A DNA stretch of 52,969 nt from positions 1-52,969 of the IMG/VR virus record IMGVR_UViG_3300025098_000066, one strand, 5' to 3'. The position numbers and the translations under genes were made by a program. Below are positions 1 to 52,969 of the stretch, piece by piece. This DNA comes from a virus. Taxonomy: Duplodnaviria; Caudoviricetes. The notes under the pieces were generated by a model. It saw nothing but the letters and a program-made list of their open reading frames with translations. It was not told where the DNA came from and did not search any database. The number at the start of each line of letters is the position of its first letter. Positions within the stretch are counted from its first letter, which is position 1.

Positions 1-10
1 TTACAATTAA

Positions 11-136
11 CCCTTGCTAATACACTAACTAAGTGCTACAATTGTGTTATTGTTAAACTAGGTATAACCACACACAATGAACGATACTCCTGATAAGTAC
101 AGGTCGTTCGTCTTAACAGCTCAAAATGTAATACGA
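11..136. repeat. Terminal overlap (circular assembly), identical to 52844-52969
   Basis: 126 bp exact match; bases 1-10 differ from 52834-52843 at 3 positions. Confidence 0.95.
14..42 (+). promoter_or_regulatory. Sigma70-like promoter for internal virion/lysis genes
   Basis: TTGCTA-17bp-TACAAT with extended TG; shares AAGTGCTAYAAT with the capsid promoter. Confidence 0.6.
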
Positions 137-532
137 TATTGGACGGTACTAGAGCCGCATATCGATAGAGCTTTAGAACACGGTATAGGCGAACTAACCT
201 CCTTCGACATCTGCAAATTAGCACTAAAAAATCAAGCTCAGATTTGGGCTACAGTAGACCACAATGAAAAACTATCATGTGTGACGGTGACAAAGATTAT
301 AGTCACACAAAACACGAAACACCTTCACATTGTTTGCCTTACGTCTGTCGATTCCACGGTGCGCAGCATGAAGGATCAGTTCCATAATCTAGAAGATTTT
401 GCGAAACACAACGGCTGCAAGTCTTTGCAAGTCTGGGGCCGCAAGGGTTGGGAACGGAAGTTGAAACCACTAAAAAGTAGAAGCGGGAATAGCTTTAAGA
501 CGCTGTACTACGTTTTCGATCAGGAGATATAG
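77..532 (+). CDS. GNAT-fold virion assembly protein (P22 gp14-like position)
   Basis: LHIVCL...FAKHNGCKSLQVWGRKGW motif typical of phage GNAT-like proteins preceding ejection proteins. Confidence 0.6.
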   Translation: MNDTPDKYRSFVLTAQNVIRYWTVLEPHIDRALEHGIGELTSFDICKLALKNQAQIWATVDHNEKLSCVTVTKIIVTQNTKHLHIVCLTSVDSTVRSMKDQFHNLEDFAKHNGCKSLQVWGRKGWERKLKPLKSRSGNSFKTLYYVFDQEI

Positions 533-533
533 A

Positions 534-1814
534 ATGCTGTTTAATCCACTATTGCGCCACCTAAATCCACGAAGTTCAGGCCTTATTGTATTTAAAGGTG
601 GCGGTGGTGGCGGTACTCCAGAACCTGTTGTAGAAGAAGTAGAGGTAGAGGAAGTTGTTACCACACCTATAGCACCACCTCCACCTCCTCCTCCACCAGC
701 GCCTACTATCGATACTTCCAATCTAGCTAAGTCGGCTGCAATGGATGCAGGTTTTGCCAGCGTACTAGGCGATACGGGCAATATCTTATCCGACACTGGT
801 CAGATTAAATCCAACGTGAATACAGGTTTTGCGTCTATTGAAGACTTGCTGGGTCAGTATAATACTGCCTCACAACAGCAATTCAGCAACCTAAGTCAGG
901 GCCAGACCGCTGGCTTTCAGGACATGGGCAATCGCTTCGATACTGTCGATCAAGCTACAAGCAATCTTCAAGGCACGGTTGATCAAGGATTTGTAGATCA
1001 GGCACAGGGCTTTAGTGATGCACAGGCTAATCGCACGGCTAATGCGGCCCAAGCAGACGCAAGTTTTGCTGCCGCTGGTCAGGCTATGGATCAAGGATTT
1101 GCAAAAACCTCAGACCAGATGACCCAAACTCAGGCTAACGTCTTGGGCGGTCAAGCTAATATGCAAACAAATCTAGATACTATGTCTGACACTGCCGATA
1201 TTTACGCAGCCCAATCTATGCAAAACCAAGAAGCCCTGCAACAGGGTCAGGATCAATTTGTAAGTAGCTTTGATGATTACACTGACCGCTATGGTCAAGA
1301 TCAGAAATTAGCAACCAACTCCCGCAATGATATTTTTGAAGCACAGGCCAATCAATCTGAGAAACTGCGGGAAGATATTGGCGACTACTCACAGACGCTC
1401 CAAACTGGTCAGAAAGATTTGACGACTGAAATACAAGAACGCTCCGTTGGGTTGGAAGAACAGTTTGCTGAAGGTCTGGCTGGTCTGGATGCATCACAGA
1501 TTACACAGGCCCGTGATCAGGCTAGATCAGCTTCCCGGCTAACAAATCTAGAACCTGCAATGCGTACTAAGTTTAGCCAACTAGGCGCTTCATTTGATGA
1601 TGGAGGTCAACTTATTGCGAGTAGCATTGACGCAGATGGCGGCACAACAAACCGCTCAGTTGATCGCACTGGAAACCTTCTACTCAACAAATTTGATGTC
1701 ACTGGTCGATCAATGGGCGGAACATCAATTAACCTTCGTACCTCTCTTCAAGAGTTGAGCGACTTACAGGGCCGAGCAAGTGGCTTTGCCTCTCCATTCA
1801 CACAAACAGGATAA
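534..1814 (+). CDS. Putative internal virion/ejection protein
   Basis: 20-aa leader then KGGGGG; Pro-rich linker; Q/A/D-rich helical body; position. Confidence 0.55.
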   Translation: MLFNPLLRHLNPRSSGLIVFKGGGGGGTPEPVVEEVEVEEVVTTPIAPPPPPPPPAPTIDTSNLAKSAAMDAGFASVLGDTGNILSDTGQIKSNVNTGFASIEDLLGQYNTASQQQFSNLSQGQTAGFQDMGNRFDTVDQATSNLQGTVDQGFVDQAQGFSDAQANRTANAAQADASFAAAGQAMDQGFAKTSDQMTQTQANVLGGQANMQTNLDTMSDTADIYAAQSMQNQEALQQGQDQFVSSFDDYTDRYGQDQKLATNSRNDIFEAQANQSEKLREDIGDYSQTLQTGQKDLTTEIQERSVGLEEQFAEGLAGLDASQITQARDQARSASRLTNLEPAMRTKFSQLGASFDDGGQLIASSIDADGGTTNRSVDRTGNLLLNKFDVTGRSMGGTSINLRTSLQELSDLQGRASGFASPFTQTG

Positions 1815-1817
1815 ATT

Positions 1818-2549
1818 ATGCATCCAGCAACAGTATCAAAAGACTGCGTCGAACTAGTTAAAAAGTTCGAGGGTCTGCACAAATTAAAAGACGATGGGAT
1901 GGTACACGCCTATCGCTGTCCCGCAGGAAAGTGGACTTGCGGATTTGGGGCGACCAAAGGGGTACGCTCTGGAGTTAAGTGGACTAAAGAGTACTCCGAA
2001 ATGCGCCTGATCGAAGACCTAGAGGAACACGGCAAGATTGTTAAGAAGTACGTTAATGTACCTTTGACGCAATCACAGTACGATTCCCTTACCTCATTCG
2101 TATTCAATTTAGGCGGTGGTGCGTTCAGAACATCAACCTTGCTGAAGCGTCTGAACTCTGGAAAATACGACGAATGCCCTGAACAGATCATGCGGTGGAA
2201 CAAAGCCCGTGTCGATGGCAAACTAACGCCGCTTCGTGGTCTAACCCGCCGCCGCACCGCAGAGGCCGCTATCTTCTCCCGTGATGCACAATTACCTTCT
2301 GATGAAGGTGGGCCACAGATGGTTCAGAAACCTACCGCAGAAGCTCCTAAATCACTTGCTAAGTCAAAGACAATGGCTGGGGCCGGGATCGCTGGTGCAG
2401 CCACCGCAATGAATGAAGTAGCAGGGCAGATACAAGGTCTGGTAGCCTACGCCCCTATGCTCAAAACAATCTTCTTGGTGTGTGCAATCGGCGGCATAGC
2501 CTTGGCTGCATACGCTCGATTTAAAGATAATAAAGAAGGCGTCCACTAG
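1818..2549 (+). CDS. Endolysin, GH24 lysozyme with C-terminal hydrophobic helix
   Basis: FEG...AYRCPAGKWTCGFGAT, SFVFNLG, GLTRRR.AE motifs; C-terminal IFLVCAIGGIALAAY. Confidence 0.92.
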   Translation: MHPATVSKDCVELVKKFEGLHKLKDDGMVHAYRCPAGKWTCGFGATKGVRSGVKWTKEYSEMRLIEDLEEHGKIVKKYVNVPLTQSQYDSLTSFVFNLGGGAFRTSTLLKRLNSGKYDECPEQIMRWNKARVDGKLTPLRGLTRRRTAEAAIFSRDAQLPSDEGGPQMVQKPTAEAPKSLAKSKTMAGAGIAGAATAMNEVAGQIQGLVAYAPMLKTIFLVCAIGGIALAAYARFKDNKEGVH

Positions 2550-2788
2550 TGTTCATCTTTGGTAAAATTAAGATGTACATCATTGCCACGTTAGCATTGG
2601 CCCTGCCCATTATCTACGTCTTCGGGCAGATCAAAGGACGGGCAAAAGAGAAGAACAAAGTTCTTACTGATGAACTACAGGCGCAACAAAAGGCGGCTGA
2701 TTTTTATAAGGCGATGTCTGAAAATGAGAGCGATACTCTTACTGACCGCCGCTCTGTCACTGACAGGTTGCGCAAAAACGGTCTATAG
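2549..2788 (+). CDS. Putative inner-membrane spanin (Rz-like)
   Basis: N-terminal TM helix plus coiled coil; follows the lysin and overlaps a lipoprotein gene. Confidence 0.55.
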   Translation: MFIFGKIKMYIIATLALALPIIYVFGQIKGRAKEKNKVLTDELQAQQKAADFYKAMSENESDTLTDRRSVTDRLRKNGL

Positions 2789-2969
2789 AACCCAGCTTGA
2801 AATCTACTGCCCTCAAATCAAGCAGTACGATGAGCGGTTCAACACTAAATTAGCTGATGAATTAGAAAGTCTTCCCGCCACTGCTACGGCAATCGATGAG
2901 GCTGTCAAAAACTACATATACCTGCGTGATCGCATTCGCAGATGTAATGAGGAAAAGGATAAGATCTGA
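2724..2969 (+). CDS. Putative outer-membrane spanin lipoprotein (Rz1-like)
   Basis: Start moved to ATG 2724: MRAILLLTAALSLTG-C lipobox. Confidence 0.65.
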   Translation: MRAILLLTAALSLTGCAKTVYRTQLEIYCPQIKQYDERFNTKLADELESLPATATAIDEAVKNYIYLRDRIRRCNEEKDKI

Positions 2970-5371
2970 TGGGCGATTTTTGGGCAGACAATTTTGGCGG
3001 TGGTAATAGCTTCAAGGAAAGCGCAGCTAATGTGTTTACTCCTAACGATGGGGCTTCTTATGTAAACGGTACATTAACTTATGACAGCGGTAGTAACGCA
3101 GGTACGGTAGTCAAGGCAAACTCCTCTGGAGGGTTTGGTAGTGATGATGATGGTAAAGCAATTTATTCTGGTTCTGCAAATAACACCACTACAAACTCCG
3201 ATAACATTTCAGGTAATAAAAATAACGACTTCGTATTTAAAGGTACGGCCCCTAGCTCTAGCGGAGTTAACAAACTACTAGGGTTTGCTAACCCTTTTAG
3301 TGTCATCGGTAAGATTTCTGGCTGGGCGGCAGGAATTGATCCAGAAGTCGATGATAAGAAGGTTGTGGATGGTCAGCAAATCTACACTAAAACAGGTGAA
3401 GGAGGGATGTCGTACTCATACAACTTCCTAAATCAACCTTACGAGGTGGATGTCGTAGACGGTAAGGTTGTTGATAAGTTATCACAGGATAAAAATGGTA
3501 AATACCCTGGGGATGAGGGATATGATAAGTCTACCACCCGATACGCTGAAATGGCTGAAGATCTCCGCAAACAAGGTAAGGATGACGAAGCTGATGCAGT
3601 TATGCAGGAAGCCGAGGATAATGCTAATCCAAATGATGGCAGTGACGCCGCATCTACTGGCGCTGAAACAATTGTTAAGATGGCTCAAGAAGCAGGTATG
3701 GCTGCGAGTAACGAGCAGATCCAAGCTATCATCGATGATCCTGCGGGATGGTTAAAAGCAAATGGTGCAACTTTAGTAGATAAAGTTCCTAATTTAGATC
3801 CAGAAACAGCGGGTACACTATTAGATCCAAATAGCCCTAACTATCTCTTAGGAGAAAGTCCTAAAGTCGATATAAGCACCGTGGGGGCTATTTCTACAGT
3901 CGATAGTATGGAGAACCCAGAGGCAGAAACTTATGATGCTAGTACTACTGCAAACCAACTAGGAACGGATGAAACCACGGTTGATGCAGCTATAGGTAAT
4001 ATCCGTGATGAAAACCTGGTAGATGCTGAACAGATCGACATGCAGGGCGCTGCTACAGGCGTTAATGCTGATGGCACACGAAGTGTCACGGGAGAAGCAC
4101 TAAACGATTTTGCTGCCCAAGACATTAGTATGATTATTGATACGTCTACCGTTGGAGGTAAGCTCCTTGCAGATAAATTAGGGCAAGGGAACTACACTGA
4201 TAGCAAGGCTACTATTTTAGGGCAGATGGAGATTATCTCCGCTGAGTTTAAAAATAGTAATGGTGACCCTGTGATTCCCACATGGGCGCAAGCACTTTCC
4301 CGTGACGTTGCAAAGACTATGGCATTCTCAGGTATTTCTGGGACAGCACAGACTGCCGCCATGTCTAACGCAATCATGGAAGCCACCTTGGGGATTGCGG
4401 AAAAAGAAGCCACCTTCTTTCAGACATTAACTACAAAGAATTTAGATAACCGCCAACAGGCCATCATCAATAAGGCCAGTGTTCTTGCAAAATTTGAAGT
4501 AGCTAATTTAGATGCTCGACAGGCCGCAGCGGTACAGAATGCTAAAGCCTTCTTACAAATGGACATGGCTAACCTGACCAATGAGCAACAGGCAGAAGTT
4601 GTAAACACTCAGGCGATGGTTGATGCCCTCTTTAATGACCAGGCTGCAATAAATGCTGCACGATTGTTTGGGGCAGAACAGTCCAACGATATGCAGAAGT
4701 ATTACGATAATATGAATGCACAAATCTCCATGCAAAACTCTGAGCAGATCAATCAGATGAAAAAGTTCAATGCTGGTGAAATCAATGATGGGCGAGAATT
4801 CAACTCAAGATTAGAGCAATCCCGCCAAGAGTTTTACGCCAACATGCAGTACAACTTAGATCTGGCTAATGCCAAGTGGCGTCAGACGGTGGCAACAACA
4901 AACACCGAAATGCAGTTTGAGGCAGCTACATTAGACGTAAAAAACACCTTAGATCTTTCCACAGAAGCCATGACCCGTATGTGGGATCGTGTAGATAATA
5001 TGTTGGACTATATTTTTAAAGGATGGAATGCGGAAGCAGATCGTGATGCTACAATCCTCGCCGCAGAAATTAGAGCGCAAGCATCCGCTGGGGGTGGTGG
5101 TAATGGTATCATAGATGGTTTGTTTAGCCTTGGTGCAGCTTGGATCACATCTAAATCAGATGAACGCCTGAAAGAAAATATTGAATACTTCGACACAATC
5201 CGAGGGGTGAAATATTACACTTGGGATTGGAACAGCGAAGGAAAGCGGGTGGGGGCAGACAAGTACCCTAGTTTTGGCGTGATCGCTCAACAAGTACAGA
5301 AAAAATATCCAAATGCAGTGTCTACGGGTGAGGATGGATACCTAATGGTAAACTATGGAGAGATCCAATGA
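2969..5371 (+). CDS. Virion protein with C-terminal peptidase S74-like (intramolecular chaperone) domain
   Basis: KSDERLKENIE...YYTWDWN...GVIAQQVQ...GYLMVNY; long A/Q/N-rich helical region. Confidence 0.7.
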   Translation: MGDFWADNFGGGNSFKESAANVFTPNDGASYVNGTLTYDSGSNAGTVVKANSSGGFGSDDDGKAIYSGSANNTTTNSDNISGNKNNDFVFKGTAPSSSGVNKLLGFANPFSVIGKISGWAAGIDPEVDDKKVVDGQQIYTKTGEGGMSYSYNFLNQPYEVDVVDGKVVDKLSQDKNGKYPGDEGYDKSTTRYAEMAEDLRKQGKDDEADAVMQEAEDNANPNDGSDAASTGAETIVKMAQEAGMAASNEQIQAIIDDPAGWLKANGATLVDKVPNLDPETAGTLLDPNSPNYLLGESPKVDISTVGAISTVDSMENPEAETYDASTTANQLGTDETTVDAAIGNIRDENLVDAEQIDMQGAATGVNADGTRSVTGEALNDFAAQDISMIIDTSTVGGKLLADKLGQGNYTDSKATILGQMEIISAEFKNSNGDPVIPTWAQALSRDVAKTMAFSGISGTAQTAAMSNAIMEATLGIAEKEATFFQTLTTKNLDNRQQAIINKASVLAKFEVANLDARQAAAVQNAKAFLQMDMANLTNEQQAEVVNTQAMVDALFNDQAAINAARLFGAEQSNDMQKYYDNMNAQISMQNSEQINQMKKFNAGEINDGREFNSRLEQSRQEFYANMQYNLDLANAKWRQTVATTNTEMQFEAATLDVKNTLDLSTEAMTRMWDRVDNMLDYIFKGWNAEADRDATILAAEIRAQASAGGGGNGIIDGLFSLGAAWITSKSDERLKENIEYFDTIRGVKYYTWDWNSEGKRVGADKYPSFGVIAQQVQKKYPNAVSTGEDGYLMVNYGEIQ

Positions 5372-5547
5372 AATTTGAAGACGCCGTAAAGAAATCCATT
5401 AAAAACTTTATGCAAGGCAAACTTCCTAGCTCCACCAATGAGCTAATAGAAGATGGTATTTTTCATACCCCTGAATACTTTGATGAGTTGGAAGAAACCA
5501 TCTTAGGAGAAGCTAAAGAAGAGGAGAGCGTAGATGAAGATGTTTGA
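5368..5547 (+). CDS. Hypothetical 59-aa protein (not in ORF track)
   Basis: ATGA overlap with upstream stop, GGAG SD; MKFEDAVKKSIKNFMQG... Confidence 0.7.
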   Translation: MKFEDAVKKSIKNFMQGKLPSSTNELIEDGIFHTPEYFDELEETILGEAKEEESVDEDV

Positions 5548-6085
5548 TGCCCCCATTGCGGGTGCGAACTACGCCGCCGATACACGAAACTACCCTTGGC
5601 ATAGGCCCCCCGACATTGTGGATTACGATGAAGGTGTTGATTACCTGATCACTAAAATGAAAGAGCCAGAGCAACTAGAACTAGTATTCTCTCTACTAGA
5701 AATAGATGCACAGGTGACTACCGTTGTATCATCCCTGTTAATGCAGGGTATCTCCCGTGGTAAATTCTCTATTGATCTAGCCGTACTTATGGCAGGGCCA
5801 GTTGCCCGTTACATCAGTATCATAGCTGATGAACAGGACATCAAATACGATATGGGCGTTGGCGAAAAAGATCGTGTTAGCATTACTCCTACCTCATTAA
5901 AAATGGCGCTGGGCATCTACGATGAAGAAGAAACCCTAGAGGTATTAGAAGAAGCACCCGTTGTGGCTATCCCTGAAGGTGGCCTCATGGGCGCTCCCAC
6001 CGAGGATGAGTCTGCGTCTGAGGACGAACAGGCTGCAATGTTGGGTATGGTAGAAGAAGAGGAGCCTACAGATGAGTTGGCGTAA
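5534..6085 (+). CDS. Hypothetical virion-associated protein
   Basis: FDAPI.G...NYPWHRPP motif, acidic C-terminus, within the structural operon. Confidence 0.6.
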   Translation: MKMFDAPIAGANYAADTRNYPWHRPPDIVDYDEGVDYLITKMKEPEQLELVFSLLEIDAQVTTVVSSLLMQGISRGKFSIDLAVLMAGPVARYISIIADEQDIKYDMGVGEKDRVSITPTSLKMALGIYDEEETLEVLEEAPVVAIPEGGLMGAPTEDESASEDEQAAMLGMVEEEEPTDELA

Positions 6086-8678
6086 TGCACGGGCTAAAGT
6101 AGACAGAGGCTTCTACAAAAAACAGGATAATGCGATTGGTGATGGGTTTGCTAAAGCTGCAAACATCATAGCTAAAAGCTGGATGCAAGACGCTGCCGAC
6201 GAAAAAGTAGCAGAGAAAGAGCGTATAAAAGAAGAAAAGGCCGAGCGTAAACGTGTACGGGCGGCACAACAAAAGGCAGAGTTAGCAGAGAAAAAGCTTA
6301 AAGATAATGCACTCTACCTTGCCCGTACTTACACGAATGATCCCACGAATGTCGCCGCAGTTAAGTTTTTCTATGAGAATTTAAGTCTTATGGGGGGCGA
6401 TGTGGGTGATGTTATGACCTACGCTGACAGGCTTATTGAAGATAATAGACTAAGCTTTATTCCATCTACGACAAAAACAGAAACCGTCGAGTACCAAGGG
6501 CCAAACGTCCCTGCTAATGCGAAATTAAAAGACTTCGGAGGTAAAGTAGGTAGTAACTTTACTAACGATGGTAGAGATGTAACTCTGGGTGATCTTCCTA
6601 ATATAATCATTAACGACACGAATAGCTCATCTCTCAAGGCACAAGCGTCTGAGATGAATGATATGTTTGGAGACTTGGCAGAGGGTACAACGCTTCCAGA
6701 ACCTGGGGAAGTAGAAGTTCCTGTGCCAGGAGGCATAGAGTTTACCGCAGCCAAACGGAAATATGAAAAAATTGATATTTCTAAACTTAAAACATATGAA
6801 GATTGGTCTGCAACAAATACAGATATTAGCGCAAATAGCAGAAATGTAGATCCAGAGTTTATGAAGTTCTTTAATGAACGAGGTCAGAACCTACTGGATC
6901 TTGAAAAAACAGAAAAAGTTGAAAATCTATTCTCTATGGAAGTCTTGCTTGGGGATGATATGACCGCCAGTAAGTTACAAGACCGTATTGATTTAGCAAA
7001 AGCTAAAAGTATGGAAGTACCTGAATACATTGCCTCAGATGTACTTCCGATACTACAAGATAGAGGCGAGTATACACAAAAAGAATTAATTACGATGGCT
7101 CCAGAAAAACGTGCGCTGGTGGCTAAGTACTCTACAGATCCTAAGTCTAGAGAGGCCGCTGCTAGAATAAATTCAGGGGATGTTGCCGCATACTCTTGGA
7201 TATCAGAGGCATCTGGTAGTGCGGAAGCAATGACTGCTAAATCTAAAGAATTCTTCCAAGCAGAGGATCTGGTTAACTTCAACTTGGCGTCTACTATGGC
7301 AACAAGTCTGGCTAGAGGTGAAGCCCCATACAAAGACCTTCTTAAACCAACCTATCTAGTAGGTAAAACCTTACAAGAGTTGACTTCAATTAAGCGTATC
7401 GCTGAGAGTGGGGGCGCAACGACAGAGGAACTAGCAGTTCTAGGTGAAGAAATAGCCTCCGCACAGACTTTATTCGATAGTTCTGAATATCGTAGATATG
7501 CTGAAGGTGCTACCAGCTTTGATAAGACTTCTACGCAGATTTCCTTGGCAACAGAAGAAGGTGCATCATCTGAAACTATTAATGCCCTTAACGCACTGGC
7601 GGCTACACAGTCTAAGGCCGCAAGAGATCTAGCCCAAATTCAGAAAAACGGATTTGGAACACAGGCTATGGACGCTGTTATAACAGATAAAAACGGACAA
7701 AAGCGGTACGGGACAGTTTATAGGAAGCCTGGAGAAGAGGGTCTTATTGATGGTGCGGGTAATCCTGTAACAAACGCCGTTCCAATGTCGAGTATACAAG
7801 AAGACGCATACAAGACAATTAGAACAGAAACTCAGAAAATTGGTAATGAACTAGCTATTGCCAACGCAGCAATTACGGAAGGTATGCGTACTGCGGTTTC
7901 TGCGGTGGAAATAGTGCGAAACGATCAGCGGGTAAGAGGCGCTGGCGGTAAGGCTGCATTAGCCATTCGTAACTTAGTTGCAGGGGGTGGAGAACTCCTA
8001 TCAGTTGCGGAAGGCTTGTTTGAGGGAAAGCCCGACGATCATAAAATTACTCTGGAAGAACTCAAAGCTACAGGATCATTTGATAATGAATTCTTAAATG
8101 CGGTTGTTTCGGGTAATGTGCAAAACCTAGCCACTGAAACTGCACGGTTCCAAGCTAAGATGCTATCTCTAGCGTTTCAGGTCGGTCGCATGGAAGGTCA
8201 GTCTGGTAATGCTATGTCCAACCAAGACTTTAAGAAGATAATGGAAATTGTGAACACAGGTGGGGGTGCAGAAGCCTTTGAAACAAGTCTCATAGACTAC
8301 ATGGGTACTAAGTTGAAGGGCTATGATGATAAGACGCTTAACCTAATTGCAGGAAATACAAACGTAGCAACCTTCAAGCAAGACTACGGATTCCTACCAA
8401 TTGCAGAACCCCTGACTATGGCTCAGTATGTGGAGTTGCGTGACGAAGACAGCCTCACATCTGCATATAAAATGTTTAGTGGGCAAGGGTCAGAGCAGCC
8501 CCCTAGAAGTATTGATAATAGCCCTATAGAGGGATTGAGCGTAGTGCAATTTGGAAAGCTTCAGAAATATGCCAACGACGGTATACCAGATAAGGTTTTG
8601 AGGGACACCCTAACACGATTCGGAATATCTGACGTAGATGCTGCATTAGAGGCAATCAAAAAAGCGGGGTCAGAATAA
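6072..8678 (+). CDS. Putative internal virion protein
   Basis: 868-aa ORF, translationally coupled; position. Confidence 0.55.
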   Translation: MSWRNARAKVDRGFYKKQDNAIGDGFAKAANIIAKSWMQDAADEKVAEKERIKEEKAERKRVRAAQQKAELAEKKLKDNALYLARTYTNDPTNVAAVKFFYENLSLMGGDVGDVMTYADRLIEDNRLSFIPSTTKTETVEYQGPNVPANAKLKDFGGKVGSNFTNDGRDVTLGDLPNIIINDTNSSSLKAQASEMNDMFGDLAEGTTLPEPGEVEVPVPGGIEFTAAKRKYEKIDISKLKTYEDWSATNTDISANSRNVDPEFMKFFNERGQNLLDLEKTEKVENLFSMEVLLGDDMTASKLQDRIDLAKAKSMEVPEYIASDVLPILQDRGEYTQKELITMAPEKRALVAKYSTDPKSREAAARINSGDVAAYSWISEASGSAEAMTAKSKEFFQAEDLVNFNLASTMATSLARGEAPYKDLLKPTYLVGKTLQELTSIKRIAESGGATTEELAVLGEEIASAQTLFDSSEYRRYAEGATSFDKTSTQISLATEEGASSETINALNALAATQSKAARDLAQIQKNGFGTQAMDAVITDKNGQKRYGTVYRKPGEEGLIDGAGNPVTNAVPMSSIQEDAYKTIRTETQKIGNELAIANAAITEGMRTAVSAVEIVRNDQRVRGAGGKAALAIRNLVAGGGELLSVAEGLFEGKPDDHKITLEELKATGSFDNEFLNAVVSGNVQNLATETARFQAKMLSLAFQVGRMEGQSGNAMSNQDFKKIMEIVNTGGGAEAFETSLIDYMGTKLKGYDDKTLNLIAGNTNVATFKQDYGFLPIAEPLTMAQYVELRDEDSLTSAYKMFSGQGSEQPPRSIDNSPIEGLSVVQFGKLQKYANDGIPDKVLRDTLTRFGISDVDAALEAIKKAGSE

Positions 8679-11600
8679 TGGCAGGGCCAGAAATTAGCGT
8701 AGAAGACATATTGTTGGACCTGCAAGAAGATGACCAACCTTCAGTAGAAGATATATTAGCGGATCTTCGAAAAGACGGCTCCTCAGAAGAGAAAAAAAAT
8801 CAACCTGAAGATCCTACGGTAAACCCTGAATTAGTATCCTACGCCAGTGAATTAACCAATATACAAGGGGGATACGAGGCTGCGGATCTAGAGGCTGCGG
8901 GTTTCACAAACGAAGAGATCCAGGCATACAGCGACTCTATTGGACAGGAAATGCAAGAGCCGAAAGGCGATGGTTCCAAACTGTATTTAGGAGTGCCAGG
9001 TACTGATGTGTACGATGGACTTAAAATAGGTTACAAAGAAGACAGCTTTGAAAATAGAGAGCCTGACGCAGAAGTATCCGCATTTGAGATATATAACGCT
9101 TATGCAGACAATGAGAATACAGTTATTGATCCTACTACAGGAAACTTAACTTATAACGACCCCGTGTCAGGACAAAGCTTTATACTCTACTACCCTGCTA
9201 GGGCAGGTACATCTGTACCTATTATTCAAGATGTCTGGAACGAGGCAGTTCGCAGGTTACGCCCCGACTACTACGCCGACAAACCTGCCGGGGTTAATGA
9301 AGGTACACGTCTAATAAATGAAGTTACCGACAGTCTAACTAACACAGTAGAATTTGTAGCCGCTTTAGGAGACATTGCCGCAGATAAAGTGGGGCTTGAT
9401 ACGTCCTTCGTGGAATGGACAAACACCATCCCTAGAACGTCATCAGGCTTTTCTAAGTTTGATGCTGTAACAGGTGAAGGTGTGGGCCTAGCTGCATCAT
9501 TCTTCACAGGTAAGATTGTTTCGGATGCTGCGGTAGAAGGAGGGGAGTTTTTATTAAAAAGATTTATGTCCCCTATTTCAAAAACCTCTACCTGGATGAA
9601 GGTGGGACAACCTGTAATTGAAAAAGCTTACGAACCTACCCGGCAACTTCTAAAATATTCAGGTGGTGACCTAGGAGTTGCGTTAGGCGCTGACACAAAT
9701 ACTGAGGCGTTCATAGCGCCATTTGACGTAGATCCTAACGACCCTAAAGCAGAACAGATCCTTGCTGCCAGAATGAATATCTTTGTAGATAGTTTGATCA
9801 TGTCAGGTGTTATGGATACGGCACTTAAAGCGGGTCTGAAGACCGCTGACTTTGTTAACGAAGCTTCTGTAGGAGCAATTGCCCGGTCACTATTTGAAGG
9901 TGATGGCGCTAAAATGACTTCTGCTATGGATAATATCCTTTCGGATTTATCTGCGGTGCAAGCATCTTCCACAAAACAGGATATGGAAACTGCACGTCAA
10001 CAACTTATCGAAGTTCTTAGAAAGAACAGTACTCTTCTGATCGATCAGACCAAGGCAAGCAAGCAAAATAATGACCTGGTGCTAGATGTATTCTCTGCTC
10101 TAGAGGCTGGGGAAGCAGTCACTCCACAAACACAGGCAAGAATTCAGCAAATCCGTAGCGGTATTGTAAGTAGTTCTAAAAACCAGGGCGCACTTAACCA
10201 GCAAGCAAACGCTATTAACGTGCAGACAGATAGAATTCTTCAAGAGGAAGCAGAGGCAGCATTACCCGTAGGCTCTACTATGGACGATGCAGTAGAAGGT
10301 ATTGTTGGAAGTAATGACAGCCGAATTCTGAAACAACAACGTAGTATATTTGAGGCAGAAGAGGCAATTAAGACTGATAATGAAGCTGCTCTAAACAGCA
10401 TACTTAGTGACCCTAACTTATCTCCTGCGTTAAGCCGTTTAGGTAAAGTTTCATCCTCTGAAGTTAGCGCCCTATCAGTAGCAAAGAAAAAGGAAATAGC
10501 CACCACGCTTATCGATGAAGCGGAGCGCATGACTAAACAGAAAAACGATCTGTTTAATGCGATACCTGAAGGTTCTAGATTTGATTACGAAGGTTTCGGA
10601 AACTTAATTGATGAACTATCTACAAACCTGGATCAGTTTGGTACTGAAGGTGCGGAATTCTTACAGTCGAGATTAATTGCTACAATTAAGGCTGCATATA
10701 AAAAGGCTAAACCTGGCGAAGAGGCCCCCAGCACTATTCTAGATCAATTTGGTAACCCTGTTACTAAAGCACCAACAGATATTGCAGATTTAGGAGAAGA
10801 ATTATTTGAGGCGGGTGTGGATTTCAAACGCCTATATAATGATATTCGTCCTGCGATATCTGCTCTAGCGGAAGAAGCCTTTAATAGTGGTAAAGGGCCT
10901 GTAGGTACTCGCCTAAGATCTGTAGTTAAATATATCGATGATCAGGTTGAGTTTGTGGCTAATAACAACCCAGAAGCTAAAGACGCTGCCACAAATGCTA
11001 TGAACTACTATAAACGTGACTTTATTCCTTTGTGGGGGGATGCTCCACTAACGGATACTTATCAGACATTTAAAGATACCCGTGGCAGGGGTATTAATCC
11101 TGTAGCAGAAACCACGCAGTCGCAGGGACAAGTTACTAATATACTTGAGTCTGGGGCGTCTGAAGAAGTAGGGCAGTTGGTGAAAGCATTAGAAGTGTCT
11201 GACCTAGGCGCAAGTCCAGAGACTGTTCAAGAATATATAGTCGCTAGGACGTTTGAGGATTTATACTCCCAGATCACTAAAGACGGTATTAACAACATAG
11301 ACCCCGCTACTCTTAGTGCCACCATTCGAGGTTACGCTGACCAAATGCGAGGCAACTTTGATACTCTGGCAATGGAACTAGACTCGCTAGAAAGCAGAAT
11401 TAAGAATGCTAGGCAAACAGGAGAATCTGTCTCAGACACGTTAGTGCAAGCACAAGAGCAATTTGCAGCTATGCAGAACGATGCGTTTTCTAAATTAATT
11501 TCTGGGTTTGTAGATGACTTTGTACCAGGCATGCCTTCTGCAAATGTAGAAAATAAGATAACCTCCATGCTTAATTCTTCTAATGGTGCGGATAGTGTGA

Positions 11601-12343
11601 AAGCAATACTAGAAGCTACTGACAACAACCCTGTTGTGCGTGGAGGGTTGAAAAAACTTTACCTAAAGGAGTTGAGAGATAAAGCATTCACTGCGGGGCA
11701 GACATCTTCTGGCGCACCCGTAACTAGCGTAGCTAAAGTTCGCAACATACTTAAAGAAAACACAGGGCTTGCGGCGTCAGGGGAAATCATTCTTGCGGGT
11801 GAGCCTGAGTTAAATAACATCATTAAGACTATTTTAACATCTGCGTCCGAAAGTCAGGCAAAGCGTAATTCTAAAGCACTACCAGGGTCATCTGGAACAC
11901 CAGAGATCCAACAATACCAGAATGCTATCAACACTATGATCAACGTGATTGTAGGGCCACTTAATCGCATAGGTACTCAGGCAAGAACAGCGGGTAGACT
12001 TGCGGCAGAAAAGCTAGACATTGCTAATCGGTATGAGATTGCTATGGACGTTGTAGTAGCTGACAGTAAGCTTGCGTTAGAAGTCATAGAAAAGCTTGAG
12101 AAGCGTAGAGCTACTAAGGGAGTAGGACCATTTCGACTACCCCGTGATATGTACGATGAAATGTTCTCTTTAGGTATTCGCATAGGAAAGTATGCGGAAG
12201 CAGACAGAGAAGATACATACAAATCCTGGGACGAGTACGTCATTGATGGGGCTGAAGCCGTAGATGGTACGGTAGAAGATGCCAGGTCCACACTAAGAAA
12301 AATTGGGGATCAGACAATCGAAATGCTGGGACTAGGTAGGTAA
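8678..12343 (+). CDS. Large putative internal virion (ejection) protein
   Basis: 1221 aa, helical, last gene of the structural arm. Confidence 0.55.
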   Translation: MAGPEISVEDILLDLQEDDQPSVEDILADLRKDGSSEEKKNQPEDPTVNPELVSYASELTNIQGGYEAADLEAAGFTNEEIQAYSDSIGQEMQEPKGDGSKLYLGVPGTDVYDGLKIGYKEDSFENREPDAEVSAFEIYNAYADNENTVIDPTTGNLTYNDPVSGQSFILYYPARAGTSVPIIQDVWNEAVRRLRPDYYADKPAGVNEGTRLINEVTDSLTNTVEFVAALGDIAADKVGLDTSFVEWTNTIPRTSSGFSKFDAVTGEGVGLAASFFTGKIVSDAAVEGGEFLLKRFMSPISKTSTWMKVGQPVIEKAYEPTRQLLKYSGGDLGVALGADTNTEAFIAPFDVDPNDPKAEQILAARMNIFVDSLIMSGVMDTALKAGLKTADFVNEASVGAIARSLFEGDGAKMTSAMDNILSDLSAVQASSTKQDMETARQQLIEVLRKNSTLLIDQTKASKQNNDLVLDVFSALEAGEAVTPQTQARIQQIRSGIVSSSKNQGALNQQANAINVQTDRILQEEAEAALPVGSTMDDAVEGIVGSNDSRILKQQRSIFEAEEAIKTDNEAALNSILSDPNLSPALSRLGKVSSSEVSALSVAKKKEIATTLIDEAERMTKQKNDLFNAIPEGSRFDYEGFGNLIDELSTNLDQFGTEGAEFLQSRLIATIKAAYKKAKPGEEAPSTILDQFGNPVTKAPTDIADLGEELFEAGVDFKRLYNDIRPAISALAEEAFNSGKGPVGTRLRSVVKYIDDQVEFVANNNPEAKDAATNAMNYYKRDFIPLWGDAPLTDTYQTFKDTRGRGINPVAETTQSQGQVTNILESGASEEVGQLVKALEVSDLGASPETVQEYIVARTFEDLYSQITKDGINNIDPATLSATIRGYADQMRGNFDTLAMELDSLESRIKNARQTGESVSDTLVQAQEQFAAMQNDAFSKLISGFVDDFVPGMPSANVENKITSMLNSSNGADSVKAILEATDNNPVVRGGLKKLYLKELRDKAFTAGQTSSGAPVTSVAKVRNILKENTGLAASGEIILAGEPELNNIIKTILTSASESQAKRNSKALPGSSGTPEIQQYQNAINTMINVIVGPLNRIGTQARTAGRLAAEKLDIANRYEIAMDVVVADSKLALEVIEKLEKRRATKGVGPFRLPRDMYDEMFSLGIRIGKYAEADREDTYKSWDEYVIDGAEAVDGTVEDARSTLRKIGDQTIEMLGLGR

Positions 12344-12377
12344 AGAAAAACCCCCAGACCGAAATCTGAGGGCTTCT
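12342..12377. terminator. Bidirectional intrinsic terminator
   Basis: AACCCCCAGA/TCTGAGGGCT stem with A-tract on the left and TTCTT on the right, between convergent arms. Confidence 0.75.
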
Positions 12378-12406
12378 TACTAGCTAAACGGGGGACCAAC
12401 CCCGTT
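12342..12406 (-). ncRNA. Candidate trans-acting antisense sRNA (sRNA-1)
   Basis: Own promoter; 5' hairpin AACGGGG/UUGGUC/CCCCGUU; UAGCUAGUAAG linker; terminator; complementary to repeated early-gene leaders. Confidence 0.75.
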
Positions 12407-12412
12407 AAAGAT

Positions 12413-12441
12413 ATTATAGAATTACAAGGCTCCTAGGTCAA
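12413..12441 (-). promoter_or_regulatory. Near-consensus sigma70 promoter of sRNA-1
   Basis: TTGACC (12441-12436)-17bp-TATAAT (12418-12413); -35 lies inside hairpin 12426-12458. Confidence 0.8.
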
Positions 12442-12457
12442 TAGACTTGGGGGCCTT

Positions 12458-12880
12458 TTATATTTCTATAGGCACAAAAAATAGATCTTCTTTAGGTACA
12501 TCGAAGAACCGTTCCCCAAAAGCAATCTTCCTATTAGGAACCTCAACAGTAGCAGAACCTAACAACTTATTACGGCCTACTATAGCCGCTCTAGTCATAC
12601 TATTATTGAACACCATAAACTGAGTTGGTTTAGATAGAAACTTAGCCTTACGGGCAGGGATATGAAGTGTATCATAGTGGAACTCCTGACCATGCCAGGT
12701 GGTCTTAACCTCTACTTCGCAGTAGAACCGTTTGTTATCTTTCTCCACAACAAGATCCACGTCATATTCATCATCATGGTCCGTACAAGTGTACCCCTGG
12801 GAAGACCAAAACTTCTTGGCCTTATCTCTGGCAGGTGCATCATACTTGTTGAAGATATTCTTCTGGAATGCTTTGTACAT
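12458..12880 (-). CDS. PD-(D/E)XK-like nuclease
   Basis: VDLVV...CEVEVK motif. Confidence 0.55.
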   Translation of the reverse strand: MYKAFQKNIFNKYDAPARDKAKKFWSSQGYTCTDHDDEYDVDLVVEKDNKRFYCEVEVKTTWHGQEFHYDTLHIPARKAKFLSKPTQFMVFNNSMTRAAIVGRNKLLGSATVEVPNRKIAFGERFFDVPKEDLFFVPIEI

Positions 12881-13019
12881 GCGTATTCCTATTTATAAAG
12901 TATGCTGCGTTAAATCCCCGTAACCATTCTTTTGCGTAGAAGCTGCGGGGTCTGTAACAGCTTGTCAGAACCCCTTGAAAGAAATCATCATACCCCTGCT
13001 CGTAAGGTTTTTCTTGCAT
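12840..13019 (-). CDS. Rmf-like small protein, 59 aa (not in ORF track)
   Basis: GAGG SD; MQEKPYEQGYDDFFQG...CY...KEWLRGFN resembles RMF spacing. Confidence 0.6.
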   Translation of the reverse strand: MQEKPYEQGYDDFFQGVLTSCYRPRSFYAKEWLRGFNAAYFINRNTHVQSIPEEYLQQV

Positions 13020-13036
13020 TTTGTACCTCGTAGTTG

Positions 13037-14680
13037 CTATGCCTCACACGCACTACATTCCATGATGTTCTTAGCCGCCTCTTGCGCAGGGTTAGTCCCC
13101 CGCTGGTAGTACAGAGATTTTACGCCAAGTTCCCATGCGGTGAACATTAGTTCATTCACGTCTTTTAGCGGTGTCTTAGGATCGATTAAGAGATTTAATG
13201 ATTGAGACTGATCAATATGCTTTTGCCGTGCCGCCGCTTGCTGAATAACCTCAAGTGGAGATATTTCACTAAACGTCTTGAACACTGACTTCTCCGTAAG
13301 ATTTAGAAAAGTTAAGTGCTGAACAGACCCGTCTTTTTCTAAGATGCTTCGCCAAGTATCCCGGTCATTCTTGTTATATTTCTCAAGCAATTCTGCAAGG
13401 TAGGGGTTGCGATAGGTGAACTTACCTTTAGCTAAATCTTTGGTGAAGTAGTTAGACCGTAGTGGTTCAATAGAAGGTGAAACCTGGCCCAGGACAAAGC
13501 TACTTGTGGTGGTAGGAGCAACCGCCATGAGGGTAACATTTCGGCGTCCGTAACCTTCTAATAATTCAGGCTCACCAAACCACTCAGCAAGCTGCTCAGA
13601 TGCCTTAATGGCTTTTTCTTTAATAGTTTTAGCAATCTGTACGTTTAAAGATTTAGCCTCAAATCCTTCAAAGGGTATCATCTTGGATTGTAGGTACGAA
13701 TGCCACCCCAATATCCCTACACCGATTGCACGTTGCCGCACGGCAAAATTTCGAGCATGCTCCATGAAAGGCATATTCTCAGTCTTAATAATGTACTCTT
13801 CCATTACGGCGTCTAGAAAATATACTAGTAGTTCTACTGCGTCAGTATCTTTCCATTCATCATAGTGAAGAGCATTCATACTGGACAAGTCACAGACAAA
13901 GCTTTCGTCGTAAGTAGAAGACAAGGCTATCTCTGCACAGAGATTAGACCCATTAATCTTACGGTTTTTATCTTTATACACGTTAGGTGCATTGTTATTA
14001 ACTGTGTCGCTGAAAACTATATAGGGGTAACCACTCTCGAAGCGTTTTCTCATTATTTTACGCCATGTTTCCTGACGTTTTTTATCGCCTTTCTTGACCC
14101 CATTCATAAAGTCATCCGACACGCAGACGCCTAGGGATAAATCTTGAATGTCTGAACCTTCTTCACGAAAGAATAGGAATTCATCAATATCAGGGCTGTC
14201 TGCATCCTGGTAAACTGCGGCATTACCCCGGCGCACAGAACCTTGGGATATGCTAGTTACTGCCGTTTGCACTAACTTAGCAGGTAGGTGGCATCCATCT
14301 GCATGACCACCGCCCCGAATCTGACTGCCACGGGGGCGCACGTCACCTAAGTAGGCAGACGTACCCGCACCATGTTTTGTCATCATCCCAATCTCAGCTT
14401 GCTTGTACAGCATACTGGCTACATCATCCTGAACATAGCTGTTATTGCAGCTAATGGGTAAACCTGTCTGACGTGAAAAGTTAGCAAAGATAGGAGTGGC
14501 AATACTATAGAAACCCTTACCCATGTATTCATAGAACCGAATACCAGCACTCTTATCGTCTAGATATTTACCTAGAGCGTCAGCAAGGTCACGATAACGG
14601 CCTTCGACTGTTTCACCTTTTTCTAAACCGCCACGTTCCATTACCTGCCGTGCGGCATCATTTGCCCAATCAAAACTCAT
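13037..14680 (-). CDS. nrdA: Ribonucleotide reductase class I alpha subunit (no ATP cone)
   Basis: PISC, GSNLCAEI, APTTTSS, KSLYY, C-terminal CSAC. Confidence 0.95.
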   Translation of the reverse strand: MSFDWANDAARQVMERGGLEKGETVEGRYRDLADALGKYLDDKSAGIRFYEYMGKGFYSIATPIFANFSRQTGLPISCNNSYVQDDVASMLYKQAEIGMMTKHGAGTSAYLGDVRPRGSQIRGGGHADGCHLPAKLVQTAVTSISQGSVRRGNAAVYQDADSPDIDEFLFFREEGSDIQDLSLGVCVSDDFMNGVKKGDKKRQETWRKIMRKRFESGYPYIVFSDTVNNNAPNVYKDKNRKINGSNLCAEIALSSTYDESFVCDLSSMNALHYDEWKDTDAVELLVYFLDAVMEEYIIKTENMPFMEHARNFAVRQRAIGVGILGWHSYLQSKMIPFEGFEAKSLNVQIAKTIKEKAIKASEQLAEWFGEPELLEGYGRRNVTLMAVAPTTTSSFVLGQVSPSIEPLRSNYFTKDLAKGKFTYRNPYLAELLEKYNKNDRDTWRSILEKDGSVQHLTFLNLTEKSVFKTFSEISPLEVIQQAAARQKHIDQSQSLNLLIDPKTPLKDVNELMFTAWELGVKSLYYQRGTNPAQEAAKNIMECSACEA

Positions 14681-15660
14681 TAAAATAGATCCTCACTATC
14701 GAAATCTCTGTTGTTTTTTGCATACTCGACAGGACGTTTCTGAAAGAAATCAGTCATAGTTGCACCATAAGTTTCCTCGTCCATCCACTCAGTTTGATCC
14801 AGAAGTTTTAGTTCTACTTCTGTCATGGGAAGTTCATCAAAGCCGATTGCTTTCATAGCGAGGTTCATGCGACCTTTGGTGTAGGCTTTAAGGATATCTG
14901 CCGAAATAGCTTCACCCTCGTAATCCCCTACCATCCAATCAATGATACTTTCTTCATACTGCACCCCTAGGACGCACTCTTCTTTTACACGCTCAATAAG
15001 ATCATCATCGAACAGTTCAGGGTATTCCTGGCGTAGGGTGTTTATTAAAAGTATACCTGCTTTGGAGTGTAGAAGTTCTTCATTTCGAGTGTACTGAACT
15101 TGCTGGGCGGTATCTTTTAAAACCGCCTTGAAACGATTGAAGTACATAATGGTGTAGAATTGACTGAACAAACTACAGTTTTCTACAAACAACGTGAATA
15201 AAATAAGTGCGTAAACAAACTGTTTACGATCATCATCATATTTTCGATTTAAGTATTTACGAAGGTAAGAAACACGCCCCTGCATAGTAGGCTCTTGTAG
15301 TGCATCATCAAAAGCAGATTGTAGGCCCAAAACGTCTAACAGTTTTTCATACGCCTGGTTGTGGATTACTTCGTTATTACCCATTACCAAGCCCATGTCG
15401 GACATAGACGGGTGGGGAAAGGTTTTACCTAAGTCAGCCCAGAACCTTTTAACTGCGATTTCAATTTGACCAATAGCTGACAAAGTGCGTACAACTACCT
15501 GCCGTTCTTGATCAGTAAGTTCTGAATGGAATTGGCTGTAATCAGAGCGAAACGAGAATTCGTTAGGTGTCCAAAAACTATGCCATAATGCGTCAATTAT
15601 TTCCTGTGTCCAGGGGTAAGCATTGGGCTTACGGCTTACCTGTTCGTCAAAAAGGCCCAT
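14680..15660 (-). CDS. nrdB: Ribonucleotide reductase class I beta subunit
   Basis: FWTPNE, NEVIHNQAY (radical Tyr), VENCSLFSQF, NEELLH, DFFQKRPVEY. Confidence 0.95.
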   Translation of the reverse strand: MGLFDEQVSRKPNAYPWTQEIIDALWHSFWTPNEFSFRSDYSQFHSELTDQERQVVVRTLSAIGQIEIAVKRFWADLGKTFPHPSMSDMGLVMGNNEVIHNQAYEKLLDVLGLQSAFDDALQEPTMQGRVSYLRKYLNRKYDDDRKQFVYALILFTLFVENCSLFSQFYTIMYFNRFKAVLKDTAQQVQYTRNEELLHSKAGILLINTLRQEYPELFDDDLIERVKEECVLGVQYEESIIDWMVGDYEGEAISADILKAYTKGRMNLAMKAIGFDELPMTEVELKLLDQTEWMDEETYGATMTDFFQKRPVEYAKNNRDFDSEDLF

Positions 15661-15682
15661 ATTAATCTCCCTATTATTTTTA

Positions 15683-16009
15683 TTATCGGTTATCGCCAGA
15701 ACCTTGAATTACTCCACGAGCTAAACGACTATTCAGTTTGTTCAAATTTCTCTGGGCAATTTCTTCCAGGCCAAAATCAAGATCTCTCGCAAGAATGGCA
15801 ACGTACCAAAGACAGTCACCCAATTCGTCAGCAATGGCGGCACGGTTTTCAGGCGAGAATTGACTATTATTGTCCCGCATGACTTTTTTTACTTTACCTG
15901 CAACCTCTCCCGATTCTGAAAACAAACCCATTGCAGGATAAGTAATTGCAATTTTATCCTCGTATATGGCAGTCTTTCCCGCCTGTGTTTGGTAGTCCTG
16001 CATGTTCAT
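15683..16009 (-). CDS. MazG-like NTP pyrophosphohydrolase
   Basis: ESGEVAGKVKK...DELGDCLWY...NLNKL. Confidence 0.9.
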   Translation of the reverse strand: MNMQDYQTQAGKTAIYEDKIAITYPAMGLFSESGEVAGKVKKVMRDNNSQFSPENRAAIADELGDCLWYVAILARDLDFGLEEIAQRNLNKLNSRLARGVIQGSGDNR

Positions 16010-16257
16010 AGATGTTCTCCCCTTTCATGCATTTCTATTAAATCTTCGATGAAGAATTTCATTTTATTAAGGTCGTAGAGGGTGTCAGTTCCCTCTTTTT
16101 CTCCCAGCCGATAACAAGCTTTAAAGATGTCACCACGGCTCTTGGACATAGACTTGTGGCTGATCAAATGTCGGAGTTCGTTTGCGTGGCGGGGTAGGGC
16201 ATAGTACGAAGTAGACATTCCATCTGATGCCACCTTGTTGCGGTCTACAGCACCCAT
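16006..16257 (-). CDS. Hypothetical protein (DUF3310-like)
   Basis: GDIFKACYRLGEKEG...DLNKMKFF. Confidence 0.55.
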   Translation of the reverse strand: MGAVDRNKVASDGMSTSYYALPRHANELRHLISHKSMSKSRGDIFKACYRLGEKEGTDTLYDLNKMKFFIEDLIEMHERGEHL

Positions 16258-16577
16258 CAGTTAGGTCTTTTCTTACCGTTGATGGGGACTACCTTGGTAT
16301 CATTCATCCTATCGATAAGTTCATCCGCAGGTTCAAAAGACCATTCCTGCTTTTCAAGTTCATCAGCCATTTCGAGGGCGCTGCCGAAAGTAGCCATAGC
16401 GTTAGGACCAAGACTTGCCATCAAGGACATACCTCTAAGCAAAAAACATAGATAGTTTTTGTCCTCTACATCAAAATCCTCTTCAAACTTAGCAAAGCTT
16501 TCCGTAACAAGGTTGCCCTCTACATCCAAAGAAACTGCTAGAGATACGGTGTTAGGTTCTAAATCTTCTGCGTTCAT
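16257..16577 (-). CDS. Hypothetical protein
   Basis: Coupled ORF within the replication operon. Confidence 0.7.
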   Translation of the reverse strand: MNAEDLEPNTVSLAVSLDVEGNLVTESFAKFEEDFDVEDKNYLCFLLRGMSLMASLGPNAMATFGSALEMADELEKQEWSFEPADELIDRMNDTKVVPINGKKRPN

Positions 16578-16927
16578 TTTTTAATCCTCTGTAGTAAATC
16601 GAAAAAGTGAGAAGCATCCAAGACAACCAAAGGGGTTTGTCTGTCGGCTTTTATGACTGCGAGGGGTTCAGCACCTTTGGGACAATTGGCTTCCGCCTGT
16701 TCCATTACTTTGTAGATTGCGAAGCTTTTGTTGCTCTTGCATTCTACGGAGTAAGGAAAGAGTCTCCTGGCGGCAGGGGATAGCATAATATCCTCTCCGT
16801 TTTGCCCCATTCCAGTGGAACGGACATCATCAGGTTCTAACTTGGGGAACCTTCCCAGGATTTGATCTCTAACCCACTGTTGGTGGCGTCTACCCTTAGC
16901 CTTTGCAGACTGAGGTTTGATAGGCAT
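16574..16927 (-). CDS. Holliday junction resolvase-like PD-(D/E)XK endonuclease
   Basis: SAKAKGRR, GEDI, SVECK motifs. Confidence 0.75.
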   Translation of the reverse strand: MPIKPQSAKAKGRRHQQWVRDQILGRFPKLEPDDVRSTGMGQNGEDIMLSPAARRLFPYSVECKSNKSFAIYKVMEQAEANCPKGAEPLAVIKADRQTPLVVLDASHFFDLLQRIKK

Positions 16928-17781
16928 TAGTCCTCGCTAACGTACCATTTGAATGGTGGATTGACTGCCGTACTCTCAGGCTGCGCCTTGTACTGAACAC
17001 CGGGGTAGCAGGAAGTTTTGAAGTCACACATGCCGCAGTTATCTTTACTGAGATACTTACGTCCTGTGAGATTTCTCTTATAACTATCCTCAATGGGATC
17101 AAAACAACGCTTGAACGGGGCATCACTGTCTAGAGTTCGTACCGTAGACTTCAGCTTGTCTAGAACAATCTTACGTTCTGATGGGCTATTGTCTGCGTCT
17201 ACAACCATAACTTCGCCATTAGATTTGTTTACTACAATCCAACCGCCAACAGGTATGCTCTGCGCTTCTGAGTAGGCCATAAGTTGACCAACGTAACCAA
17301 AGTTATCGGACTTGCGTAAGCCACGATATCCTTCGCTCCACTTATTAGCGAAAGCCCAGGGGGAACACGACTTCACATCAAATTCTTTACCGTCGATTTG
17401 AACATCGTCCTCGCCCTTAATAGTTACGCCCTCAAGATCTAAAGAAACCTTTGCCTTACCACCTGTGATATTAGCATCCGCCACTTTAAGTATGAGTGTC
17501 ATAATCTCTTCGATCATGTATCCGTGCAGCATCTGCATTACAAAGTGATAAGGTTTTCTAGAAGGTTCGGCCCCAGACTTCTGCCTTTGCAGGACACACG
17601 CTGGTCTACCAACATTTGACCCACGAATTCGGAAATCTTTTGATCTAGGGGTGAGGCTTTTCTTTAGTTCCCGTTTGATATTTTCACCAACCGCATCAAT
17701 CCATTCATCCTTAACAACCAGATCGTCGTATTCGTCGTTAGACATACGATCCATCGTCATGTGAATGAGTTCTTGCAGCAT
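16927..17781 (-). CDS. PD-(D/E)XK (Cas4/RecB-like) exonuclease
   Basis: RGSNVGRPAC, GEDD...DVKS, YVGQLMAY, CGMCDFKTSC. Confidence 0.75.
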   Translation of the reverse strand: MLQELIHMTMDRMSNDEYDDLVVKDEWIDAVGENIKRELKKSLTPRSKDFRIRGSNVGRPACVLQRQKSGAEPSRKPYHFVMQMLHGYMIEEIMTLILKVADANITGGKAKVSLDLEGVTIKGEDDVQIDGKEFDVKSCSPWAFANKWSEGYRGLRKSDNFGYVGQLMAYSEAQSIPVGGWIVVNKSNGEVMVVDADNSPSERKIVLDKLKSTVRTLDSDAPFKRCFDPIEDSYKRNLTGRKYLSKDNCGMCDFKTSCYPGVQYKAQPESTAVNPPFKWYVSED

Positions 17782-18662
17782 TAGGCCACGTCCTCATAGT
17801 CAGCATCCAGGCTTTCATGCATCTGGTCTAGGACTTGAGAGGCTTCTGCTTCGTAGACATCACCTTTAATTGCTTTGTAGTACTCACCATCGACGTAAGC
17901 ATTTTCGTCATCTATGATCTGCTTAATCATTGTAATGGTATCAAAAATATCCTTATCGATAGGAAGCGGTGAACCGAAATCAGGGGAGTACTCAAAAGTA
18001 TAGTAAGCCTTGCCCGTGGCAGCACTTTTCCTACGTTTCGTTACCACACCAAGGGCAAAGTTCCACATACTAGATCCACGGGGAATCTGTTTTAAAAACT
18101 GTGTTTCAAAAGGAGAATATAGCCTACCCTTTTCGTCCAGGCGATAATTATTCTGCCCCTTTAAGCGCATCAATACAGGATGATTTTCATAAGTTTTTTC
18201 TTCACCTGAAGAAGACACCCCTGTGTAAGACACTAGGCCCCGTAGTTGTCTTTCATTTTTTACACCTGAATACTTTTTTCTCTGTTCTTCCGTCATGTCC
18301 CGCATCTCTTTGGAACTAGGTTTTCCGCAACGCAGTGTACCTTTCGTATCCCGTGCTTCCTCGAAAAAATCTGTAAGTAAACGGCTTTTGCATGCCATCT
18401 TCTTTTCTTGAGCATCATACAAAGTATACTGATGCATCTGGCTCAACGGACGAAACGTGAAAGATTTTGCGTAAAAGTATTTTTTATCGCTGCCTTTCAC
18501 GAACACATGGCCCAGATCTAGACGGGTTCCACTATCATCTTCATCCTCGTAATTTATCTTTAATTCATCCATAATGACTTTTGAATTTTCTACGCCTGAT
18601 GCGCCAAGTTCTTTTGCCATTGCTGCGAGGTCTGCTGCCTGTACTGTTGTTAGGTCACCCAT
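17781..18662 (-). CDS. Putative single-stranded DNA-binding protein
   Basis: Position between polymerase and exonuclease, acidic C-terminus, own promoter. Confidence 0.55.
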   Translation of the reverse strand: MGDLTTVQAADLAAMAKELGASGVENSKVIMDELKINYEDEDDSGTRLDLGHVFVKGSDKKYFYAKSFTFRPLSQMHQYTLYDAQEKKMACKSRLLTDFFEEARDTKGTLRCGKPSSKEMRDMTEEQRKKYSGVKNERQLRGLVSYTGVSSSGEEKTYENHPVLMRLKGQNNYRLDEKGRLYSPFETQFLKQIPRGSSMWNFALGVVTKRRKSAATGKAYYTFEYSPDFGSPLPIDKDIFDTITMIKQIIDDENAYVDGEYYKAIKGDVYEAEASQVLDQMHESLDADYEDVA

Positions 18663-18689
18663 TGGTGTCTCCTTTATTATTGAGTTTAT

Positions 18690-18719
18690 AATGTACCATA
18701 GTTAAGCACCATTAATCAA
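18690..18719 (-). promoter_or_regulatory. Promoter with ACCATAGTTAAG element
   Basis: TTGATT-18bp-TACATT with TG. Confidence 0.5.
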
Positions 18720-20484
18720 GTGGTATCTCTTCTTGATCCAGCCAATTAGGCCCTACCGTCATTTCTACATCCAGAGGCAATACAGGCTTATAATCAAAGC
18801 GTTGCTCCAATTCTTCACCTACATTTGCCATAGCTTCGACCAAAACTTTTTTTACCTGCGTCAATTCATCTGGGTGGCAATCCACTACAATTGAGTCGTG
18901 TACCGTTAAAATGAGTTTCGACTTCAGGTTGTGTTTCTTAAACAGCCTAAAAGCACGGATACAGGCCAGAGGTACTATGTCCCCTGTGGCAAATCCTTGG
19001 ATCGGATAGTTGACTACTTGAGTAGCATTCGTAACACGACCATTCTTCAGTCTACGGGCATTAGGCCAGTAGTACTGTCTACCACTAGGCGTCTGGACTA
19101 TGCCGTTCTTAACTACCCCATCCATAAGACGTTGCTGGTAAGATTTTAGACCTTTGTAGATCACAAAGAATTCGTCGTAATATTTCTTCTCATGTTCCGC
19201 TAGACCTGACCCTTGCGAACCATATAGGGGAGCAAACGTATGAAATTTTACTTGGGCACGAGTTTCTTTGGTTACTTCTCCGGCAGGTATCCTGTGAATG
19301 ATAGAAGCTGTCTGCTTGTGAATGTCCTTACCATTTAGAATATCCTCAATAATCTGGGGATCTCTAGATACTTCTCCAGCAACACGAAATTCCAAACCTG
19401 AGTAATCAAATTCAACTATTTTGTAGTCAAATCTAGACACCATAGCTTTACGAACAGGGAAGCCTCTTTTCGGCATATTTTGCAGGTTAATATTAGAAGA
19501 ACTAAGACGCCCGGTTGCGGTTATGCACTGGTTAAAGTTCGTGTGTATTAATCCGTTAGGACGGGTCCATGTTTCGATGCCTTTAACGAAGCTAGTTAAG
19601 TAGGTAGACACTGCCGAAAGCCTACTAATCTTCGTAAGGAACTCTACCGCTAGGTCATTGTTCTTACTTCTAGCATGAGAGATCAAAAGCTTTATTGTGC
19701 CTTTGTCAGTTTTAAAACCATTCACGGAAGCATACTGAGGACCAAGAGGACTTATCTTCAGCCCCGCCACCTTGCCAGTAGGATTATAGAAAGCACCGAC
19801 CCCCACACATGAGGGACACTTAGACAAGTTTTTATATGGGTCACCAGGAACTTTGTAGGTGACCTTATTCTTTGTCCGGGTTTTCTGTTTATACTTCTGT
19901 ACCAGACCCCGACCATCACACTCTGGGCAGCAAACAACAGAAGTTTTCTGGATTACTTTAGTGTTTGAACGCACCGCAGTATTAAACTCTGCTATGCTCA
20001 TACGAGGAGGTGGAAGAGGTTTACCTTCAGCGTTTGTGCCGATGCGGAAAGTCTGTATATGGTAGTCCCTGTTAACTACCTCTCTGCTATATATAAGTTT
20101 AGATACATCTGCTCCTGAATTTAAATTGATTGGGGTATCCCCCATAACAATTTCTACGATCTCTTCCAGGCGTTTACTTAGTTCATCATGCTCTTTCTGG
20201 AACTGCTCACCGATAGATGAAAGTTCTTCTAAATCTATCTTTACCCCATTAGTCTCACACTCAACCAGAAACTCAAGCATCTCATTCATTAGGACAACAA
20301 TAGGTTTTAAGGATTTATTTTCCTCTGCCTCGAAAGCATCCATCTGTGATAGGTACACCCCAGCACATGATCTAACATCCGCCTCTGCATATGGAATTAC
20401 AACATCATCCAGAGGCATAGCTTCAAATCCGATGCCTGACTTAAACAGATCATCGACTAGTTCACTTTTCTTTTGCTCAATCAT
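18712..20484 (-). CDS. DNA polymerase family A, large part (Exo III + DnaJ-type zinc finger + polymerase)
   Basis: YAEAD; CPECDGRG/CPSCVGVG; TGRLSS, DYSGLE, R...K...F...YG, NYPIQG, VHDS. Confidence 0.95.
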   Translation of the reverse strand: MIEQKKSELVDDLFKSGIGFEAMPLDDVVIPYAEADVRSCAGVYLSQMDAFEAEENKSLKPIVVLMNEMLEFLVECETNGVKIDLEELSSIGEQFQKEHDELSKRLEEIVEIVMGDTPINLNSGADVSKLIYSREVVNRDYHIQTFRIGTNAEGKPLPPPRMSIAEFNTAVRSNTKVIQKTSVVCCPECDGRGLVQKYKQKTRTKNKVTYKVPGDPYKNLSKCPSCVGVGAFYNPTGKVAGLKISPLGPQYASVNGFKTDKGTIKLLISHARSKNNDLAVEFLTKISRLSAVSTYLTSFVKGIETWTRPNGLIHTNFNQCITATGRLSSSNINLQNMPKRGFPVRKAMVSRFDYKIVEFDYSGLEFRVAGEVSRDPQIIEDILNGKDIHKQTASIIHRIPAGEVTKETRAQVKFHTFAPLYGSQGSGLAEHEKKYYDEFFVIYKGLKSYQQRLMDGVVKNGIVQTPSGRQYYWPNARRLKNGRVTNATQVVNYPIQGFATGDIVPLACIRAFRLFKKHNLKSKLILTVHDSIVVDCHPDELTQVKKVLVEAMANVGEELEQRFDYKPVLPLDVEMTVGPNWLDQEEIPLD

Positions 20485-20873
20485 CCCCAGCCACCTCTGC
20501 GCTGGGCAGTTTCTTTCAAAGAAAGCTTAGTTCTCTGGCCTTTAGACAGGATATATTCGTTGATCATTGTGCAACGTATTGTAGGAGGGATAGGCATACC
20601 CATAGCCTTTAGCCACAAGACATCGAACTTAGCATTATGCGCCACTAGCACGTCAGCTTCTTGCAGAGCTTTACGCAAAGGTTCAGGGCTGTCAGGCACA
20701 TCCTGTTCATTATGATGAAAGACAAGATTAGTTACTTCATCAACGGTGTCCCACCCTATCCATCCAAAGTGCGCTGACACGCATTTGTTCAGCGGGTTGA
20801 AGGGACTGTTGTCTATCTTGCCATCGAACCGTTGGACGGTGGTTTCCAGATCTAATACGAGGGTTTTATTCAT
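20481..20873 (-). CDS. DNA polymerase N-terminal 3'-5' exonuclease fragment (Exo I/II)
   Basis: VLDLET and AHNAKFD; ATGA overlap with the large part. Confidence 0.85.
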   Translation of the reverse strand: MNKTLVLDLETTVQRFDGKIDNSPFNPLNKCVSAHFGWIGWDTVDEVTNLVFHHNEQDVPDSPEPLRKALQEADVLVAHNAKFDVLWLKAMGMPIPPTIRCTMINEYILSKGQRTKLSLKETAQRRGGWG

Positions 20874-21049
20874 ATGTTGAACCCCGATAACTTAGATACA
20901 ATCTTTGATTGAACGGAGATCAAACGCTGGATTAAAGAAAACTGTTCGTCCAATAGAATTTTAATCTCAGGGGCTTTTGTTTTCTGATACTCTGCTTTGT
21001 TCTTCTCAAGCATTTCATAGAATTCTTTTAGGTCTGTTTCATTAAGCAT
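20870..21049 (-). CDS. Hypothetical protein
   Basis: Likely start MLNETDLKEF, coupled to neighbours. Confidence 0.6.
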   Translation of the reverse strand: MLNETDLKEFYEMLEKNKAEYQKTKAPEIKILLDEQFSLIQRLISVQSKIVSKLSGFNI

Positions 21050-21353
21050 CCGCTGACCCCCGCAATCTGTGAAGTAGGTCCATAGTGTTACCGTAGGGAT
21101 ACCACCAACCATTTCCCCCTATAACCGACCATTTTTTAACTACTAAGCTGACAAGGTATTTTTCATCTATCCGTATTTTTCCTCCCCAATAATCCACTCC
21201 TTCCCCGCCAAGCTCCATAAACTTATGCAGGGTTTTTAGTTTGTGTAGATTTTTACTAGCTGTCTGATTGTAACTAGTGTCACTTAATTTAAGCCTGTGT
21301 GCTTCATGTATGGCGTCTTTTACATCTTGAAGAGTGCAGCCAGGATTTATCAT
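21042..21353 (-). CDS. Hypothetical protein
   Basis: Coupled ORF in operon. Confidence 0.65.
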   Translation of the reverse strand: MINPGCTLQDVKDAIHEAHRLKLSDTSYNQTASKNLHKLKTLHKFMELGGEGVDYWGGKIRIDEKYLVSLVVKKWSVIGGNGWWYPYGNTMDLLHRLRGSADA

Positions 21354-21877
21354 AATGTTCTCCCGTAAAATTTAGTGCGGTAGCTTTCGTCATGGCGGTC
21401 AAATAAATACCAACATGCGTTGTCTTTTCCTGTGGTGTTATCGAACCACTTTACCCGACCAATACTCACTATTTTGCGTAACCTAGGCAGGAACGGTATG
21501 GATTGCTTTGTGTGAATCCAATCCGCATCGAATAGCAGCCAGGTAGGTCTAAGGTTGGAAAAGGTTTCTATCATGGGGTGTAGAATAGATCTTTCCCAGG
21601 GCGGGTTGGTCACTATAACATCCGCATTCTTTAGGTGATGCTCCTCAATATTAAGGGCATCCAGAGTAATTATCCCAAGCCTCTGAGGCTCCAGATCATA
21701 GGCACTTACGCAGTTCATATCCATAGCCAGTAGGCAACGGATCAATGCCCCATCCCCCGCACAGGGTTCACAAAACGTCTGGATATCCTGCATGAATGGT
21801 CTGATAGGTTCAGCCGCTTCTATAGGCGTCCTATAGTAATCACGGGGCTTACGTTCAAAGTTAGATCGTTTCCCCAT
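21350..21877 (-). CDS. DNA amino-methyltransferase (N6-adenine type likely)
   Basis: DYYRTP, EPCAGDG (motif I), TNPPW (motif IV); start coupled to helicase stop. Confidence 0.85.
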   Translation of the reverse strand: MGKRSNFERKPRDYYRTPIEAAEPIRPFMQDIQTFCEPCAGDGALIRCLLAMDMNCVSAYDLEPQRLGIITLDALNIEEHHLKNADVIVTNPPWERSILHPMIETFSNLRPTWLLFDADWIHTKQSIPFLPRLRKIVSIGRVKWFDNTTGKDNACWYLFDRHDESYRTKFYGRTL

Positions 21878-23094
21878 CAGTCTACATACCTTGTTATTTC
21901 GGCCTGTAGATTGCAGATGATTTGACCATGCCAACCTGATAATTTGTTCTTGGAGATTTGTAGGAACCTAGTGGGATCAGGGCCATCATCATCCTCCCCA
22001 GAGGATTTACCCACACCACAAATAAGATCTGCTTCCGCTGCCTTACCAGTGCGGCTGTTCTCCATCATAGAGAAGTCTAGGCGTACACGTCCCTCTGCTT
22101 CCGCACTTGCCTGGGATACAGCGATGATACCGCATTCATGCCGTTTAGCTAATTCTCTAGCTTGTCGGTATATTTCACGAAGCTTTTCATGTGTACCACC
22201 AAACTGACCCGATATGTTGACTTTATCAAGTTGATCCACCACCAGGATATCAGGCTTGATACGGGCGACATACCCATCCAACATAGTCATATCCCATTCC
22301 TGGGCGTCTTTCATAATTAAACGATCACGAATTGCGAGGTAACGGCTTGAAGCTAAATCAGGGTTAGCTTGTATATCTGTTGTGGTCATTCCTGTGAATG
22401 ATTGTATCGCCCGTAGCTTCGTGCGCCGGGTTGCTTCCTCGTTACCAATGTATAGTACCTTCGCACCTTGCTGACAGAAACCATCTGGAGCAGAACATAG
22501 GCTAACAGCTAGGGCGCTCTTACCTGTTTCAGGTCTGGCGAAGATAATCATAAACTCACTAGGGCCTAGTCCGTATACATTCCTAGAAAGCTGATTGATG
22601 TTAAATTTCCATCGTGACTCATCACTTGCTTGTGCGAGTAATTCATGCAGATCATCTGTTGTCGGCTCACCAAAATCGTCTGGAAGGTAGTCTTCTGAGG
22701 TGCGCTCAATCAGGCTCTTCAGTTTAGCCATTGCATCCACATGGCCTTCAGCCATTTGAATACCTAAGTTGGTTACATCCCGGCCTGTCTCTTTGCGCCA
22801 GAGATCCCCAATAACATCCCGTGCTATCTCTTGTGTCAGGGGTGTTTGCTGCCGCACTTCCGCTAACGTATCAGCAAAGTCTTCTTTCTCAGAAACTGTA
22901 GCTACGGGGTTGTTGGTGGCCCAGATTGCTAGGATGTCGTTAGTATTAACATCCTGATCATATTTATCCTGTGCCTGGGCAATGGTTTTATAAACCTCTG
23001 CATTGTTACCTGTGAATAGTGACTGCCTCATTTTTGTTTTATTTGCTTGATAGAATTCTGAAGACAGTAGCGTCTTCAACAATGCTTTATCCAT
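21877..23094 (-). CDS. DnaB-like (SF4) replicative helicase
   Basis: ARPETGKS Walker A, VVDQLD, VSQ, KNKLSG. Confidence 0.92.
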   Translation of the reverse strand: MDKALLKTLLSSEFYQANKTKMRQSLFTGNNAEVYKTIAQAQDKYDQDVNTNDILAIWATNNPVATVSEKEDFADTLAEVRQQTPLTQEIARDVIGDLWRKETGRDVTNLGIQMAEGHVDAMAKLKSLIERTSEDYLPDDFGEPTTDDLHELLAQASDESRWKFNINQLSRNVYGLGPSEFMIIFARPETGKSALAVSLCSAPDGFCQQGAKVLYIGNEEATRRTKLRAIQSFTGMTTTDIQANPDLASSRYLAIRDRLIMKDAQEWDMTMLDGYVARIKPDILVVDQLDKVNISGQFGGTHEKLREIYRQARELAKRHECGIIAVSQASAEAEGRVRLDFSMMENSRTGKAAEADLICGVGKSSGEDDDGPDPTRFLQISKNKLSGWHGQIICNLQAEITRYVD

Positions 23095-23137
23095 GTTTGG
23101 CCCTTTCTAGCTAGCTGTAGCGTGATGCCACAATCAC

Positions 23138-23167
23138 TGTATAGAGGACCATAGTAATGGTAATCAA
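23138..23167 (-). promoter_or_regulatory. Helicase promoter with ACCATA-N2-(A/T)ATGGT palindrome in the spacer
   Basis: TTGATT-18bp-TATACA; ACCATAGTAATGGT at 23148-23161. Confidence 0.55.
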
Positions 23168-23170
23168 GAT

Positions 23171-23202
23171 AAAAAAAGACCCCAGGTAAAACCCAGGGCC
23201 TT
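23171..23202 (-). terminator. Intrinsic terminator
   Basis: GGCCCTGGG/CCTGGGGTC stem followed by T7. Confidence 0.8.
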
Positions 23203-23233
23203 AATGTAGATTAAACTGTTTTGTTACAGTTAT

Positions 23234-23440
23234 TTATGTCTGACGAAATTTCATCTTCTTTAAGTCAGGTTGGGTATCCCCTCTGCGCTCACGCATATCC
23301 ACTGTGCTATACACAATGTTTGAATTACCTTTAGTTATTTCGTCTACCTTGCTCTGGAGTGCTTTCTGTTGATCAGCAGCTTCAATTAATCCTGCATCTG
23401 GCAGATCGTAGTCCAGTAGGACCAACGCTCGTAATTTCAT
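23234..23440 (-). CDS. Hypothetical protein
   Basis: AAGG SD; basic C-terminus DMRERRG. Confidence 0.7.
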   Translation of the reverse strand: MKLRALVLLDYDLPDAGLIEAADQQKALQSKVDEITKGNSNIVYSTVDMRERRGDTQPDLKKMKFRQT

Positions 23441-23684
23441 AGTACACCTTTAAAATGATAGATTATCCATAGTGCAGTTGTTACCTGCACAGCCCCCATA
23501 AACTTAAAGAGCAGGGGGGCCAAGGTGTGGATGAAGTGAATATGTACAAATAGCGGTAAAAGTACTAGGCCCGTATCTATCGCACTTAGCAGACATCTTT
23601 GAGGCAGTCCTACATGACTTACCTGCGGTGGACGATATCAAATAAGACCACTTATATTTAGATTTAAGTGTAGTATTCTTAGTG

Positions 23685-24467
23685 TCAATAATAATCATTT
23701 AGCAGTCTCTCTGTATCTTGTAAGTTTAGAACCTTTAGATCTAACTTAGTTATCCTCATTGTTGTGGACTTAGATAAAGCCCGACACATAAACACTGCCT
23801 TTTGTTTAGCGTCATTGTCAAGGACAATAATTATTTTATTGTAACTATTAAGTGATTTTTCGAGGTCTTTAGTTAGGTTCGTACCTAATAGTGCGACACC
23901 TACTGTATTATTACATCTGGATACAGCACAGGCAGAAGCTGCATCTTCAACTAGTACCGCTGTAGATCCCTTACCAACGTGAACTCCAGCCTGTGTATTT
24001 CCATATGACCACCACTTAGGGCCTCTACTAGAGAGGCTTCTACCAACAGCACCTTCACTAGTATGTGTATAGAAAAGGACTCTGTCCTCATTAGGGCAAT
24101 ACTTCAAAGTAACTGACCCATCTTGGTAAGCTTCATAACTATTAACTGATTTAATATATTCCACTGCGGCGGGGTGATTATCTATCGACGTAACCATTGT
24201 GGGTAGAGGGGTAGTCTTTTTCTCAAACTTTGTTTTATTCTTTCCTGCCATATACGCTTTAGCTTCTTCAATAGTCCTGGGACCAGAGTATACACCTTTA
24301 GCTGTACAGCTTGCTTTATAGCAGTTCCAAAGAGTTTTACCGTCCATCTTGGATATACTGAATTTCTTACGTCCACCACAGAACGGGCAATCTATAGACT
24401 TATGCTCACCATCCGTAAGATTTATAGATTGTAATATGTCCCACTGGTCACGATAACTAAAGTTCAT
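23685..24467 (-). CDS. DNA primase (Zn-binding + TOPRIM)
   Basis: CPFC...CYKASC; VLVED; LDND. Confidence 0.88.
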   Translation of the reverse strand: MNFSYRDQWDILQSINLTDGEHKSIDCPFCGGRKKFSISKMDGKTLWNCYKASCTAKGVYSGPRTIEEAKAYMAGKNKTKFEKKTTPLPTMVTSIDNHPAAVEYIKSVNSYEAYQDGSVTLKYCPNEDRVLFYTHTSEGAVGRSLSSRGPKWWSYGNTQAGVHVGKGSTAVLVEDAASACAVSRCNNTVGVALLGTNLTKDLEKSLNSYNKIIIVLDNDAKQKAVFMCRALSKSTTMRITKLDLKVLNLQDTERLLNDYY

Positions 24468-24511
24468 TGTATACCCTCCCTAGGTATTCCACCCCTGGAC
24501 GGGGTGTCCGT

Positions 24512-24539
24512 AGGATACAGTCAATGGTCAACTAGTCAA
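24512..24539 (-). promoter_or_regulatory. Primase promoter
   Basis: TTGACT-16bp-TATCCT. Confidence 0.45.
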
Positions 24540-24580
24540 CAGTTAATTGTGGTATTTAGTAAGGTGATAGGTTTTTAGCC

Positions 24581-24710
24581 TAACTAATTGATATCTCTGT
24601 ATCTTATTGATATTTAATAAGTTTCGCAGACCCTGAAGGTCGTAGGTTCAAATCCTACTCCCGCAACCAAAATCCAATGATATCAGTAACTTAACTAGTA
24701 TCATTGGATT
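24581..24710. promoter_or_regulatory. attP accessory sites: two IHF consensus sites and an inverted repeat
   Basis: WATCARNNNNTTR at 24593-24581 (-) and 24681-24693 (+); IR AATCCAATGATA/TATCATTGGATT 24671-24710. Confidence 0.6.
24632..24669 (+). other. attP core: 3' half of tRNA-Met (initiator type)
   Basis: CCTGAAGGTCGTAGGTTCAAATCCTACTCCCGCAACCA = T-arm, acceptor strand and CCA; no 5' half. Confidence 0.85.
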
Positions 24711-24739
24711 GGATTGGTTAAAATTGGTCGGGTCACCCC

Positions 24740-25471
24740 TTACCTGTATTGATTCTGTATAGACTTATAGGTTGCTCTTTGTCTTTCTTCATCAGTCATT
24801 GGTCTGATCTGCGGTTTGTTATCACCCATAATAATGGGGAACGCTGGGGTCATAACCTTTTTAATTTCACGGGCTAATAGGACATGCTCCCATTGCGTGA
24901 CCCCTTCATCGTCCCGTACATCCAGGTAATGGAGCCAGGACCGTAGTGTGCCGTTCACATAGAGCGTGGACATCGTAAGCCCCTCTGGAAGCAGCGCACG
25001 GGCTGTTTCTTTGGCTACGTTCATAGACCTCATTTCTTCATAGGCTTCTTTCGCCGCTGTTTTAACATCAAGAGTAAGGAAACCGTTTCGGGTTTTAACT
25101 TCGTCGGTCAGGTCATCTACACTGTTCTGACGGTTCTTTGTATCTTGCCTACGATACTCACGATTTGTGAATTCTATTTCATCTGAGTATCGCTGGCTGA
25201 ATTCCTGAAAGCTGAAGCTGCGGTGACGCAATAACTGACGGGTTATATCCCTAGGAGCCTTGACCTCTACAACAGCGTTAGCCATCTCAAACACGGACCA
25301 ATGCTTATTCTTCATGCAGTATTTAAGAAGCGCCTCGGCTGTCTTATGGTTGGCCTGGTTAGATGGGTTGGAAACCCTGGCAGCATAAGAGATCAGTTCT
25401 TCGGGCGAACTGGCATCCATATTTATGGTAGGTTGAGTTAGTCCAACAAGTTTAGCTAATATTTTTACCAA
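24740..25471 (-). CDS. thyX: Flavin-dependent thymidylate synthase
   Basis: HWSVFE, RQLLRHRSFSFQEFSQRY, ETARALLP; TTG start. Confidence 0.95.
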   Translation of the reverse strand: MVKILAKLVGLTQPTINMDASSPEELISYAARVSNPSNQANHKTAEALLKYCMKNKHWSVFEMANAVVEVKAPRDITRQLLRHRSFSFQEFSQRYSDEIEFTNREYRRQDTKNRQNSVDDLTDEVKTRNGFLTLDVKTAAKEAYEEMRSMNVAKETARALLPEGLTMSTLYVNGTLRSWLHYLDVRDDEGVTQWEHVLLAREIKKVMTPAFPIIMGDNKPQIRPMTDEERQRATYKSIQNQYR

Positions 25472-25620
25472 GGCGGTTCTCCATTATCGTCTAGTTCTAC
25501 TTTGTTAAATTCAAATACATTTGGGTGGGGAAGGTCTTCATGTTCGTCTAATGGGTTGTTAGTAAGCACCCCAATAGATTCCAAGTGACGCTCCAGTTCT
25601 GGAGGTATCCTAACGTCCAT
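25465..25620 (-). CDS. Hypothetical 51-aa acidic protein (not in ORF track)
   Basis: MDVRIPPELERHLESIG...; GGAG SD; overlaps neighbours. Confidence 0.6.
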   Translation of the reverse strand: MDVRIPPELERHLESIGVLTNNPLDEHEDLPHPNVFEFNKVELDDNGEPPW

Positions 25621-25771
25621 CTGTTTTTCTTAGCTCCCAGCGGATGGCAGTAACTAAATCGATAAACCGTTCAGTGAGCGGGTAAATATGATATGTAGGA
25701 ATATCCGCTGACTTAAATACCTTCCTCAGTTCATCTTCAAAGGCTGCTCTTGCCTCATTTACATTTCTCAT
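25610..25771 (-). CDS. Hypothetical 53-aa protein (not in ORF track)
   Basis: ATGA-coupled to integrase stop; MRNVNEARAAFEDELRKVF... Confidence 0.6.
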   Translation of the reverse strand: MRNVNEARAAFEDELRKVFKSADIPTYHIYPLTERFIDLVTAIRWELRKTDGR

Positions 25772-26874
25772 CTTCCGTGCCTTTTTCTTGCTGCGGTTGC
25801 TGCCATGCGGCGGGTTTTCTTGACGTAGACACTCACCACTTCCCGTGAAGTATGGCCTGTAAGCGCCATGATTTCGTCTTCTGTAAGACCAGCTTCTCCA
25901 GCCTCTGTAGCGCCAGTACGGCGTAAGTCTGAGATCTTGAGTTCTTCGGGTAGCCCAGCGGCTTTGCGCACCTCTGCTACCGTCTTATAAGCCCACCGAG
26001 TGTAAGGCCGACCTGTACGCTCATTAAGAATAATGAAGTCATTTTTGCCGCCACGGGTTAGGCTGTCGAGCCGTTCCTTCAGTTGCTCATTCACAACAGG
26101 GACAGACACTAGGTTGCCTTGCGGTTTACGAACCGTGCGGCTCTTCTCCTGCACAAAGTCGAAGAAGCCATCATCTTGGAGATCATAATTGCCCCAACGG
26201 ATCTGTCGCATGTCTCCAATACGCTGGCATAGATCGTAGCACATCAAGGCTAACGTACCTATCGACCACAGATCCATTTCGTCAGCTTTAGCTACAAATA
26301 TATCTATGTGTTCCTTCTCCCAGCGAACATCCCGTGAGGGTAGAGTGGCTAGACCCATCTTAGAAAAGGGGTTGGAACGTGTAAGACCTAAACGGAAACC
26401 TACGAACCACACACGGCGTAAAACTTTACACACATGGTTTGCACGATGCTCACTCACATCGTTACACAGTTGTTTGTGTAAGCTTTCCACTACTTTTACG
26501 GTGATATTGTGGTGCAGGGTCTGACCAAAGACGATATTTGAGCGTCCTATGCGAGTATTGATCACAGAATCTATAAGTTGCTGGTATGTATTCTTACTAT
26601 TGACCGAAAGACGGTCCCAATTGGATGTATTTTTATACGCAGCTATTAATCCATTAACAGAGTTCTCACTGATGTGCTTTTGCCTATCAATCCCTCGTTT
26701 GTAATCTAGAAATGCCTTCTCCCATTCCATGCAGCGGTCAACGGCGTCTTTTTTCTCTTGGTAGCTTTCATATTTGACCAGGAGTGCTTCTCGCACCGCC
26801 TTAGATGGGTTTGCACCCCAAGATATTTGACCTGTGGACAGCACATGCCGTTCTAAGTATTTAATCGATCCCAT
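25768..26874 (-). CDS. int: Tyrosine integrase
   Basis: QRIGD, KS, SDLRRT, LTGH...VY catalytic residues; start reassigned to ATG 26874 with GGGAGG SD. Confidence 0.92.
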   Translation of the reverse strand: MGSIKYLERHVLSTGQISWGANPSKAVREALLVKYESYQEKKDAVDRCMEWEKAFLDYKRGIDRQKHISENSVNGLIAAYKNTSNWDRLSVNSKNTYQQLIDSVINTRIGRSNIVFGQTLHHNITVKVVESLHKQLCNDVSEHRANHVCKVLRRVWFVGFRLGLTRSNPFSKMGLATLPSRDVRWEKEHIDIFVAKADEMDLWSIGTLALMCYDLCQRIGDMRQIRWGNYDLQDDGFFDFVQEKSRTVRKPQGNLVSVPVVNEQLKERLDSLTRGGKNDFIILNERTGRPYTRWAYKTVAEVRKAAGLPEELKISDLRRTGATEAGEAGLTEDEIMALTGHTSREVVSVYVKKTRRMAATAARKRHGR

Positions 26875-26907
26875 TCTACAACCTCCCGTGGTTATGCGGA
26901 TAGGATG

Positions 26908-26937
26908 ACCATAGTTGTGGTATCGAGTCGGAGTCAA
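26908..26937 (-). promoter_or_regulatory. Integrase promoter/operator
   Basis: TTGACT-18bp-TATGGT; overlaps ACCATAGTTGTGGT and two GAGTC sites. Confidence 0.5.
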
Positions 26938-26952
26938 TAAGAAAATAATTAC

Positions 26953-26982
26953 TTGCACTTTGTTAAGTGATTGTGCTAATCT
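26953..26982 (+). promoter_or_regulatory. Promoter of sRNA-2
   Basis: TTGCAC-18bp-TAATCT with extended TG. Confidence 0.65.
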
Positions 26983-26988
26983 TAGCTC

Positions 26989-27061
26989 GTGAACATCCTC
27001 CCTGTTCACACTGTTCACTGTGTAAGAACAGCCCCCCGGTTTTATAGTCGGGGGGTTTTTT
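26989..27061 (+). ncRNA. Candidate anti-SD sRNA (sRNA-2; cuckoo/CcsR-like loop)
   Basis: GTGAACA-TCCTCCC-TGTTCAC hairpin, CTGTTC/GAACAG hairpin, CCCCCCG/CGGGGGG-T6 terminator. Confidence 0.7.
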
Positions 27062-27089
27062 GTTGCGAATCAAGTATCAGTATAAATGT

Positions 27090-27111
27090 AAAAAGCCCCA
27101 CAAAGGGGGCT
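27090..27111 (-). terminator. Intrinsic terminator
   Basis: AGCCCC/GGGGCT stem followed by T5 on the minus strand. Confidence 0.7.
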
Positions 27112-27135
27112 AATTTACTCGCACGTCAGATGTAT

Positions 27136-27429
27136 TTAAAGGGCTGTTACATGAGCTACTATCTTGTAACCGTAACTGTTGGCATCAGGGTCAACAGCCA
27201 TGCATACAGCCTTCCCAGCTTCATCTAAGTAAATAACATAGTGGTCCTTATCGTCTTCAATGGATCGTTCAGATGCATCCACCAACGCCTCTCCAATCTC
27301 TTTAGCCTGTCCTGGTCCTAGTATCATACTAATAGTCTCCTGCTCTAATGGAATTAGGTTTAATTTAAAAAATACTCGCACGTCAATCATTATTAAAGGG
27401 CTACTTAGGTGATATGATAGCGATAGCAT
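27136..27429 (-). CDS. Hypothetical protein (start uncertain)
   Basis: ORF followed by a terminator. Confidence 0.6.
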   Translation of the reverse strand: MLSLSYHLSSPLIMIDVRVFFKLNLIPLEQETISMILGPGQAKEIGEALVDASERSIEDDKDHYVIYLDEAGKAVCMAVDPDANSYGYKIVAHVTAL

Positions 27430-27605
27430 TTTTCTGCTTATTAGATGGTCAGTTATGACAAAATTCTGACAATTTTTCTTAGCATTTTTTAAAATTATAA
27501 ATTTGGTTTTTATAATTGCGAATCAATTTACCTTTGTTATGGTCATTAAGAGTCGGGATTTAACCACCCGATTTTTTTACTAGCTAAACAAAAGGACCAA
27601 AGAAA

Positions 27606-28313
27606 ATGAAACTACTCAACACAAATGCCAGTAATACCAAAATTCTGAAAACCCAAACGGGTACAGATTACTTGATTGCTAGCCTATCCCTAATGCCAAA
27701 CGCTATAATATGCCCCGCAAGGGATATTGCGCAGTGTTCTGTTGATTGCCTGGTATCGGCGGGACGGGGTCAAATGAATTCTGTTGCTAGGGCCAGACAA
27801 TCAAAATCGGATTTATGGAGGGATGATCAAGCGCAATTCCTGGAAACCCTCAAAAAGGAAATTGCCGCATTCATTCGTAAATGTGAAAAGCAACAAAAAC
27901 GGGCGGCATTCCGACTCAATACAATTTCGGATATCGCCTGGGAAAAGTACGGGATTCCGCAAATGTTTCCCCAGGCTTTATTTTACGACTACACAAAACT
28001 TGCCGCCCGATTAGGCAGAACCCCCGAAAACTATAAATTGATGTTTTCATATAGTGCCGCCCCGGCATATCAAAACCAGGTAAACAAAGCCCTAAAAACT
28101 AGCGCCCCGATATCGGCGGTATTTAGGGGGGGCATGCCAAAAACCTTTTTAAATAGAATTGTGATTGATGGGGACAAATCAGATTTAATCAATTTAAATT
28201 CTGGCCCCGTTATTGTGGGGCTGAAATTAAAGGGGGGGAAAGCAATCCAGGCAAGTAAGAGTCCCTTTATTATAGACAACCCCGAAACCTTAGAATTTCA
28301 GGGGGCGGCATAA
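27606..28313 (+). CDS. Gene product 88-like protein (radical-SAM-like Cys motif)
   Basis: ICPARDIAQCSVDC, FRLNTISD, FYDYTK. Confidence 0.6.
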   Translation: MKLLNTNASNTKILKTQTGTDYLIASLSLMPNAIICPARDIAQCSVDCLVSAGRGQMNSVARARQSKSDLWRDDQAQFLETLKKEIAAFIRKCEKQQKRAAFRLNTISDIAWEKYGIPQMFPQALFYDYTKLAARLGRTPENYKLMFSYSAAPAYQNQVNKALKTSAPISAVFRGGMPKTFLNRIVIDGDKSDLINLNSGPVIVGLKLKGGKAIQASKSPFIIDNPETLEFQGAA

Positions 28314-28387
28314 TGCCTAGCGCCCTCTATTATATCGTCGGTTTTGCGGTGGTTTGGTTTTGGGTGGGTTCAATTGTTTTTGGGTAG
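28313..28387 (+). CDS. 24-aa hydrophobic micropeptide
   Basis: TAATG-coupled; MPSALYYIVGFAVVWFWVGSIVFG. Confidence 0.5.
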   Translation: MPSALYYIVGFAVVWFWVGSIVFG

Positions 28388-28487
28388 CACCTAATAAAAA
28401 CCCTTTACTAAGTTACGAATCATGGTTATCAATTAAGGGGCGGGGCTTACACCTTGCCCCTAACTAGCTAAACAAAGGACCAAACAA

Positions 28488-28901
28488 ATGACACATGAAA
28501 CATTAACTAACCCGTTTTTCGTTGCAGCTTATCTTTTTGTTATCATCGCAACTGCAGCATTGCTTGCATATGTCACGATCTATTTGCAGGACCGCCACAC
28601 GCAAAAAAAGCTTGATCAAATATCTGAAGAATCCGCCGCATGCATTGCCGCCGATAAAAAGAAACATTCCGATTTTATGGACCGTATTCATAAGATTGAA
28701 AATTGCGATTGGAATCGCCTGGACTTGCTAACAGATGCAACCAAAGCATACCGCCTAGCCCTTAACGCAAAATATGGCGAAGATAGTGAAAGACTCTGCA
28801 ATAAAATGGATCGGCTAACAGAGCAATTCGCCCGGATCAATAAAATTGATATGCCATTAGCAGAACGCATTCGGGATTCACATCACTTTGTACCTGCCTA
28901 G
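28488..28901 (+). CDS. Membrane-anchored early protein
   Basis: N-terminal TM helix; leader repeat upstream. Confidence 0.7.
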   Translation: MTHETLTNPFFVAAYLFVIIATAALLAYVTIYLQDRHTQKKLDQISEESAACIAADKKKHSDFMDRIHKIENCDWNRLDLLTDATKAYRLALNAKYGEDSERLCNKMDRLTEQFARINKIDMPLAERIRDSHHFVPA

Positions 28902-28989
28902 GCTCTAACCCTTAGCCCCCCTCAATTCCTGGGGGGCATTGGGTTGCAGCTTATTGCAACAAAAACCTAGCTAAACAAAGGACCACAAA

Positions 28990-29850
28990 ATGCCATTTGA
29001 TTTAATTCACACAATACAAAACGACCAAACCGCCCTCACATTTGAGGACATAGCCAAAACATGCCCGGCGGCATTTACTAAAACGGCAAGCCCTAATACC
29101 TCGAGTCGATATGGTTTTGTTGATACGGAATCCGCAATCAATATTCTTGCTGACTATGGGTTTGTTCCTACTAAGGCAATTCAAAAACCTAGCAGAACCC
29201 CGGCAATGACTCCCTATCAAGAGCATATGATAAGCTTTGCACGTCCTGCCGAATTCGGGAAAAAGGATCAAAAAAACCTGGTACTGTTTAACAGCCATAA
29301 TAAACGCTCGAGTCTGCGATTGATGACGGGCAATTTTAGGGCGGTTTGTAGCAATCAATTGATCAAAGAAGGGGAAGGGTTTGACGCTAAGTTGCGCCAT
29401 TCCAAAGTGACCGCAAGGGAATTTGAAAACCTTTTGACTCACCAGGTCCAGAACCTGGACTCCATGATGGAGTCTATTGAGACAATGCGGAGTCGTAACC
29501 TATCATCAAACGATTGCTTAGACTTTGCATATGACGCCCTCAAAATGCGCTGGGATATGGTAGCAACCCCCCAGGAATTGGAAGGGACCGAAAACGGGAT
29601 AAGAGCCACAACGTGGGAAACAATGCAGCAAGCCCTAAAGGTTCGCCGCCTAGGGGATGGGGGAAATGACTGCTACACTGTATTCAATAGGTTGCAAGAG
29701 TCGGTGCTGCGGGGGGGTGTTCAGGTCTATTCTAAAACCAAAGCAAAACCGATTTGGACTAAACGCAAAGCAAAAGCAATCACAAGCCTAACCGAAAACG
29801 TGCGCCTGAATGCGGGGTTGTTTGGCATGGCGGAAAGCTTTGCAGCGTGA
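28990..29850 (+). CDS. DUF932-family protein
   Basis: SSRYGFVDT, LFNSH, GNFRAVCSN, VRRLGD, YTVFNRLQE. Confidence 0.8.
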   Translation: MPFDLIHTIQNDQTALTFEDIAKTCPAAFTKTASPNTSSRYGFVDTESAINILADYGFVPTKAIQKPSRTPAMTPYQEHMISFARPAEFGKKDQKNLVLFNSHNKRSSLRLMTGNFRAVCSNQLIKEGEGFDAKLRHSKVTAREFENLLTHQVQNLDSMMESIETMRSRNLSSNDCLDFAYDALKMRWDMVATPQELEGTENGIRATTWETMQQALKVRRLGDGGNDCYTVFNRLQESVLRGGVQVYSKTKAKPIWTKRKAKAITSLTENVRLNAGLFGMAESFAA

Positions 29851-29933
29851 AAGGTTTTATAGGCGACCTGGTGGGGGCTTTATCCTTATTTGGTATTTTA
29901 TACCTAATACAATTCGCCCCCTTTCTATTCTGA
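29847..29933 (+). CDS. 28-aa hydrophobic micropeptide
   Basis: GTGA-coupled; MKGFIGDLVGALSLFGILYLIQFAPFLF. Confidence 0.5.
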   Translation: MKGFIGDLVGALSLFGILYLIQFAPFLF

Positions 29934-29993
29934 AACAATGCGCCCCCTGGATTGCCTGGGGGGCTTACTAGCTAAACAAAAGGACCAAACAAA

Positions 29994-30191
29994 ATGAAAA
30001 GCGTAACCCTAAAACCAAACGGCATAATGAAAACCACGAACACAAGCGGTCAAGCTAAATCCAAAAAATTCGGGGCAATGGGAAAGAAAGCCCCCCGGAT
30101 CATCACCCACGATTTAACCGTAGTTAATACCAGCAAGCCAAAAACTAAACGGTTAAACAAAAAACCAAAAGCATTGCGGGGGCGGGTGTAA
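29994..30191 (+). CDS. Basic early protein
   Basis: Leader repeat upstream; K-rich. Confidence 0.7.
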   Translation: MKSVTLKPNGIMKTTNTSGQAKSKKFGAMGKKAPRIITHDLTVVNTSKPKTKRLNKKPKALRGRV

Positions 30192-30412
30192 TGTTTGAAC
30201 AAATAAAAAACGTATTAGAGGAAACTAGGGTTAACTCTATCGACAACACCGACCTAATAGCGAAAACCTGTTTTAAGTTAGGGGCCGGGTTTTTTGAACG
30301 CTATGGGGTTTACGAGGCCCCGGATGCTATCAATATAATTGCAGGGACTCTATATAATCAGGCCCCGCATTTAGACCATAATTTAGAGCAAGGGGAGTCA
30401 GCCGATGTTTAA
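30191..30412 (+). CDS. Hypothetical early protein
   Basis: TAATG-coupled. Confidence 0.65.
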   Translation: MFEQIKNVLEETRVNSIDNTDLIAKTCFKLGAGFFERYGVYEAPDAINIIAGTLYNQAPHLDHNLEQGESADV

Positions 30413-30593
30413 AATATGGTTTCGGGATGGTTCAAAGGTTGCAGATACTTCAGGCGGTTTAAATTATATCGACCCGCAAGAGTTGCCAAGCTTTGCGGAA
30501 AGATACGATTTTAATTTAACCGAATTGCTGCAAACTGGTGCAACCCAAATGATAGACCAGGGGGAAACTATTGGCGGGGTTTTTAAGGTATAA
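30405..30593 (+). CDS. Hypothetical early protein
   Basis: GGAG SD; overlaps upstream gene. Confidence 0.65.
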   Translation: MFKIWFRDGSKVADTSGGLNYIDPQELPSFAERYDFNLTELLQTGATQMIDQGETIGGVFKV

Positions 30594-30658
30594 AACCAAA
30601 CCCCTCAAAGCCCCAGGAATTGCCCCCCCATTGAAGGGGGCTTTTCTATGTCCTGGGG

Positions 30659-30757
30659 TTGCTTCCCCTGGGGCGTTATCCCTTAAGGGGACAAAGTGCT
30701 ATAATATATAGGAACCCGTCCCCTTAACGATATTGCTTCCCCTGGGGCGTTATCCCT
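30659..30757. repeat. 25-bp direct repeat flanking a 10-bp inverted repeat
   Basis: TTGCTTCCCCTGGGGCGTTATCCCT at 30659 and 30733; TTAAGGGGAC/GTCCCCTTAA at 30683/30718. Confidence 0.9.
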
Positions 30758-31088
30758 GGGGGCTTATGTGGGTATTATGTCCAGGGGATGAGGTTTGATG
30801 GGATCTGATAGGGGGAAAGGTACGGGATATTGTACACCGCCAAGCCCTTCCCGCCGCCCTTTAAAAATTATCAACAGAATTCCGGGGCGTTTTTCTGGTG
30901 CATTTTCCCAGGGCTTTAAACCTTCGACCAATTCCCGCAATCAATTGAAAGTTTATCCCCTTATTATTGCTTATTTTTTCCCTTTGAAACTATGACCTAA
31001 AAGGTTGCAGCATGATAAATCCCTACTAAATACCAGGGCAATTTATTGTTATCTATATATTTTATTTGTTAGGTTTTATTTTCTTTGA

Positions 31089-31150
31089 GGGGGGCGAGTG
31101 CCAGGGGGGGGTGTACCCGTACCGTATACAAACCCTACCTATTTTCAGGA
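31089..31150. other. Possible packaging/terminus region
   Basis: G-runs (G6, G9) then GTATACA in a gene-free gap at the boundary of the compositional island. Confidence 0.35.
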
Positions 31151-31261
31151 AATCATAACCGTAAACAGGCCCAGTATTGCGGGTCAGGATTTAAAACCGT
31201 CAACATCGTACAATAGTTTGCAAACTTAGCAACTGTAAATGTAAACTTTGCAAAGTTACTA

Positions 31262-31290
31262 TTGACTCAGTTATGGTACTTAGCTAATAT
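31262..31290 (+). promoter_or_regulatory. Promoter of the pre-terminase gene cluster
   Basis: TTGACT-17bp-TAATAT; GTTATGGT half-site in the spacer. Confidence 0.55.
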
Positions 31291-31331
31291 CCATAATACA
31301 GGGAAACCTGTTATTAATATGTGGATCTCTT

Positions 31332-31646
31332 ATGAGTGAATACAGTGCGGATCTAGCCCTAGAGGTTAGTGCCAATGTGGACATCGATATTGAAGTAGAT
31401 GACCACGGAATATGTTACCTAGTAGCTTTGATTTATGTAGGTGATGAAGAGGAGCCTAATGAGGCTAGGATTGAGCTATCTGGCGTTACAGATACGGTTA
31501 AAGATTTCTTAGTTGATAGTGGCGATTATACTCAGCTTTATGTCGTTGCCCATGAGCTTGTTCGACAAGGGGAGAAGCTACGGGAAGTAGCCCGTAATAT
31601 GGAAGACAGCGTAGCGGCTGTAGAAGATCTATTTGATGTGAACTGA
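31332..31646 (+). CDS. Highly acidic hypothetical protein
   Basis: About 26 D/E vs 6 K/R in 104 aa (hand count). Confidence 0.7.
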   Translation: MSEYSADLALEVSANVDIDIEVDDHGICYLVALIYVGDEEEPNEARIELSGVTDTVKDFLVDSGDYTQLYVVAHELVRQGEKLREVARNMEDSVAAVEDLFDVN

Positions 31647-32080
31647 TGCCGTTTAAGGGTGCTTTAAAAGACGCACATAACCGCAGTCGTATGTGGGTGG
31701 ACGGTAAGTATATATCATTCTCTCATCCACTTCATAAACCTGGTCGTTATAAGAGTTTTAATGACGCTGCATTCTCTAGTTTTGAAAACTTACCTTCTAC
31801 GAAAGAAGGTTACGTTTATGTAATCTCTAATCCTGCTTGGCCCGAATGGGTTAAGGTAGGTATGGCTATTGATGCTAATGATAGGTGCAGTAGCTATCAG
31901 ACTTCTAGCCCTCTTAGGGATTATGTCCTGCATTGTGCGGTATCGTCTGAGGATAGGCGTAAGGATGAATCTATGGCTCATAAGCTTTTAGATGTAATAT
32001 CCTCTGATCGTAGAGGTGAATGGTTTAAGGTATCTGTTGAGAAGGCTACGGACTGCATAGCGGGTATTCGTAATACATAG
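31646..32080 (+). CDS. T5orf172/GIY-YIG-like protein
   Basis: GYVYVISNPAWPEWVKVGMA...R...YQTSSP...E...H...GEWF. Confidence 0.8.
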   Translation: MPFKGALKDAHNRSRMWVDGKYISFSHPLHKPGRYKSFNDAAFSSFENLPSTKEGYVYVISNPAWPEWVKVGMAIDANDRCSSYQTSSPLRDYVLHCAVSSEDRRKDESMAHKLLDVISSDRRGEWFKVSVEKATDCIAGIRNT

Positions 32081-32143
32081 AGGTAACCATAGTTATGGTT
32101 TGGTATAATATAGTTACTAAAACACTTAACTATGGAGAATATT

Positions 32144-32305
32144 ATGAATTATGTGTTTGCCAGCCTTAATGGTATCTTTAAATCTATCCAGAAATCACAA
32201 CAGCAACGAGCTAACTATTGGCTGTTACAGAATATGTCCGACAGGCAATTAAAGGATATGGGTATATATCGTGGTGAGATTCACCATAAAGTATTTAAAC
32301 CATAG
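32144..32305 (+). CDS. DUF1127 (YjiS-like) small protein, 53 aa (not in ORF track)
   Basis: LQNMSDRQLKDMGIYRGEI; GGAG SD; TGGTATAAT promoter at 32101-32109. Confidence 0.8.
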   Translation: MNYVFASLNGIFKSIQKSQQQRANYWLLQNMSDRQLKDMGIYRGEIHHKVFKP

Positions 32306-32472
32306 GTATGTTATATATATACCGGGGGGCGTAACTACTTTAGTATACCAAGATTTTCAGACTTGTCTACCCTAAAAACATACCATAGCTAATTTATTTG
32401 TTATGGTCTTGACTATAGGTTCTAACTAATGTTACAATACAAGCATTGGGTTAGTTCCTAGTAAGGAAACCC

Positions 32473-32709
32473 TTGGTAAACCTCATATACATCCGTGCCG
32501 CCATTCTTCAAGCCACAGGCAAGAAGCTTAGTCTAGAGCAGGTCAGAGATTATCTCCTATCTGAGGGATTAATCTCTACCCGCCAGGCCCAGGATGAAAA
32601 CCTTATATTTCGTGGTTACGACGAATTCTTTGGTTTTGATGAAGCTTCAACAACAGTTGAGCAAGCAGATCATTACGTTGATAGGGAAAAGAAACATGAA
32701 GATGACTAA
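32473..32709 (+). CDS. Hypothetical protein, possibly DNA-binding
   Basis: TTG start with AAGGA SD; promoter TTGACT-18-TACAAT at 32409-32438. Confidence 0.6.
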   Translation: MVNLIYIRAAILQATGKKLSLEQVRDYLLSEGLISTRQAQDENLIFRGYDEFFGFDEASTTVEQADHYVDREKKHEDD

Positions 32710-32839
32710 AGCGAAGTGCGGTGCGTCTAATCCTCCTGCGGGTAAACCTGCGAAGGTTAAGATGATGGGCGGTGGTATGGCGATGAAAAAGAAGCCTGGA
32801 TACAGCTACGGCGGTATGGCTTCTAAAAAGAAGAAATAA
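32696..32839 (+). CDS. Small basic protein with xxxGGM motifs
   Basis: Start reassigned: MKMTKAKCGASNPP...KKKK. Confidence 0.6.
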   Translation: MKMTKAKCGASNPPAGKPAKVKMMGGGMAMKKKPGYSYGGMASKKKK

Positions 32840-33036
32840 TGTTTGTTGGGGTATTACTTCTCTGTATGTCCGTAGTCGATGTTTCGAGTTGCGACGTACA
32901 GATGAAGCCCAATACTTTCTACTCCACTCGAAACGAGTGTGCAGGAGAAATGTTAAAAATTGCTAAATACGCAGCGAATAGACTGCAACTGGTGACCAAG
33001 CCCTACTGTTTTAAATTAGAGGGGCAAAACATCTAG
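32839..33036 (+). CDS. Small secreted/membrane Cys-containing protein
   Basis: Hydrophobic N-terminus, four Cys. Confidence 0.6.
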   Translation: MFVGVLLLCMSVVDVSSCDVQMKPNTFYSTRNECAGEMLKIAKYAANRLQLVTKPYCFKLEGQNI

Positions 33037-33056
33037 CATACTTCGGGGAGGGGGTA

Positions 33057-33512
33057 ATGCTTGCAGAAATTGCGATGGCAAATGCTGCCTTCGGGGTAAT
33101 TAAATCCGCTGTACAGAATGGTAGAGAATTAGCTCAATGCGGTAAATCGATCAGTGACTTTTTAAGCGCAGAAGACAGTCTTAAAGACAAAGCTGAGAGC
33201 GATAAGAAGTCTATATTTAAAAAGGTCATGGGCAAAGATACAGCCGACTTTGAGAGCTTCCTAGCCCTAGATCAGATCAAAGAACAACGCCGCCAGCTTG
33301 AAAGTCATATGCGGCTCTACGGACGCCCTGGATTGTACGATAGCTGGGTAGAATACCAGGGACAGGCTCGTAAAGCACGCAAAGCGGCTGAGAAGCAGCG
33401 CCAGAAGGAAAGAGAAGAGCTTATAGAAGCTATCTCTATTTTCGCCGGGGTTATTCTTATTTTCGGCATGGCGGTAGGCGGCGCTTACCTTTTTTATATT
33501 TATAAGATGTGA
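33057..33512 (+). CDS. Hypothetical membrane protein
   Basis: Coiled coil plus C-terminal TM helix. Confidence 0.7.
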   Translation: MLAEIAMANAAFGVIKSAVQNGRELAQCGKSISDFLSAEDSLKDKAESDKKSIFKKVMGKDTADFESFLALDQIKEQRRQLESHMRLYGRPGLYDSWVEYQGQARKARKAAEKQRQKEREELIEAISIFAGVILIFGMAVGGAYLFYIYKM

Positions 33513-33519
33513 AGTCAGC

Positions 33520-33762
33520 ATGGCAAAGATCGATAAATCTAAGATGAAGTGCAACAAGCCCCGCCGCACACCTGACGGGCCTAAGAAGTTTGTTGTTAAG
33601 GCATGTGAGGGCGGCAAGGAAAAGATCGTCAGGTATGGCGACCCTGATATGAAAATTAAGAAGAGCAACCCTAAACGCCGTAAATCATTCCGTGCCAGAC
33701 ATAAGTGCGACACGGCTAAATCTAAACTAACGGCCCGCTATTGGTCATGTAAGAATTGGTGA
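33520..33762 (+). CDS. Small basic conserved phage protein
   Basis: KKFVVKAC...RRKSFRARHKC...ARYWSC. Confidence 0.75.
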   Translation: MAKIDKSKMKCNKPRRTPDGPKKFVVKACEGGKEKIVRYGDPDMKIKKSNPKRRKSFRARHKCDTAKSKLTARYWSCKNW

Positions 33763-33766
33763 TTTG

Positions 33767-33934
33767 ATGGCTACTAAAAAGAAAAAAGAATTAACTGATC
33801 GCCAGAAAGAAACTCTGAAACGTCATTCCTCGCATCACACCCCAAAGCATATGGCTATGATGCGTAAGCTTATGAAGGATGGAATGAGTTTTACCGCTTC
33901 CCATAAAAAAGCACAAAAAGAAGTGGGTAAATAA
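33767..33934 (+). CDS. Small basic protein, 55 aa (not in ORF track)
   Basis: MATKKKKELTDRQKETLKRHSSHH... Confidence 0.7.
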   Translation: MATKKKKELTDRQKETLKRHSSHHTPKHMAMMRKLMKDGMSFTASHKKAQKEVGK

Positions 33935-34102
33935 ATGGCGGCTAAGAAAAAGAAAACCAAGAAGGATGCCTGTTACGAAAAAGTAACCAGAGCAATGCCA
34001 AAGAACTCTGCATACCGCAGCGGTCACATGGTTCGTTGCCGCAAAGTTGGTGCTAAAAATTACAACATAGGCGGTAAGAAAAGTGGCAGCAAAAAAAAGT
34101 AG
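33935..34102 (+). CDS. Small basic protein, 55 aa (not in ORF track)
   Basis: KDACYEKV...SAYRSGHMVRCRK. Confidence 0.7.
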   Translation: MAAKKKKTKKDACYEKVTRAMPKNSAYRSGHMVRCRKVGAKNYNIGGKKSGSKKK

Positions 34103-34328
34103 CACAGGTAGCGGCCTAAAAAAGTGGTTCGGTCAGAACGGCGGCAAGGGCTGGGTTAACTGCAAGACAGGTGGCCCCTGTGGGCGTAAATCTAAAAAGA
34201 GTGGTGGGTCATACCCTGCCTGTAGGCCCACTATGGCTCAGTGTAAAACTAAGGCAGGTAAAGCAGCCACGGCAAAGAAAACTTCTTCCAAGAAGGTAAA
34301 TTGGAAACCTAAGAGGAAGAAAAAATGA
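34083..34328 (+). CDS. Small basic protein
   Basis: GLKKWF...WVNCKTGGPCGR...YPACRP. Confidence 0.7.
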   Translation: MAAKKSSTGSGLKKWFGQNGGKGWVNCKTGGPCGRKSKKSGGSYPACRPTMAQCKTKAGKAATAKKTSSKKVNWKPKRKKK

Positions 34329-34600
34329 GCGAAGATCGCCTTACCCGAATTGAGGATAAGTTGGACGCACTCTCAAACGCAGTTATCACCCTCGCCCGCA
34401 TGGAAGAGCGTATGATTACTGTTTTTAAGCGTATGGATAATATTGATGACCAACAGAAAGCTCTTTGGGATCGTATCGTTAAGCTAGACCAGCTTACTGC
34501 GTCCAGAGGCCATAAGCTTCAGTTCTTTGAGCGCATTTGGTGGATCGTATTTACAGCGTCCATAGGTGCTGGGTTCGTATATATGAGGACAATGGGATGA
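34325..34600 (+). CDS. Coiled-coil protein with C-terminal TM helix (holin/XhlA-like candidate)
   Basis: RLTRIEDKLD...WWIVFTASIGAGFVY. Confidence 0.5.
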   Translation: MSEDRLTRIEDKLDALSNAVITLARMEERMITVFKRMDNIDDQQKALWDRIVKLDQLTASRGHKLQFFERIWWIVFTASIGAGFVYMRTMG

Positions 34601-34977
34601 GCCGCATAGAGAAAGAATATTCAGAAAAGCAACAAGCTTTCCTAGATTGTCTTATGGGTGAAGCCCAGGGCAATATTCGTACTGCCATGAACATTGCAGG
34701 ATACGCTTCTACTACAAGGCTATCTGACGTGGTTAACCCCCTAAAAGATGAGATTGTAGAACGTGCCTCTCTAATGTTGGCTATGAATGCCCCTAAAGCG
34801 GCGTATGGAATTATTAACGTACTAGAAGACCCTAGTTCCCTGGGCGCACGGAACGCCATTTCAGCGGCACGGGAAGTTTTAGATCGATCTGGTCTGGTCA
34901 AAAAAGAGCAGATAGAAGTAAGCAATACAGGCGGCGGTATGTTCATCCTACCACCGAAACAGGATGTGGCAGAATAA
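34597..34977 (+). CDS. Putative terminase small subunit
   Basis: SEKQQAFLD...GNIRTAMNIAGY HTH; AAREVLDRSG; precedes TerL. Confidence 0.7.
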   Translation: MSRIEKEYSEKQQAFLDCLMGEAQGNIRTAMNIAGYASTTRLSDVVNPLKDEIVERASLMLAMNAPKAAYGIINVLEDPSSLGARNAISAAREVLDRSGLVKKEQIEVSNTGGGMFILPPKQDVAE

Positions 34978-36820
34978 GAAACGTGTAAATTCTACCGCCA
35001 AGCTACCTTATGCATACGTTGAAAGCCCCGACGATCCACTAGTAGCTGTCCCTGACCCAGAAATGGTGAAGTTGGTAGAAGAAGCCTTAGATGGATTAGA
35101 GGAAGGCCACTCAAGTCGCAGAGTATCAGATTGGCTGACCGATAAGACCGGGGTTAAGATAAGCCATCAAGGCATCATTAACATCTGGAAAGAGCGTAGG
35201 CCAAACTCCAAACGCTTAAAGAAGTTAGCCAAGCAGCGTAAGAAAACCCGCCCTAAGACGCACGAAGAAAAGAAGTTAGCTGCGGTCAAGCGTAAGAAGT
35301 CAGATGCCAAACGTGTTCTGACCATGACCGAAAAGAAGCTGGCACAACTTGAAAGCTCTGATGAAGACACCACGGTTTCGGACACACTCGACTTTGGCTC
35401 TATCGCCACACAAAAGCAAACCCAAGAAGTCGTATTCGCCCCAAATCCAGGGCCGCAAACCGATTTTCTCGCAGCGCCAGAGAGAGAAGTCCTGTTCGGG
35501 GGCGCAGCGGGAGGCGGAAAAAGCTACAGTCTACTCGCAGATCCCATGCGCTATTTTTCAAATCCTGCATTCAGTGGACTCATCCTTCGCCGCACAAACG
35601 ACGAATTGCGTGAGTTGGTTTTCAAGTCACAAGAACTCTATCCGAAAGCGTACCCAGGAGCGAAATGGCAGGAAAAGAAAAGCCAATGGACGTTCCCTTC
35701 TGGAGCAAGACTATGGATGACATATCTTGAGCGTGACGAAGATGTCATGCGTTACCAAGGTCAGTCCTTCTCCTACATTGGGGTAGATGAACTAACTCAG
35801 TATAGTAGTCCCTACAGTTTCAATTATTTACGATCTCGATTGCGTACAACAGACCCTGATTTGCCTACCTACATGCGGGCAACGACGAACCCAGGTGGCC
35901 CTGGGCATCAATGGGTCAAGAAGATGTTTATAGATCCCGCTCCACCAAACAAAAAGTTTGTGGCGCAAGACCTCGAAACAGGTAAACCCCTTGTTTACCC
36001 CGAAACGCATGAAAAGGCAGGTGATCCTTTATTCTACCGCAGGTTCATTCCTGCGAGTTTATACGATAACCCTTACCTAGCTGACGATGGGGCGTATGAG
36101 GCAAATCTTTTGTCTTTGCCAGAGAACCAAAGACGGCAATTACTAGAAGGGGATTGGGCGGTAGCGGATGGCGCTGCGTTCCCAGAGTTTAAACAATCGG
36201 TTCATGTGGTAGAACCTTTCGACATACCATCTGAATGGGTACGATTTAGATCAGCGGATTACGGATATAGTTCGTGGAGTGCAGTACACTGGTTCGCAAT
36301 AGACCCTGCCTACGAAACTCTGATCGTTTATAGGGAGCTATATCTCAGTAAGCATACAGGCAAAGACTTAGCAGCCGCTGTTATGGAAGCTGAAGTGGGA
36401 GACAGGATTAACTACGGCGTCTTGGATAGCTCATGTTGGCACAACCGAGGACAAATAGGCCCTTCCATTGCAGAGGAAATGATAAACATGGGATGCAGAT
36501 GGCGTCCTAGTGATAGATCCTCTGGAGCAAGGGTAGCTGGTAAGAACCAATTTCATCAACGCTTGAAGGTAGACGAAGCTACAGAGCAACCGGGTATAGT
36601 TTTCTTTGATACTTGCCGCCAGATTATAGCGGATCTTCCTTCGATACCATCTGATCCCAAGGGTAGCGATGACATCGATCCTAGATACGCCACCGACCAT
36701 GCCTACGACAGTGTTCGCTACGGAATAATGAGCCGACCTAGGGCATTTTCACCTTTCGATATGGGTAGAGGCGTACCTGAACGCACTTACAGACCATCAG
36801 ATTCAGCATTTGGATACTAA
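34964..36820 (+). CDS. terL: Terminase large subunit with extra N-terminal DNA-binding-like domain
   Basis: GGAAGGGKS, IGVDE, TTNPGG, SADYG, DHAYDSVRY. Confidence 0.93.
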   Translation: MWQNKKRVNSTAKLPYAYVESPDDPLVAVPDPEMVKLVEEALDGLEEGHSSRRVSDWLTDKTGVKISHQGIINIWKERRPNSKRLKKLAKQRKKTRPKTHEEKKLAAVKRKKSDAKRVLTMTEKKLAQLESSDEDTTVSDTLDFGSIATQKQTQEVVFAPNPGPQTDFLAAPEREVLFGGAAGGGKSYSLLADPMRYFSNPAFSGLILRRTNDELRELVFKSQELYPKAYPGAKWQEKKSQWTFPSGARLWMTYLERDEDVMRYQGQSFSYIGVDELTQYSSPYSFNYLRSRLRTTDPDLPTYMRATTNPGGPGHQWVKKMFIDPAPPNKKFVAQDLETGKPLVYPETHEKAGDPLFYRRFIPASLYDNPYLADDGAYEANLLSLPENQRRQLLEGDWAVADGAAFPEFKQSVHVVEPFDIPSEWVRFRSADYGYSSWSAVHWFAIDPAYETLIVYRELYLSKHTGKDLAAAVMEAEVGDRINYGVLDSSCWHNRGQIGPSIAEEMINMGCRWRPSDRSSGARVAGKNQFHQRLKVDEATEQPGIVFFDTCRQIIADLPSIPSDPKGSDDIDPRYATDHAYDSVRYGIMSRPRAFSPFDMGRGVPERTYRPSDSAFGY

Positions 36821-36823
36821 AAT

Positions 36824-38977
36824 ATGGCTTTAATGGACAGACCAGAAAATTCTAACATGGAAGACGCTACCGAAACGGATCGTGTAGTGGCTTTGGAAGA
36901 AGATGGTGACGTAGAGCAGGAGAATACAGAGTATTCTGGGGTTGTTTCGTTTATTGACGGGCAGTTTCGTAGGTCAAAAGACCATCGACGCACTGACGAA
37001 GACCGATGGCTGACCGCATACCGCAATTACCGTGGTATATACGGGGCAGATGTACAGTTCACTGACACTGAGAAGTCCCAAGCATTTATTAAAATCACAA
37101 AAACTAAGGTATTAGCCGCATACGCACAGGTTGTGGACGTACTTTTCGCTGGTGGCAAGTATCCTCTAGGTATTGAGCAGCGTAAATTCCCAAATAACGT
37201 GGCTGACGCTGTACATTTTGATCCTAACTCCCTGACAACGGAAAAAGTTAAAGATAAAGTAGGCGTAGACTACAAAGTACCTCGTAATATCGTGCGTCCT
37301 GAGATCGCCAAAGAGTTAGGTGTGTACTCAGAGAAGTTAAAGCCGATTGAGGGCGAGCTTGAGGTTGGTGCAGGTACAAATCCTGGTTCTATTACGTTTG
37401 AACCTGCTAAAGTTGCCGCTCAGAAGATGGAAAAGCGTATGCATGACCAGCTTGAGGAGTCTCAAGCGTCTAAGCACCTACGTTCAATGGCATTTGAGTG
37501 TGCATTGCTGGGGCATGGCCTAATCAAAGGGCCATTTGCCCACGATAAGGAATATCCTCGCTGGACTGACGAAGGTGAGTACGATCCTCTCTTTGAAACT
37601 ATTCCTAAAGTAGAATTCGTCAGCATTTGGGACTTCTATCCCGATCCAGACGCCAGAAATATGGCGGAAGCTGAGTATACGGTACAACGGCATCGTTTAA
37701 ACCGCTCTCAGATGCGGGGACTAAAGAAACGCCCCCATTTCCGTGATGAAAGCATTGAATTGGCGATTGAGTATGGCCCTAGCTACACCAGAGCCTATTG
37801 GGAAGACGCTTTAGAGGACAATGCCAGTTCAGATCAAATAGATCGCTACGAAGTACTGGAGTATTGGGGCGTTATTGATGCCGAATTGGCTGAAGAAGCC
37901 GATCTGGACATCCCAGACGAATATGAGGATCAGGACGAAATACAGGTCAATATATGGGTCTGTAACGGTCAAATCCTGCGTTTAGTGCTAAATCCGTTCA
38001 CTCCTAGCCGTATTCCCTACCATGCAGTTCCATATGAGCTTAACCCGTATAGCTTTTTTGGTATTGGTGTTGCAGAGAACATGGAAGATACCCAACTTCT
38101 AATGAACGGTTTTTACCGTATGGCAATTGATAACGGGGCGCTATCAGGTAACCTTCTGATTGAGATTGATGAAACTAATCTAGTACCTGGTCAGGATCTA
38201 AGTGTGTACCCAGGCAAGGTGTTTCGGCGTCAGGCGGGTGCGCCAGGACAGGCCATATTTGGAACCAAATTCCCTAACGTATCGCAAGAATTAATGATGA
38301 TGTTTGATAAGTCCCGCCAGCTTGCTGATGAGGCTACAGGCATTCCTAGCTACTCTCACGGCACTACAGGAGTTATGGGGGTAGGTCGTACCGCTAGTGG
38401 TATGTCGATGTTGATGGGTGCTGCACAGGCTAACATCAAAGCGGTGGTGCGAAACATCGATGACTACTTATTGGCTCCGCTGGGTAAGGCGTTATTCAGT
38501 TTCAACATGCAATTTAACTTTGACAAGGAATTTGTTGGGGATTTGGAAGTTATTGCTAAAGGCACGGAAAGCCTAATGCGTAATGAGATCCGCAGCCAGC
38601 GTCTGCTCCAGTTCATGCAGATGACCCAGAACCAACAGATGGCTCCGTTTGTTAAATACGATTATGTTTTGCGTGAGTTGGCGGCGTCGATGGACTTGGA
38701 TGAAGACAAGATCCTTAACGATCAACGTGAGGCGATTATACAAGCTAAGATGATGGCAGAGATCCAAGCGATGATGCCCCAGCCTGAAGGCCCTCCAGCG
38801 CCCCCAGAAGGTGGCCCACCTAATCCTAGTGATCCGACAGGAACAGGCGGCGGAAACATAGCACCAGGAGAGGCTCCCGTACCAGGAGCAGAAGGCTTCA
38901 CAGGCGCAGGTGGTGGAGACAATGGGGGGCAGCAACCCGCACCCCCTAATGCCGCACCACAAGGACAGCCTCAGTAA
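36824..38977 (+). CDS. Portal protein
   Basis: Follows TerL; WDFYPDP, FFGIGVAE, RTASGMSM; Pro/Gly tail. Confidence 0.88.
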   Translation: MALMDRPENSNMEDATETDRVVALEEDGDVEQENTEYSGVVSFIDGQFRRSKDHRRTDEDRWLTAYRNYRGIYGADVQFTDTEKSQAFIKITKTKVLAAYAQVVDVLFAGGKYPLGIEQRKFPNNVADAVHFDPNSLTTEKVKDKVGVDYKVPRNIVRPEIAKELGVYSEKLKPIEGELEVGAGTNPGSITFEPAKVAAQKMEKRMHDQLEESQASKHLRSMAFECALLGHGLIKGPFAHDKEYPRWTDEGEYDPLFETIPKVEFVSIWDFYPDPDARNMAEAEYTVQRHRLNRSQMRGLKKRPHFRDESIELAIEYGPSYTRAYWEDALEDNASSDQIDRYEVLEYWGVIDAELAEEADLDIPDEYEDQDEIQVNIWVCNGQILRLVLNPFTPSRIPYHAVPYELNPYSFFGIGVAENMEDTQLLMNGFYRMAIDNGALSGNLLIEIDETNLVPGQDLSVYPGKVFRRQAGAPGQAIFGTKFPNVSQELMMMFDKSRQLADEATGIPSYSHGTTGVMGVGRTASGMSMLMGAAQANIKAVVRNIDDYLLAPLGKALFSFNMQFNFDKEFVGDLEVIAKGTESLMRNEIRSQRLLQFMQMTQNQQMAPFVKYDYVLRELAASMDLDEDKILNDQREAIIQAKMMAEIQAMMPQPEGPPAPPEGGPPNPSDPTGTGGGNIAPGEAPVPGAEGFTGAGGGDNGGQQPAPPNAAPQGQPQ

Positions 38978-39141
38978 TGTGGGTACTTCTGTTTTTTCAG
39001 ATATTGAATAGCAACGTAACGCATTACCAGCTAGGCCAGTATCCTAGCGAGAAAATCTGCATGGAAGAAATGACTAAGGCGAGTGTTCTAGTCACTACCA
39101 ACAACATTGCGTTGTACTGTTTCGAGGTGATCAATGAATAA
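38977..39141 (+). CDS. Small hypothetical protein, 54 aa (not in ORF track)
   Basis: TAATG-coupled; MWVLLFF...C...LYCF. Confidence 0.6.
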   Translation: MWVLLFFQILNSNVTHYQLGQYPSEKICMEEMTKASVLVTTNNIALYCFEVINE

Positions 39142-39412
39142 CGTAAAATTACCTATAGCTTTGGTTTTAGCTATGGCTATTCAGTTCGGTGGTGCAATTT
39201 GGTGGGTATCCCAGCAAGCATATATTATCGAAAGCTTGCGTGAAGAAGTGTCTGAATTACAGGAAATTACAGAAGTTCTAGGCTTAGACGTAAACCAACT
39301 TATCCTGTTCGCAACATTTACGGAAAATCGCTGGGCGGAAGCTTACGCAGAGGACATGACTTATATACGCCAATTTGGCACAAAAGCTGTCCCTAAAAAT
39401 ACAGGTAAATAA
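39134..39412 (+). CDS. Hypothetical membrane protein
   Basis: N-terminal TM helix. Confidence 0.65.
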   Translation: MNNVKLPIALVLAMAIQFGGAIWWVSQQAYIIESLREEVSELQEITEVLGLDVNQLILFATFTENRWAEAYAEDMTYIRQFGTKAVPKNTGK

Positions 39413-39627
39413 TGGATAAGAGCTTTTATCGTCTATTGCTTCCTTTGGTGAATAACAAAGAGCAAATGAACCTACTGCACTATTACGTTGCGGCTAGAAT
39501 TGAAGGTCTTCGTGACCTTCTAGAAAAACAAAAAGACCCCCAGAGAATTTTAGAAGTTCAGGGGGCAATAAAAGAACTTCGTAGATTTAAAACGCTTCGT
39601 GACGAAGTGATTAAGGGTGCAGAATAA
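39412..39627 (+). CDS. Conserved small head-module protein
   Basis: QGAIKELRRFKTLRDEV motif. Confidence 0.7.
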   Translation: MDKSFYRLLLPLVNNKEQMNLLHYYVAARIEGLRDLLEKQKDPQRILEVQGAIKELRRFKTLRDEVIKGAE

Positions 39628-40766
39628 TGGACTTAGAGCCAAAAAAAGTAGCTGGGGTAACCACCCGTAACGGTAAGCCTGTCTGGACGAATGCAGAGAA
39701 CAAAGAACCGTACTCTGAGAAATCATCATCTTTTGAATATGGTGACGCAATATTGGTTACGCCAACAATCGATCCCACTAACGGCAAGCCGTACGACTTA
39801 AAACAACTCTTTGATTACTATGCGGAGAATGGCCCCTACGATAAGTACACGGGCGAGAAGCTGCCCATGTTTGAAGATGAGGATATGGCTACTGAGTATT
39901 CTAAGTGGCGTTCTCAAAATCTCTTTAACACCGATCTGACAGAGCAACAGTTCTACACTGGCGAGAGCGATATGTACTCACCACAAGACGGCTCAGATGT
40001 CTCAATAAAAGAACGCATTAAAGACGCAATGTTTCATGCCGGGGAAATTAGAGATGACGTAGTAGGTTTTTTTGGTGGCGATGCCCCAGAGTACGCACTT
40101 GGTGGTCTTGCCACCTCTCAAAAAGGCATCACCACACAGGAAGGTTTGGACATGGCTAATAACAGATTTCAACTAGATCAGAAGAAAGCCGACTTAGATA
40201 AAGACGGTAAACTTAGTGATTACGAAGAGGCCCGTGGAGAGGCCATCCAGAAAGCTAAAGCTGACGATCCAGAGAATGATGAAAAGATGAAGATGTACCA
40301 CGGCGGCATGTCTTGTGGATGCGGTGGTGATTGCGATGGTTCTTGTGGGGGCGGTATGATGTCAGACCCTGTATCAGGAAATCCTATTCCCGTGGGTTCC
40401 AGTGCAGAGAATGTACGGGACGATATCGAAGCAATGATTAGCGAAGGTGAATACGTTTTACCCGCTAACGTGGTTAAATGGCATGGACTTAAACATATCA
40501 TGGATATGCAGTCAGAGGCTGAAATGGGCCTCATGGGCATGTTTGATATGGGCCTAATACAATACGCAGGTGAAGAGGAAGCTGAAGAACCTGAAGAGGT
40601 TACTGAGGCAGAAGACGATGTTCCTTCCGAGGAAATCGATATCGAAGTCGCCGCCGTAGAGGTGGATGACATGCTGGATGAAGATGAGGAAGTCGAGGAG
40701 GTCTACCCCAAAACATCCAAACTACCAGGCATGATGAACACACCAAAAATGGTGTTCATGTCCTAA
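39627..40766 (+). CDS. Putative head-associated virion protein
   Basis: DPVSGNPIP...DDIEAMISEGEYVLPANVV motif; EF-hand-like loop; acidic tail. Confidence 0.6.
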   Translation: MDLEPKKVAGVTTRNGKPVWTNAENKEPYSEKSSSFEYGDAILVTPTIDPTNGKPYDLKQLFDYYAENGPYDKYTGEKLPMFEDEDMATEYSKWRSQNLFNTDLTEQQFYTGESDMYSPQDGSDVSIKERIKDAMFHAGEIRDDVVGFFGGDAPEYALGGLATSQKGITTQEGLDMANNRFQLDQKKADLDKDGKLSDYEEARGEAIQKAKADDPENDEKMKMYHGGMSCGCGGDCDGSCGGGMMSDPVSGNPIPVGSSAENVRDDIEAMISEGEYVLPANVVKWHGLKHIMDMQSEAEMGLMGMFDMGLIQYAGEEEAEEPEEVTEAEDDVPSEEIDIEVAAVEVDDMLDEDEEVEEVYPKTSKLPGMMNTPKMVFMS

Positions 40767-40809
40767 CGGGCTACCCGCCTAAGAGCGGCCCCCAAAGAGG
40801 CAAAATACA

Positions 40810-41589
40810 ATGGCAAAATATAGACGTTTAGATGAAGACGATAATGGTCTTTCTTACTCCGAGGAGTTAGCAAAAGAACAAGAGGTTCAGTCAGGTGGCC
40901 CCGAGCCAGTTGATGCGGAAGATGCAACGTACAAAAAACGGTACGGAGATCTTCGTCGGCACTCTCACCAATTGATGCAGCAAAAGGATCAAGAAGTCGC
41001 TCAAATGAAGGCGCAACTTGAACAGGCCGCAAAGGGGCAAATTAAATTCCCTAAAACTGATGAAGAGATTGACCAGTGGTCAAAGAAATACCCTGACGTT
41101 GCTAAAATTGTTGATTCAATTGCTCGAAAACGTGCAAACGAGGCTCTGGAAGAGGGCGAGAAGCGGATGGCAGGGCTAAAGCAGCTTGAACACAAGCTCA
41201 CCCGCAAAGAAGCTGAACAACAACTTGTTAAGATGCATCCTGATTTCCATGACATTCGGCAGGATTCTTCCTTTCACGAATGGGTAGCTATGCAGCCACA
41301 GTACATTCAAGATGCTTTGTATAAAAACAACACTAACGCTGTTGAAGCTTCCCGTGCCATTGATCTTTATAAAGCGGATACAGGCAAGCGTAAGAGTAAG
41401 AGTAGGTCAGCCGCACAGGCAGTAGGGCGTACATCTAGTTCTGCCCCTAGTACAAACCAACGTGGCGCATTTTCTGAAAGTCAGATCGCATCTATGTCAG
41501 ACGCAGATTTCATTAAGAACGAAGAGGCCATAAAAGAGGCTGTCCGTAATGGAAGTTTTGTTTATGACCAAACTGGCGCAGCAAGGTAG
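40810..41589 (+). CDS. Capsid scaffolding protein
   Basis: YKKRYGDLRRH, HPDF, coiled coil; precedes MCP. Confidence 0.75.
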   Translation: MAKYRRLDEDDNGLSYSEELAKEQEVQSGGPEPVDAEDATYKKRYGDLRRHSHQLMQQKDQEVAQMKAQLEQAAKGQIKFPKTDEEIDQWSKKYPDVAKIVDSIARKRANEALEEGEKRMAGLKQLEHKLTRKEAEQQLVKMHPDFHDIRQDSSFHEWVAMQPQYIQDALYKNNTNAVEASRAIDLYKADTGKRKSKSRSAAQAVGRTSSSAPSTNQRGAFSESQIASMSDADFIKNEEAIKEAVRNGSFVYDQTGAAR

Positions 41590-41590
41590 C

Positions 41591-41619
41591 TTGCAAAGTA
41601 AATAGTTAAGTGCTATAAT
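41591..41619 (+). promoter_or_regulatory. Capsid promoter
   Basis: TTGCAA-17bp-TATAAT with extended TG. Confidence 0.75.
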
Positions 41620-41626
41620 AAAGGTA

Positions 41627-42000
41627 TTCAGCTAGAGGCTGTTCTGAGGCAGTTGGGTGTTCTTCTAGTTGGATTATGTCTTGGTCTGTATTTATTAAAG
41701 AGGATCAAGGAGTCACCTGAGTATGTGACGTATCAACTGCTCTTTACTCTTTGAAGATACGTTTCCATGAGACATATTTTCTAAGAGGCTTACCTCTTAA
41801 AACACAGAATAGAGCCACCGCAAGGTCTACCTCTGTTTCTGCTTATTCCCAAGAATTTAGACGTTTAGTCCACCAGTGTGGTGAGGCCCGTTTGCTTGTT
41901 AGCTGCAACTAATTAGGCACTCGCACCCTCATATATCACTGCCACTCAATTGTCCTCTTCGGGGTCTGTTCGGGCATTTCGCCCCGCCATTCCAAAGGAG
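41627..42000 (+). ncRNA. Long structured 5' leader (or ncRNA) upstream of the capsid gene
   Basis: Consecutive helices with G-U pairs; GCAA and UUCG tetraloops; no ORF in the track. Confidence 0.55.
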
Positions 42001-42008
42001 TACATAAA

Positions 42009-43055
42009 ATGGCATTCGCAAAAGCATCAGGTTATACCAACCTAAACTCAGGCGGCTTCTCGCCCGTCATCTACAGTAAAAAAGCCCAGCTTGCTTTCAG
42101 GAAAAGTTCTGTAGTCGAAGCTGTGACTAACACAGATTACGCTGGTGAGATCGCTCAACACGGAGATTCAGTGACCATCGTCCGTGAGCCAACAATCACT
42201 ATCAACAATCTGGAACGTGGTACAACACTCGCAACGCAAGATCTGACAGATACTTCGTTCACGATGGTTGTAGACAAAGCTAACTACTGGCAGTTCACAC
42301 TGGCGGATATTGAAGTTGCGCATTCTCACTTAAATTTCATGGACTTAGCAAGTGATCGTGCTGGCTATGATCTTCGTGACGCATTCGATGCGGAAGTTCT
42401 TGGCTATATGTCTGGTTGGAAAACACCAGGTGCATGGGCACGGAACACAACCACATCTGGTTCTGTAGCTAATACTGCCGCAGGTACGGATGAATTGCTT
42501 GCGGCTAACAAGCTGGATATCACTGACTTTGGTGGTTCTGACTTGGGTGCTGATGGCGAAGTAACATCTATCCCACTCGCCGCTGGCGGTGGAGCAGGTG
42601 GTATTACTTCACCATTAGCTGTTATGAACCGCATCAATCGTAAGATGGATGAGGCCAATGTAGCTACAGACGGGCGTTATATCGTAATCTCACCCCTAGT
42701 AGCAGAAATCCTTCTCGATGAATCGAGCAAGTTAATAAATGCTGATTTCGGTGGTTCGGATGAAATCCGTAACGGCAAGCTCCCAGCTAAAATCCGTAAC
42801 TTTACTGTCTATGTGTCGAACAATCTGCCTTACGTTGGCAACCTCGACACCACAGCGGCTGCGGGTTCCGAAACTAACTTCGGAGTGATGGTAGCTGGTC
42901 ACGATAGTGCTGTAGCAGTAGCTGATCAGATCGCCAAGGTGGAGACATTCCGTTCTCCAGATACCTTCAGCGATGTTGTCCGGGGCATGCAATTATACGG
43001 ACGCAAGATCCTTCGCCCAGAGGCGTTGTTCACGGCGAACTATAACCTCGCATAA
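42009..43055 (+). CDS. Major capsid protein (HK97 fold, P22-coat-like)
   Basis: FSPVIYSKK, GEI...GDSVTI, VRGMQLYGRKILRPE; AAGGAG SD. Confidence 0.9.
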   Translation: MAFAKASGYTNLNSGGFSPVIYSKKAQLAFRKSSVVEAVTNTDYAGEIAQHGDSVTIVREPTITINNLERGTTLATQDLTDTSFTMVVDKANYWQFTLADIEVAHSHLNFMDLASDRAGYDLRDAFDAEVLGYMSGWKTPGAWARNTTTSGSVANTAAGTDELLAANKLDITDFGGSDLGADGEVTSIPLAAGGGAGGITSPLAVMNRINRKMDEANVATDGRYIVISPLVAEILLDESSKLINADFGGSDEIRNGKLPAKIRNFTVYVSNNLPYVGNLDTTAAAGSETNFGVMVAGHDSAVAVADQIAKVETFRSPDTFSDVVRGMQLYGRKILRPEALFTANYNLA

Positions 43056-43064
43056 CACTTACTT

Positions 43065-43091
43065 GGGGGGCGGGTCAAGTACCCGCCCTTC
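43065..43091 (+). terminator. GC-rich hairpin after capsid gene (attenuator/stabiliser)
   Basis: GGGCGGGT/ACCCGCCC stem, weak U-tract. Confidence 0.55.
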
Positions 43092-43110
43092 ACTTAATTA
43101 AGGTTAAATT

Positions 43111-43800
43111 ATGCCATCTACTTATATCGATCTGTGTAACCAAACCCTTCGACGCCTGAATGAGGTGGAGATTGCGGAAGCCGACTTTGGGTCGGTTCGT
43201 GGTGTTCAAGCACTCGTTAAGGATGCCGTGAAGGCGGCTGTAGCTAAGATCAACCAAGCGGAGTTTGGGTGGCCTTTTAACGCCGCAGAAGAGACTGACA
43301 CATTAGTAGCAGGTCAGACAGAATACGCCTGGCCTCAATATTTTAAAATAGCGGATTGGAATAGTTTTCAAATCCAATCAGACGATAATCTAGGTGCAGG
43401 TTTTAAAACTCTTAAATTTATAGAACAGGATGAATGGTATTCTACATATCGTGACGCCGACTACACCGCTGGTTCAGAAGGTAGGGATATCCCAGAGTTT
43501 GTATTTCCAAGCCACGGTAATGGATATGGCGTGAGTCCTTCCCCAAACAAAGCGTACACATTAAAGTTTCGTTATTTTATGAATTACACAGACATCACTA
43601 ATGCAACAGATGTCACCCGTATTCCAGAGAGCTATGATACCGTCCTAATAGATGGGGCGCTGTACCATTTATATATGTTTAAAGACAACGTGGAATCCGC
43701 CCAGGTCGCTTTTATAGCCTTTGAGAAGGGCGTTAAGGATCTGCAAACACTATTTATAAACAACAATGTCTCCATAAGAGACACTAGGATTAAATTCTAG
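43111..43800 (+). CDS. Head-tail adaptor / tail tubular protein A-like
   Basis: YIDLCNQTLRRLNE...WPF; position after MCP. Confidence 0.7.
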   Translation: MPSTYIDLCNQTLRRLNEVEIAEADFGSVRGVQALVKDAVKAAVAKINQAEFGWPFNAAEETDTLVAGQTEYAWPQYFKIADWNSFQIQSDDNLGAGFKTLKFIEQDEWYSTYRDADYTAGSEGRDIPEFVFPSHGNGYGVSPSPNKAYTLKFRYFMNYTDITNATDVTRIPESYDTVLIDGALYHLYMFKDNVESAQVAFIAFEKGVKDLQTLFINNNVSIRDTRIKF

Positions 43801-45465
43801 ATGCCCGATCAAATTCAATCCTTCAAGCTAGTCAGTAGCGGTGGTCTGAACAGTAACGAAAATCATCTAGATCTTTCGGACAATAGACCAGGATCAGCCA
43901 CACGACTTGTTAACTACGAACCAGGCCTCTTCGGGGGCTATCGTCGTATTGAAGGCTACTCACAATTTGATAGCGACTACGGCGAAGTGACGGTTGATGG
44001 ACAGACTACAGGACAGGGCAAGGTCTTAGGTCTGGCTATCTTTAAAGAAGACGTAACGAATACCACTAAGATTATTGCCGCCCGTCAGGATGCAGGGGCT
44101 AATACTTACAGCTTCTACTTCTACACTAAATCAATTGGCTGGCGTAAGTATACACTAGACCACTCAGTATCTCGTCCGATGACCCTGAACGGATTAACCG
44201 TAGATAAGCTGCGTCACGCTACTTTTAACTTTGGCACAGGTAACCACATCGTCTTCGTAGACGGGGTAAACCCTGCTATCGTATTTAACGGGGCAAACTG
44301 GAAAGAAATCAAGTCTTCTCACTCTGGTGGATACGATGCTGCAAATAATACTGCGGGTGGCCCACAGGCGCTGAACGCCCCTGCTTTGGTAGATGTATTT
44401 GAGAACCATGTTTTCTTATCAGGTCACGAAGCTACCGCAGCGGCAGTAGCACATAGCGCACCTAATGATCCGTATACTTGGACTACTGCGGCGGGTGGTG
44501 GACAACTGGCTTCTGGCTTTGATGTAGTACAGATTAAACCGTTCCGTGATGACTTATTCGTTTTCGGCGGCAACTCAATCAAGAAGATTGGGGTAGATGG
44601 CTCTGGTAACTTTACTCTCGCACAGGTCACCGCAAACGTAGGCTGCGTGGCACGGGACAGTGTACTGGAAATCGGCGGGGATCTGATGTTCCTCGCACCT
44701 GATGGCTTCAGACCGTGCGCTTCAACTTCTCGCATTGGGGATGTGGAGCTTGAAACATTAAGTAAGCCCATACAAGCCACTCTAGTTGATATTATTAAGA
44801 ACGAAGACATGACTACGCTGAATGGCGTTGTGATTAGGTCTAAGTCTCAAGTCAGGTATTTTATCGGGGACGGTGGGGTTTTGGCGGGGGATAGTCTTGG
44901 TATTATCGGTGGATTAACTAATAGCTCTGGTTCTATTGGTTGGGAGTTTGGGGAACTTTTAGGTATTCGAGCTTCTTGCTGCACTAGTGGATACATTGGA
45001 ACCACAGAGTTCATATTACACGGTGATTATGACGGCAAAGTATACAAGCAAGAAGACGGCATAAGCTTTAATGGTGAAGATATCGTAAGTATTTACGCTA
45101 CACCTTATTTAGATTTTGGCGAGACAGAACAACGCAAAATAATGCGAAAGATAAATACATTCATTCGGGCAGAAGGCCCGTTAGAAATGTTGCTTTCCAT
45201 GACCTACGATTGGGGTGACGGGGCTGTTTCAACGCCATCCACATACTCACAGACATCTTCAGGAGCGCCTACCCAATACGATGGTAGGAACATTAATTAT
45301 GCTGCCACAAACGTACTGTATGGCGGCTCATCTAAGCCAATTATGACCAGCGACATTCAAGGATCAGGTTTCTCTGCACAAGCCACTTTTGTGACCGTAG
45401 GGCAGACGGAATCATTTTCTATTCAAGGTATGGTCTTTGAATTTACGGCGGCAGGGAGAAGATAA
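43801..45465 (+). CDS. Tail nozzle / tubular protein B-like
   Basis: GGLN...GGYRRIEGY; beta-rich; position. Confidence 0.7.
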   Translation: MPDQIQSFKLVSSGGLNSNENHLDLSDNRPGSATRLVNYEPGLFGGYRRIEGYSQFDSDYGEVTVDGQTTGQGKVLGLAIFKEDVTNTTKIIAARQDAGANTYSFYFYTKSIGWRKYTLDHSVSRPMTLNGLTVDKLRHATFNFGTGNHIVFVDGVNPAIVFNGANWKEIKSSHSGGYDAANNTAGGPQALNAPALVDVFENHVFLSGHEATAAAVAHSAPNDPYTWTTAAGGGQLASGFDVVQIKPFRDDLFVFGGNSIKKIGVDGSGNFTLAQVTANVGCVARDSVLEIGGDLMFLAPDGFRPCASTSRIGDVELETLSKPIQATLVDIIKNEDMTTLNGVVIRSKSQVRYFIGDGGVLAGDSLGIIGGLTNSSGSIGWEFGELLGIRASCCTSGYIGTTEFILHGDYDGKVYKQEDGISFNGEDIVSIYATPYLDFGETEQRKIMRKINTFIRAEGPLEMLLSMTYDWGDGAVSTPSTYSQTSSGAPTQYDGRNINYAATNVLYGGSSKPIMTSDIQGSGFSAQATFVTVGQTESFSIQGMVFEFTAAGRR

Positions 45466-45468
45466 ACT

Positions 45469-48237
45469 ATGGCAGGTTACACACGGCAGTCTACAGGCAC
45501 TATAATCAATGGGTCGCCTATTACTGCACCTCCCCTTAATTCTGAGTTTAATCAGGTAGCTGACGCATTTCACGGCACAACTGGTCATGGACATACTGGC
45601 GCTACAGGTGATGCCCCTAAAATACCTCTGGCGACATCTGTTTCTGGGTTTTTGCCCGCCGTAAATGGTGGTGTAGGTGGCCTTAATAAAATGGATGCCA
45701 CCGCCGCCCCTATAGCTACCAACGATATCTCTCAGGGCTATGTCGTAGGCTCGATGTGGCAGAATACTTCAACAGGACGTACATACATCTGTATCGTTAA
45801 TTCTGCTAATGCAGCGGTCTGGGAAGAGTTAGTAAAAGTATCAAATGGTAATGCAATACTGCCTGTTGCTAACGACACTATAGATTTGGGTAACACATCT
45901 ACTCGTTTTCAAGACTTATTCCTTAGCGGCGGGATTGCGGCGGCTACTAACGTAGCTGTTGGTGGTACGCTTAACGTAACTGGCGATGCAGGGTTCGCTA
46001 ATTTAGCTGCTACTGGAACTACGACTATTACATCCGTAGACCTTAATTCTGGTGTGATAGATAATACTGTAATTGGTAATACCACCGCTGTTGCAGGTAG
46101 CTTCACCACTCTTTCAGCTACTGGAACCACAACACTAGCCACAGTTGATATTAATGGCGGTGCTATCGATGGCACTACAATCGGCGCTTCTACTCCTGCG
46201 GCTATCACAGGCACGACTATTACATCTACGGGATTAGCTACTTTAGCTACTGTAGACGTAAACGGCGGCAATATTGATGCTACAGTCATTGGCGCATCGA
46301 CTGCGGCGGCGGGTAGTTTTACTACAGTGGGTACATCAGGTCAGGCCACTCTTGCTACGGTAGATATTAACGGTGGTAACATTGACGGTACAATTGTTGG
46401 CGCAACAACTCCCGCAGCCGTAACAGGTACTACAATTACAGGTACAAGCCTTGTAGGGCCACTTACAGGAACCGTGGCGGGCAATGTCACGGGTAACGTA
46501 GTAGGTAATCTAACAGGCAACGTAGCGGGTAATGTGACAGCCTCTAGCGGCACATCCTCATTCACAGATGTGACCATCAATGGTACACTGAATATGAATG
46601 CGGGTACGACTGCTACCATCACTAACTTGACTGCACCCTCAAATGACCTTGATGCAGCCACGAAAAAATACGTTGACGATGAAGTAGCTGCTCTTGTAGA
46701 TAGCGCACCCGGTACACTGGACACGTTGAATGAGTTAGCGGCTGCGCTGGGCGATGATGCAGACTTTGCTAATACAATCACAACAAGCATAGCGACTAAG
46801 TTACCACTGGCTGGCGGCACAATGTCTGGCCCGATTGCTATGGGTACGTCTAAGATTACTGGTCTGGGTGATCCGACTGCTAACCAAGATGCAGTCACGA
46901 AGTCATTCTCTGACACTACTTACTTAGGCAAAGCTGGTGGCACGATGTCTGGTGCGATTGCTATGGGTAATCAGAAGATTACTGGTCTGGGCGCACCCAG
47001 CTCTGCAAATGATGCTGTGAGTAAAAGTTACGTTGATACGATTACTGGTAGTCTTAGTTCCGCACAAACCAACGCTACTGCCGCCGCTGCTTCTGCTACA
47101 GCCGCTGCTACCAGTGAAACCAATGCAGGTAACTCTGCTACTTCCGCTGCTAGTTCGGCTACATCTGCCGCTGCATCTTATGATGACTTCGATGACAGAT
47201 ACCTTGGTGCTAAGTCTTCCGCTCCCGGTACAGACAACGATGGTGACGCACTTATAGCTGGTGCTTTGTATTTCAATACTACCACTGACATCATGTACGT
47301 CTATGGTGGTTCTGGATGGCAAGCTGCTGGTTCATCCGTTAATGGTACATCTAGCCGTAACACTTACACTGCTACTGCAGGTCAGACTACCTTCGCTTCA
47401 ACGTATGATCCCGGCTATGTCGATGCTTATCTCAACGGTGTTAAACTAATAGTAGGCACAGACTTTACTGCTACAAATGGTACATCTGTTGTACTGGCTA
47501 CAGGTGCAGCCGTAGGTGATACTGTAGACATTGTAGCTTACGGTACATTCGTAGTAGCCGATACATATACTAAGACACAGGCAGATGCTCGTTACGTTGA
47601 AGTAGCTGGCGATACTATGACGGGTGCTTTGACTGTTAATAATGAAGTTCGCATTAACACTACATCGGGCAAACTTGTCTACGTTAATGACGTTGCTGGT
47701 TGGACTTTGGACATGGAGGATGGGTCTAGCGACTTTTACATTCGCCAAGGGGTAGCATCCCCAAGAGATGCGTTCAAGATAGACGGTAACGGCGACATCA
47801 GCTTCTACGAGGACACAGGCACTACCGCAAAGTTCTTCTGGGATGCGAGTGCTGAACGGTTGGGTATTGGAGCAACCTCACTTAATGATGCTACAGTAGA
47901 AATACGCCCAGCCACAGATATACCTCAAATTAAGCTAACACAAAACAACGTACCTGATGGCGGGGACGGTTGGAAGTTTCATGCTAGTGGCCCTACTGGT
48001 GGTAATCTTGCGATAATCAGAGAAAGCAGTGGTTCTGATACAGAGGCTGTGCGGATTCACACTTCGGGTAACCTACAGATGACAGGCGGCGGTTCTGTTG
48101 GCTGGGCTAACTGGACTATCACAGAGTCTGGCGGCTCACTGTACTTCGCTACAGGCGGCACAAACAAGATGAAACTGGACGCAAGCGGCAACTTGGATGT
48201 TGTAGGCAACGTCAATTCCAACGCAACAATCACCTAG
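45469..48237 (+). CDS. Tail fibre protein
   Basis: MAGYTRQS N-terminus; INGGxIDGT repeats; DAATKKYVD; LDTLNELAAALGDD. Confidence 0.85.
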   Translation: MAGYTRQSTGTIINGSPITAPPLNSEFNQVADAFHGTTGHGHTGATGDAPKIPLATSVSGFLPAVNGGVGGLNKMDATAAPIATNDISQGYVVGSMWQNTSTGRTYICIVNSANAAVWEELVKVSNGNAILPVANDTIDLGNTSTRFQDLFLSGGIAAATNVAVGGTLNVTGDAGFANLAATGTTTITSVDLNSGVIDNTVIGNTTAVAGSFTTLSATGTTTLATVDINGGAIDGTTIGASTPAAITGTTITSTGLATLATVDVNGGNIDATVIGASTAAAGSFTTVGTSGQATLATVDINGGNIDGTIVGATTPAAVTGTTITGTSLVGPLTGTVAGNVTGNVVGNLTGNVAGNVTASSGTSSFTDVTINGTLNMNAGTTATITNLTAPSNDLDAATKKYVDDEVAALVDSAPGTLDTLNELAAALGDDADFANTITTSIATKLPLAGGTMSGPIAMGTSKITGLGDPTANQDAVTKSFSDTTYLGKAGGTMSGAIAMGNQKITGLGAPSSANDAVSKSYVDTITGSLSSAQTNATAAAASATAAATSETNAGNSATSAASSATSAAASYDDFDDRYLGAKSSAPGTDNDGDALIAGALYFNTTTDIMYVYGGSGWQAAGSSVNGTSSRNTYTATAGQTTFASTYDPGYVDAYLNGVKLIVGTDFTATNGTSVVLATGAAVGDTVDIVAYGTFVVADTYTKTQADARYVEVAGDTMTGALTVNNEVRINTTSGKLVYVNDVAGWTLDMEDGSSDFYIRQGVASPRDAFKIDGNGDISFYEDTGTTAKFFWDASAERLGIGATSLNDATVEIRPATDIPQIKLTQNNVPDGGDGWKFHASGPTGGNLAIIRESSGSDTEAVRIHTSGNLQMTGGGSVGWANWTITESGGSLYFATGGTNKMKLDASGNLDVVGNVNSNATIT

Positions 48238-48252
48238 TAGGAGTATACGAAG

Positions 48253-49848
48253 ATGGCGATTAAAGTAGGCGGTACAACCGTCATAAATGATAGCAGACAG
48301 CTTAGTAACATTACTTCTGTAGATGCGACTACTGTAGCTGCCTTGGGTACGGCTGGTGTTGGTGGCGGTGGGACTGCTGAGCTAACAGCGGCGTCTACAT
48401 TAACAGCAGGGCAAGCAGTGATTATTAATACTAGCGGTCAGGCAGCAGGTATTACAAAAACAATAGGTAGTGTTTCTTCGGTTGGTAGTAGTCAGTTTCA
48501 ACTTCCCTATGGCGGCAGTGACATTATTGCTAATGCTGCTGCCTATGACTCAATAAATAAAAAAATTATTGCTTTAGCTAGAAACTCAAACGGCTGGGTT
48601 CAATGGTGGCATGGGAATGTTGTTACAGATACTGGTTCTGAAGCTGTCGCAAGCCAAGGCGATAGTGTATATCCAGACAGCTCAAACATTGGCGCAAGTG
48701 TAGCCATGACTTTTGATCCCGACTGCAACGTAAATGGGTTTTTTTTAATTGTTATAAGTGATGACTCTAACAATAATACAGAAATGCGAACAGCCTATTT
48801 TAATGGTAACAGTAGAATATCTAGTAATAACGTTTCGTTAGCTAATAGAGTATCAGGCAATGGTGCATATGCCTTGGTTTATGACACTAGTCTACAAGCA
48901 CATATACTGATTTCACAGCTACATAGCGGTTCTCCAGTTATCAATGTGATTACATTGAGCTCTAGTGGGTATCCTACAAGCAGACTTCAAGCTACAATGT
49001 CTAATACTGGTGGAAACTATAAATTCCCAAAGGTTGGAACAGACGGAAATGGACAATTTTTAGCTATTCTTGGAGATGCTGGAGGCAGTGCTTCCTATGC
49101 CTATCCTTTTAAAGTAACAGGAAGTATTGGAGCAGGTTTTTCTATATCCCAAGGAACGAGGCAAACTTTAGACAGCAGTAACGCTATAAATAACTCTAAT
49201 AAACAAAGCGTAAAATTTGATACCCACAGTGGAAAATTTTTAATTTCTTATGGTACAGGTACATCCTCAGTTAAAGTAAGAAGTGCTACAATTAGTAATA
49301 ATAGTTTAACACTTAATACTGCGGTTACAGCGTCTTCTTTGGAAGGGCATAATAGTTTACTTGAGGATAAAAATGCTAAAAGCGCAATTATTTATGCAGG
49401 GGGGTATAATAACGCTACCTTTCAGTACAGGTCTATTGACGTAGCCACCAACGGAAATGTTACTCTTGGAACGGCTAGCGACTTAACAGGGTACAATGCT
49501 TACTTCTCAGGTTCAGCTAACTTTAATGTTCTCTCACATCTTAATAACCCTGATGTATCATTGTATACTGTGATTGGGAATGGAAATAACGCAAATGATT
49601 GGGAAAGTAGTAGTCATAAATTACCCATTACAAGTGACTCTTCTAAATTTGTAGGTTTTGCAACGGCTGGAATTAATAGCGGGGCGTCAGGGGATATAAC
49701 TGTGATTGGCGGTGTTAATGAACAACAGTCAGGGCTTACAGCGGGGTCAAAACACTACGTTAATAGTGGTGGTGCAGTTACCACCGATAGCGGTGGAACC
49801 TACGCAGGTGTAGCACTTTCAGCAACTAAACTATTGGTGAAAGGATAA
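48253..49848 (+). CDS. Fibre/spike-associated protein with propeller-like insert
   Basis: MAIKVGGTTVINDSR N-terminus; C-terminus paralogous to the next gene. Confidence 0.65.
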   Translation: MAIKVGGTTVINDSRQLSNITSVDATTVAALGTAGVGGGGTAELTAASTLTAGQAVIINTSGQAAGITKTIGSVSSVGSSQFQLPYGGSDIIANAAAYDSINKKIIALARNSNGWVQWWHGNVVTDTGSEAVASQGDSVYPDSSNIGASVAMTFDPDCNVNGFFLIVISDDSNNNTEMRTAYFNGNSRISSNNVSLANRVSGNGAYALVYDTSLQAHILISQLHSGSPVINVITLSSSGYPTSRLQATMSNTGGNYKFPKVGTDGNGQFLAILGDAGGSASYAYPFKVTGSIGAGFSISQGTRQTLDSSNAINNSNKQSVKFDTHSGKFLISYGTGTSSVKVRSATISNNSLTLNTAVTASSLEGHNSLLEDKNAKSAIIYAGGYNNATFQYRSIDVATNGNVTLGTASDLTGYNAYFSGSANFNVLSHLNNPDVSLYTVIGNGNNANDWESSSHKLPITSDSSKFVGFATAGINSGASGDITVIGGVNEQQSGLTAGSKHYVNSGGAVTTDSGGTYAGVALSATKLLVKG

Positions 49849-49852
49849 CCCA

Positions 49853-51661
49853 ATGACAAAAGCAAGAGACTTAGCAAACCTTATAGCAGCGGGTAATCCT
49901 CTGGCAGATGGGGCTATTAGTGTCGCAGAGATTAGTGACCTCACAGCTTCAGCGGCAGACCTTAATAAACTTGATGGTGTAACTGCAAGCACAACTGAAA
50001 TCAATAAACTGGATGGTCTTACTTCTAGTACTGCCGATCTTAACAACGTAGCGGGCATCAACTCATCAGTACAAACTCAGTTAAATGCTAAAGCACCTCT
50101 AGCAAGCCCAACACTAACTGGTACGGTTACTATGGGTGGTACTACTTACCCTAACTCTGATGGTACTGAAGGTCAGGTGCTTACTACGAATGGCTCTGGT
50201 GCGGTTAGCTTTGCTGATCCCGCTGGTGGTGGTAGTGCAGACTTTGTAGCTAGTGGTGCTATAGCTAATGGTGATGTTGTTGTACTGAATAGTAATGGTA
50301 CTGTTAGTGTGGCAGGGTTTGCTGACCCTAGTGTAGGTTCGCCTACAACATTTACTAACGGTAACCCACCAGAAAAAGATGTTGTATTTGATAGTTTAAA
50401 CAATAAAGTTGTAGTTGTTTATAGGGACATGGGTAACAGTAGTTCTGGAACTGCTATTGTCGGGACTGTAAACGGAAGCTCTATTTCGTTTGGTACTCCT
50501 GTTGTTTTTAAGGCAGGTCTAATCGAATCTATATCTGCTACGTTTGATACTAATAATAACAAAGTGGTAGTAGTTTATGGGGACAATACTAATTCTAGTT
50601 ATGGTACTGCTATAGTAGGGACTGTAAATGGTACGTCTATCTCTTTTGGAAGCCCTACCGTTTTTAACAGTATCGGTACAAGCGACACATCCTGCACGTT
50701 TGATACTAATAATAACAAAGTAGTAGTAGCCTATAGATCGTATCAAACGTACCCCTACGATGGTACAGCTATAGTAGGAACGGTAAGCGGTACGTCTATC
50801 TCTTTTGGTACTGCTACTGTATATGAATCAGCACGGACTAGCTATAATTCTGCCGTATTTGATAGCAGTAACAACAAAATTGTTATTGCATATGTTAGTT
50901 CCTCTAGTACCGAACGGGCTGTAGTAGGAACTGTAAACGGAACCTCAATAAGTTTTGGTACACCTGTTACTTTTAGTAGTGAAGGAGCAGCGTACTTATC
51001 TGCAGCGTTTGATAGTATCAACAATAAAATAGCCATTGCTTACTATGGAAGTGCAGGTGCTGGTAAAGCTCTTGTTGGGACTGTGAGCGGAAACTCTATC
51101 AGCTTTGGCACGACAGTAACTTTTAATGTTAGGGCTGCTTATATAACAACAACTTTTGATGTAGGTACAGGTAAAGTCGTTGTAGCATATCGTGATTTTT
51201 CAACAGGAAAGCCTTTTATTATAGTAGGAACCATAAGCGGAACCTCAATAAGTTTTGGAACAGCGTTACAGTATAGTACTAATAATAGTTCTTGGTTGGC
51301 CTCTGCATATGACAGCAATAGTAATAAAGTAATAATAGCTGACCAAAATAATAATGGTTCTACTCTTGATGGGAAAGTCGTTGTGTTTGACTCTGGCTCA
51401 ACCAACGCCTCATCCTACATAGGCGTAGCAGACGGAGCTATATCTAACTCAGCTACAGGTAAGATCACTATCAATGGTGGTGTTAACGAAGGGCAGTCAA
51501 GCCTAGCAGTAGGCACAACTTACTACGTTGCTGACAACGGTGACCTACAAACAACTAACAATGGACGCAAGATTGGCAAGGCTATCTCTGCAACTAAGTT
51601 ACTCGTCAATTCTAACATGAGCGGTGATGAGATGAACGCATACCTTGGAGGTCTGGTATAA
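49853..51661 (+). CDS. Fibre/spike-associated protein with ~44-aa tandem repeats
   Basis: MTKARDLA; about 7 repeats of FDxxNNKVVVxY...VGTVxGTSISFGT. Confidence 0.7.
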   Translation: MTKARDLANLIAAGNPLADGAISVAEISDLTASAADLNKLDGVTASTTEINKLDGLTSSTADLNNVAGINSSVQTQLNAKAPLASPTLTGTVTMGGTTYPNSDGTEGQVLTTNGSGAVSFADPAGGGSADFVASGAIANGDVVVLNSNGTVSVAGFADPSVGSPTTFTNGNPPEKDVVFDSLNNKVVVVYRDMGNSSSGTAIVGTVNGSSISFGTPVVFKAGLIESISATFDTNNNKVVVVYGDNTNSSYGTAIVGTVNGTSISFGSPTVFNSIGTSDTSCTFDTNNNKVVVAYRSYQTYPYDGTAIVGTVSGTSISFGTATVYESARTSYNSAVFDSSNNKIVIAYVSSSSTERAVVGTVNGTSISFGTPVTFSSEGAAYLSAAFDSINNKIAIAYYGSAGAGKALVGTVSGNSISFGTTVTFNVRAAYITTTFDVGTGKVVVAYRDFSTGKPFIIVGTISGTSISFGTALQYSTNNSSWLASAYDSNSNKVIIADQNNNGSTLDGKVVVFDSGSTNASSYIGVADGAISNSATGKITINGGVNEGQSSLAVGTTYYVADNGDLQTTNNGRKIGKAISATKLLVNSNMSGDEMNAYLGGLV

Positions 51662-51918
51662 TGAAGACTATCGTAGAAACTGCAACAGGCTTATCAAAGT
51701 ATGTCTTTGAGGATGCGGCAGAGGTAGCAATGTCTAGTGCTAACATTATTGCGCCCAACTTTATTATTGGTGACTTAAATAGCAATAACTCAACAATGCA
51801 CGAAGGCGTAACACCACCAGAAAACTGGACAGGTAATCGTTACACCTTTGATGGCACTACATGGACAGCTAATCCTGACTGGGTAGACCCTGCGACACTT
51901 GAAGAGGAGGGCGAGTAA
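51661..51918 (+). CDS. Small tail-associated protein
   Basis: PENWTGNRYTFDGTTWTANPDW. Confidence 0.6.
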   Translation: MKTIVETATGLSKYVFEDAAEVAMSSANIIAPNFIIGDLNSNNSTMHEGVTPPENWTGNRYTFDGTTWTANPDWVDPATLEEEGE

Positions 51919-52520
51919 TGGCTTTATTAACTGACTTACTGTCTGCTAACACGACTGACATTGCAGCTAATGCTACGGCGGTAGCTAGTGCGGGTGGTGG
52001 AGCCTATGAGTTACTTTCTACAACAACTGTATCTTCTGCCACTTATAATGTTTTTCTGGATTGGGGTTCAAGTTACTCGGGCCACTTTAAGGTTATCATA
52101 GAAAACATGACGGTCAACACTACCAATAGTTACCTTAATTTGAGATTTCGTACTGGGTCAAGTTCCCCCACAAGTAACTACTATTCAATGGGAAAGTCTT
52201 ACTATCCAAACAATACAAGTAGTTTCGCTAGATATAACGAAAATCATATGCAACTTACGACAGTTGATACGGCCGCAGACGGTGACGCTACTTTAAATGC
52301 TGAAATTGACATTTTTGCTGCGGGTATTTCTAACAAAAACACCTTTGGGCAATCGAGAATTGTTCAAATGCCGGGGTCGCCCGGTTCGTATAATTATGTG
52401 GCGGGTAGTAATGTTTGGTTTACCAGAAATAATAGCTCCGCAACAGTAACGGGTTTAAATCTATTTCACTTTAGTGCGCAAATTAACGGTGGAACTTTTA
52501 AACTTTATAAACTGAGTTAA
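51918..52520 (+). CDS. Tail fibre tip-like protein
   Basis: YELLSTTTVSS...GTFKLY beta-sandwich pattern. Confidence 0.55.
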   Translation: MALLTDLLSANTTDIAANATAVASAGGGAYELLSTTTVSSATYNVFLDWGSSYSGHFKVIIENMTVNTTNSYLNLRFRTGSSSPTSNYYSMGKSYYPNNTSSFARYNENHMQLTTVDTAADGDATLNAEIDIFAAGISNKNTFGQSRIVQMPGSPGSYNYVAGSNVWFTRNNSSATVTGLNLFHFSAQINGGTFKLYKLS

Positions 52521-52531
52521 GGGGTTACAAA

Positions 52532-52828
52532 ATGGCAATGATAAAATATGTAAATGGCGTTGAAGTAGAATTAACAGCCGAAGAAATTACGCAAATTGAA
52601 ACGGAACAAGCAGCGTGGCTTTCTGGTGCAAATGACCGTGTGGCAGAACGTAATCGCAATGAACGTAACACTATCCTATCGCAGTCAGATTGGACACAGT
52701 TCAACGACAGCCCACTTACAGGCGAGGTGAAGACCTCTTGGGCGACCTACAGGACTGCGCTTCGTAACCTTACGGCACACGATAACTGGCCTAACCTAGA
52801 AGATGCAGATTGGCCTACTAAGCCTTAA
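52532..52828 (+). CDS. Tail fibre assembly chaperone
   Basis: RNERNTILSQSDWTQ..D.P...WATYRTALRNL...WP.KP. Confidence 0.85.
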   Translation: MAMIKYVNGVEVELTAEEITQIETEQAAWLSGANDRVAERNRNERNTILSQSDWTQFNDSPLTGEVKTSWATYRTALRNLTAHDNWPNLEDADWPTKP

Positions 52829-52969
52829 TGTCATTGTAATTACCCCTTGCTAATACACTAACTAAGTGCTACAATTGTGTTATTGTTAAACTAGGTATAA
52901 CCACACACAATGAACGATACTCCTGATAAGTACAGGTCGTTCGTCTTAACAGCTCAAAATGTAATACGA

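What the first reader, a model, noticed from the sequence alone, without database searches (positions are those of the whole stretch)
12342..12441. Hidden trans-acting sRNA antisense to a shared RBS motif on multiple phage genes
Seen: in the convergent gap, a minus-strand TTGACC-17-TATAAT promoter places +1 at about 12406, the first base of a hairpin. The predicted RNA is AACGGGGUUGGUCCCCCGUUUAGCUAGUAAGAAGCCCUCAGAUUUCGGUCUGGGGGUUUUUCUUU, ending in a terminator. Its GUUUAGCUAGUAA(G) and UUGGUCC segments are complementary to (CUU)ACUAGCUAAAC-A3/4-GGACCAA, the leader 15-17 kb away in front of four early genes (10-14 bp plus 6-7 bp). The loop UUGGUC is placed to seed on GACCAA beside the SD. Inference: one RNA silences a regulon by occluding a standardised RBS, for early shut-off or lysogenic immunity. 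This is conceptually like P1 c4 or P4 CI RNA but with a different architecture. I do not recognise it as a described element.
Basis: partly seen in the sequence, partly recalled or inferred. Interest (0 to 1): 0.95.

Follow-up and report, generated by a model that had tools for sequence, protein, structure and literature searches.

The report
Phage small RNA matching early-gene leaders
A marine roseophage carries a conserved gene for a roughly 65-base RNA that is complementary to the ribosome-binding leaders of several of its own early genes, and RNA and leaders change together from phage to phage, so it is probably a new regulatory RNA.

Summary
The window is a complete roseophage genome of about 53 kb, related to CRP-3 (HMO-2011-type podophage). 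In the convergent gap 12344-12457 the minus strand has TTGACC-17-TATAAT (11 of 12), a 7-bp hairpin with loop UUGGUC, a 13-nt single strand and an intrinsic terminator. This predicts an RNA of about 65 nt (12406 to 12342).

The element occurs in CRP-235, CRP-3 and CRP-212 and in 36 of 37 IMG/VR loci, giving 30 distinct sequences. The -35 hexamer and the hexaloop are invariant. All 6 stem pairs show compensatory changes (94.8% paired against 57.8% when shuffled, 0 of 500).

Loop and linker are antisense to CTAGCTAAAC-N3/4-GGACCA in front of four genes (27606, 28488, 28990, 29994): 5 sites against 0 expected. Leader sets were tested in seven specificity types, and each phage's leaders match its own RNA best. 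CRP-1 and CRP-345 lack both the RNA and the shared leaders. There is no Rfam match, and the two papers on this phage group do not mention such an RNA.

Expression, repression and biological role remain untested. Most likely it is a trans-acting antisense RNA that occludes a standardised ribosome-binding site. It resembles P1 c4 and P22 sar but has a regulon-wide architecture.

The parts
12436..12441 (-). -35 hexamer TTGACC of the sRNA promoter. It lies inside the 3' arm and loop of the late-operon terminator hairpin.
   Evidence: Invariant in 30 of 30 distinct relatives.
12413..12418 (-). -10 hexamer TATAAT, 17 nt after the -35.
   Evidence: 11 of 12 match. T, A and the fourth A are invariant and the third position is at least 90% conserved in alignment A1.
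12342..12406 (-). Predicted sRNA of about 61-65 nt. The +1 is inferred at 12406 or 12405, 7 nt after the -10. The 3' end is inferred within the U-tract.
   Evidence: Fold. Same architecture in 30 of 30 relatives. Ends are not mapped experimentally.
12387..12406 (-). 5' hairpin AACGGGG-UUGGUC-CCCCGUU. The hexaloop is at 12394-12399 and contains a YUNR motif (UUGG).
   Evidence: loop invariant, 6 of 6 stem pairs with compensatory changes. The YUNR definition comes from a passage in PMC4485353.
12374..12389 (-). Second pairing block GUUUAGCUAGUAAGAA, made of the base of the 3' stem plus the single-stranded linker. It is antisense to (CUU)ACUAGCUAAAC.
12342..12373 (-). Intrinsic terminator: stem-loop 12351-12373 (GCCCUCAGA-UUUCGG-UCUGGGGG) and U-tract 12342-12350. 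The U-tract overlaps the stop codon of the convergent 1221-aa ORF.
   Evidence: G-U pairs in the stem (UG at three positions of alignment A1) make it strand-specific. The pattern scanner did not list it, apparently because the stem can extend into the U-run (my reading of why).
12426..12457 (+). Terminator hairpin of the plus-strand late operon, followed by TTATATTT. It lies beyond the sRNA gene, so a late transcript ending here would contain the full antisense of the sRNA.
   Evidence: 14 pairs. The equivalent hairpin with a run of A on the sRNA strand is visible in the relatives.
27577..27600 (+). Target leader 1, TTACTAGCTAAAC-AAAA-GGACCAA, before the ATG at 27606 (235 aa, Pfam GP88).
   Evidence: Net cofold energy -16.0 kcal/mol.
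28463..28483 (+). Target leader 2, before the ATG at 28488 (137 aa, no family hit).
   Evidence: Net -17.0 kcal/mol.
28967..28985 (+). Target leader 3, before the ATG at 28990 (286 aa, Pfam DUF932).
   Evidence: Net -14.5 kcal/mol.
29964..29988 (+). Target leader 4, CTTACTAGCTAAAC-AAAA-GGACCAA, before the ATG at 29994 (65 aa, basic).
   Evidence: Net -20.4 kcal/mol.
23095..23117 (-). Weaker candidate target, CAGCTAGCTAGAAAGGGCCAAAC, before the helicase ATG at 23094.
   Evidence: Net -9.4 kcal/mol against -0.5 to -7.5 for 34 other start regions. A matching helicase leader is also present in G005, CRP-3 and CRP-212, but not in CRP-235 or G001-G004.

Best explanation
The gap holds a gene for a trans-acting antisense RNA of about 65 nt.

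Inferred transcription: host sigma-70-type RNA polymerase starts at the TTGACC-17-TATAAT promoter and stops at the intrinsic terminator at 12351-12373 with its U-tract at 12342-12350.

Structure: the RNA folds into a 5' hairpin that displays the invariant hexaloop UUGGUC, which contains a YUNR U-turn motif. A 13-nt single strand and the terminator follow.

Inferred action: the loop makes first contact with GACCAA, which overlaps or abuts the Shine-Dalgarno sequence and lies 4-9 nt from the AUG. The linker and the base of the 3' stem then pair with ACUAGCUAAAC 3-4 nt further upstream. The ribosome-binding site of four genes at the head of the long plus-strand operon (GP88-family, a 137-aa protein, DUF932, a 65-aa basic protein) is therefore clamped between helices of 10-14 bp and 6-7 bp. 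The helicase gene is a weaker fifth target. The expected result is that 30S subunits cannot bind, so translation is repressed, probably followed by mRNA decay.

Shown here: conserved sequence and structure, strand, complementarity, and co-variation with the leaders. Inferred: expression, the sign of regulation, and timing.

A further inference concerns late infection. The late operon's terminator lies beyond the sRNA gene. Late transcripts should therefore carry a perfect antisense copy of the sRNA in their 3' end, which could titrate it or interfere with its promoter.
For: 1. Anatomy at the stated coordinates.
2. The element is present in CRP-235, CRP-3 and CRP-212. It is present in 36 of 37 IMG/VR loci fetched through the neighbouring 140-aa protein. 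The one miss, L035, is a locus cut 850 nt after that gene.
3. In 30 distinct sequences the -35 TTGACC and the loop UUGGUC are invariant while the surrounding sequence varies.
4. Hairpin covariation: 6 of 6 pairs show changes on both sides, and 94.8% of cells are paired against 57.8% in shuffles (0 of 500). Slid controls give 35-57%.
5. Strand: the sRNA strand has the lower MFE in 30 of 30 sequences and in the 4 first folded. G-U pairs occur in the stem.
6. Targets: the two-block pattern gives 5 hits against 0 expected. Net cofold energies are -14.5 to -20.4 kcal/mol for the 4 leaders and -0.5 to -7.5 for 34 other start regions.
7. Co-variation: each relative has different leaders that match its own RNA. 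The own sRNA ranks first of 6 for all 6 leader sets. In an independent clade, G007, the linker is CUCUAUACAAAAG. The best non-self hit in its 29 kb is a leader, TTTTGTATAGAGAAAAGGAATCGACCAATG, scoring 46.5 against at most 31 for the next hit.
8. Phyletic co-occurrence: CRP-1 and CRP-345 lack the element in the gap and within the fetched 5.4-kb loci around it. They also have no shared leaders: 0 8-mers are shared by at least 3 of 13 leaders in either phage. CRP-9 also lacks the element there, but its leaders were not examined.
9. UUGG in the loop fits the YUNR motif that enhances antisense pairing rates (passage in PMC4485353).
Against: - There is no direct evidence of a transcript. The RNA-library runs available were contigs only. 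One metatranscriptome contig covers 12380-12658 but carries no information on strand or ends.
- The gap copy lies on the same DNA strand as the leaders. A repeated plus-strand motif undergoing concerted evolution would also give the phage-by-phage match.
- The wobble-direction test did not favour RNA pairing. Among leader versus anti-sRNA differences, 18 transitions were wobble-compatible and 38 were incompatible. Most of the incompatible ones lie in the segment that forms the sRNA's own stem.
- With the linker block alone, one of the six types (G001) ranks 5th of 6. In that clade the pairing has moved to the loop plus the 3' stem.
- The last position of the -10 varies (T, C, A or G) among relatives.
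- The timing of the target genes and the sign of regulation are unknown.
- No prophage copy was found in the bacterial genome collection.
Confidence: 0.72

Rival explanations
1. The gap copy is simply a fifth plus-strand copy of a repeated hairpin-plus-leader cassette. The shared motif would be a binding site for a protein, either a translational operator on the mRNA or a DNA operator. It could also be a recombination module. The gap copy would then be a decoy or a remnant of a lost gene, and no antisense RNA would act.
For: All 5 copies lie on the same strand, and each follows a hairpin. Concerted evolution of a repeat would reproduce the phage-specific match. The wobble-direction test gives no support to RNA pairing: 18 compatible against 38 incompatible transitions.
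Against: This reading does not explain several features. There is an invariant -35 and a conserved -10 on the opposite strand at a fixed distance. There is an intrinsic terminator on that strand. The A-rich spacer of the leaders is replaced by covarying stem bases that keep GACCAA's complement in a hexaloop. The opposite strand is more stable in 30 of 30 sequences. No ATG or ORF follows the gap copy.
Confidence: 0.1
2. The RNA is real, but its main job is in cis at the convergent junction. It would be antisense to the 3' end of the late operon transcript, or its promoter would collide with late transcription. It would thus control the stability or termination of the late mRNA. The leader complementarity would be secondary.
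For: The late terminator (12426-12457, plus strand) lies beyond the sRNA gene. Late transcripts would therefore be perfectly complementary to the whole RNA. This layout is visible in the relatives.
Against: A purely cis role needs no match to distant leaders. Yet the leaders track the RNA across seven specificity types, and leaders and RNA are lost together. The two roles are not mutually exclusive.
Confidence: 0.08
3. The RNA pairs with the leaders but acts positively or as a processing guide. For example, it might direct RNase III cleavage that separates the cistrons, or it might stabilise the mRNAs, rather than repressing translation.
For: Each leader sits directly after a hairpin. In CRP-3, G004 and G007 the predicted duplex is nearly continuous over 22-27 nt, which is long enough for a double-strand RNase.
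Against: The pairing covers the Shine-Dalgarno sequence and reaches to within 0-9 nt of the AUG in every clade. For known sRNAs this is the position that blocks initiation (established knowledge, recalled).
Confidence: 0.07
4. There is no regulatory element. The gap is only a stack of terminator hairpins between convergent operons, and the similarity to the leaders is chance or shared ancestry without function.
For: Convergent gaps usually hold bidirectional terminators. The more distant relatives CRP-345, CRP-1 and CRP-9 have just one hairpin there.
Against: Zero matches are expected by chance against 5 observed. The hexaloop and -35 are invariant amid variable flanks. The stem covaries. The match to the leaders is clade-specific, including in the independent G007 type.
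Confidence: 0.03

Closest known systems
c4 antisense RNA of phages P1 and P7 (77 nt; immunity region)
   Same: It is a phage-encoded, trans-acting RNA. Short complementary blocks, thought to sit in loops, pair around the ribosome-binding site of a phage mRNA and block translation. Sequence differences between related phages give heteroimmunity. This description comes from passages of the review PMC12197685.
   Different: c4 targets a single operon (ant). By my recollection it is processed from a longer transcript. The RNA here has its own promoter and terminator and matches 4-7 separate gene leaders that share a standardised sequence. There is no Rfam match at gathering threshold over the whole window. 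c4 is not among the matches at E up to 10 in 12250-12550.
sar RNA of phage P22 (68/69 nt) and OOP RNA of lambda (77 nt)
   Same: Both are small phage RNAs that pair with a phage mRNA (ant, cII) and reduce its expression. OOP acts through RNase III. Source: review PMC12197685, passages.
   Different: By my recollection both are transcribed from the strand opposite their single target, so their complementarity is a by-product of overlap. Here the targets lie 15-17 kb from the RNA gene, and the complementarity has to be maintained by co-evolution.
CI RNA of satellite phage P4
   Same: It is an RNA rather than a protein that acts as immunity factor, pairing with repeated target sequences in the phage's own early transcript.
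   Different: P4 CI is recalled to be cut out of the very transcript it controls and to cause premature transcription termination. Here the RNA is a separate gene, and the targets are ribosome-binding sites of separate cistrons. Not tested here.
Plasmid and toxin-antitoxin antisense RNAs with YUNR U-turn recognition loops
   Same: A hairpin loop carrying YUNR (here UUGG within UUGGUC) acts as the rapid first-contact site, and helix propagation follows. The motif definition comes from a passage in PMC4485353.
   Different: Those RNAs are cis-encoded and have one target. Here the loop is invariant across clades and meets a linear GACCAA next to the start codon of several mRNAs.

Membership tests
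Rfam C4 antisense RNA family and all other Rfam 15 families | A score at or above the family's gathering threshold against its covariance model. | tested here: not met
   There were 0 matches at gathering threshold over the whole window. At E up to 10 in 12250-12550 there were only sub-threshold chance-level matches. The best on the sRNA strand were PyrR (16.7 of 54 bits), ctRNA_p42d (13.7 of 50) and isrK (12.2 of 50). c4 is not among them.
Trans-encoded base-pairing sRNA (generic class) | Its own promoter. | tested here: met
   TTGACC-17-TATAAT, an 11 of 12 match. The -35 is invariant and the -10 core is conserved in 30 distinct relatives. This rests on sequence only; activity was not measured.
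Trans-encoded base-pairing sRNA (generic class) | A Rho-independent terminator ending in a U-tract. | tested here: met
   A GC-rich stem followed by UUUUUCUUU. The same is seen in 30 of 30 relatives.
Trans-encoded base-pairing sRNA (generic class) | A conserved, accessible seed complementary to the translation-initiation regions of distant mRNAs. | tested here: met
   Loop and linker are unpaired in the MFE and centroid structures. There are 5 pattern hits against 0 expected. Net energies are -14.5 to -20.4 kcal/mol against -0.5 to -7.5 for 34 controls. The seed co-varies with the leaders.
Trans-encoded base-pairing sRNA (generic class) | A detectable transcript of the predicted size and strand. 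| tested here: inconclusive
   Only contigs of RNA libraries were available. One covers 12380-12658 without information on strand or ends.
Trans-encoded base-pairing sRNA (generic class) | Dependence on an RNA chaperone such as Hfq or ProQ. | not testable with these tools
   The 3' U-tract and an A/U-rich linker are present. The phage also encodes a DUF1127 protein, a family with an RNA-binding member, per the title and abstract of PMC8034643. No link between them has been shown.
Antisense RNAs with a YUNR U-turn recognition loop | Pyrimidine-U-N-purine within the recognition loop. | tested here: met
   The loop UUGGUC begins with UUGG and is invariant in 30 of 30 sequences. The motif is as defined in the passage read in PMC4485353. 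The three-dimensional U-turn itself was not tested.
Phage immunity RNAs (P1 c4 or P4 CI type) | Expressed in the lysogen and sufficient to block superinfection or lytic growth. | not testable with these tools
   CRP-3 integrates at a tRNA-Met gene (passage in PMC6918029). No HTH repressor family hit was found among 29 ORFs scanned. No prophage copy was found in bacterial genomes.

The most novel reading that the evidence does not exclude
The RNA is the immunity determinant of a temperate clade of abundant marine podophages that have an integrase but no recognisable protein repressor. Its variable linker, together with the matching leaders, would then form a heteroimmunity code. CRP-3, CRP-212 and CRP-235 all infect the same strain, FZCC0040, yet carry three different RNA and leader specificities. 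This is what diversifying selection for escape from a resident prophage's RNA would produce. Late transcripts that run antisense through the sRNA gene would switch the RNA off once lytic growth is committed.
Probability: 0.22. Interest if true: 0.9.

Novelty: new variant of a known kind. Interest (0 to 1): 0.75.

Why it matters
HMO-2011-type phages are described as a dominant and widely distributed marine viral group (abstract of PMC9038755). The two papers on these roseophages contain no occurrence of sRNA, antisense, repressor or promoter.

A conserved RNA that addresses a standardised ribosome-binding leader on several genes would be a compact way to control a whole gene set after transcription. 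It would add a documented case of RNA and target co-evolution across many natural variants: 30 RNA variants, with leader sets examined in seven specificity types. That offers ready-made compensatory-mutation series.

Three cultured phages on one host strain make the hypothesis directly testable. If the RNA also sets immunity, it would explain how these integrase-bearing phages manage lysogeny without a recognisable repressor.

Tried and rejected
1. RNA evidence. The look-up of sequencing runs listed 24 runs, of which 2 are on record as RNA. I laid 4 of them (X22, X24, X19, X20). All are contigs. X22 has a 285-nt contig over 12380-12658, and X24 covers only 12577-12808. Neither gives strand, ends or level. 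This is no evidence for or against the sRNA.

2. Rfam at gathering threshold (whole window) and at E up to 10 (12250-12550) gave nothing meaningful.

3. Wobble-direction test. I hoped that differences between leader and RNA would be biased towards G-U-compatible transitions. The totals were 18 compatible, 38 incompatible, 39 transversions and 40 gap positions over six non-redundant types. The bias is absent. Most incompatible cases lie where the sRNA needs G or C for its own stem, so the test does not discriminate.

4. RNAalifold on the promoter-to-terminator alignment paired the -35 hexamer with the loop. I rejected this, because the -35 is not part of the RNA. MAFFT also shifted the hairpin of the window's group. 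I therefore anchored a gap-free alignment on the loop and built no covariance model.

5. Naive duplex scan of four genomes. The leaders rank high, but GC-rich chance hits intrude because intramolecular structure is ignored. I replaced it with cofold net energies.

6. Prophage search in bacterial genomes. The search with the neighbouring 140-aa protein found no relative. An exact 22-mer of the commonest hairpin type gave 0 hits. The collection has one genome per species and the second search was exact, so absence is weak evidence.

7. A search of viral contigs with the DUF932 protein found only 1 locus. I reached whole records through handles instead.

8. Contigs G008, G009 and G010 hold the sRNA but end before the early operon, so they give no leader data either way.

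9. The supplementary files of PMC6918029 (its Fig. S2 on integration) could not be seen. They may bear on lysogeny but not on the RNA.

10. I did not search host genomes for host targets of the RNA.
Full report
**What the window is.** The 52,969-base window is a whole virus record. Its closest cultured relatives are the Roseobacter RCA phages CRP-235, CRP-3 and CRP-212. These belong to the HMO-2011-type podophages (PMC6918029 and PMC9038755; search listing, passages).

The gene order is a circular permutation of theirs.
- Plus-strand ORFs run from 77 to 12343 and end with a 1221-aa ORF.
- A minus-strand replication and nucleotide-metabolism module runs from 27429 down to 12458. It holds ribonucleotide reductase, MazG, a split DNA polymerase, helicase, primase, ThyX and integrase.
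- A long plus-strand unit starts at 27606 and continues into terminase, portal and the rest (names by comparison with the relatives' annotation).

The finding lies in the 114-nt gap 12344-12457, where the first two units converge.

On the minus strand, TTGACC (12441-12436), a 17-nt spacer and TATAAT (12418-12413) form an 11 of 12 promoter match. It is the only such site in 12000-12900. It folds into a 7-bp hairpin with loop UUGGUC, nine unpaired bases, and a GC-rich hairpin followed by UUUUUCUUU. The energy is -29.5 kcal/mol, z = -4.3, and 0 of 200 shuffles fold as well.

On the plus strand the gap reads CTAGCTAAAC-GGG-GGACCA. The pattern CTAGCTAAAC-N3/4-GGACCA occurs five times in the window, all on the plus strand, against none in 100 shuffles. 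The four distant copies each end 4-6 nt before the ATG of an ORF: 27606, 28488, 28990 and 29994. These ORFs encode a GP88-family protein, a 137-aa protein with no family hit, a DUF932 protein and a 65-aa basic protein.

**Is the RNA gene real? Comparative evidence.** The three cultured relatives have the same element at the same junction, on the same strand relative to their genes. The neighbouring 140-aa protein retrieved 37 loci from IMG/VR. Of these, 36 contain promoter, TTGGTC hairpin and T-run in order. The one miss, L035, ends 850 nt after the protein gene, whereas similar loci have the element more than 1200 nt downstream.

Together this gives 30 distinct sequences.
- In their alignment the -35 hexamer is invariant. 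The T, A and fourth A of the -10 are invariant, and the GGT of the loop is invariant.
- In a gap-free alignment anchored on the loop, UUGGUC is invariant.
- The six stem pairs next to the loop all show changes on both sides. Of all cells, 94.8% are standard pairs against 57.8% after shuffling (0 of 500 shuffles reach the observed value). The figure is 35-57% when the partner columns are slid.
- Every one of the 30 sequences folds into hairpin, linker and terminator.

**Which strand.** The sRNA strand has the lower folding energy in 30 of 30 sequences, by 2.4 to 15.5 kcal/mol. G-U pairs occur at two stem positions and in the terminator. On the other strand these would be A-C mismatches.

The hairpin at 12426-12457 has its T-run on the plus strand. 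It is therefore the terminator of the late operon, with the sRNA's -35 embedded in it.

**Is the complementarity to the leaders meaningful?** Three results address this.

First, within the window, I subtracted the cost of unfolding both partners. The four leaders then give net interaction energies of -14.5 to -20.4 kcal/mol and the helicase leader gives -9.4. Thirty-four other start regions give -0.5 to -7.5.

Second, each relative has its own shared leader, and it matches that phage's own RNA.
- CRP-235: leader ACTAAACTT..TGACCAA, RNA UUGGUCA..CAAGUUUAGU.
- CRP-3: leader TATCTAACTTGGAGACTGACCA, which is nearly continuous complementarity.
- CRP-212: leader ATTCTAACTGGAG..TGACCAA.
- G001 and G002: leader GGAACCGACCAA, matching the loop plus the 3' stem.
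- G004 and G003: leader AAACTGAAAAAAGGAATGACCAAA.

These are shown. To avoid circularity I defined leader sets without reference to the linker, as the densest same-strand cluster of GACCA..ATG sites. With these sets, the own RNA gives the best mean duplex energy for all 6 of 6 sets. With the linker block alone it is best in 5 of 6; G001 ranks 5th.

Third, an independent clade, G007, has the very different linker CUCUAUACAAAAG. Its best non-self match in 29 kb is a leader that ends in ATG, scoring 46.5 against at most 31 for the next hit. Reading the two strings gives 26 Watson-Crick positions, one G-U and a one-base bulge. G006, a window-type relative, has three window-type leaders.

**Co-occurrence.** The more distant HMO-2011-type roseophages CRP-345, CRP-1 and CRP-9 have a gap of only 27-40 nt with a single hairpin. 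They show no promoter-plus-TTGGTC pattern in the 5.4 kb fetched. For CRP-1 and CRP-345 I also examined 13 gene leaders at the corresponding end of the genome. No 8-mer is shared by three or more of them, and only 1 or 2 GACCA..ATG sites occur. RNA and leaders appear together and are absent together.

**What argues against, or is missing.**
- No transcript has been seen. The only RNA-library data were assembled contigs without strand or ends.
- The gap copy and the leaders lie on the same DNA strand. A repeated plus-strand motif evolving in concert would also give the phage-specific match.
- The wobble-direction test that could have separated the two readings gave 18 compatible against 38 incompatible transitions. 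It offers no support. The incompatible ones cluster where the RNA must pair with itself.
- What the repeat model cannot explain is the conserved promoter and terminator on the opposite strand, the covarying stem that turns the leader's A-rich spacer into a hairpin, and the strand asymmetry of folding.

On that basis I put the antisense-RNA reading at about 0.7 to 0.85 for existence and pairing, and at 0.72 for the full mechanism including repression.

**Mechanism proposed.** The hexaloop begins with UUGG, which fits the YUNR U-turn motif reported to speed up antisense pairing (passage in PMC4485353). Its target GACCAA sits on or just after the Shine-Dalgarno sequence. It is 4-9 nt from the AUG in the window and directly abuts the AUG in most relatives.

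I infer loop-first contact followed by pairing of the linker with the upstream box. The ribosome-binding site would then be enclosed and initiation blocked. Pairing at this position is repressive for known sRNAs (established knowledge, recalled).

The sRNA promoter resembles other TTGACC-N17-TATAAT sites in these genomes. It should therefore be read by host polymerase without phage factors.

The late-operon terminator lies beyond the sRNA gene. Late transcripts should therefore contain a perfect antisense of the RNA, which suggests a built-in off-switch. That step is inference only.

The regulon extends in some clades to the replication module. The helicase leader is complementary in the window, G005, CRP-3 and CRP-212, but not in CRP-235 or G001-G004.

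**Comparison with what is known.** There is no Rfam family match. A 2025 review of phage small RNAs lists c4, sar, OOP, IsrK, 24B_1 and others (passages and table rows of PMC12197685). In the passages I read, each targets one gene or operon.

The two papers on CRP and HMO-2011-type phages contain no occurrence of sRNA, antisense, repressor or promoter. A full-text search for HMO-2011 together with small RNA found nothing.

The present element works like c4 or sar: a loop-presented antisense at a ribosome-binding site. It differs in three ways. It has its own promoter and terminator. It acts at a distance of 15-17 kb. It addresses a standardised leader on 4-7 separate genes that co-evolves with it. 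I therefore class it as a new variant of a known kind.

**Biological role.** This is open. CRP-3 integrates at a tRNA-Met gene (passage in PMC6918029). No HTH repressor family was hit among the 29 ORFs I scanned. CRP-3, CRP-212 and CRP-235 share the host strain FZCC0040 but have three different specificities. This fits an immunity code, but it fits lineage drift equally well. I give the immunity reading about 0.2. Early shut-off during lytic growth is the more conservative role.

No prophage copy was found in the species-representative bacterial genomes.

Noticed in passing
window 32132-32305 (+): A 57-aa ORF hits Pfam DUF1127 (E = 2.1e-6). A Rhodobacter DUF1127 protein, CcaF1, is described as an RNA-binding protein involved in sRNA maturation (title and abstract of PMC8034643). 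A phage-encoded helper for the sRNA is conceivable but untested.
   Followed up: partly
window 20481-20873 (-) and 18712-20484 (-): The 3'-5' exonuclease domain of family-A DNA polymerase (PF01612) is in a separate 130-aa ORF. Its end overlaps the start of the 590-aa ORF. In CRP-235, CRP-3 and CRP-212 the polymerase is annotated as one gene of about 700 aa. This could be a split gene, a frameshift or an assembly error.
   Followed up: no
L001 3430-3651, L002 3439-3663, L003 3425-3673 versus window 12444-12458: The three cultured relatives have an extra gene of 73-82 aa between the 140-aa ORF and the sRNA promoter. In CRP-212 its stop codon lies inside the -10. The window and its closest IMG/VR relatives lack this gene.
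   Followed up: no
window 12343-12373: In run X20 a 992-nt contig matches only these 31 bases, the sRNA terminator hairpin, and has unrelated sequence on both sides (tables 7 and 8). The same terminator stem also recurs in otherwise divergent sRNA variants. The terminator may therefore be exchanged as a module.
   Followed up: no
window 27553-29966, upstream of each leader: Each of the four leaders is preceded within 0-7 nt by a different hairpin. The first is followed by seven T. They could be terminators, attenuators or 5'-end stabilisers.
   Followed up: partly
G004 47921 (+) and G003 2735 (+), my oriented coordinates: In this clade a leader of the sRNA-matching type precedes a small ORF (about 55 aa before the first stop) on the replication-module strand, rather than the helicase gene. 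The non-early targets therefore differ between clades.
   Followed up: partly
G009 2281 (+), my oriented coordinates: A 13-nt exact match to the anti-sRNA of that contig's own variant (TTAAACACAAAAC) lies on the sRNA's strand, about 9 kb upstream of the sRNA gene. I did not check whether it precedes a gene.
   Followed up: no
window 31646-32080 (+): A 144-aa ORF with a T5orf172 / MUG113 domain lies among the small genes downstream of the target genes.
   Followed up: no

What the first reader, a model, noticed from the sequence alone, without database searches (positions are those of the whole stretch)
23092..23114. Helicase RBS is a fifth sRNA-1 target with pairing-preserving substitutions
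Seen (minus strand): CUAGCUAGA-AA-GGGCCAA-AC-AUG versus the early leader CUAGCUAAAC-AAA-GGACCAA. Both A>G changes lie opposite sRNA uridines, giving G-U pairs. This favours RNA-RNA pairing over a DNA-binding site and links the sRNA to the helicase-methylase-polymerase operon.
Basis: partly seen in the sequence, partly recalled or inferred. Interest (0 to 1): 0.75.

Follow-up and report, generated by a model that had tools for sequence, protein, structure and literature searches.

The report
Phage small RNA matching helicase leader
The ribosome-binding leader of this marine phage's helicase gene is a weaker copy of the tag on its early genes and can pair with the phage's own small RNA, so that RNA probably dampens DNA replication genes as well as early genes.

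Summary
Minus strand 23114..23092 reads CTAGCTAGAAAGGGCCAAACATG, and the ATG starts a DnaB-type helicase. It is a degenerate copy of the leader before four + strand genes.

"sRNA-1" is best placed at 12406..12343 (minus). It has the best sigma-70-like promoter in 19.5 kb, a 5' hairpin with loop UUGGUC, a linker and a U-tailed terminator. It belongs to a family in relatives of HMO-2011-type roseophages, including cultured CRP-3, CRP-235 and CRP-212. It is unannotated there and absent from Rfam.

Both A>G changes do sit opposite sRNA uridines. Other differences weaken pairing: co-fold ddG is -9.5 kcal/mol against -15.4 to -16.9 for the early leaders.

Two-block complementarity is not chance: 6 sites in the genome against 0.12 expected. 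Three diverged lineages (G005, CRP-3, CRP-212) keep it between their own sRNA and their own helicase start, in other registers. Five of 14 genomes show none, and some close relatives have eroded pairing.

Verdict: a probable secondary, lineage-variable target. No transcript or repression has been seen. The scan has noted similar master antisense sRNAs on other phage DNA.

The parts
23092..23115 (-). Helicase translation-initiation leader. Block A is GCUAGCUAGA (23115..23106), then spacer AA, block B GGGCCAA (23103..23097, overlapping the AAAGGG Shine-Dalgarno), then AC and start codon ATG (23094..23092).
   Evidence: The region is unpaired in the centroid fold of the 5' UTR.
23115..23133 (-). 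5' hairpin of the helicase leader (UGUGGC-AUCAC-GCUACA), directly upstream of the motif.
   Evidence: Fold. Compensatory and G-U changes among relatives, e.g. GUAGC/GCUAC against ACAGC/GCUGU and GUAGA/UCUAU, read.
23138..23167 (-). Putative helicase-operon promoter, TTGATT-N18-TATACA. It is inferred only and falls below the scan's threshold. It follows the terminator-like hairpin at 23202..23176.
   Evidence: Sequence. Conserved in the 14 type-A loci. Terminator.
21877..23094 (-). DnaB-type replicative helicase gene (405 aa). It is followed by a DNA-methyltransferase-like ORF (21350..21934) and a split family-A DNA polymerase (20481..20873 and 18712..20484).
   Evidence: Pfam. PHROG 799 'DNA methyltransferase' at E 7.7e-34.
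12343..12406 (-). Candidate sRNA-1, about 64 nt. Hairpin 1 spans 12406..12387 with loop UUGGUC at 12399..12394. The linker UUUAGCUAG... spans 12386..12378. The terminator hairpin with U-run spans 12377..12343.
   Evidence: MFE -29.5 kcal/mol, z -4.06, 0 of 200 shuffles fold as well. Conserved with compensatory changes. No Rfam family.
12413..12441 (-). sRNA-1 promoter, TTGACC-N17-TATAAT.
   Evidence: It matches 11 of 12 positions, the best of 34 promoter-like sites in 12000-31500. TTGACC is kept in all 14 sRNA loci.
27576..27605 (+). Early leader 1, before the GP88-family gene. Strongest predicted target (ddG -16.5 to -16.9).
28460..28487 (+). Early leader 2, before a 137-aa ORF (ddG -15.4).
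28963..28989 (+). Early leader 3, before the DUF932 gene. It has GGACCAC instead of GGACCAA (ddG -15.4).
29964..29993 (+). Early leader 4, before a 65-aa ORF (ddG -16.0 to -16.4).
25438..25461 (-). Two-block complementary site inside the first codons of thyX (12 bp plus 7 bp). A possible further target.
   Evidence: ddG -13.2.

Best explanation
The helicase leader is a genuine but secondary binding site for the phage's trans-acting small RNA.

Shown:
- The window is a phage related to HMO-2011-type roseophages.
- It carries a conserved, structured RNA gene of about 64 nt at 12406..12343 (minus).
- The exposed hairpin loop (UUGGUC) and the following linker of that RNA are complementary to a standard leader on four putative early genes.
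- A degenerate copy of that leader sits on the Shine-Dalgarno region of the helicase gene. That gene is the first in the helicase / methyltransferase-like / polymerase operon.

Inferred:
- The loop makes first contact with GRCCAA beside the Shine-Dalgarno. Its UUGG fits the YUNR U-turn pattern of antisense-RNA loops (a recalled rule, not tested).
- The linker then zips onto CUAGCUARA. The duplex covers -21 to -3 and blocks 30S binding, so translation of the helicase falls.
- With two G-U pairs, no closing C and a shorter spacer, the site binds about 6-7 kcal/mol less well than the early leaders. The helicase operon would therefore be turned down later or less completely than the early genes. 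That gives a graded, two-tier regulon.

When the RNA acts is open. It could be shut-off during lytic growth or silencing in the prophage.
For: 1. Two-block complementarity lies exactly over the helicase ribosome-binding site. The genome has 6 such sites against 0.12 expected.
2. The helicase start region ranks 5th of 68 for predicted binding, directly after the four early leaders.
3. The sRNA is a credible gene. It has the best promoter match in 19.5 kb and a fold with z -4.06. The loop TTGGTC is closed by at least 5 pairs in 18 of 18 variants, with 11 distinct stems. The terminator has 7 of 12 pairs with double changes.
4. Lineage-specific leaders match lineage-specific sRNA linkers in CRP-3, CRP-212, CRP-235, G006/G007 and G002/G003.
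5. The helicase start region lies in the top 2.25% or better of 400 random windows for its own sRNA in 8 of 14 genomes (G000-G003, G005, CRP-3, CRP-212, G015).
6. In G005, CRP-3 and CRP-212 the linker differs, yet the helicase start carries its complement (10, 13 and 8 bp). It also carries the loop complement GACCA(A/G) in codons 1-3. G005 keeps GACCA in a different reading frame (MTR against MDQ/MDH). That points to selection on the RNA, not the protein.
7. The position 3' of the target core shows A-U, U-A and G-C pairs in different lineages, and the core A-U changes to G-C.
8. Among 9 distinct type-A helicase leaders, most variation is A/G or C/U opposite U or G, and 7 of 9 keep both blocks.
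9. The motif is unpaired in the helicase 5' UTR.
10. Fisher combination over 9 lineage representatives gives p = 2.3e-4. The lineages are not fully independent.
Against: - Predicted binding in this window (-9.5) lies only at the 0.9-1.75% tail of random 50-nt windows. It barely exceeds the next start regions (-9.1 and -8.3).
- 5 of 14 genomes (G006, G007, G013, G010, CRP-235) show no helicase complementarity, and G011 is marginal at 5.5%. The helicase is therefore not a family-wide target.
- Close relatives L011 (-6.5) and L007 (-8.3) have eroded pairing, and L011 and L017 carry a U that breaks block A.
- In the sRNA-by-helicase matrix, non-cognate sRNAs of lineages A, G005, CRP-3 and CRP-212 pair as well as or better than the cognate one. 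CRP-212 sRNA on the window's helicase gives -15.4. Part of the signal is thus a shared ancestral core, not lineage-specific co-evolution.
- A<->G transitions are the commonest mutations, so two of them prove little.
- No transcript, 5' end or regulation has been observed. The RNA runs available were contigs only.
Confidence: 0.55

Rival explanations
1. Residual homology without regulation. The helicase leader is simply a diverged copy of the phage's standard expression cassette (promoter, 5' hairpin, leader with Shine-Dalgarno). The cassette is kept because it gives good translation or mRNA stability. Its leftover complementarity to the sRNA is too weak to matter in vivo.
For: - The helicase has the same architecture as the early cassettes, with a hairpin then the leader.
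- Binding is about 6-7 kcal/mol weaker than for the early leaders and near the top of the background.
- Pairing is eroded in L007, L011 and L017 and absent in 5 of 14 genomes.
- Non-cognate sRNAs pair equally well.
Against: - Three diverged lineages keep both blocks against their own sRNA, although the rest of the leader and the position of the blocks have changed.
- GACCA is kept across a frame shift in G005.
- In G002 and G003 the helicase start ranks 2nd, with 0 of 400 random windows as good.
Confidence: 0.27
2. A protein reads the motif. It could be a translational repressor or activator acting on RNA, or a DNA-binding regulator. The copy at 12380-12399 would then be just another site, and the helicase would belong to that protein's regulon rather than an sRNA's.
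For: - Conserved start-associated motifs with unknown readers exist in other phages.
- CTAGCTAG in the helicase copy is palindromic.
- Covariation of sense copies with an antisense copy cannot by itself separate the two models.
Against: - The 12380 copy is the only one in antisense orientation to a consensus promoter. It sits between that promoter and a U-tailed terminator, and a G-U pair makes the terminator better on the minus strand.
- Hairpin 1 keeps its loop while its stem covaries.
- In G006 different leaders match different parts of the sRNA. One matches linker plus 3' stem, another matches loop plus 3' stem. Antisense pairing predicts this; a fixed protein site does not.
- The palindrome is not kept in relatives (CTAGCTAAA, CTAGCTGAA).
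- All target copies are sense and lie at ribosome-binding sites.
Confidence: 0.08
3. Chance resemblance of a purine-rich ribosome-binding site to the early leader.
For: A single 10-bp helix with 2 G-U pairs occurs about 20 or more times in the genome. GGRCCAA alone occurs 13 times against 12.5 expected.
Against: The two blocks together are expected 0.12 times per genome, on either strand and anywhere. The motif is kept in 14 of 18 helicase loci examined.
Confidence: 0.03

Closest known systems
c4 antisense RNA of phages P1/P7 (immI region)
   Same: It is a phage-encoded small structured RNA that pairs with the ribosome-binding region of the phage's own mRNA and blocks expression. Full repression of ant needs C4 RNA (PMC8198154, passages read). 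That complementarity is split into two short blocks presented by a folded RNA is recalled from the primary literature, not checked here.
   Different: - c4 is cut from the same operon transcript as its target and has essentially one target (recalled).
- Here the RNA has its own promoter, lies 10-17 kb from its targets, and matches 4 early leaders plus the helicase and perhaps thyX.
- No Rfam family, C4 included, matched the locus even at E up to 10.
CI RNA of satellite phage P4 (recalled, not checked here)
   Same: A small RNA serves as the phage's own master regulator. It pairs with repeated complementary sites in phage transcripts of a temperate element that lacks a classical protein repressor.
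   Different: P4 CI causes premature transcription termination and is processed from the leader of the operon it controls. Here the sites cover Shine-Dalgarno sequences and start codons, which suggests translational control.
Start-associated sequences (SAS/ESAS) of Cluster K mycobacteriophages
   Same: A short asymmetric motif that includes the Shine-Dalgarno lies a few bases before the start codons of a subset of non-structural genes. An inverted repeat often lies just upstream. Several of those genomes have a single copy on the complementary strand (PMC3203893, passages read).
   Different: No reader of SAS is known. Here the complementary-strand copy lies inside a conserved promoter-to-terminator small RNA gene, and the leader changes together with it between lineages.
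RegA translational repressor of T4-like phages (recalled)
   Same: It works like this system at the level of outcome: one phage factor turns down translation of many early and replication mRNAs by occupying their ribosome-binding sites, with graded affinities.
   Different: RegA is a protein. Here the factor is inferred to be an RNA.
Prophage-encoded Hfq-type trans sRNAs (DicF, IsrK and others; recalled)
   Same: They have their own promoter, an intrinsic terminator with a U-tail, and a short seed with several targets.
   Different: Those act mainly on host mRNAs. IsrK matched the locus only at 12.2 bits against a gathering score of 50, so the locus is not a member.

Membership tests
Trans-encoded base-pairing small RNA gene | Own promoter | tested here: met
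   TTGACC-N17-TATAAT matches 11 of 12 positions, the best of 34 sites in 19.5 kb. TTGACC with a -10-like hexamer is kept in 14 of 14 sRNA loci listed. This is a consensus match, not proof of use.
Trans-encoded base-pairing small RNA gene | Intrinsic terminator with U-tail and a stable conserved fold | tested here: met
   MFE -29.5, z -4.06, 0 of 200 shuffles fold as well. Terminator pairs show double changes in 7 of 12 pairs. Hairpin 1 is present in 18 of 18 variants with 11 distinct stems.
Trans-encoded base-pairing small RNA gene | The RNA is made (a transcript of defined ends) | tested here: inconclusive
   Only Logan contigs of small share were available. One low-depth RNA-library contig covers 12380-12658. 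It shows neither strand nor ends.
Trans-encoded base-pairing small RNA gene | No coding potential / not a known RNA family | tested here: met
   No ORF of 60 aa or more lies in 12344-12457. There were 0 Rfam hits at gathering score and only sub-threshold noise at E up to 10.
Bona fide target site of that sRNA (the helicase leader) | Complementarity beyond chance at the ribosome-binding site | tested here: met
   A 10-bp and a 7-bp block cover -21 to -3. There are 6 sites against 0.12 expected. The site ranks 5th of 68.
Bona fide target site of that sRNA (the helicase leader) | Pairing kept or compensated in relatives | tested here: inconclusive
   - Kept in 8 of 14 genomes, including 3 diverged lineages with shifted registers.
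- Absent in 5 of 14 and marginal in 1.
- Eroded in 2 of 9 type-A leaders.
- No strict cognate specificity.
Bona fide target site of that sRNA (the helicase leader) | sRNA-dependent change in helicase expression | not testable with these tools
   This needs reporter or infection experiments.
C4 antisense RNA family of P1/P7 (Rfam) | Match to the family covariance model | tested here: not met
   The family does not appear among matches at gathering score or at E up to 10 on 12250-12550.
Hfq-dependent sRNA | Binding to and dependence on Hfq | not testable with these tools
   Only the U-tailed terminator is seen.

The most novel reading that the evidence does not exclude
The small RNA is the master post-transcriptional switch, possibly the immunity factor, of temperate HMO-2011-type phages, which are among the most abundant phages in the sea. 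It would be made from a constitutive host-type promoter. It would silence the host-takeover early genes tightly, and the replication module (helicase operon, thyX) more loosely. That would hold the prophage quiet or time the lytic programme without a classical CI-type repressor. Late + strand transcripts, which run through the sRNA gene to the terminator at 12426-12457, would act as its antidote.
Probability: 0.15. Interest if true: 0.85.

Novelty: new variant of a known kind. Interest (0 to 1): 0.6.

Why it matters
If the helicase leader is a real site, the phage's small RNA controls more than a set of small early genes. It also reaches the first gene of the DNA-replication operon, and perhaps thyX. 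That would make it a graded, two-tier regulator of the infection programme.

The RNA family is present but unannotated in cultured RCA-roseobacter phages (CRP-3, CRP-212, CRP-235) and in many uncultured relatives of the HMO-2011-type group, so it can be tested in an existing phage-host system.

CRP-3 is known to integrate at tRNA-Met (PMC6918029, passages read). An RNA that silences early and replication genes therefore bears on how these abundant marine phages maintain lysogeny or time lysis.

Neither of the two papers on these phages that I searched mentions an sRNA, antisense RNA or promoter (find-mode searches of the main text). A library search for 'HMO-2011' with 'small RNA' found 0 papers. 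Supplements were closed and not seen.

Tried and rejected
- Raw duplex scan of the whole genome. RNAduplex energies, ignoring intramolecular structure, were dominated by the GC-rich stem of hairpin 1. Random windows reached -33. The early leaders were near the top, but the helicase was not in the top 18. I replaced this with co-fold ddG, which charges for opening both RNAs.
- A first version of that scan timed out with no output.
- The single-helix scan showed that the helicase's 10-bp helix alone is unexceptional.
- MAFFT plus RNAalifold on 19 sRNA variants misaligned the 5' hairpin, so only the terminator came out. I checked hairpin 1 by anchoring on the loop instead.
- Cognate against non-cognate matrix. 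I expected the cognate sRNA to be best for each helicase start. It was best in only 2 of 11 (G003, CRP-212), so I do not claim lineage-specific co-evolution by energy.
- Expression. The look-up of sequencing runs gave 6 runs of small share (0.05-0.13), all kept as contigs. Laying 4 of them gave patchy, low-depth cover. It gave no information on strand, ends or level of the sRNA or the helicase leader. A joint at 27603>30026 in one run has only 26 letters on one side and is not interpreted.
- A search for more G005-type genomes holding both sRNA and helicase found only a 5.1-kb contig (L016). The metagenome and genome collections were not scanned.
- Type-F sRNA-like loci (L065-L069, L075; G008, G009) and loci where the regex found nothing within the flank (e.g. 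L062, L066, L071-L077) were left out of the tables. G004 and G012 lacked either the sRNA or the helicase start. G014 had no helicase match.
- DNA-operator reading of the palindrome CTAGCTAG: rejected because relatives do not keep it.
- Literature: searches found nothing on such an RNA in these phages.
Full report
**What is at the coordinates**

The minus strand of 23114..23092 reads CTAGCTAGAAAGGGCCAAAC followed by ATG. The ATG at 23094 opens a 405-aa ORF (21877..23094) that matches the DnaB_C helicase domain at E 3.3e-14.

Downstream on the same strand lie:
- an ORF matching a phage DNA-methyltransferase family (PHROG 799, E 7.7e-34);
- a family-A DNA polymerase in two ORFs.

A terminator-like hairpin (23202..23176) and a conserved promoter-like TTGATT-N18-TATACA precede the gene. 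This promoter is my reading and falls below the scan's threshold. The leader begins with a hairpin (23133..23115). Its stem shows compensatory and G-U changes among relatives.

**The early leader and the sRNA**

CTAGCTAAAC-(A)AAA-GGACCA(A/C) sits immediately before the ATGs at 27606 (GP88 family), 28488, 28990 (DUF932) and 29994. Each copy lies behind a different hairpin.

A sixth copy lies at 12380-12399 on the + strand, in the gap between convergent genes. Read on the minus strand, that gap holds:
- TTGACC-N17-TATAAT (12441..12413), which matches 11 of 12 positions and is the best of 34 promoter-like sites in 12000-31500;
- an RNA of about 64 nt made of a hairpin with loop UUGGUC, a single-stranded linker UUUAGCUAGUAAGAAG, and a terminator hairpin with a U-run. 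Its MFE is -29.5 and z is -4.06, and 0 of 200 shuffles fold as well.

The window matches no Rfam family at gathering score, and the sRNA locus matches none above noise even at E up to 10.

**The sRNA is a conserved gene family**

The window is a complete-length virus record. It is related to Roseobacter phages CRP-3, CRP-235 and CRP-212. CRP-3 and CRP-235 are listed as HMO-2011-type phages (PMC6918029 and PMC9038755; search listing, passages).

I fetched 37 loci holding the 140-aa gene upstream of the sRNA and added four further loci. A regular expression then found 21 distinct sRNA variants among these 41 loci.
- In 18 of 18 variants examined, the loop TTGGTC is closed by at least 5 continuous pairs, using 11 different stem sequences.
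- The terminator shows double changes in 7 of 12 pairs.
- TTGACC is kept in all 14 loci.
- The linker differs between lineages.
- The cultured phages carry the gene in an unannotated gap.

**Leaders and sRNA change together**

I used a co-fold measure: ddG = E(sRNA+target) - E(sRNA) - E(target), on -35..+15 of every greedy ORF. The best start regions are the putative early genes in every genome that holds them:
- -15.4 to -16.9 in the window;
- -18.1 in G002;
- -16.4 in G003;
- -16.0 and -14.9 in G006;
- -18.5 to -15.1 in CRP-3;
- -22.4 to -18.1 in CRP-212;
- -19.2 in CRP-235.

The leader consensus differs by lineage and mirrors that lineage's linker.

In G006, one leader matches linker plus 3' stem and another matches loop plus 3' stem. 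That is expected for antisense pairing and not for a fixed protein site. The core claim, that an sRNA pairs with the early leaders, is therefore well supported by comparison. No transcript has been seen.

**The helicase site in this window**

Block A GCUAGCUAGA (23115..23106) pairs with UUUAGCUAGU (10 bp, 8 Watson-Crick). Block B GGGCCAA (23103..23097) pairs with UUGGUCC (7 bp, 6 Watson-Crick).

The copy also differs in ways that weaken pairing:
- it lacks the closing C of block A;
- its spacer is 2 nt rather than 3-4 nt;
- it lacks the CUUA extension.

Its ddG is -9.5 (or -10.4 with a slightly different sRNA 5' end). That ranks 5th of 68 start regions. It lies at the 0.9-1.75% tail of random windows, and close to the next start regions at -9.1 and -8.3.

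The two blocks together are rare. The genome has 6 sites against a mean of 0.12 in 60 simulated genomes. The motif is unpaired in the leader's centroid fold.

**Relatives**

Of 18 helicase loci read, 14 keep TAGCT plus AAAGGRCCA. These give 9 distinct leaders.
- Variation is mostly A/G or C/U opposite U or G.
- L011 and L017 have a U that breaks block A.
- 7 of 9 leaders keep both blocks in the co-fold, with ddG from -6.5 to -14.7.

In 14 genomes holding both the sRNA and the helicase start, results split as follows:
- 8 genomes have the helicase start in the top 2.25% or better of 400 random windows for its own sRNA: G000 1.75%, G001 0.5%, G002 0, G003 0, G005 0.75%, CRP-3 1.0%, CRP-212 1.25%, G015 2.25%.
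- G011 is marginal at 5.5%.
- 5 genomes show nothing: G006, G007, G013, G010 and CRP-235, at 41-90%.

The three diverged lineages are the most telling, because their linkers differ from the window's:
- G005: GACUAACUGA (-10..-1) plus UGACCAGA (+1..+8).
- CRP-3: CUAACUUGAAAGG (-24..-12) plus GACCA (+3..+7).
- CRP-212: UAACUAGG (-14..-7) plus GACCAA (+3..+8).

The blocks have moved relative to the start codon. In G005, GACCA is kept in a different reading frame. The base 3' of the target core forms A-U, U-A or G-C in different lineages.

Against this, non-cognate sRNAs from these same lineages pair about as well. Part of the signal is therefore a shared ancestral core. Fisher combination over 9 lineage representatives gives p = 2.3e-4, with the caveat of relatedness.

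**Mechanism and verdict**

I read the helicase leader as a probable secondary site of the sRNA (confidence 0.55). The conserved loop would contact GRCCAA, the linker would zip onto CUAGCUARA, and the duplex over -21..-3 would block ribosome entry. Repression would be weaker than at the early leaders.

The main rival (0.27) is that the site is a decaying copy of the standard cassette with no regulatory effect. A protein reader (0.08) and chance (0.03) are unlikely.

"Fifth target" is not secure. A site in the first codons of thyX (25461..25438) pairs better, at -13.2.

**Comparison and novelty**

The system works like the c4 RNA of P1/P7 (PMC8198154) and, by recall, P4 CI RNA and the T4 RegA regulon. 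It resembles the start-associated sequences of Cluster K mycobacteriophages, whose reader is unknown (PMC3203893).

It is not a member of any Rfam family. The papers on these phages do not mention it (supplements not seen).

The scan has noted similar "master antisense sRNA against shared early leaders" on other phage DNA. One case has the same TTGACC promoter and includes replication genes. I did not test those notes.

I rate the finding as a new variant of a known kind, with interest 0.6.

Noticed in passing
window 25438-25461 (minus), inside the first codons of thyX (24740..25471): A two-block complement to sRNA-1 (12 bp plus 7 bp) gives co-fold ddG -13.2 in the window and in G001, stronger than the helicase site. 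Start regions at or near thyX also score well in G006, G007, CRP-235 and CRP-212. thyX may be a further target.
   Followed up: partly
window 12426-12457 (+): The hairpin with a T-run that fits the + strand (14 pairs, 3 of them G-U on that strand only) lies beyond the sRNA gene. Late + strand transcripts of the 1221-aa gene would therefore carry the full antisense of sRNA-1, and the sRNA's -35 box sits inside this hairpin. This suggests a possible sponge or convergent-transcription switch.
   Followed up: partly
L111 1895-1961 (CRP-3), L112 about 1885-1960 (CRP-235), L117 13844-13904 (CRP-212): The same small RNA gene (TTGACC promoter, UUGGUC loop, lineage-specific linker, terminator) lies in unannotated gaps of three cultured Roseobacter phages.
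   Followed up: yes
window 23115-23133 (minus) and the same place in L002-L017: The helicase 5' hairpin keeps its shape through compensatory and G-U changes. This mirrors the 'hairpin then leader' layout of the early cassettes.
   Followed up: partly
window 24632-24670: This stretch has very high depth in all four laid runs, with loose ends on both sides.
   Followed up: no
L023 (helicase at 54% identity), upstream of 2316: The leader ATAGCATAAAGGACCATAAATG resembles the window's helicase leader despite the distance. Its sRNA could not be seen because the contig is too short.
   Followed up: no
window 28980-28986: The DUF932 leader has GGACCAC instead of GGACCAA. It therefore fails the strict 7-bp block-B test but still co-folds at -15.4.
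   Followed up: yes
G002 8006 (+), start of the 130-aa exonuclease ORF; CRP-212 9430 (+): Further replication-module start regions score well against their own sRNA (-9.8 and -18.1). The regulon may reach beyond the helicase.
   Followed up: no

What the first reader, a model, noticed from the sequence alone, without database searches (positions are those of the whole stretch)
26953..27061. Second sRNA with an anti-Shine-Dalgarno loop, divergent from integrase, matching integrase and primase RBSs
Seen: the promoter places +1 at about 26989, the first base of hairpin GUGAACA-UCCUCCC-UGUUCAC, followed by a second hairpin and a strong terminator (~73 nt). ACAUCCUCCC pairs 9/10 with the int RBS GGGAGGUUGU (26887-26878). 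AUCCUCCCU pairs 9/9 (one G-U) with the primase RBS AGGGAGGGU (24481-24473). Established: alphaproteobacterial cuckoo/CcsR/alpha-r14 sRNAs display CCUCCUCCC loops. Inference: a lysis-lysogeny or host-silencing regulator. Anti-SD loops are promiscuous, so the targets are tentative.
Basis: partly seen in the sequence, partly recalled or inferred. Interest (0 to 1): 0.85.

Follow-up and report, generated by a model that had tools for sequence, protein, structure and literature searches.

The report
Conserved phage small RNA beside integrase
A group of abundant marine phages that infect Roseobacter bacteria keeps a roughly 73-base non-coding RNA gene next to its integrase gene; the tip of its first hairpin always shows a C-rich sequence that can cover ribosome-binding sites, but neither the transcript nor its targets have yet been seen.

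Summary
Window 26953-27061 (+) has a promoter-like site, a 7-bp hairpin with loop UCCUCCC, a second hairpin and an intrinsic terminator (MFE -29.9, z -4.1). The window is a complete HMO-2011-type marine phage.

The element is a conserved gene:
- A covariance model finds it at the same place, divergent from int, in 65 of 80 related viral contigs.
- It is also in the cultured roseophages CRP-235, CRP-3 and CRP-212.
- Stems covary (6 of 6 pairs) while the CUCCC core stays unpaired.
- Promoter spacing and terminator are kept.

It is not attP, which is a tRNA-Met 3' copy at 24630-24669. It is not an ORF, and it matches no Rfam family at threshold, including cuckoo/ar14.

The proposed int and primase targets are weakly supported. 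Int shows no seed-to-leader co-variation (p=0.34). Primase ranks high only in the window's clade and in CRP-235.

Best reading: a trans-acting sRNA with an anti-Shine-Dalgarno seed, targets unknown. No expression data exist. This scan noted similar int-divergent RNAs on other phage DNA (unchecked notes).

Verdict: a real RNA family that neither Rfam nor my paper searches hold, of a known mechanistic kind, in a tractable and ecologically dominant phage group.

The parts
26953..26958 (+). -35 hexamer TTGCAC of the sRNA promoter
   Evidence: Sequence. CTTGCAC is invariant in the 8 close relatives. TTGNNN-N16-18-TANNNT ends 2-12 nt before the hairpin in 33 of 51 distinct relatives, against 3.3% of shuffles. 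The consensus scan does not list it.
26974..26982 (+). Extended -10 element, TGc-TAATCT
   Evidence: Sequence. TAnnnT is kept in relatives, with 2-7 nt between it and the hairpin base.
26989..27061 (+). Predicted sRNA of about 73 nt, from the inferred +1 to the end of the U tract
   Evidence: Fold. Covariance model R1 scores 68.1 bits at 26985-27063. The sub-threshold anti-hemB alignment spans 26987-27063 over the full model.
26989..27009 (+). Hairpin 1: 7-bp stem with loop UCCUCCC (26996-27002), the presumed seed
   Evidence: All 6 modelled pairs of the helix show compensatory changes. There are 35 distinct stems around the same C-rich loop. The core is unpaired with probability 0.99.
27011..27031 (+). 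Hairpin 2: 6-bp stem with 9-nt loop, poorly conserved outside the close clade
27032..27061 (+). Intrinsic terminator: 8-bp G+C-rich stem followed by U6
   Evidence: A terminator follows the C-rich hairpin in relatives. The T tract is on the + strand only, which fixes the transcribed strand.
26908..26937 (-). Divergent int promoter-like site (TTGACT-18-TATGGT); its -35 lies 15 bp from the sRNA -35
   Evidence: Promoter scan.
25768..26887 (-). Integrase gene with Shine-Dalgarno GGGAGG (26887-26882) and ATG at 26874; neighbour and proposed target
   Evidence: Pfam PF00589 and PHROG 1. Met1 is invariant in alignment A4.
27094..27111 (-). Convergent terminator of the upstream 97-aa ORF (27136-27429, -); it bounds the sRNA gene on the other side
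   Evidence: Terminator scan. Conserved in relatives.
24465..24481 (-). Primase translation-initiation region (AGGGAGGGU ... AUG), the best in-phage candidate target in this clade

Best explanation
This is an independently transcribed, non-coding, trans-acting small RNA gene of a temperate HMO-2011-type marine phage. It belongs to an RNA family that neither Rfam nor my paper searches hold, and that sits divergently upstream of int.

Proposed mechanism. Host RNA polymerase starts at about 26989 and stops at the intrinsic terminator at about 27061. The 5' hairpin holds the C-rich sequence UCCUCCC(UGU) single-stranded in its loop. This seed pairs with G-rich Shine-Dalgarno regions of mRNAs, occluding the ribosome-binding site and lowering translation and possibly stability. 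The mRNAs may be phage ones (replication genes such as primase or helicase are the best in-silico candidates), host ones, or both.

Shown here: the gene-like anatomy, its synteny, stem covariation, and the invariance and exposure of the seed. Inferred: transcription, the trans-acting mode, and every target.
For: Anatomy: a three-hairpin fold with z -4.08, a + strand-only terminator, and no + strand gene upstream or downstream to belong to.

Context: the window is a complete viral record. It is related to HMO-2011-type roseophages by int, thyX, primase and helicase (passages of PMC9038755).

Conservation:
- The exact hairpin is in 2 further viral contigs.
- Seven close relatives keep the promoter, loop and terminator while the stems change.
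- CRP-235, CRP-3 and CRP-212 have the element at the same place with unrelated stems.
- Model R1 hits 65 of 80 int-relative loci (47 at E<=0.01), always 100-280 nt upstream of int on the opposite strand. It also hits CRP-235 (77.1 bits), CRP-3 (32.7) and CRP-212 (14.9). Fourteen of the 65 loci were in the seed alignment.

Covariation: all 6 pairs of helix 1 show double changes and 86% of cells pair. The score is 0.478 against 0.220 +/- 0.013 in shuffles (0 of 500 reach it), and slid registers give at most 0.165.

Independent script results:
- 51 of 66 distinct regions have a stem of at least 5 bp closing a C-rich loop, against 22% with shuffled flanks, and there are 35 distinct stems.
- A promoter-like site lies at a fixed distance in 33 of 51 regions, against 3.3% of shuffles.
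- The C-rich core is unpaired with p=0.99 in 48 of 48 RNAs, against 0.45 for the whole RNA.

The best Rfam resemblance is a full-length, sub-threshold match to an sRNA of the same architecture and loop (anti-hemB, 28.5 bits).
Against: No transcript has been seen: no RNA run is on record for this DNA.

The promoter hexamers are weak by the sigma-70 consensus and the scan does not list them.

No target stands out:
- Genome-wide duplex scanning puts about 20 sites ahead of the primase leader, and the int leader is not among the 25 best.
- Top predicted targets differ between the four complete genomes.
- Seed and int leader do not co-vary.

The RNA is not universal. Three of 80 loci (L077, L078, L080) have int but no C-rich RNA. 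HMO-2011, CRP-345 and CRP-738 have no R1 match anywhere (0 of 3), and int has no intergenic space before it in the three regions annotated.

A C-rich loop could also bind a protein rather than an mRNA.
Confidence: 0.6

Rival explanations
1. One reading: the sRNA represses translation of the phage's own integrase and primase by pairing with their GGGAGG ribosome-binding sites, so tuning integration against replication.
For: Both pairings exist as stated. Only 7 GGGAGG sites lie outside the sRNA in 53 kb (8 CCTCCC/GGGAGG matches against 18.5 +/- 4.2 expected), and 3 of them are Shine-Dalgarno sequences, of int, primase and the ORF at 33057. The primase leader has ddG -9.9, second among the real TIRs and beyond the control 5th percentile of -6.1. 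Six of 7 close relatives keep ddG at or below -7.7. In CRP-235, helicase, int and primase rank 1 to 3 of 60.
Against: Int ddG is only -1.0 in the window. Int leaders vary (GGGAGG, GGGGGG, GGGGAG, UGGAGA, AGGA) and show no match to the cognate seed beyond chance (p=0.34). Primase ranks 28 of 59 in CRP-3 and 56 of 58 in CRP-212.
Confidence: 0.2
2. An RNA immunity or lysis-lysogeny switch. In a phage lineage with no recognisable protein repressor, this RNA, made from the lysogeny module, keeps replication and early genes untranslated. This would be analogous to the c4 RNA of P1/P7 or the CI RNA of P4 (both recalled, not tested here).
For: It sits in the lysogeny module, back to back with the int promoter. 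None of 24 ORFs tested between 21.9 and 34.6 kb hits a repressor or HTH family in Pfam. Replication-gene leaders rank high in the window and in CRP-235 and CRP-212. The family is confined to int-bearing relatives.
Against: There are no lysogen expression data. Pfam negatives do not exclude a novel repressor; the 97-aa ORF at 27136-27429 sits where a repressor would and is unassigned. There is no Rfam C4-type match. Predicted targets are inconsistent between genomes.
Confidence: 0.15
3. A mimic of host regulation. The phage RNA imitates the host's cuckoo/CcsR-type anti-Shine-Dalgarno sRNAs, perhaps with the phage's own DUF1127 (CcaF1-like) protein, to reprogramme host mRNAs during infection or lysogeny.
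For: The hosts are Rhodobacteraceae, the family in which cuckoo RNAs cluster next to DUF1127 genes (passages of PMC4615179 and PMC8034643). The window encodes a DUF1127 protein at 32132-32305 (27.8 bits against a 23.3 cut-off), and homologues are in CRP-235, CRP-3 and CRP-212. One relative (L032) has the full CUCCUCCUCCC motif.
Against: The DUF1127 gene is 5 kb away, not adjacent. It also occurs in CRP-345 and CRP-738, which lack the RNA, so the two are not linked. There is no RF02344 match in the window or in 20 relatives. No R1 homologue was found at E<=0.001 in 151 sampled alphaproteobacterial genomes. Host targets were not testable.
Confidence: 0.15
4. Not an RNA regulator: a DNA-level element (attP or Int arm sites, an operator, or a bidirectional terminator/insulator), or a small protein-coding ORF.
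For: The region is adjacent to int, where attP often lies. A 79-codon GTG ORF formally starts at 26989.
Against: attP is elsewhere. The CRP-3 junction primers from PMC6918029 flank the gap between gp06 and primase. There, CRP-3 and the window (24630-24669) share an identical 40-nt tRNA-Met 3' portion. Stem covariation with G-U pairs, a one-strand T tract and a fixed promoter distance point to a transcript. The ORF has no Shine-Dalgarno sequence, runs through two terminators, and relatives carry 1-nt indels within it.
Confidence: 0.05

Closest known systems
Cuckoo RNAs (CcsR1-4/RSs0680 of Rhodobacter sphaeroides, NfeR1/alpha-r14 of Sinorhizobium; Rfam RF02344)
   Same: Alphaproteobacterial setting. 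Hairpin loops show a C-rich anti-Shine-Dalgarno motif. Stems are free to vary through compensatory changes while only the loop is conserved. The transcript ends in a terminator, and a DUF1127 gene is present in the same genome.
   Different: There is one 7-nt loop, UCCUCCC, instead of 2-4 hairpins each with CCUCCUCCC. The gene is single-copy and phage-borne, next to int rather than next to the DUF1127 gene. There is no RF02344 match even at E<=10.
anti-hemB / Burkholderia RNA 7 (Rfam RF02837)
   Same: It is the best Rfam score. The whole 81-position model aligns to 26987-27063 with the same layout: a 5' hairpin with loop UCCUCCCUG, a middle hairpin and a terminator. Four relatives also score 22-29 bits. 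It was proposed as a stand-alone ncRNA ending in a terminator (passages of PMC1950547).
   Different: The score is 28.5 bits against a gathering score of 49.5. That family is a betaproteobacterial chromosomal motif of unknown function. The resemblance is most likely convergent rather than homologous.
AbcR1/2 (alpha-r15) and other sRNAs with C-rich seeds such as RsaE/RoxS (names and seeds recalled; RsaE also appears at 22.9 bits)
   Same: These are trans-acting sRNAs whose exposed CUCCC/UCCC motifs pair with Shine-Dalgarno regions.
   Different: They are chromosomal, with different architectures, and nothing matches at threshold.
Phage regulatory RNAs: c4 of P1/P7, CI of P4, OOP of lambda, and prophage sRNAs of E. 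coli (recalled; recent phage-sRNA papers seen only as a search listing)
   Same: A small, terminator-ended RNA encoded in the lysogeny or immunity region of a temperate phage, expected to act by pairing at or near ribosome-binding sites.
   Different: No sequence or Rfam relation. Here the seed is a generic anti-Shine-Dalgarno sequence rather than a phage-specific complement, and no antisense overlap with a neighbouring gene is evident.

Membership tests
Cuckoo / alpha-r14 (RF02344) | 2 to 4 adjacent hairpins, each loop carrying CCUCCUCCC (PMC4615179, abstract and passages) | tested here: not met
   One hairpin has loop UCCUCCC; the loop of hairpin 2 is ACUGUGUAA.
Cuckoo / alpha-r14 (RF02344) | Match to the Rfam covariance model | tested here: not met
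   No match at gathering threshold in the window. RF02344 is not among the 17 matches at E<=10 in 26700-27300, nor among the 7 matches at E<=1 in 20 relatives.
Cuckoo / alpha-r14 (RF02344) | CIN1 context: adjacent to a DUF1127 gene, often in tandem clusters (PMC4615179, PMC8034643 passages) | tested here: not met
   The DUF1127 ORF is at 32132-32305, 5 kb away. The window holds a single copy of the RNA; the only other R1 hit is a different RNA at 12343-12409.
Cuckoo / alpha-r14 (RF02344) | Only the loop motif is conserved; stems vary by compensatory mutation | tested here: met
anti-hemB (RF02837) | Score at or above the gathering score of 49.5 bits | tested here: not met
   28.5 bits, E 1.3e-4 over 601 bases.
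Stand-alone trans-acting sRNA gene (generic kind) | Own promoter and intrinsic terminator, no ORF, not in a UTR | tested here: met
   The promoter is supported by conservation only.
Stand-alone trans-acting sRNA gene (generic kind) | Conserved single-stranded seed | tested here: met
   The CUCCC core is invariant in A5 and unpaired with p=0.99 in 48 of 48 RNAs.
Stand-alone trans-acting sRNA gene (generic kind) | Detected transcript of the predicted size; defined mRNA targets | not testable with these tools
   No RNA run holds this DNA. The runs laid were contigs only.
Phage immunity RNAs (c4 / CI type) | Rfam match, or loops complementary to specific sites in the phage's early transcript | tested here: inconclusive
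   No Rfam match. Complementarity is to generic G-rich ribosome-binding sites, with inconsistent ranks between genomes.

The most novel reading that the evidence does not exclude
This RNA family is the missing immunity or decision factor of temperate HMO-2011-type phages. In this reading an RNA, not a protein repressor, made from the int-divergent promoter silences the G-rich ribosome-binding sites of replication genes (primase, helicase) and possibly int. That would set lysogeny against lytic growth in one of the ocean's most abundant phage groups.
Probability: 0.15. Interest if true: 0.85.

Novelty: new variant of a known kind. Interest (0 to 1): 0.62.

Why it matters
HMO-2011-type phages are described as a dominant, globally distributed marine viral group (PMC9038755, abstract). 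How their int-bearing members choose or maintain lysogeny is unknown, and no repressor is recognisable here.

A conserved, covarying RNA gene in the lysogeny module is a concrete and testable regulator. Three cultured phages (CRP-235, CRP-3, CRP-212) on one cultured host carry it, and CRP-3 is reported to integrate (PMC6918029, passages).

It would also extend phage-encoded sRNA biology, so far studied mainly in enterobacterial and vibrio systems (listing), to marine alphaproteobacterial phages. It gives Rfam-type annotation a new family: 446 int relatives were seen in viral contigs, and 65 of the 80 examined carry the RNA.

Tried and rejected
attP hypothesis, rejected. The int-adjacent gap could have been attP or the 3' end of a host gene. 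The CRP-3 junction primers (PMC6918029) map to CRP-3 2829-2849 (+) and 3642-3662 (-). The 40-nt tRNA-Met 3' portion lies between them, and in the window at 24630-24669. ARAGORN finds no whole tRNA. Fig. S2 of that paper, which shows the core, is a supplement I could not see.

Coding ORF, rejected.

Known RNA family, none. Rfam at gathering threshold gave 0 matches; only sub-threshold matches appeared.

Near-identical phage records, none by megablast. A distant search found only the CRP-235 int.

Expression. No RNA holder is listed. The four runs laid were contigs of 90-99% similar strains, probably DNA, and say nothing about transcription.

Lysogens and host copies:
- The int scan of genome contigs gave only 4 MAG loci. 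One of them (L098) carries a variant RNA, and R1 found nothing at the int-divergent place in them.
- R1 in 3 genomes gave 0 matches.
- R1 in 58 genomes of one order gave 3 marginal hits of 20.4-20.6 bits. One of them (L107) is a chromosomal hairpin with loop UCCUCCC plus a terminator.
- R1 in 151 sampled alphaproteobacterial genomes gave 0 matches at E<=0.001, with only 31 candidates scored per genome. The RNA was not found in those searched; that is not the same as absent.

Int as co-evolving target, not supported.

Specific DUF1127 link, weakened.

The 97-aa neighbour has no Pfam or PHROG family, and the Atlas gave only unnamed viral clusters at 0.77.

Host targets were not attempted. No host genome handle was available, and a 9-nt seed would give many chance hits.

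Literature. No paper holds both 'HMO-2011' and 'sRNA'. The 5 papers with 'roseophage' and 'small RNA' are unrelated by title. One search was badly posed and uninformative.
Full report
**What the window is.** The 52,969-bp window is a whole viral record, rated 100% complete. Around the finding lie these genes:
- a tyrosine integrase (25768-26874, minus strand; PF00589 and PHROG 1),
- ThyX (24740-25471, minus),
- primase (23685-24467, minus),
- a DnaB-type helicase (21877-23094, minus),
- and, beyond a divergent promoter region, plus-strand early genes including a GP88-family protein.

Megablast finds no near-identical phage record. The nearest named relatives by integrase are Roseobacter phages CRP-235 (48% aa), CRP-212 (48%) and CRP-3 (43%), then CRP-738, CRP-345, HMO-2011 and CRP-603 at 26-32%. 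These are HMO-2011-type phages, a dominant marine group. The literature says that some subgroups carry int upstream of the replication module and that CRP-3 can integrate (passages of PMC9038755, and of PMC6918029).

**The observation.**
- TTGCAC at 26953-26958, an 18-nt spacer, and TGc-TAATCT at 26974-26982;
- hairpin GUGAACA-UCCUCCC-UGUUCAC at 26989-27009;
- hairpin CUGUUC-(9 nt)-GAACAG at 27011-27031;
- a G+C-rich 8-bp stem at 27032-27055 followed by six U.

RNAfold returns exactly this structure. The energy is -29.9 kcal/mol, against -16.9 +/- 3.2 for shuffles (z -4.08; 1 of 200 shuffles folds as well). The terminator scan lists the + strand site.

The same scan does not list the promoter, whose hexamers each match the sigma-70 consensus at only 3 of 6 positions. 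It does list the divergent int promoter (26937-26908) and the convergent terminator of the 97-aa ORF (27111-27094).

The two base-pairing claims are arithmetically right: int leader 9 of 10, primase leader 9 of 9 with one G-U.

**It is a conserved gene, not a chance fold.** The exact 21-nt hairpin occurs in two other viral contigs (97% identical over 280 nt). Seven close relatives, with int 87-97% identical, were found with the int protein. They keep CTTGCAC, a TAnnnT -10 element, the CCUCCC loop and the terminator. Their stem changes in a compensatory way: GUGAACA/UGUUCAC, GUGAAUA/UGUUCAC, GUGAGU/ACUCAC, GUGAGUA/UAUUCAC.

The three cultured phages carry an equivalent element at the same place, between the homologue of the 97-aa ORF and int, on the strand opposite int:
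- CRP-235 has GUAGAC-UUCCUCCCU-GUCUAC plus a terminator.
- CRP-3 has a 5' hairpin, then AUCCUCCCUGUG, another hairpin and a terminator.
- CRP-212 has two C-rich motifs.

A profile scan of viral contigs with an int alignment found 446 relatives, of which the best 80 were kept. I built a covariance model from 15 sequences (R1). It hits 65 of the 80 loci at E<=1, and 47 at E<=0.01. Every hit lies 100-280 nt upstream of int on the opposite strand. Fourteen of the 65 loci were in the seed alignment. The model also hits the window (68.1 bits), CRP-235 (77.1), CRP-3 (32.7) and CRP-212 (14.9).

The 15 loci without a hit break down as follows:
- 3 have fewer than 100 nt upstream of int.
- 8 show by eye a C-rich-loop RNA with a terminator, of a different architecture (L052-054, L075, L079, L085, L094, L096).
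- 1 (L059) is arranged differently.
- 3 (L077, L078, L080) have no C-rich motif.

**Covariation.** On the model-fitted alignment, all 6 pairs of the first helix show changes on both sides, and 86% of cells pair. The covariation score is 0.478, against 0.220 +/- 0.013 for shuffles (0 of 500 reach it) and at most 0.165 for slid registers. That alignment leans towards the structure, so I made an independent count.
- Among 66 distinct int-upstream regions (77 loci with enough sequence), 51 have a stem of at least 5 bp closing a C-rich loop, and 50 have at least 6 bp. With shuffled flanks the figures are 22% and 9%. There are 35 different stem pairs.
- A TTGNNN-N16-18-TANNNT site ends 2-12 nt before the hairpin in 33 of those 51 regions, against 3.3% of shuffles.
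- The C-rich core is unpaired with mean probability 0.99 in 48 of 48 predicted RNAs, against 0.45 for whole RNAs.

The T tract on one strand only, and the G-U pairs, fix the transcribed strand.

**What it is not.**
- It is not attP. The published CRP-3 junction primers lie at 2829-2849 (+) and 3642-3662 (-) of CRP-3, bracketing the gap between gp06 and primase. In that gap CRP-3 and the window (24630-24669) share an identical 40-nt copy of a tRNA 3' portion. This agrees with the reported integration into tRNA-Met. The figure showing the core is a supplement I could not read.
- It is not a coding ORF. The 79-codon GTG frame that starts at 26989 has no ribosome-binding site and runs through two terminators, and relatives carry 1-nt indels in it.
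- It is not a catalogued RNA family. Rfam gives no match at gathering thresholds. In permissive mode the best match is anti-hemB (RF02837) at 28.5 bits against 49.5 required. That match is full-length, with the same layout and a loop consensus containing CCUCCCUG. Four relatives also score 22-29 bits. RF02344, the cuckoo/alpha-r14 model, never appears.

**Range.** HMO-2011, CRP-345 and CRP-738 have no R1 match anywhere in their records (0 of 3). In the three regions annotated, int follows the upstream gene without an intergenic gap. The family therefore belongs to the sub-lineage that has the divergent int arrangement.

In bacterial genomes, the int scan found only four MAG contigs, one of which carries a variant RNA. 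R1 found nothing convincing in 3, 58 and 151 alphaproteobacterial genomes. Those searches have limited sensitivity, so the RNA was not found in the genomes searched, which is not proof of absence. One marginal hit (L107) is a chromosomal hairpin with the same UCCUCCC loop followed by a terminator.

**Targets.** GGGAGG/CCTCCC is rare in the window: 8 matches against 18.5 +/- 4.2 expected. Of the seven sites outside the sRNA, three are Shine-Dalgarno sequences, of int, primase and the ORF at 33057. Even so, the proposed targets are not distinctive.
- A genome-wide duplex scan puts about 20 sites ahead of the primase leader, and the int leader is not among the 25 best.
- With the full RNA folded, the primase leader gains -9.9 kcal/mol. 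That is second among the real translation-initiation regions; the controls have a 5th percentile of -6.1 and a minimum of -10.1. Int gains only -1.0.
- In CRP-235, helicase, int and primase rank 1-3 of 60.
- In CRP-3, a tail-fibre gene ranks first, int 8th and primase 28th of 59.
- In CRP-212, helicase ranks first, int 25th and primase 56th of 58.
- The tail-fibre leader (GCAGGGAGA before the start codon) is conserved in all four genomes and ranks 1st to 7th.
- Within the window's clade, 6 of 7 relatives keep a primase-leader ddG at or below -7.7.
- Across 40 distinct sRNA/int-leader pairs there is no sign of co-evolution. The cognate mean is -9.2 and the non-cognate mean -9.1, and 1685 of 5000 permutations do as well.

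So the loop is best described as a generic anti-Shine-Dalgarno seed with a preference for GGGAG-type sites. Primase or helicase regulation is possible in some lineages. Specific control of int is unsupported.

**Relation to cuckoo RNAs and DUF1127.** Cuckoo RNAs are defined by 2-4 hairpins, each with CCUCCUCCC in the loop. They have variable stems, occur in clusters in Rhodobacteraceae, and often sit beside a DUF1127 gene (CcaF1 in Rhodobacter) (passages of PMC4615179 and PMC8034643).

The phage RNA shares the principle: a conserved C-rich loop on free-varying stems. It does not meet the defining features. However, the gene is 5 kb away, and it is also present in CRP-345 and CRP-738, which lack the RNA. 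It therefore tracks the Roseobacter host, not the RNA.

**Mechanism and verdict.** The best-supported reading (confidence 0.6) is a stand-alone, host-polymerase-transcribed, terminator-ended sRNA. Its 5' hairpin presents a C-rich seed that pairs with G-rich ribosome-binding regions of phage and/or host mRNAs and lowers their translation. The gene anatomy, conservation, covariation and seed exposure are shown. Transcription, trans action and targets are inferred.

No expression evidence could be obtained. None of the 24 ORFs tested between 21.9 and 34.6 kb hits a repressor family. This keeps open the bolder reading that the RNA is the lineage's immunity or decision factor (probability about 0.15).

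I found no paper on sRNAs of these phages in the library searched. First-reader notes of this scan describe similar int-divergent anti-Shine-Dalgarno RNAs on two other genomes, and follow-up reports describe other phage anti-SD RNAs. I did not check any of these.

Noticed in passing
window 24630-24669 (+): A 40-nt copy of the 3' part of a tRNA-Met gene, identical to a stretch of CRP-3 between its published att primers. This is the probable attP core, lying between thyX and primase, so integration would separate int-thyX from the primase operon.
   Followed up: yes
It has TTGACC-17-TATAAT, a hairpin ACGGGG-UUGGUC-CCCCGU, a single-stranded UUUAGCUAGUAAG stretch and a terminator. It is complementary to a 22-nt leader repeat found exactly twice, at 27580-27601 and 29968-29989. 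R1 hits it weakly (14.9 bits).
   Followed up: partly
window 32132-32305 (+): A 57-aa DUF1127 protein (PF06568, 27.8 bits). Homologues are present in five roseophages (CRP-235, CRP-3, CRP-212, CRP-345, CRP-738) and none was found in the SAR116 phage HMO-2011.
   Followed up: yes
L026, L043, L052-054, L056, L067-073, L082-086, L091-093, L098 (int-divergent RNAs of other clades): A second conserved hairpin has loop UUGCUAG(U) on covarying stems (CUUCA/UGAAG, CCUCA/UGAGG, CUUCC/GGAAG). The loop resembles the single-stranded UUAGCUAGU of the window's other sRNA, so the two modules may be joined in some lineages and split in this one.
   Followed up: no
window 27002-27018 (+): CUGUUCAC is repeated in tandem within the sRNA (27002-27009 and 27011-27018). 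The 5' arm GUGAACA and the 3' arm GAACAG could therefore each pair with either copy. This allows an alternative fold, though suboptimal structures within 1.3 kcal/mol keep hairpin 1.
   Followed up: partly
whole window: The hexamer CCTCCC/GGGAGG is under-represented: 8 matches against 18.5 +/- 4.2 in shuffles, and all 100 shuffles have at least 8.
   Followed up: no
L107 (a genome of the order searched), hit at about 1501-1567 (-): A chromosomal hairpin AGGGCGG-UCCUCCC-CCGCUCU followed directly by a strong terminator, just after a stop codon. It may be a host analogue or a 3'UTR-derived anti-SD RNA. The hit is marginal (20.5 bits).
   Followed up: partly
window 27116-27140 and the same place in relatives: The last codons of the 97-aa ORF (around ACTCGCACGTCA) are conserved at the DNA level across clades whose int is only 41-49% identical. 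That is more than a short unassigned protein tail would suggest, so it may be a DNA or RNA site.
   Followed up: no
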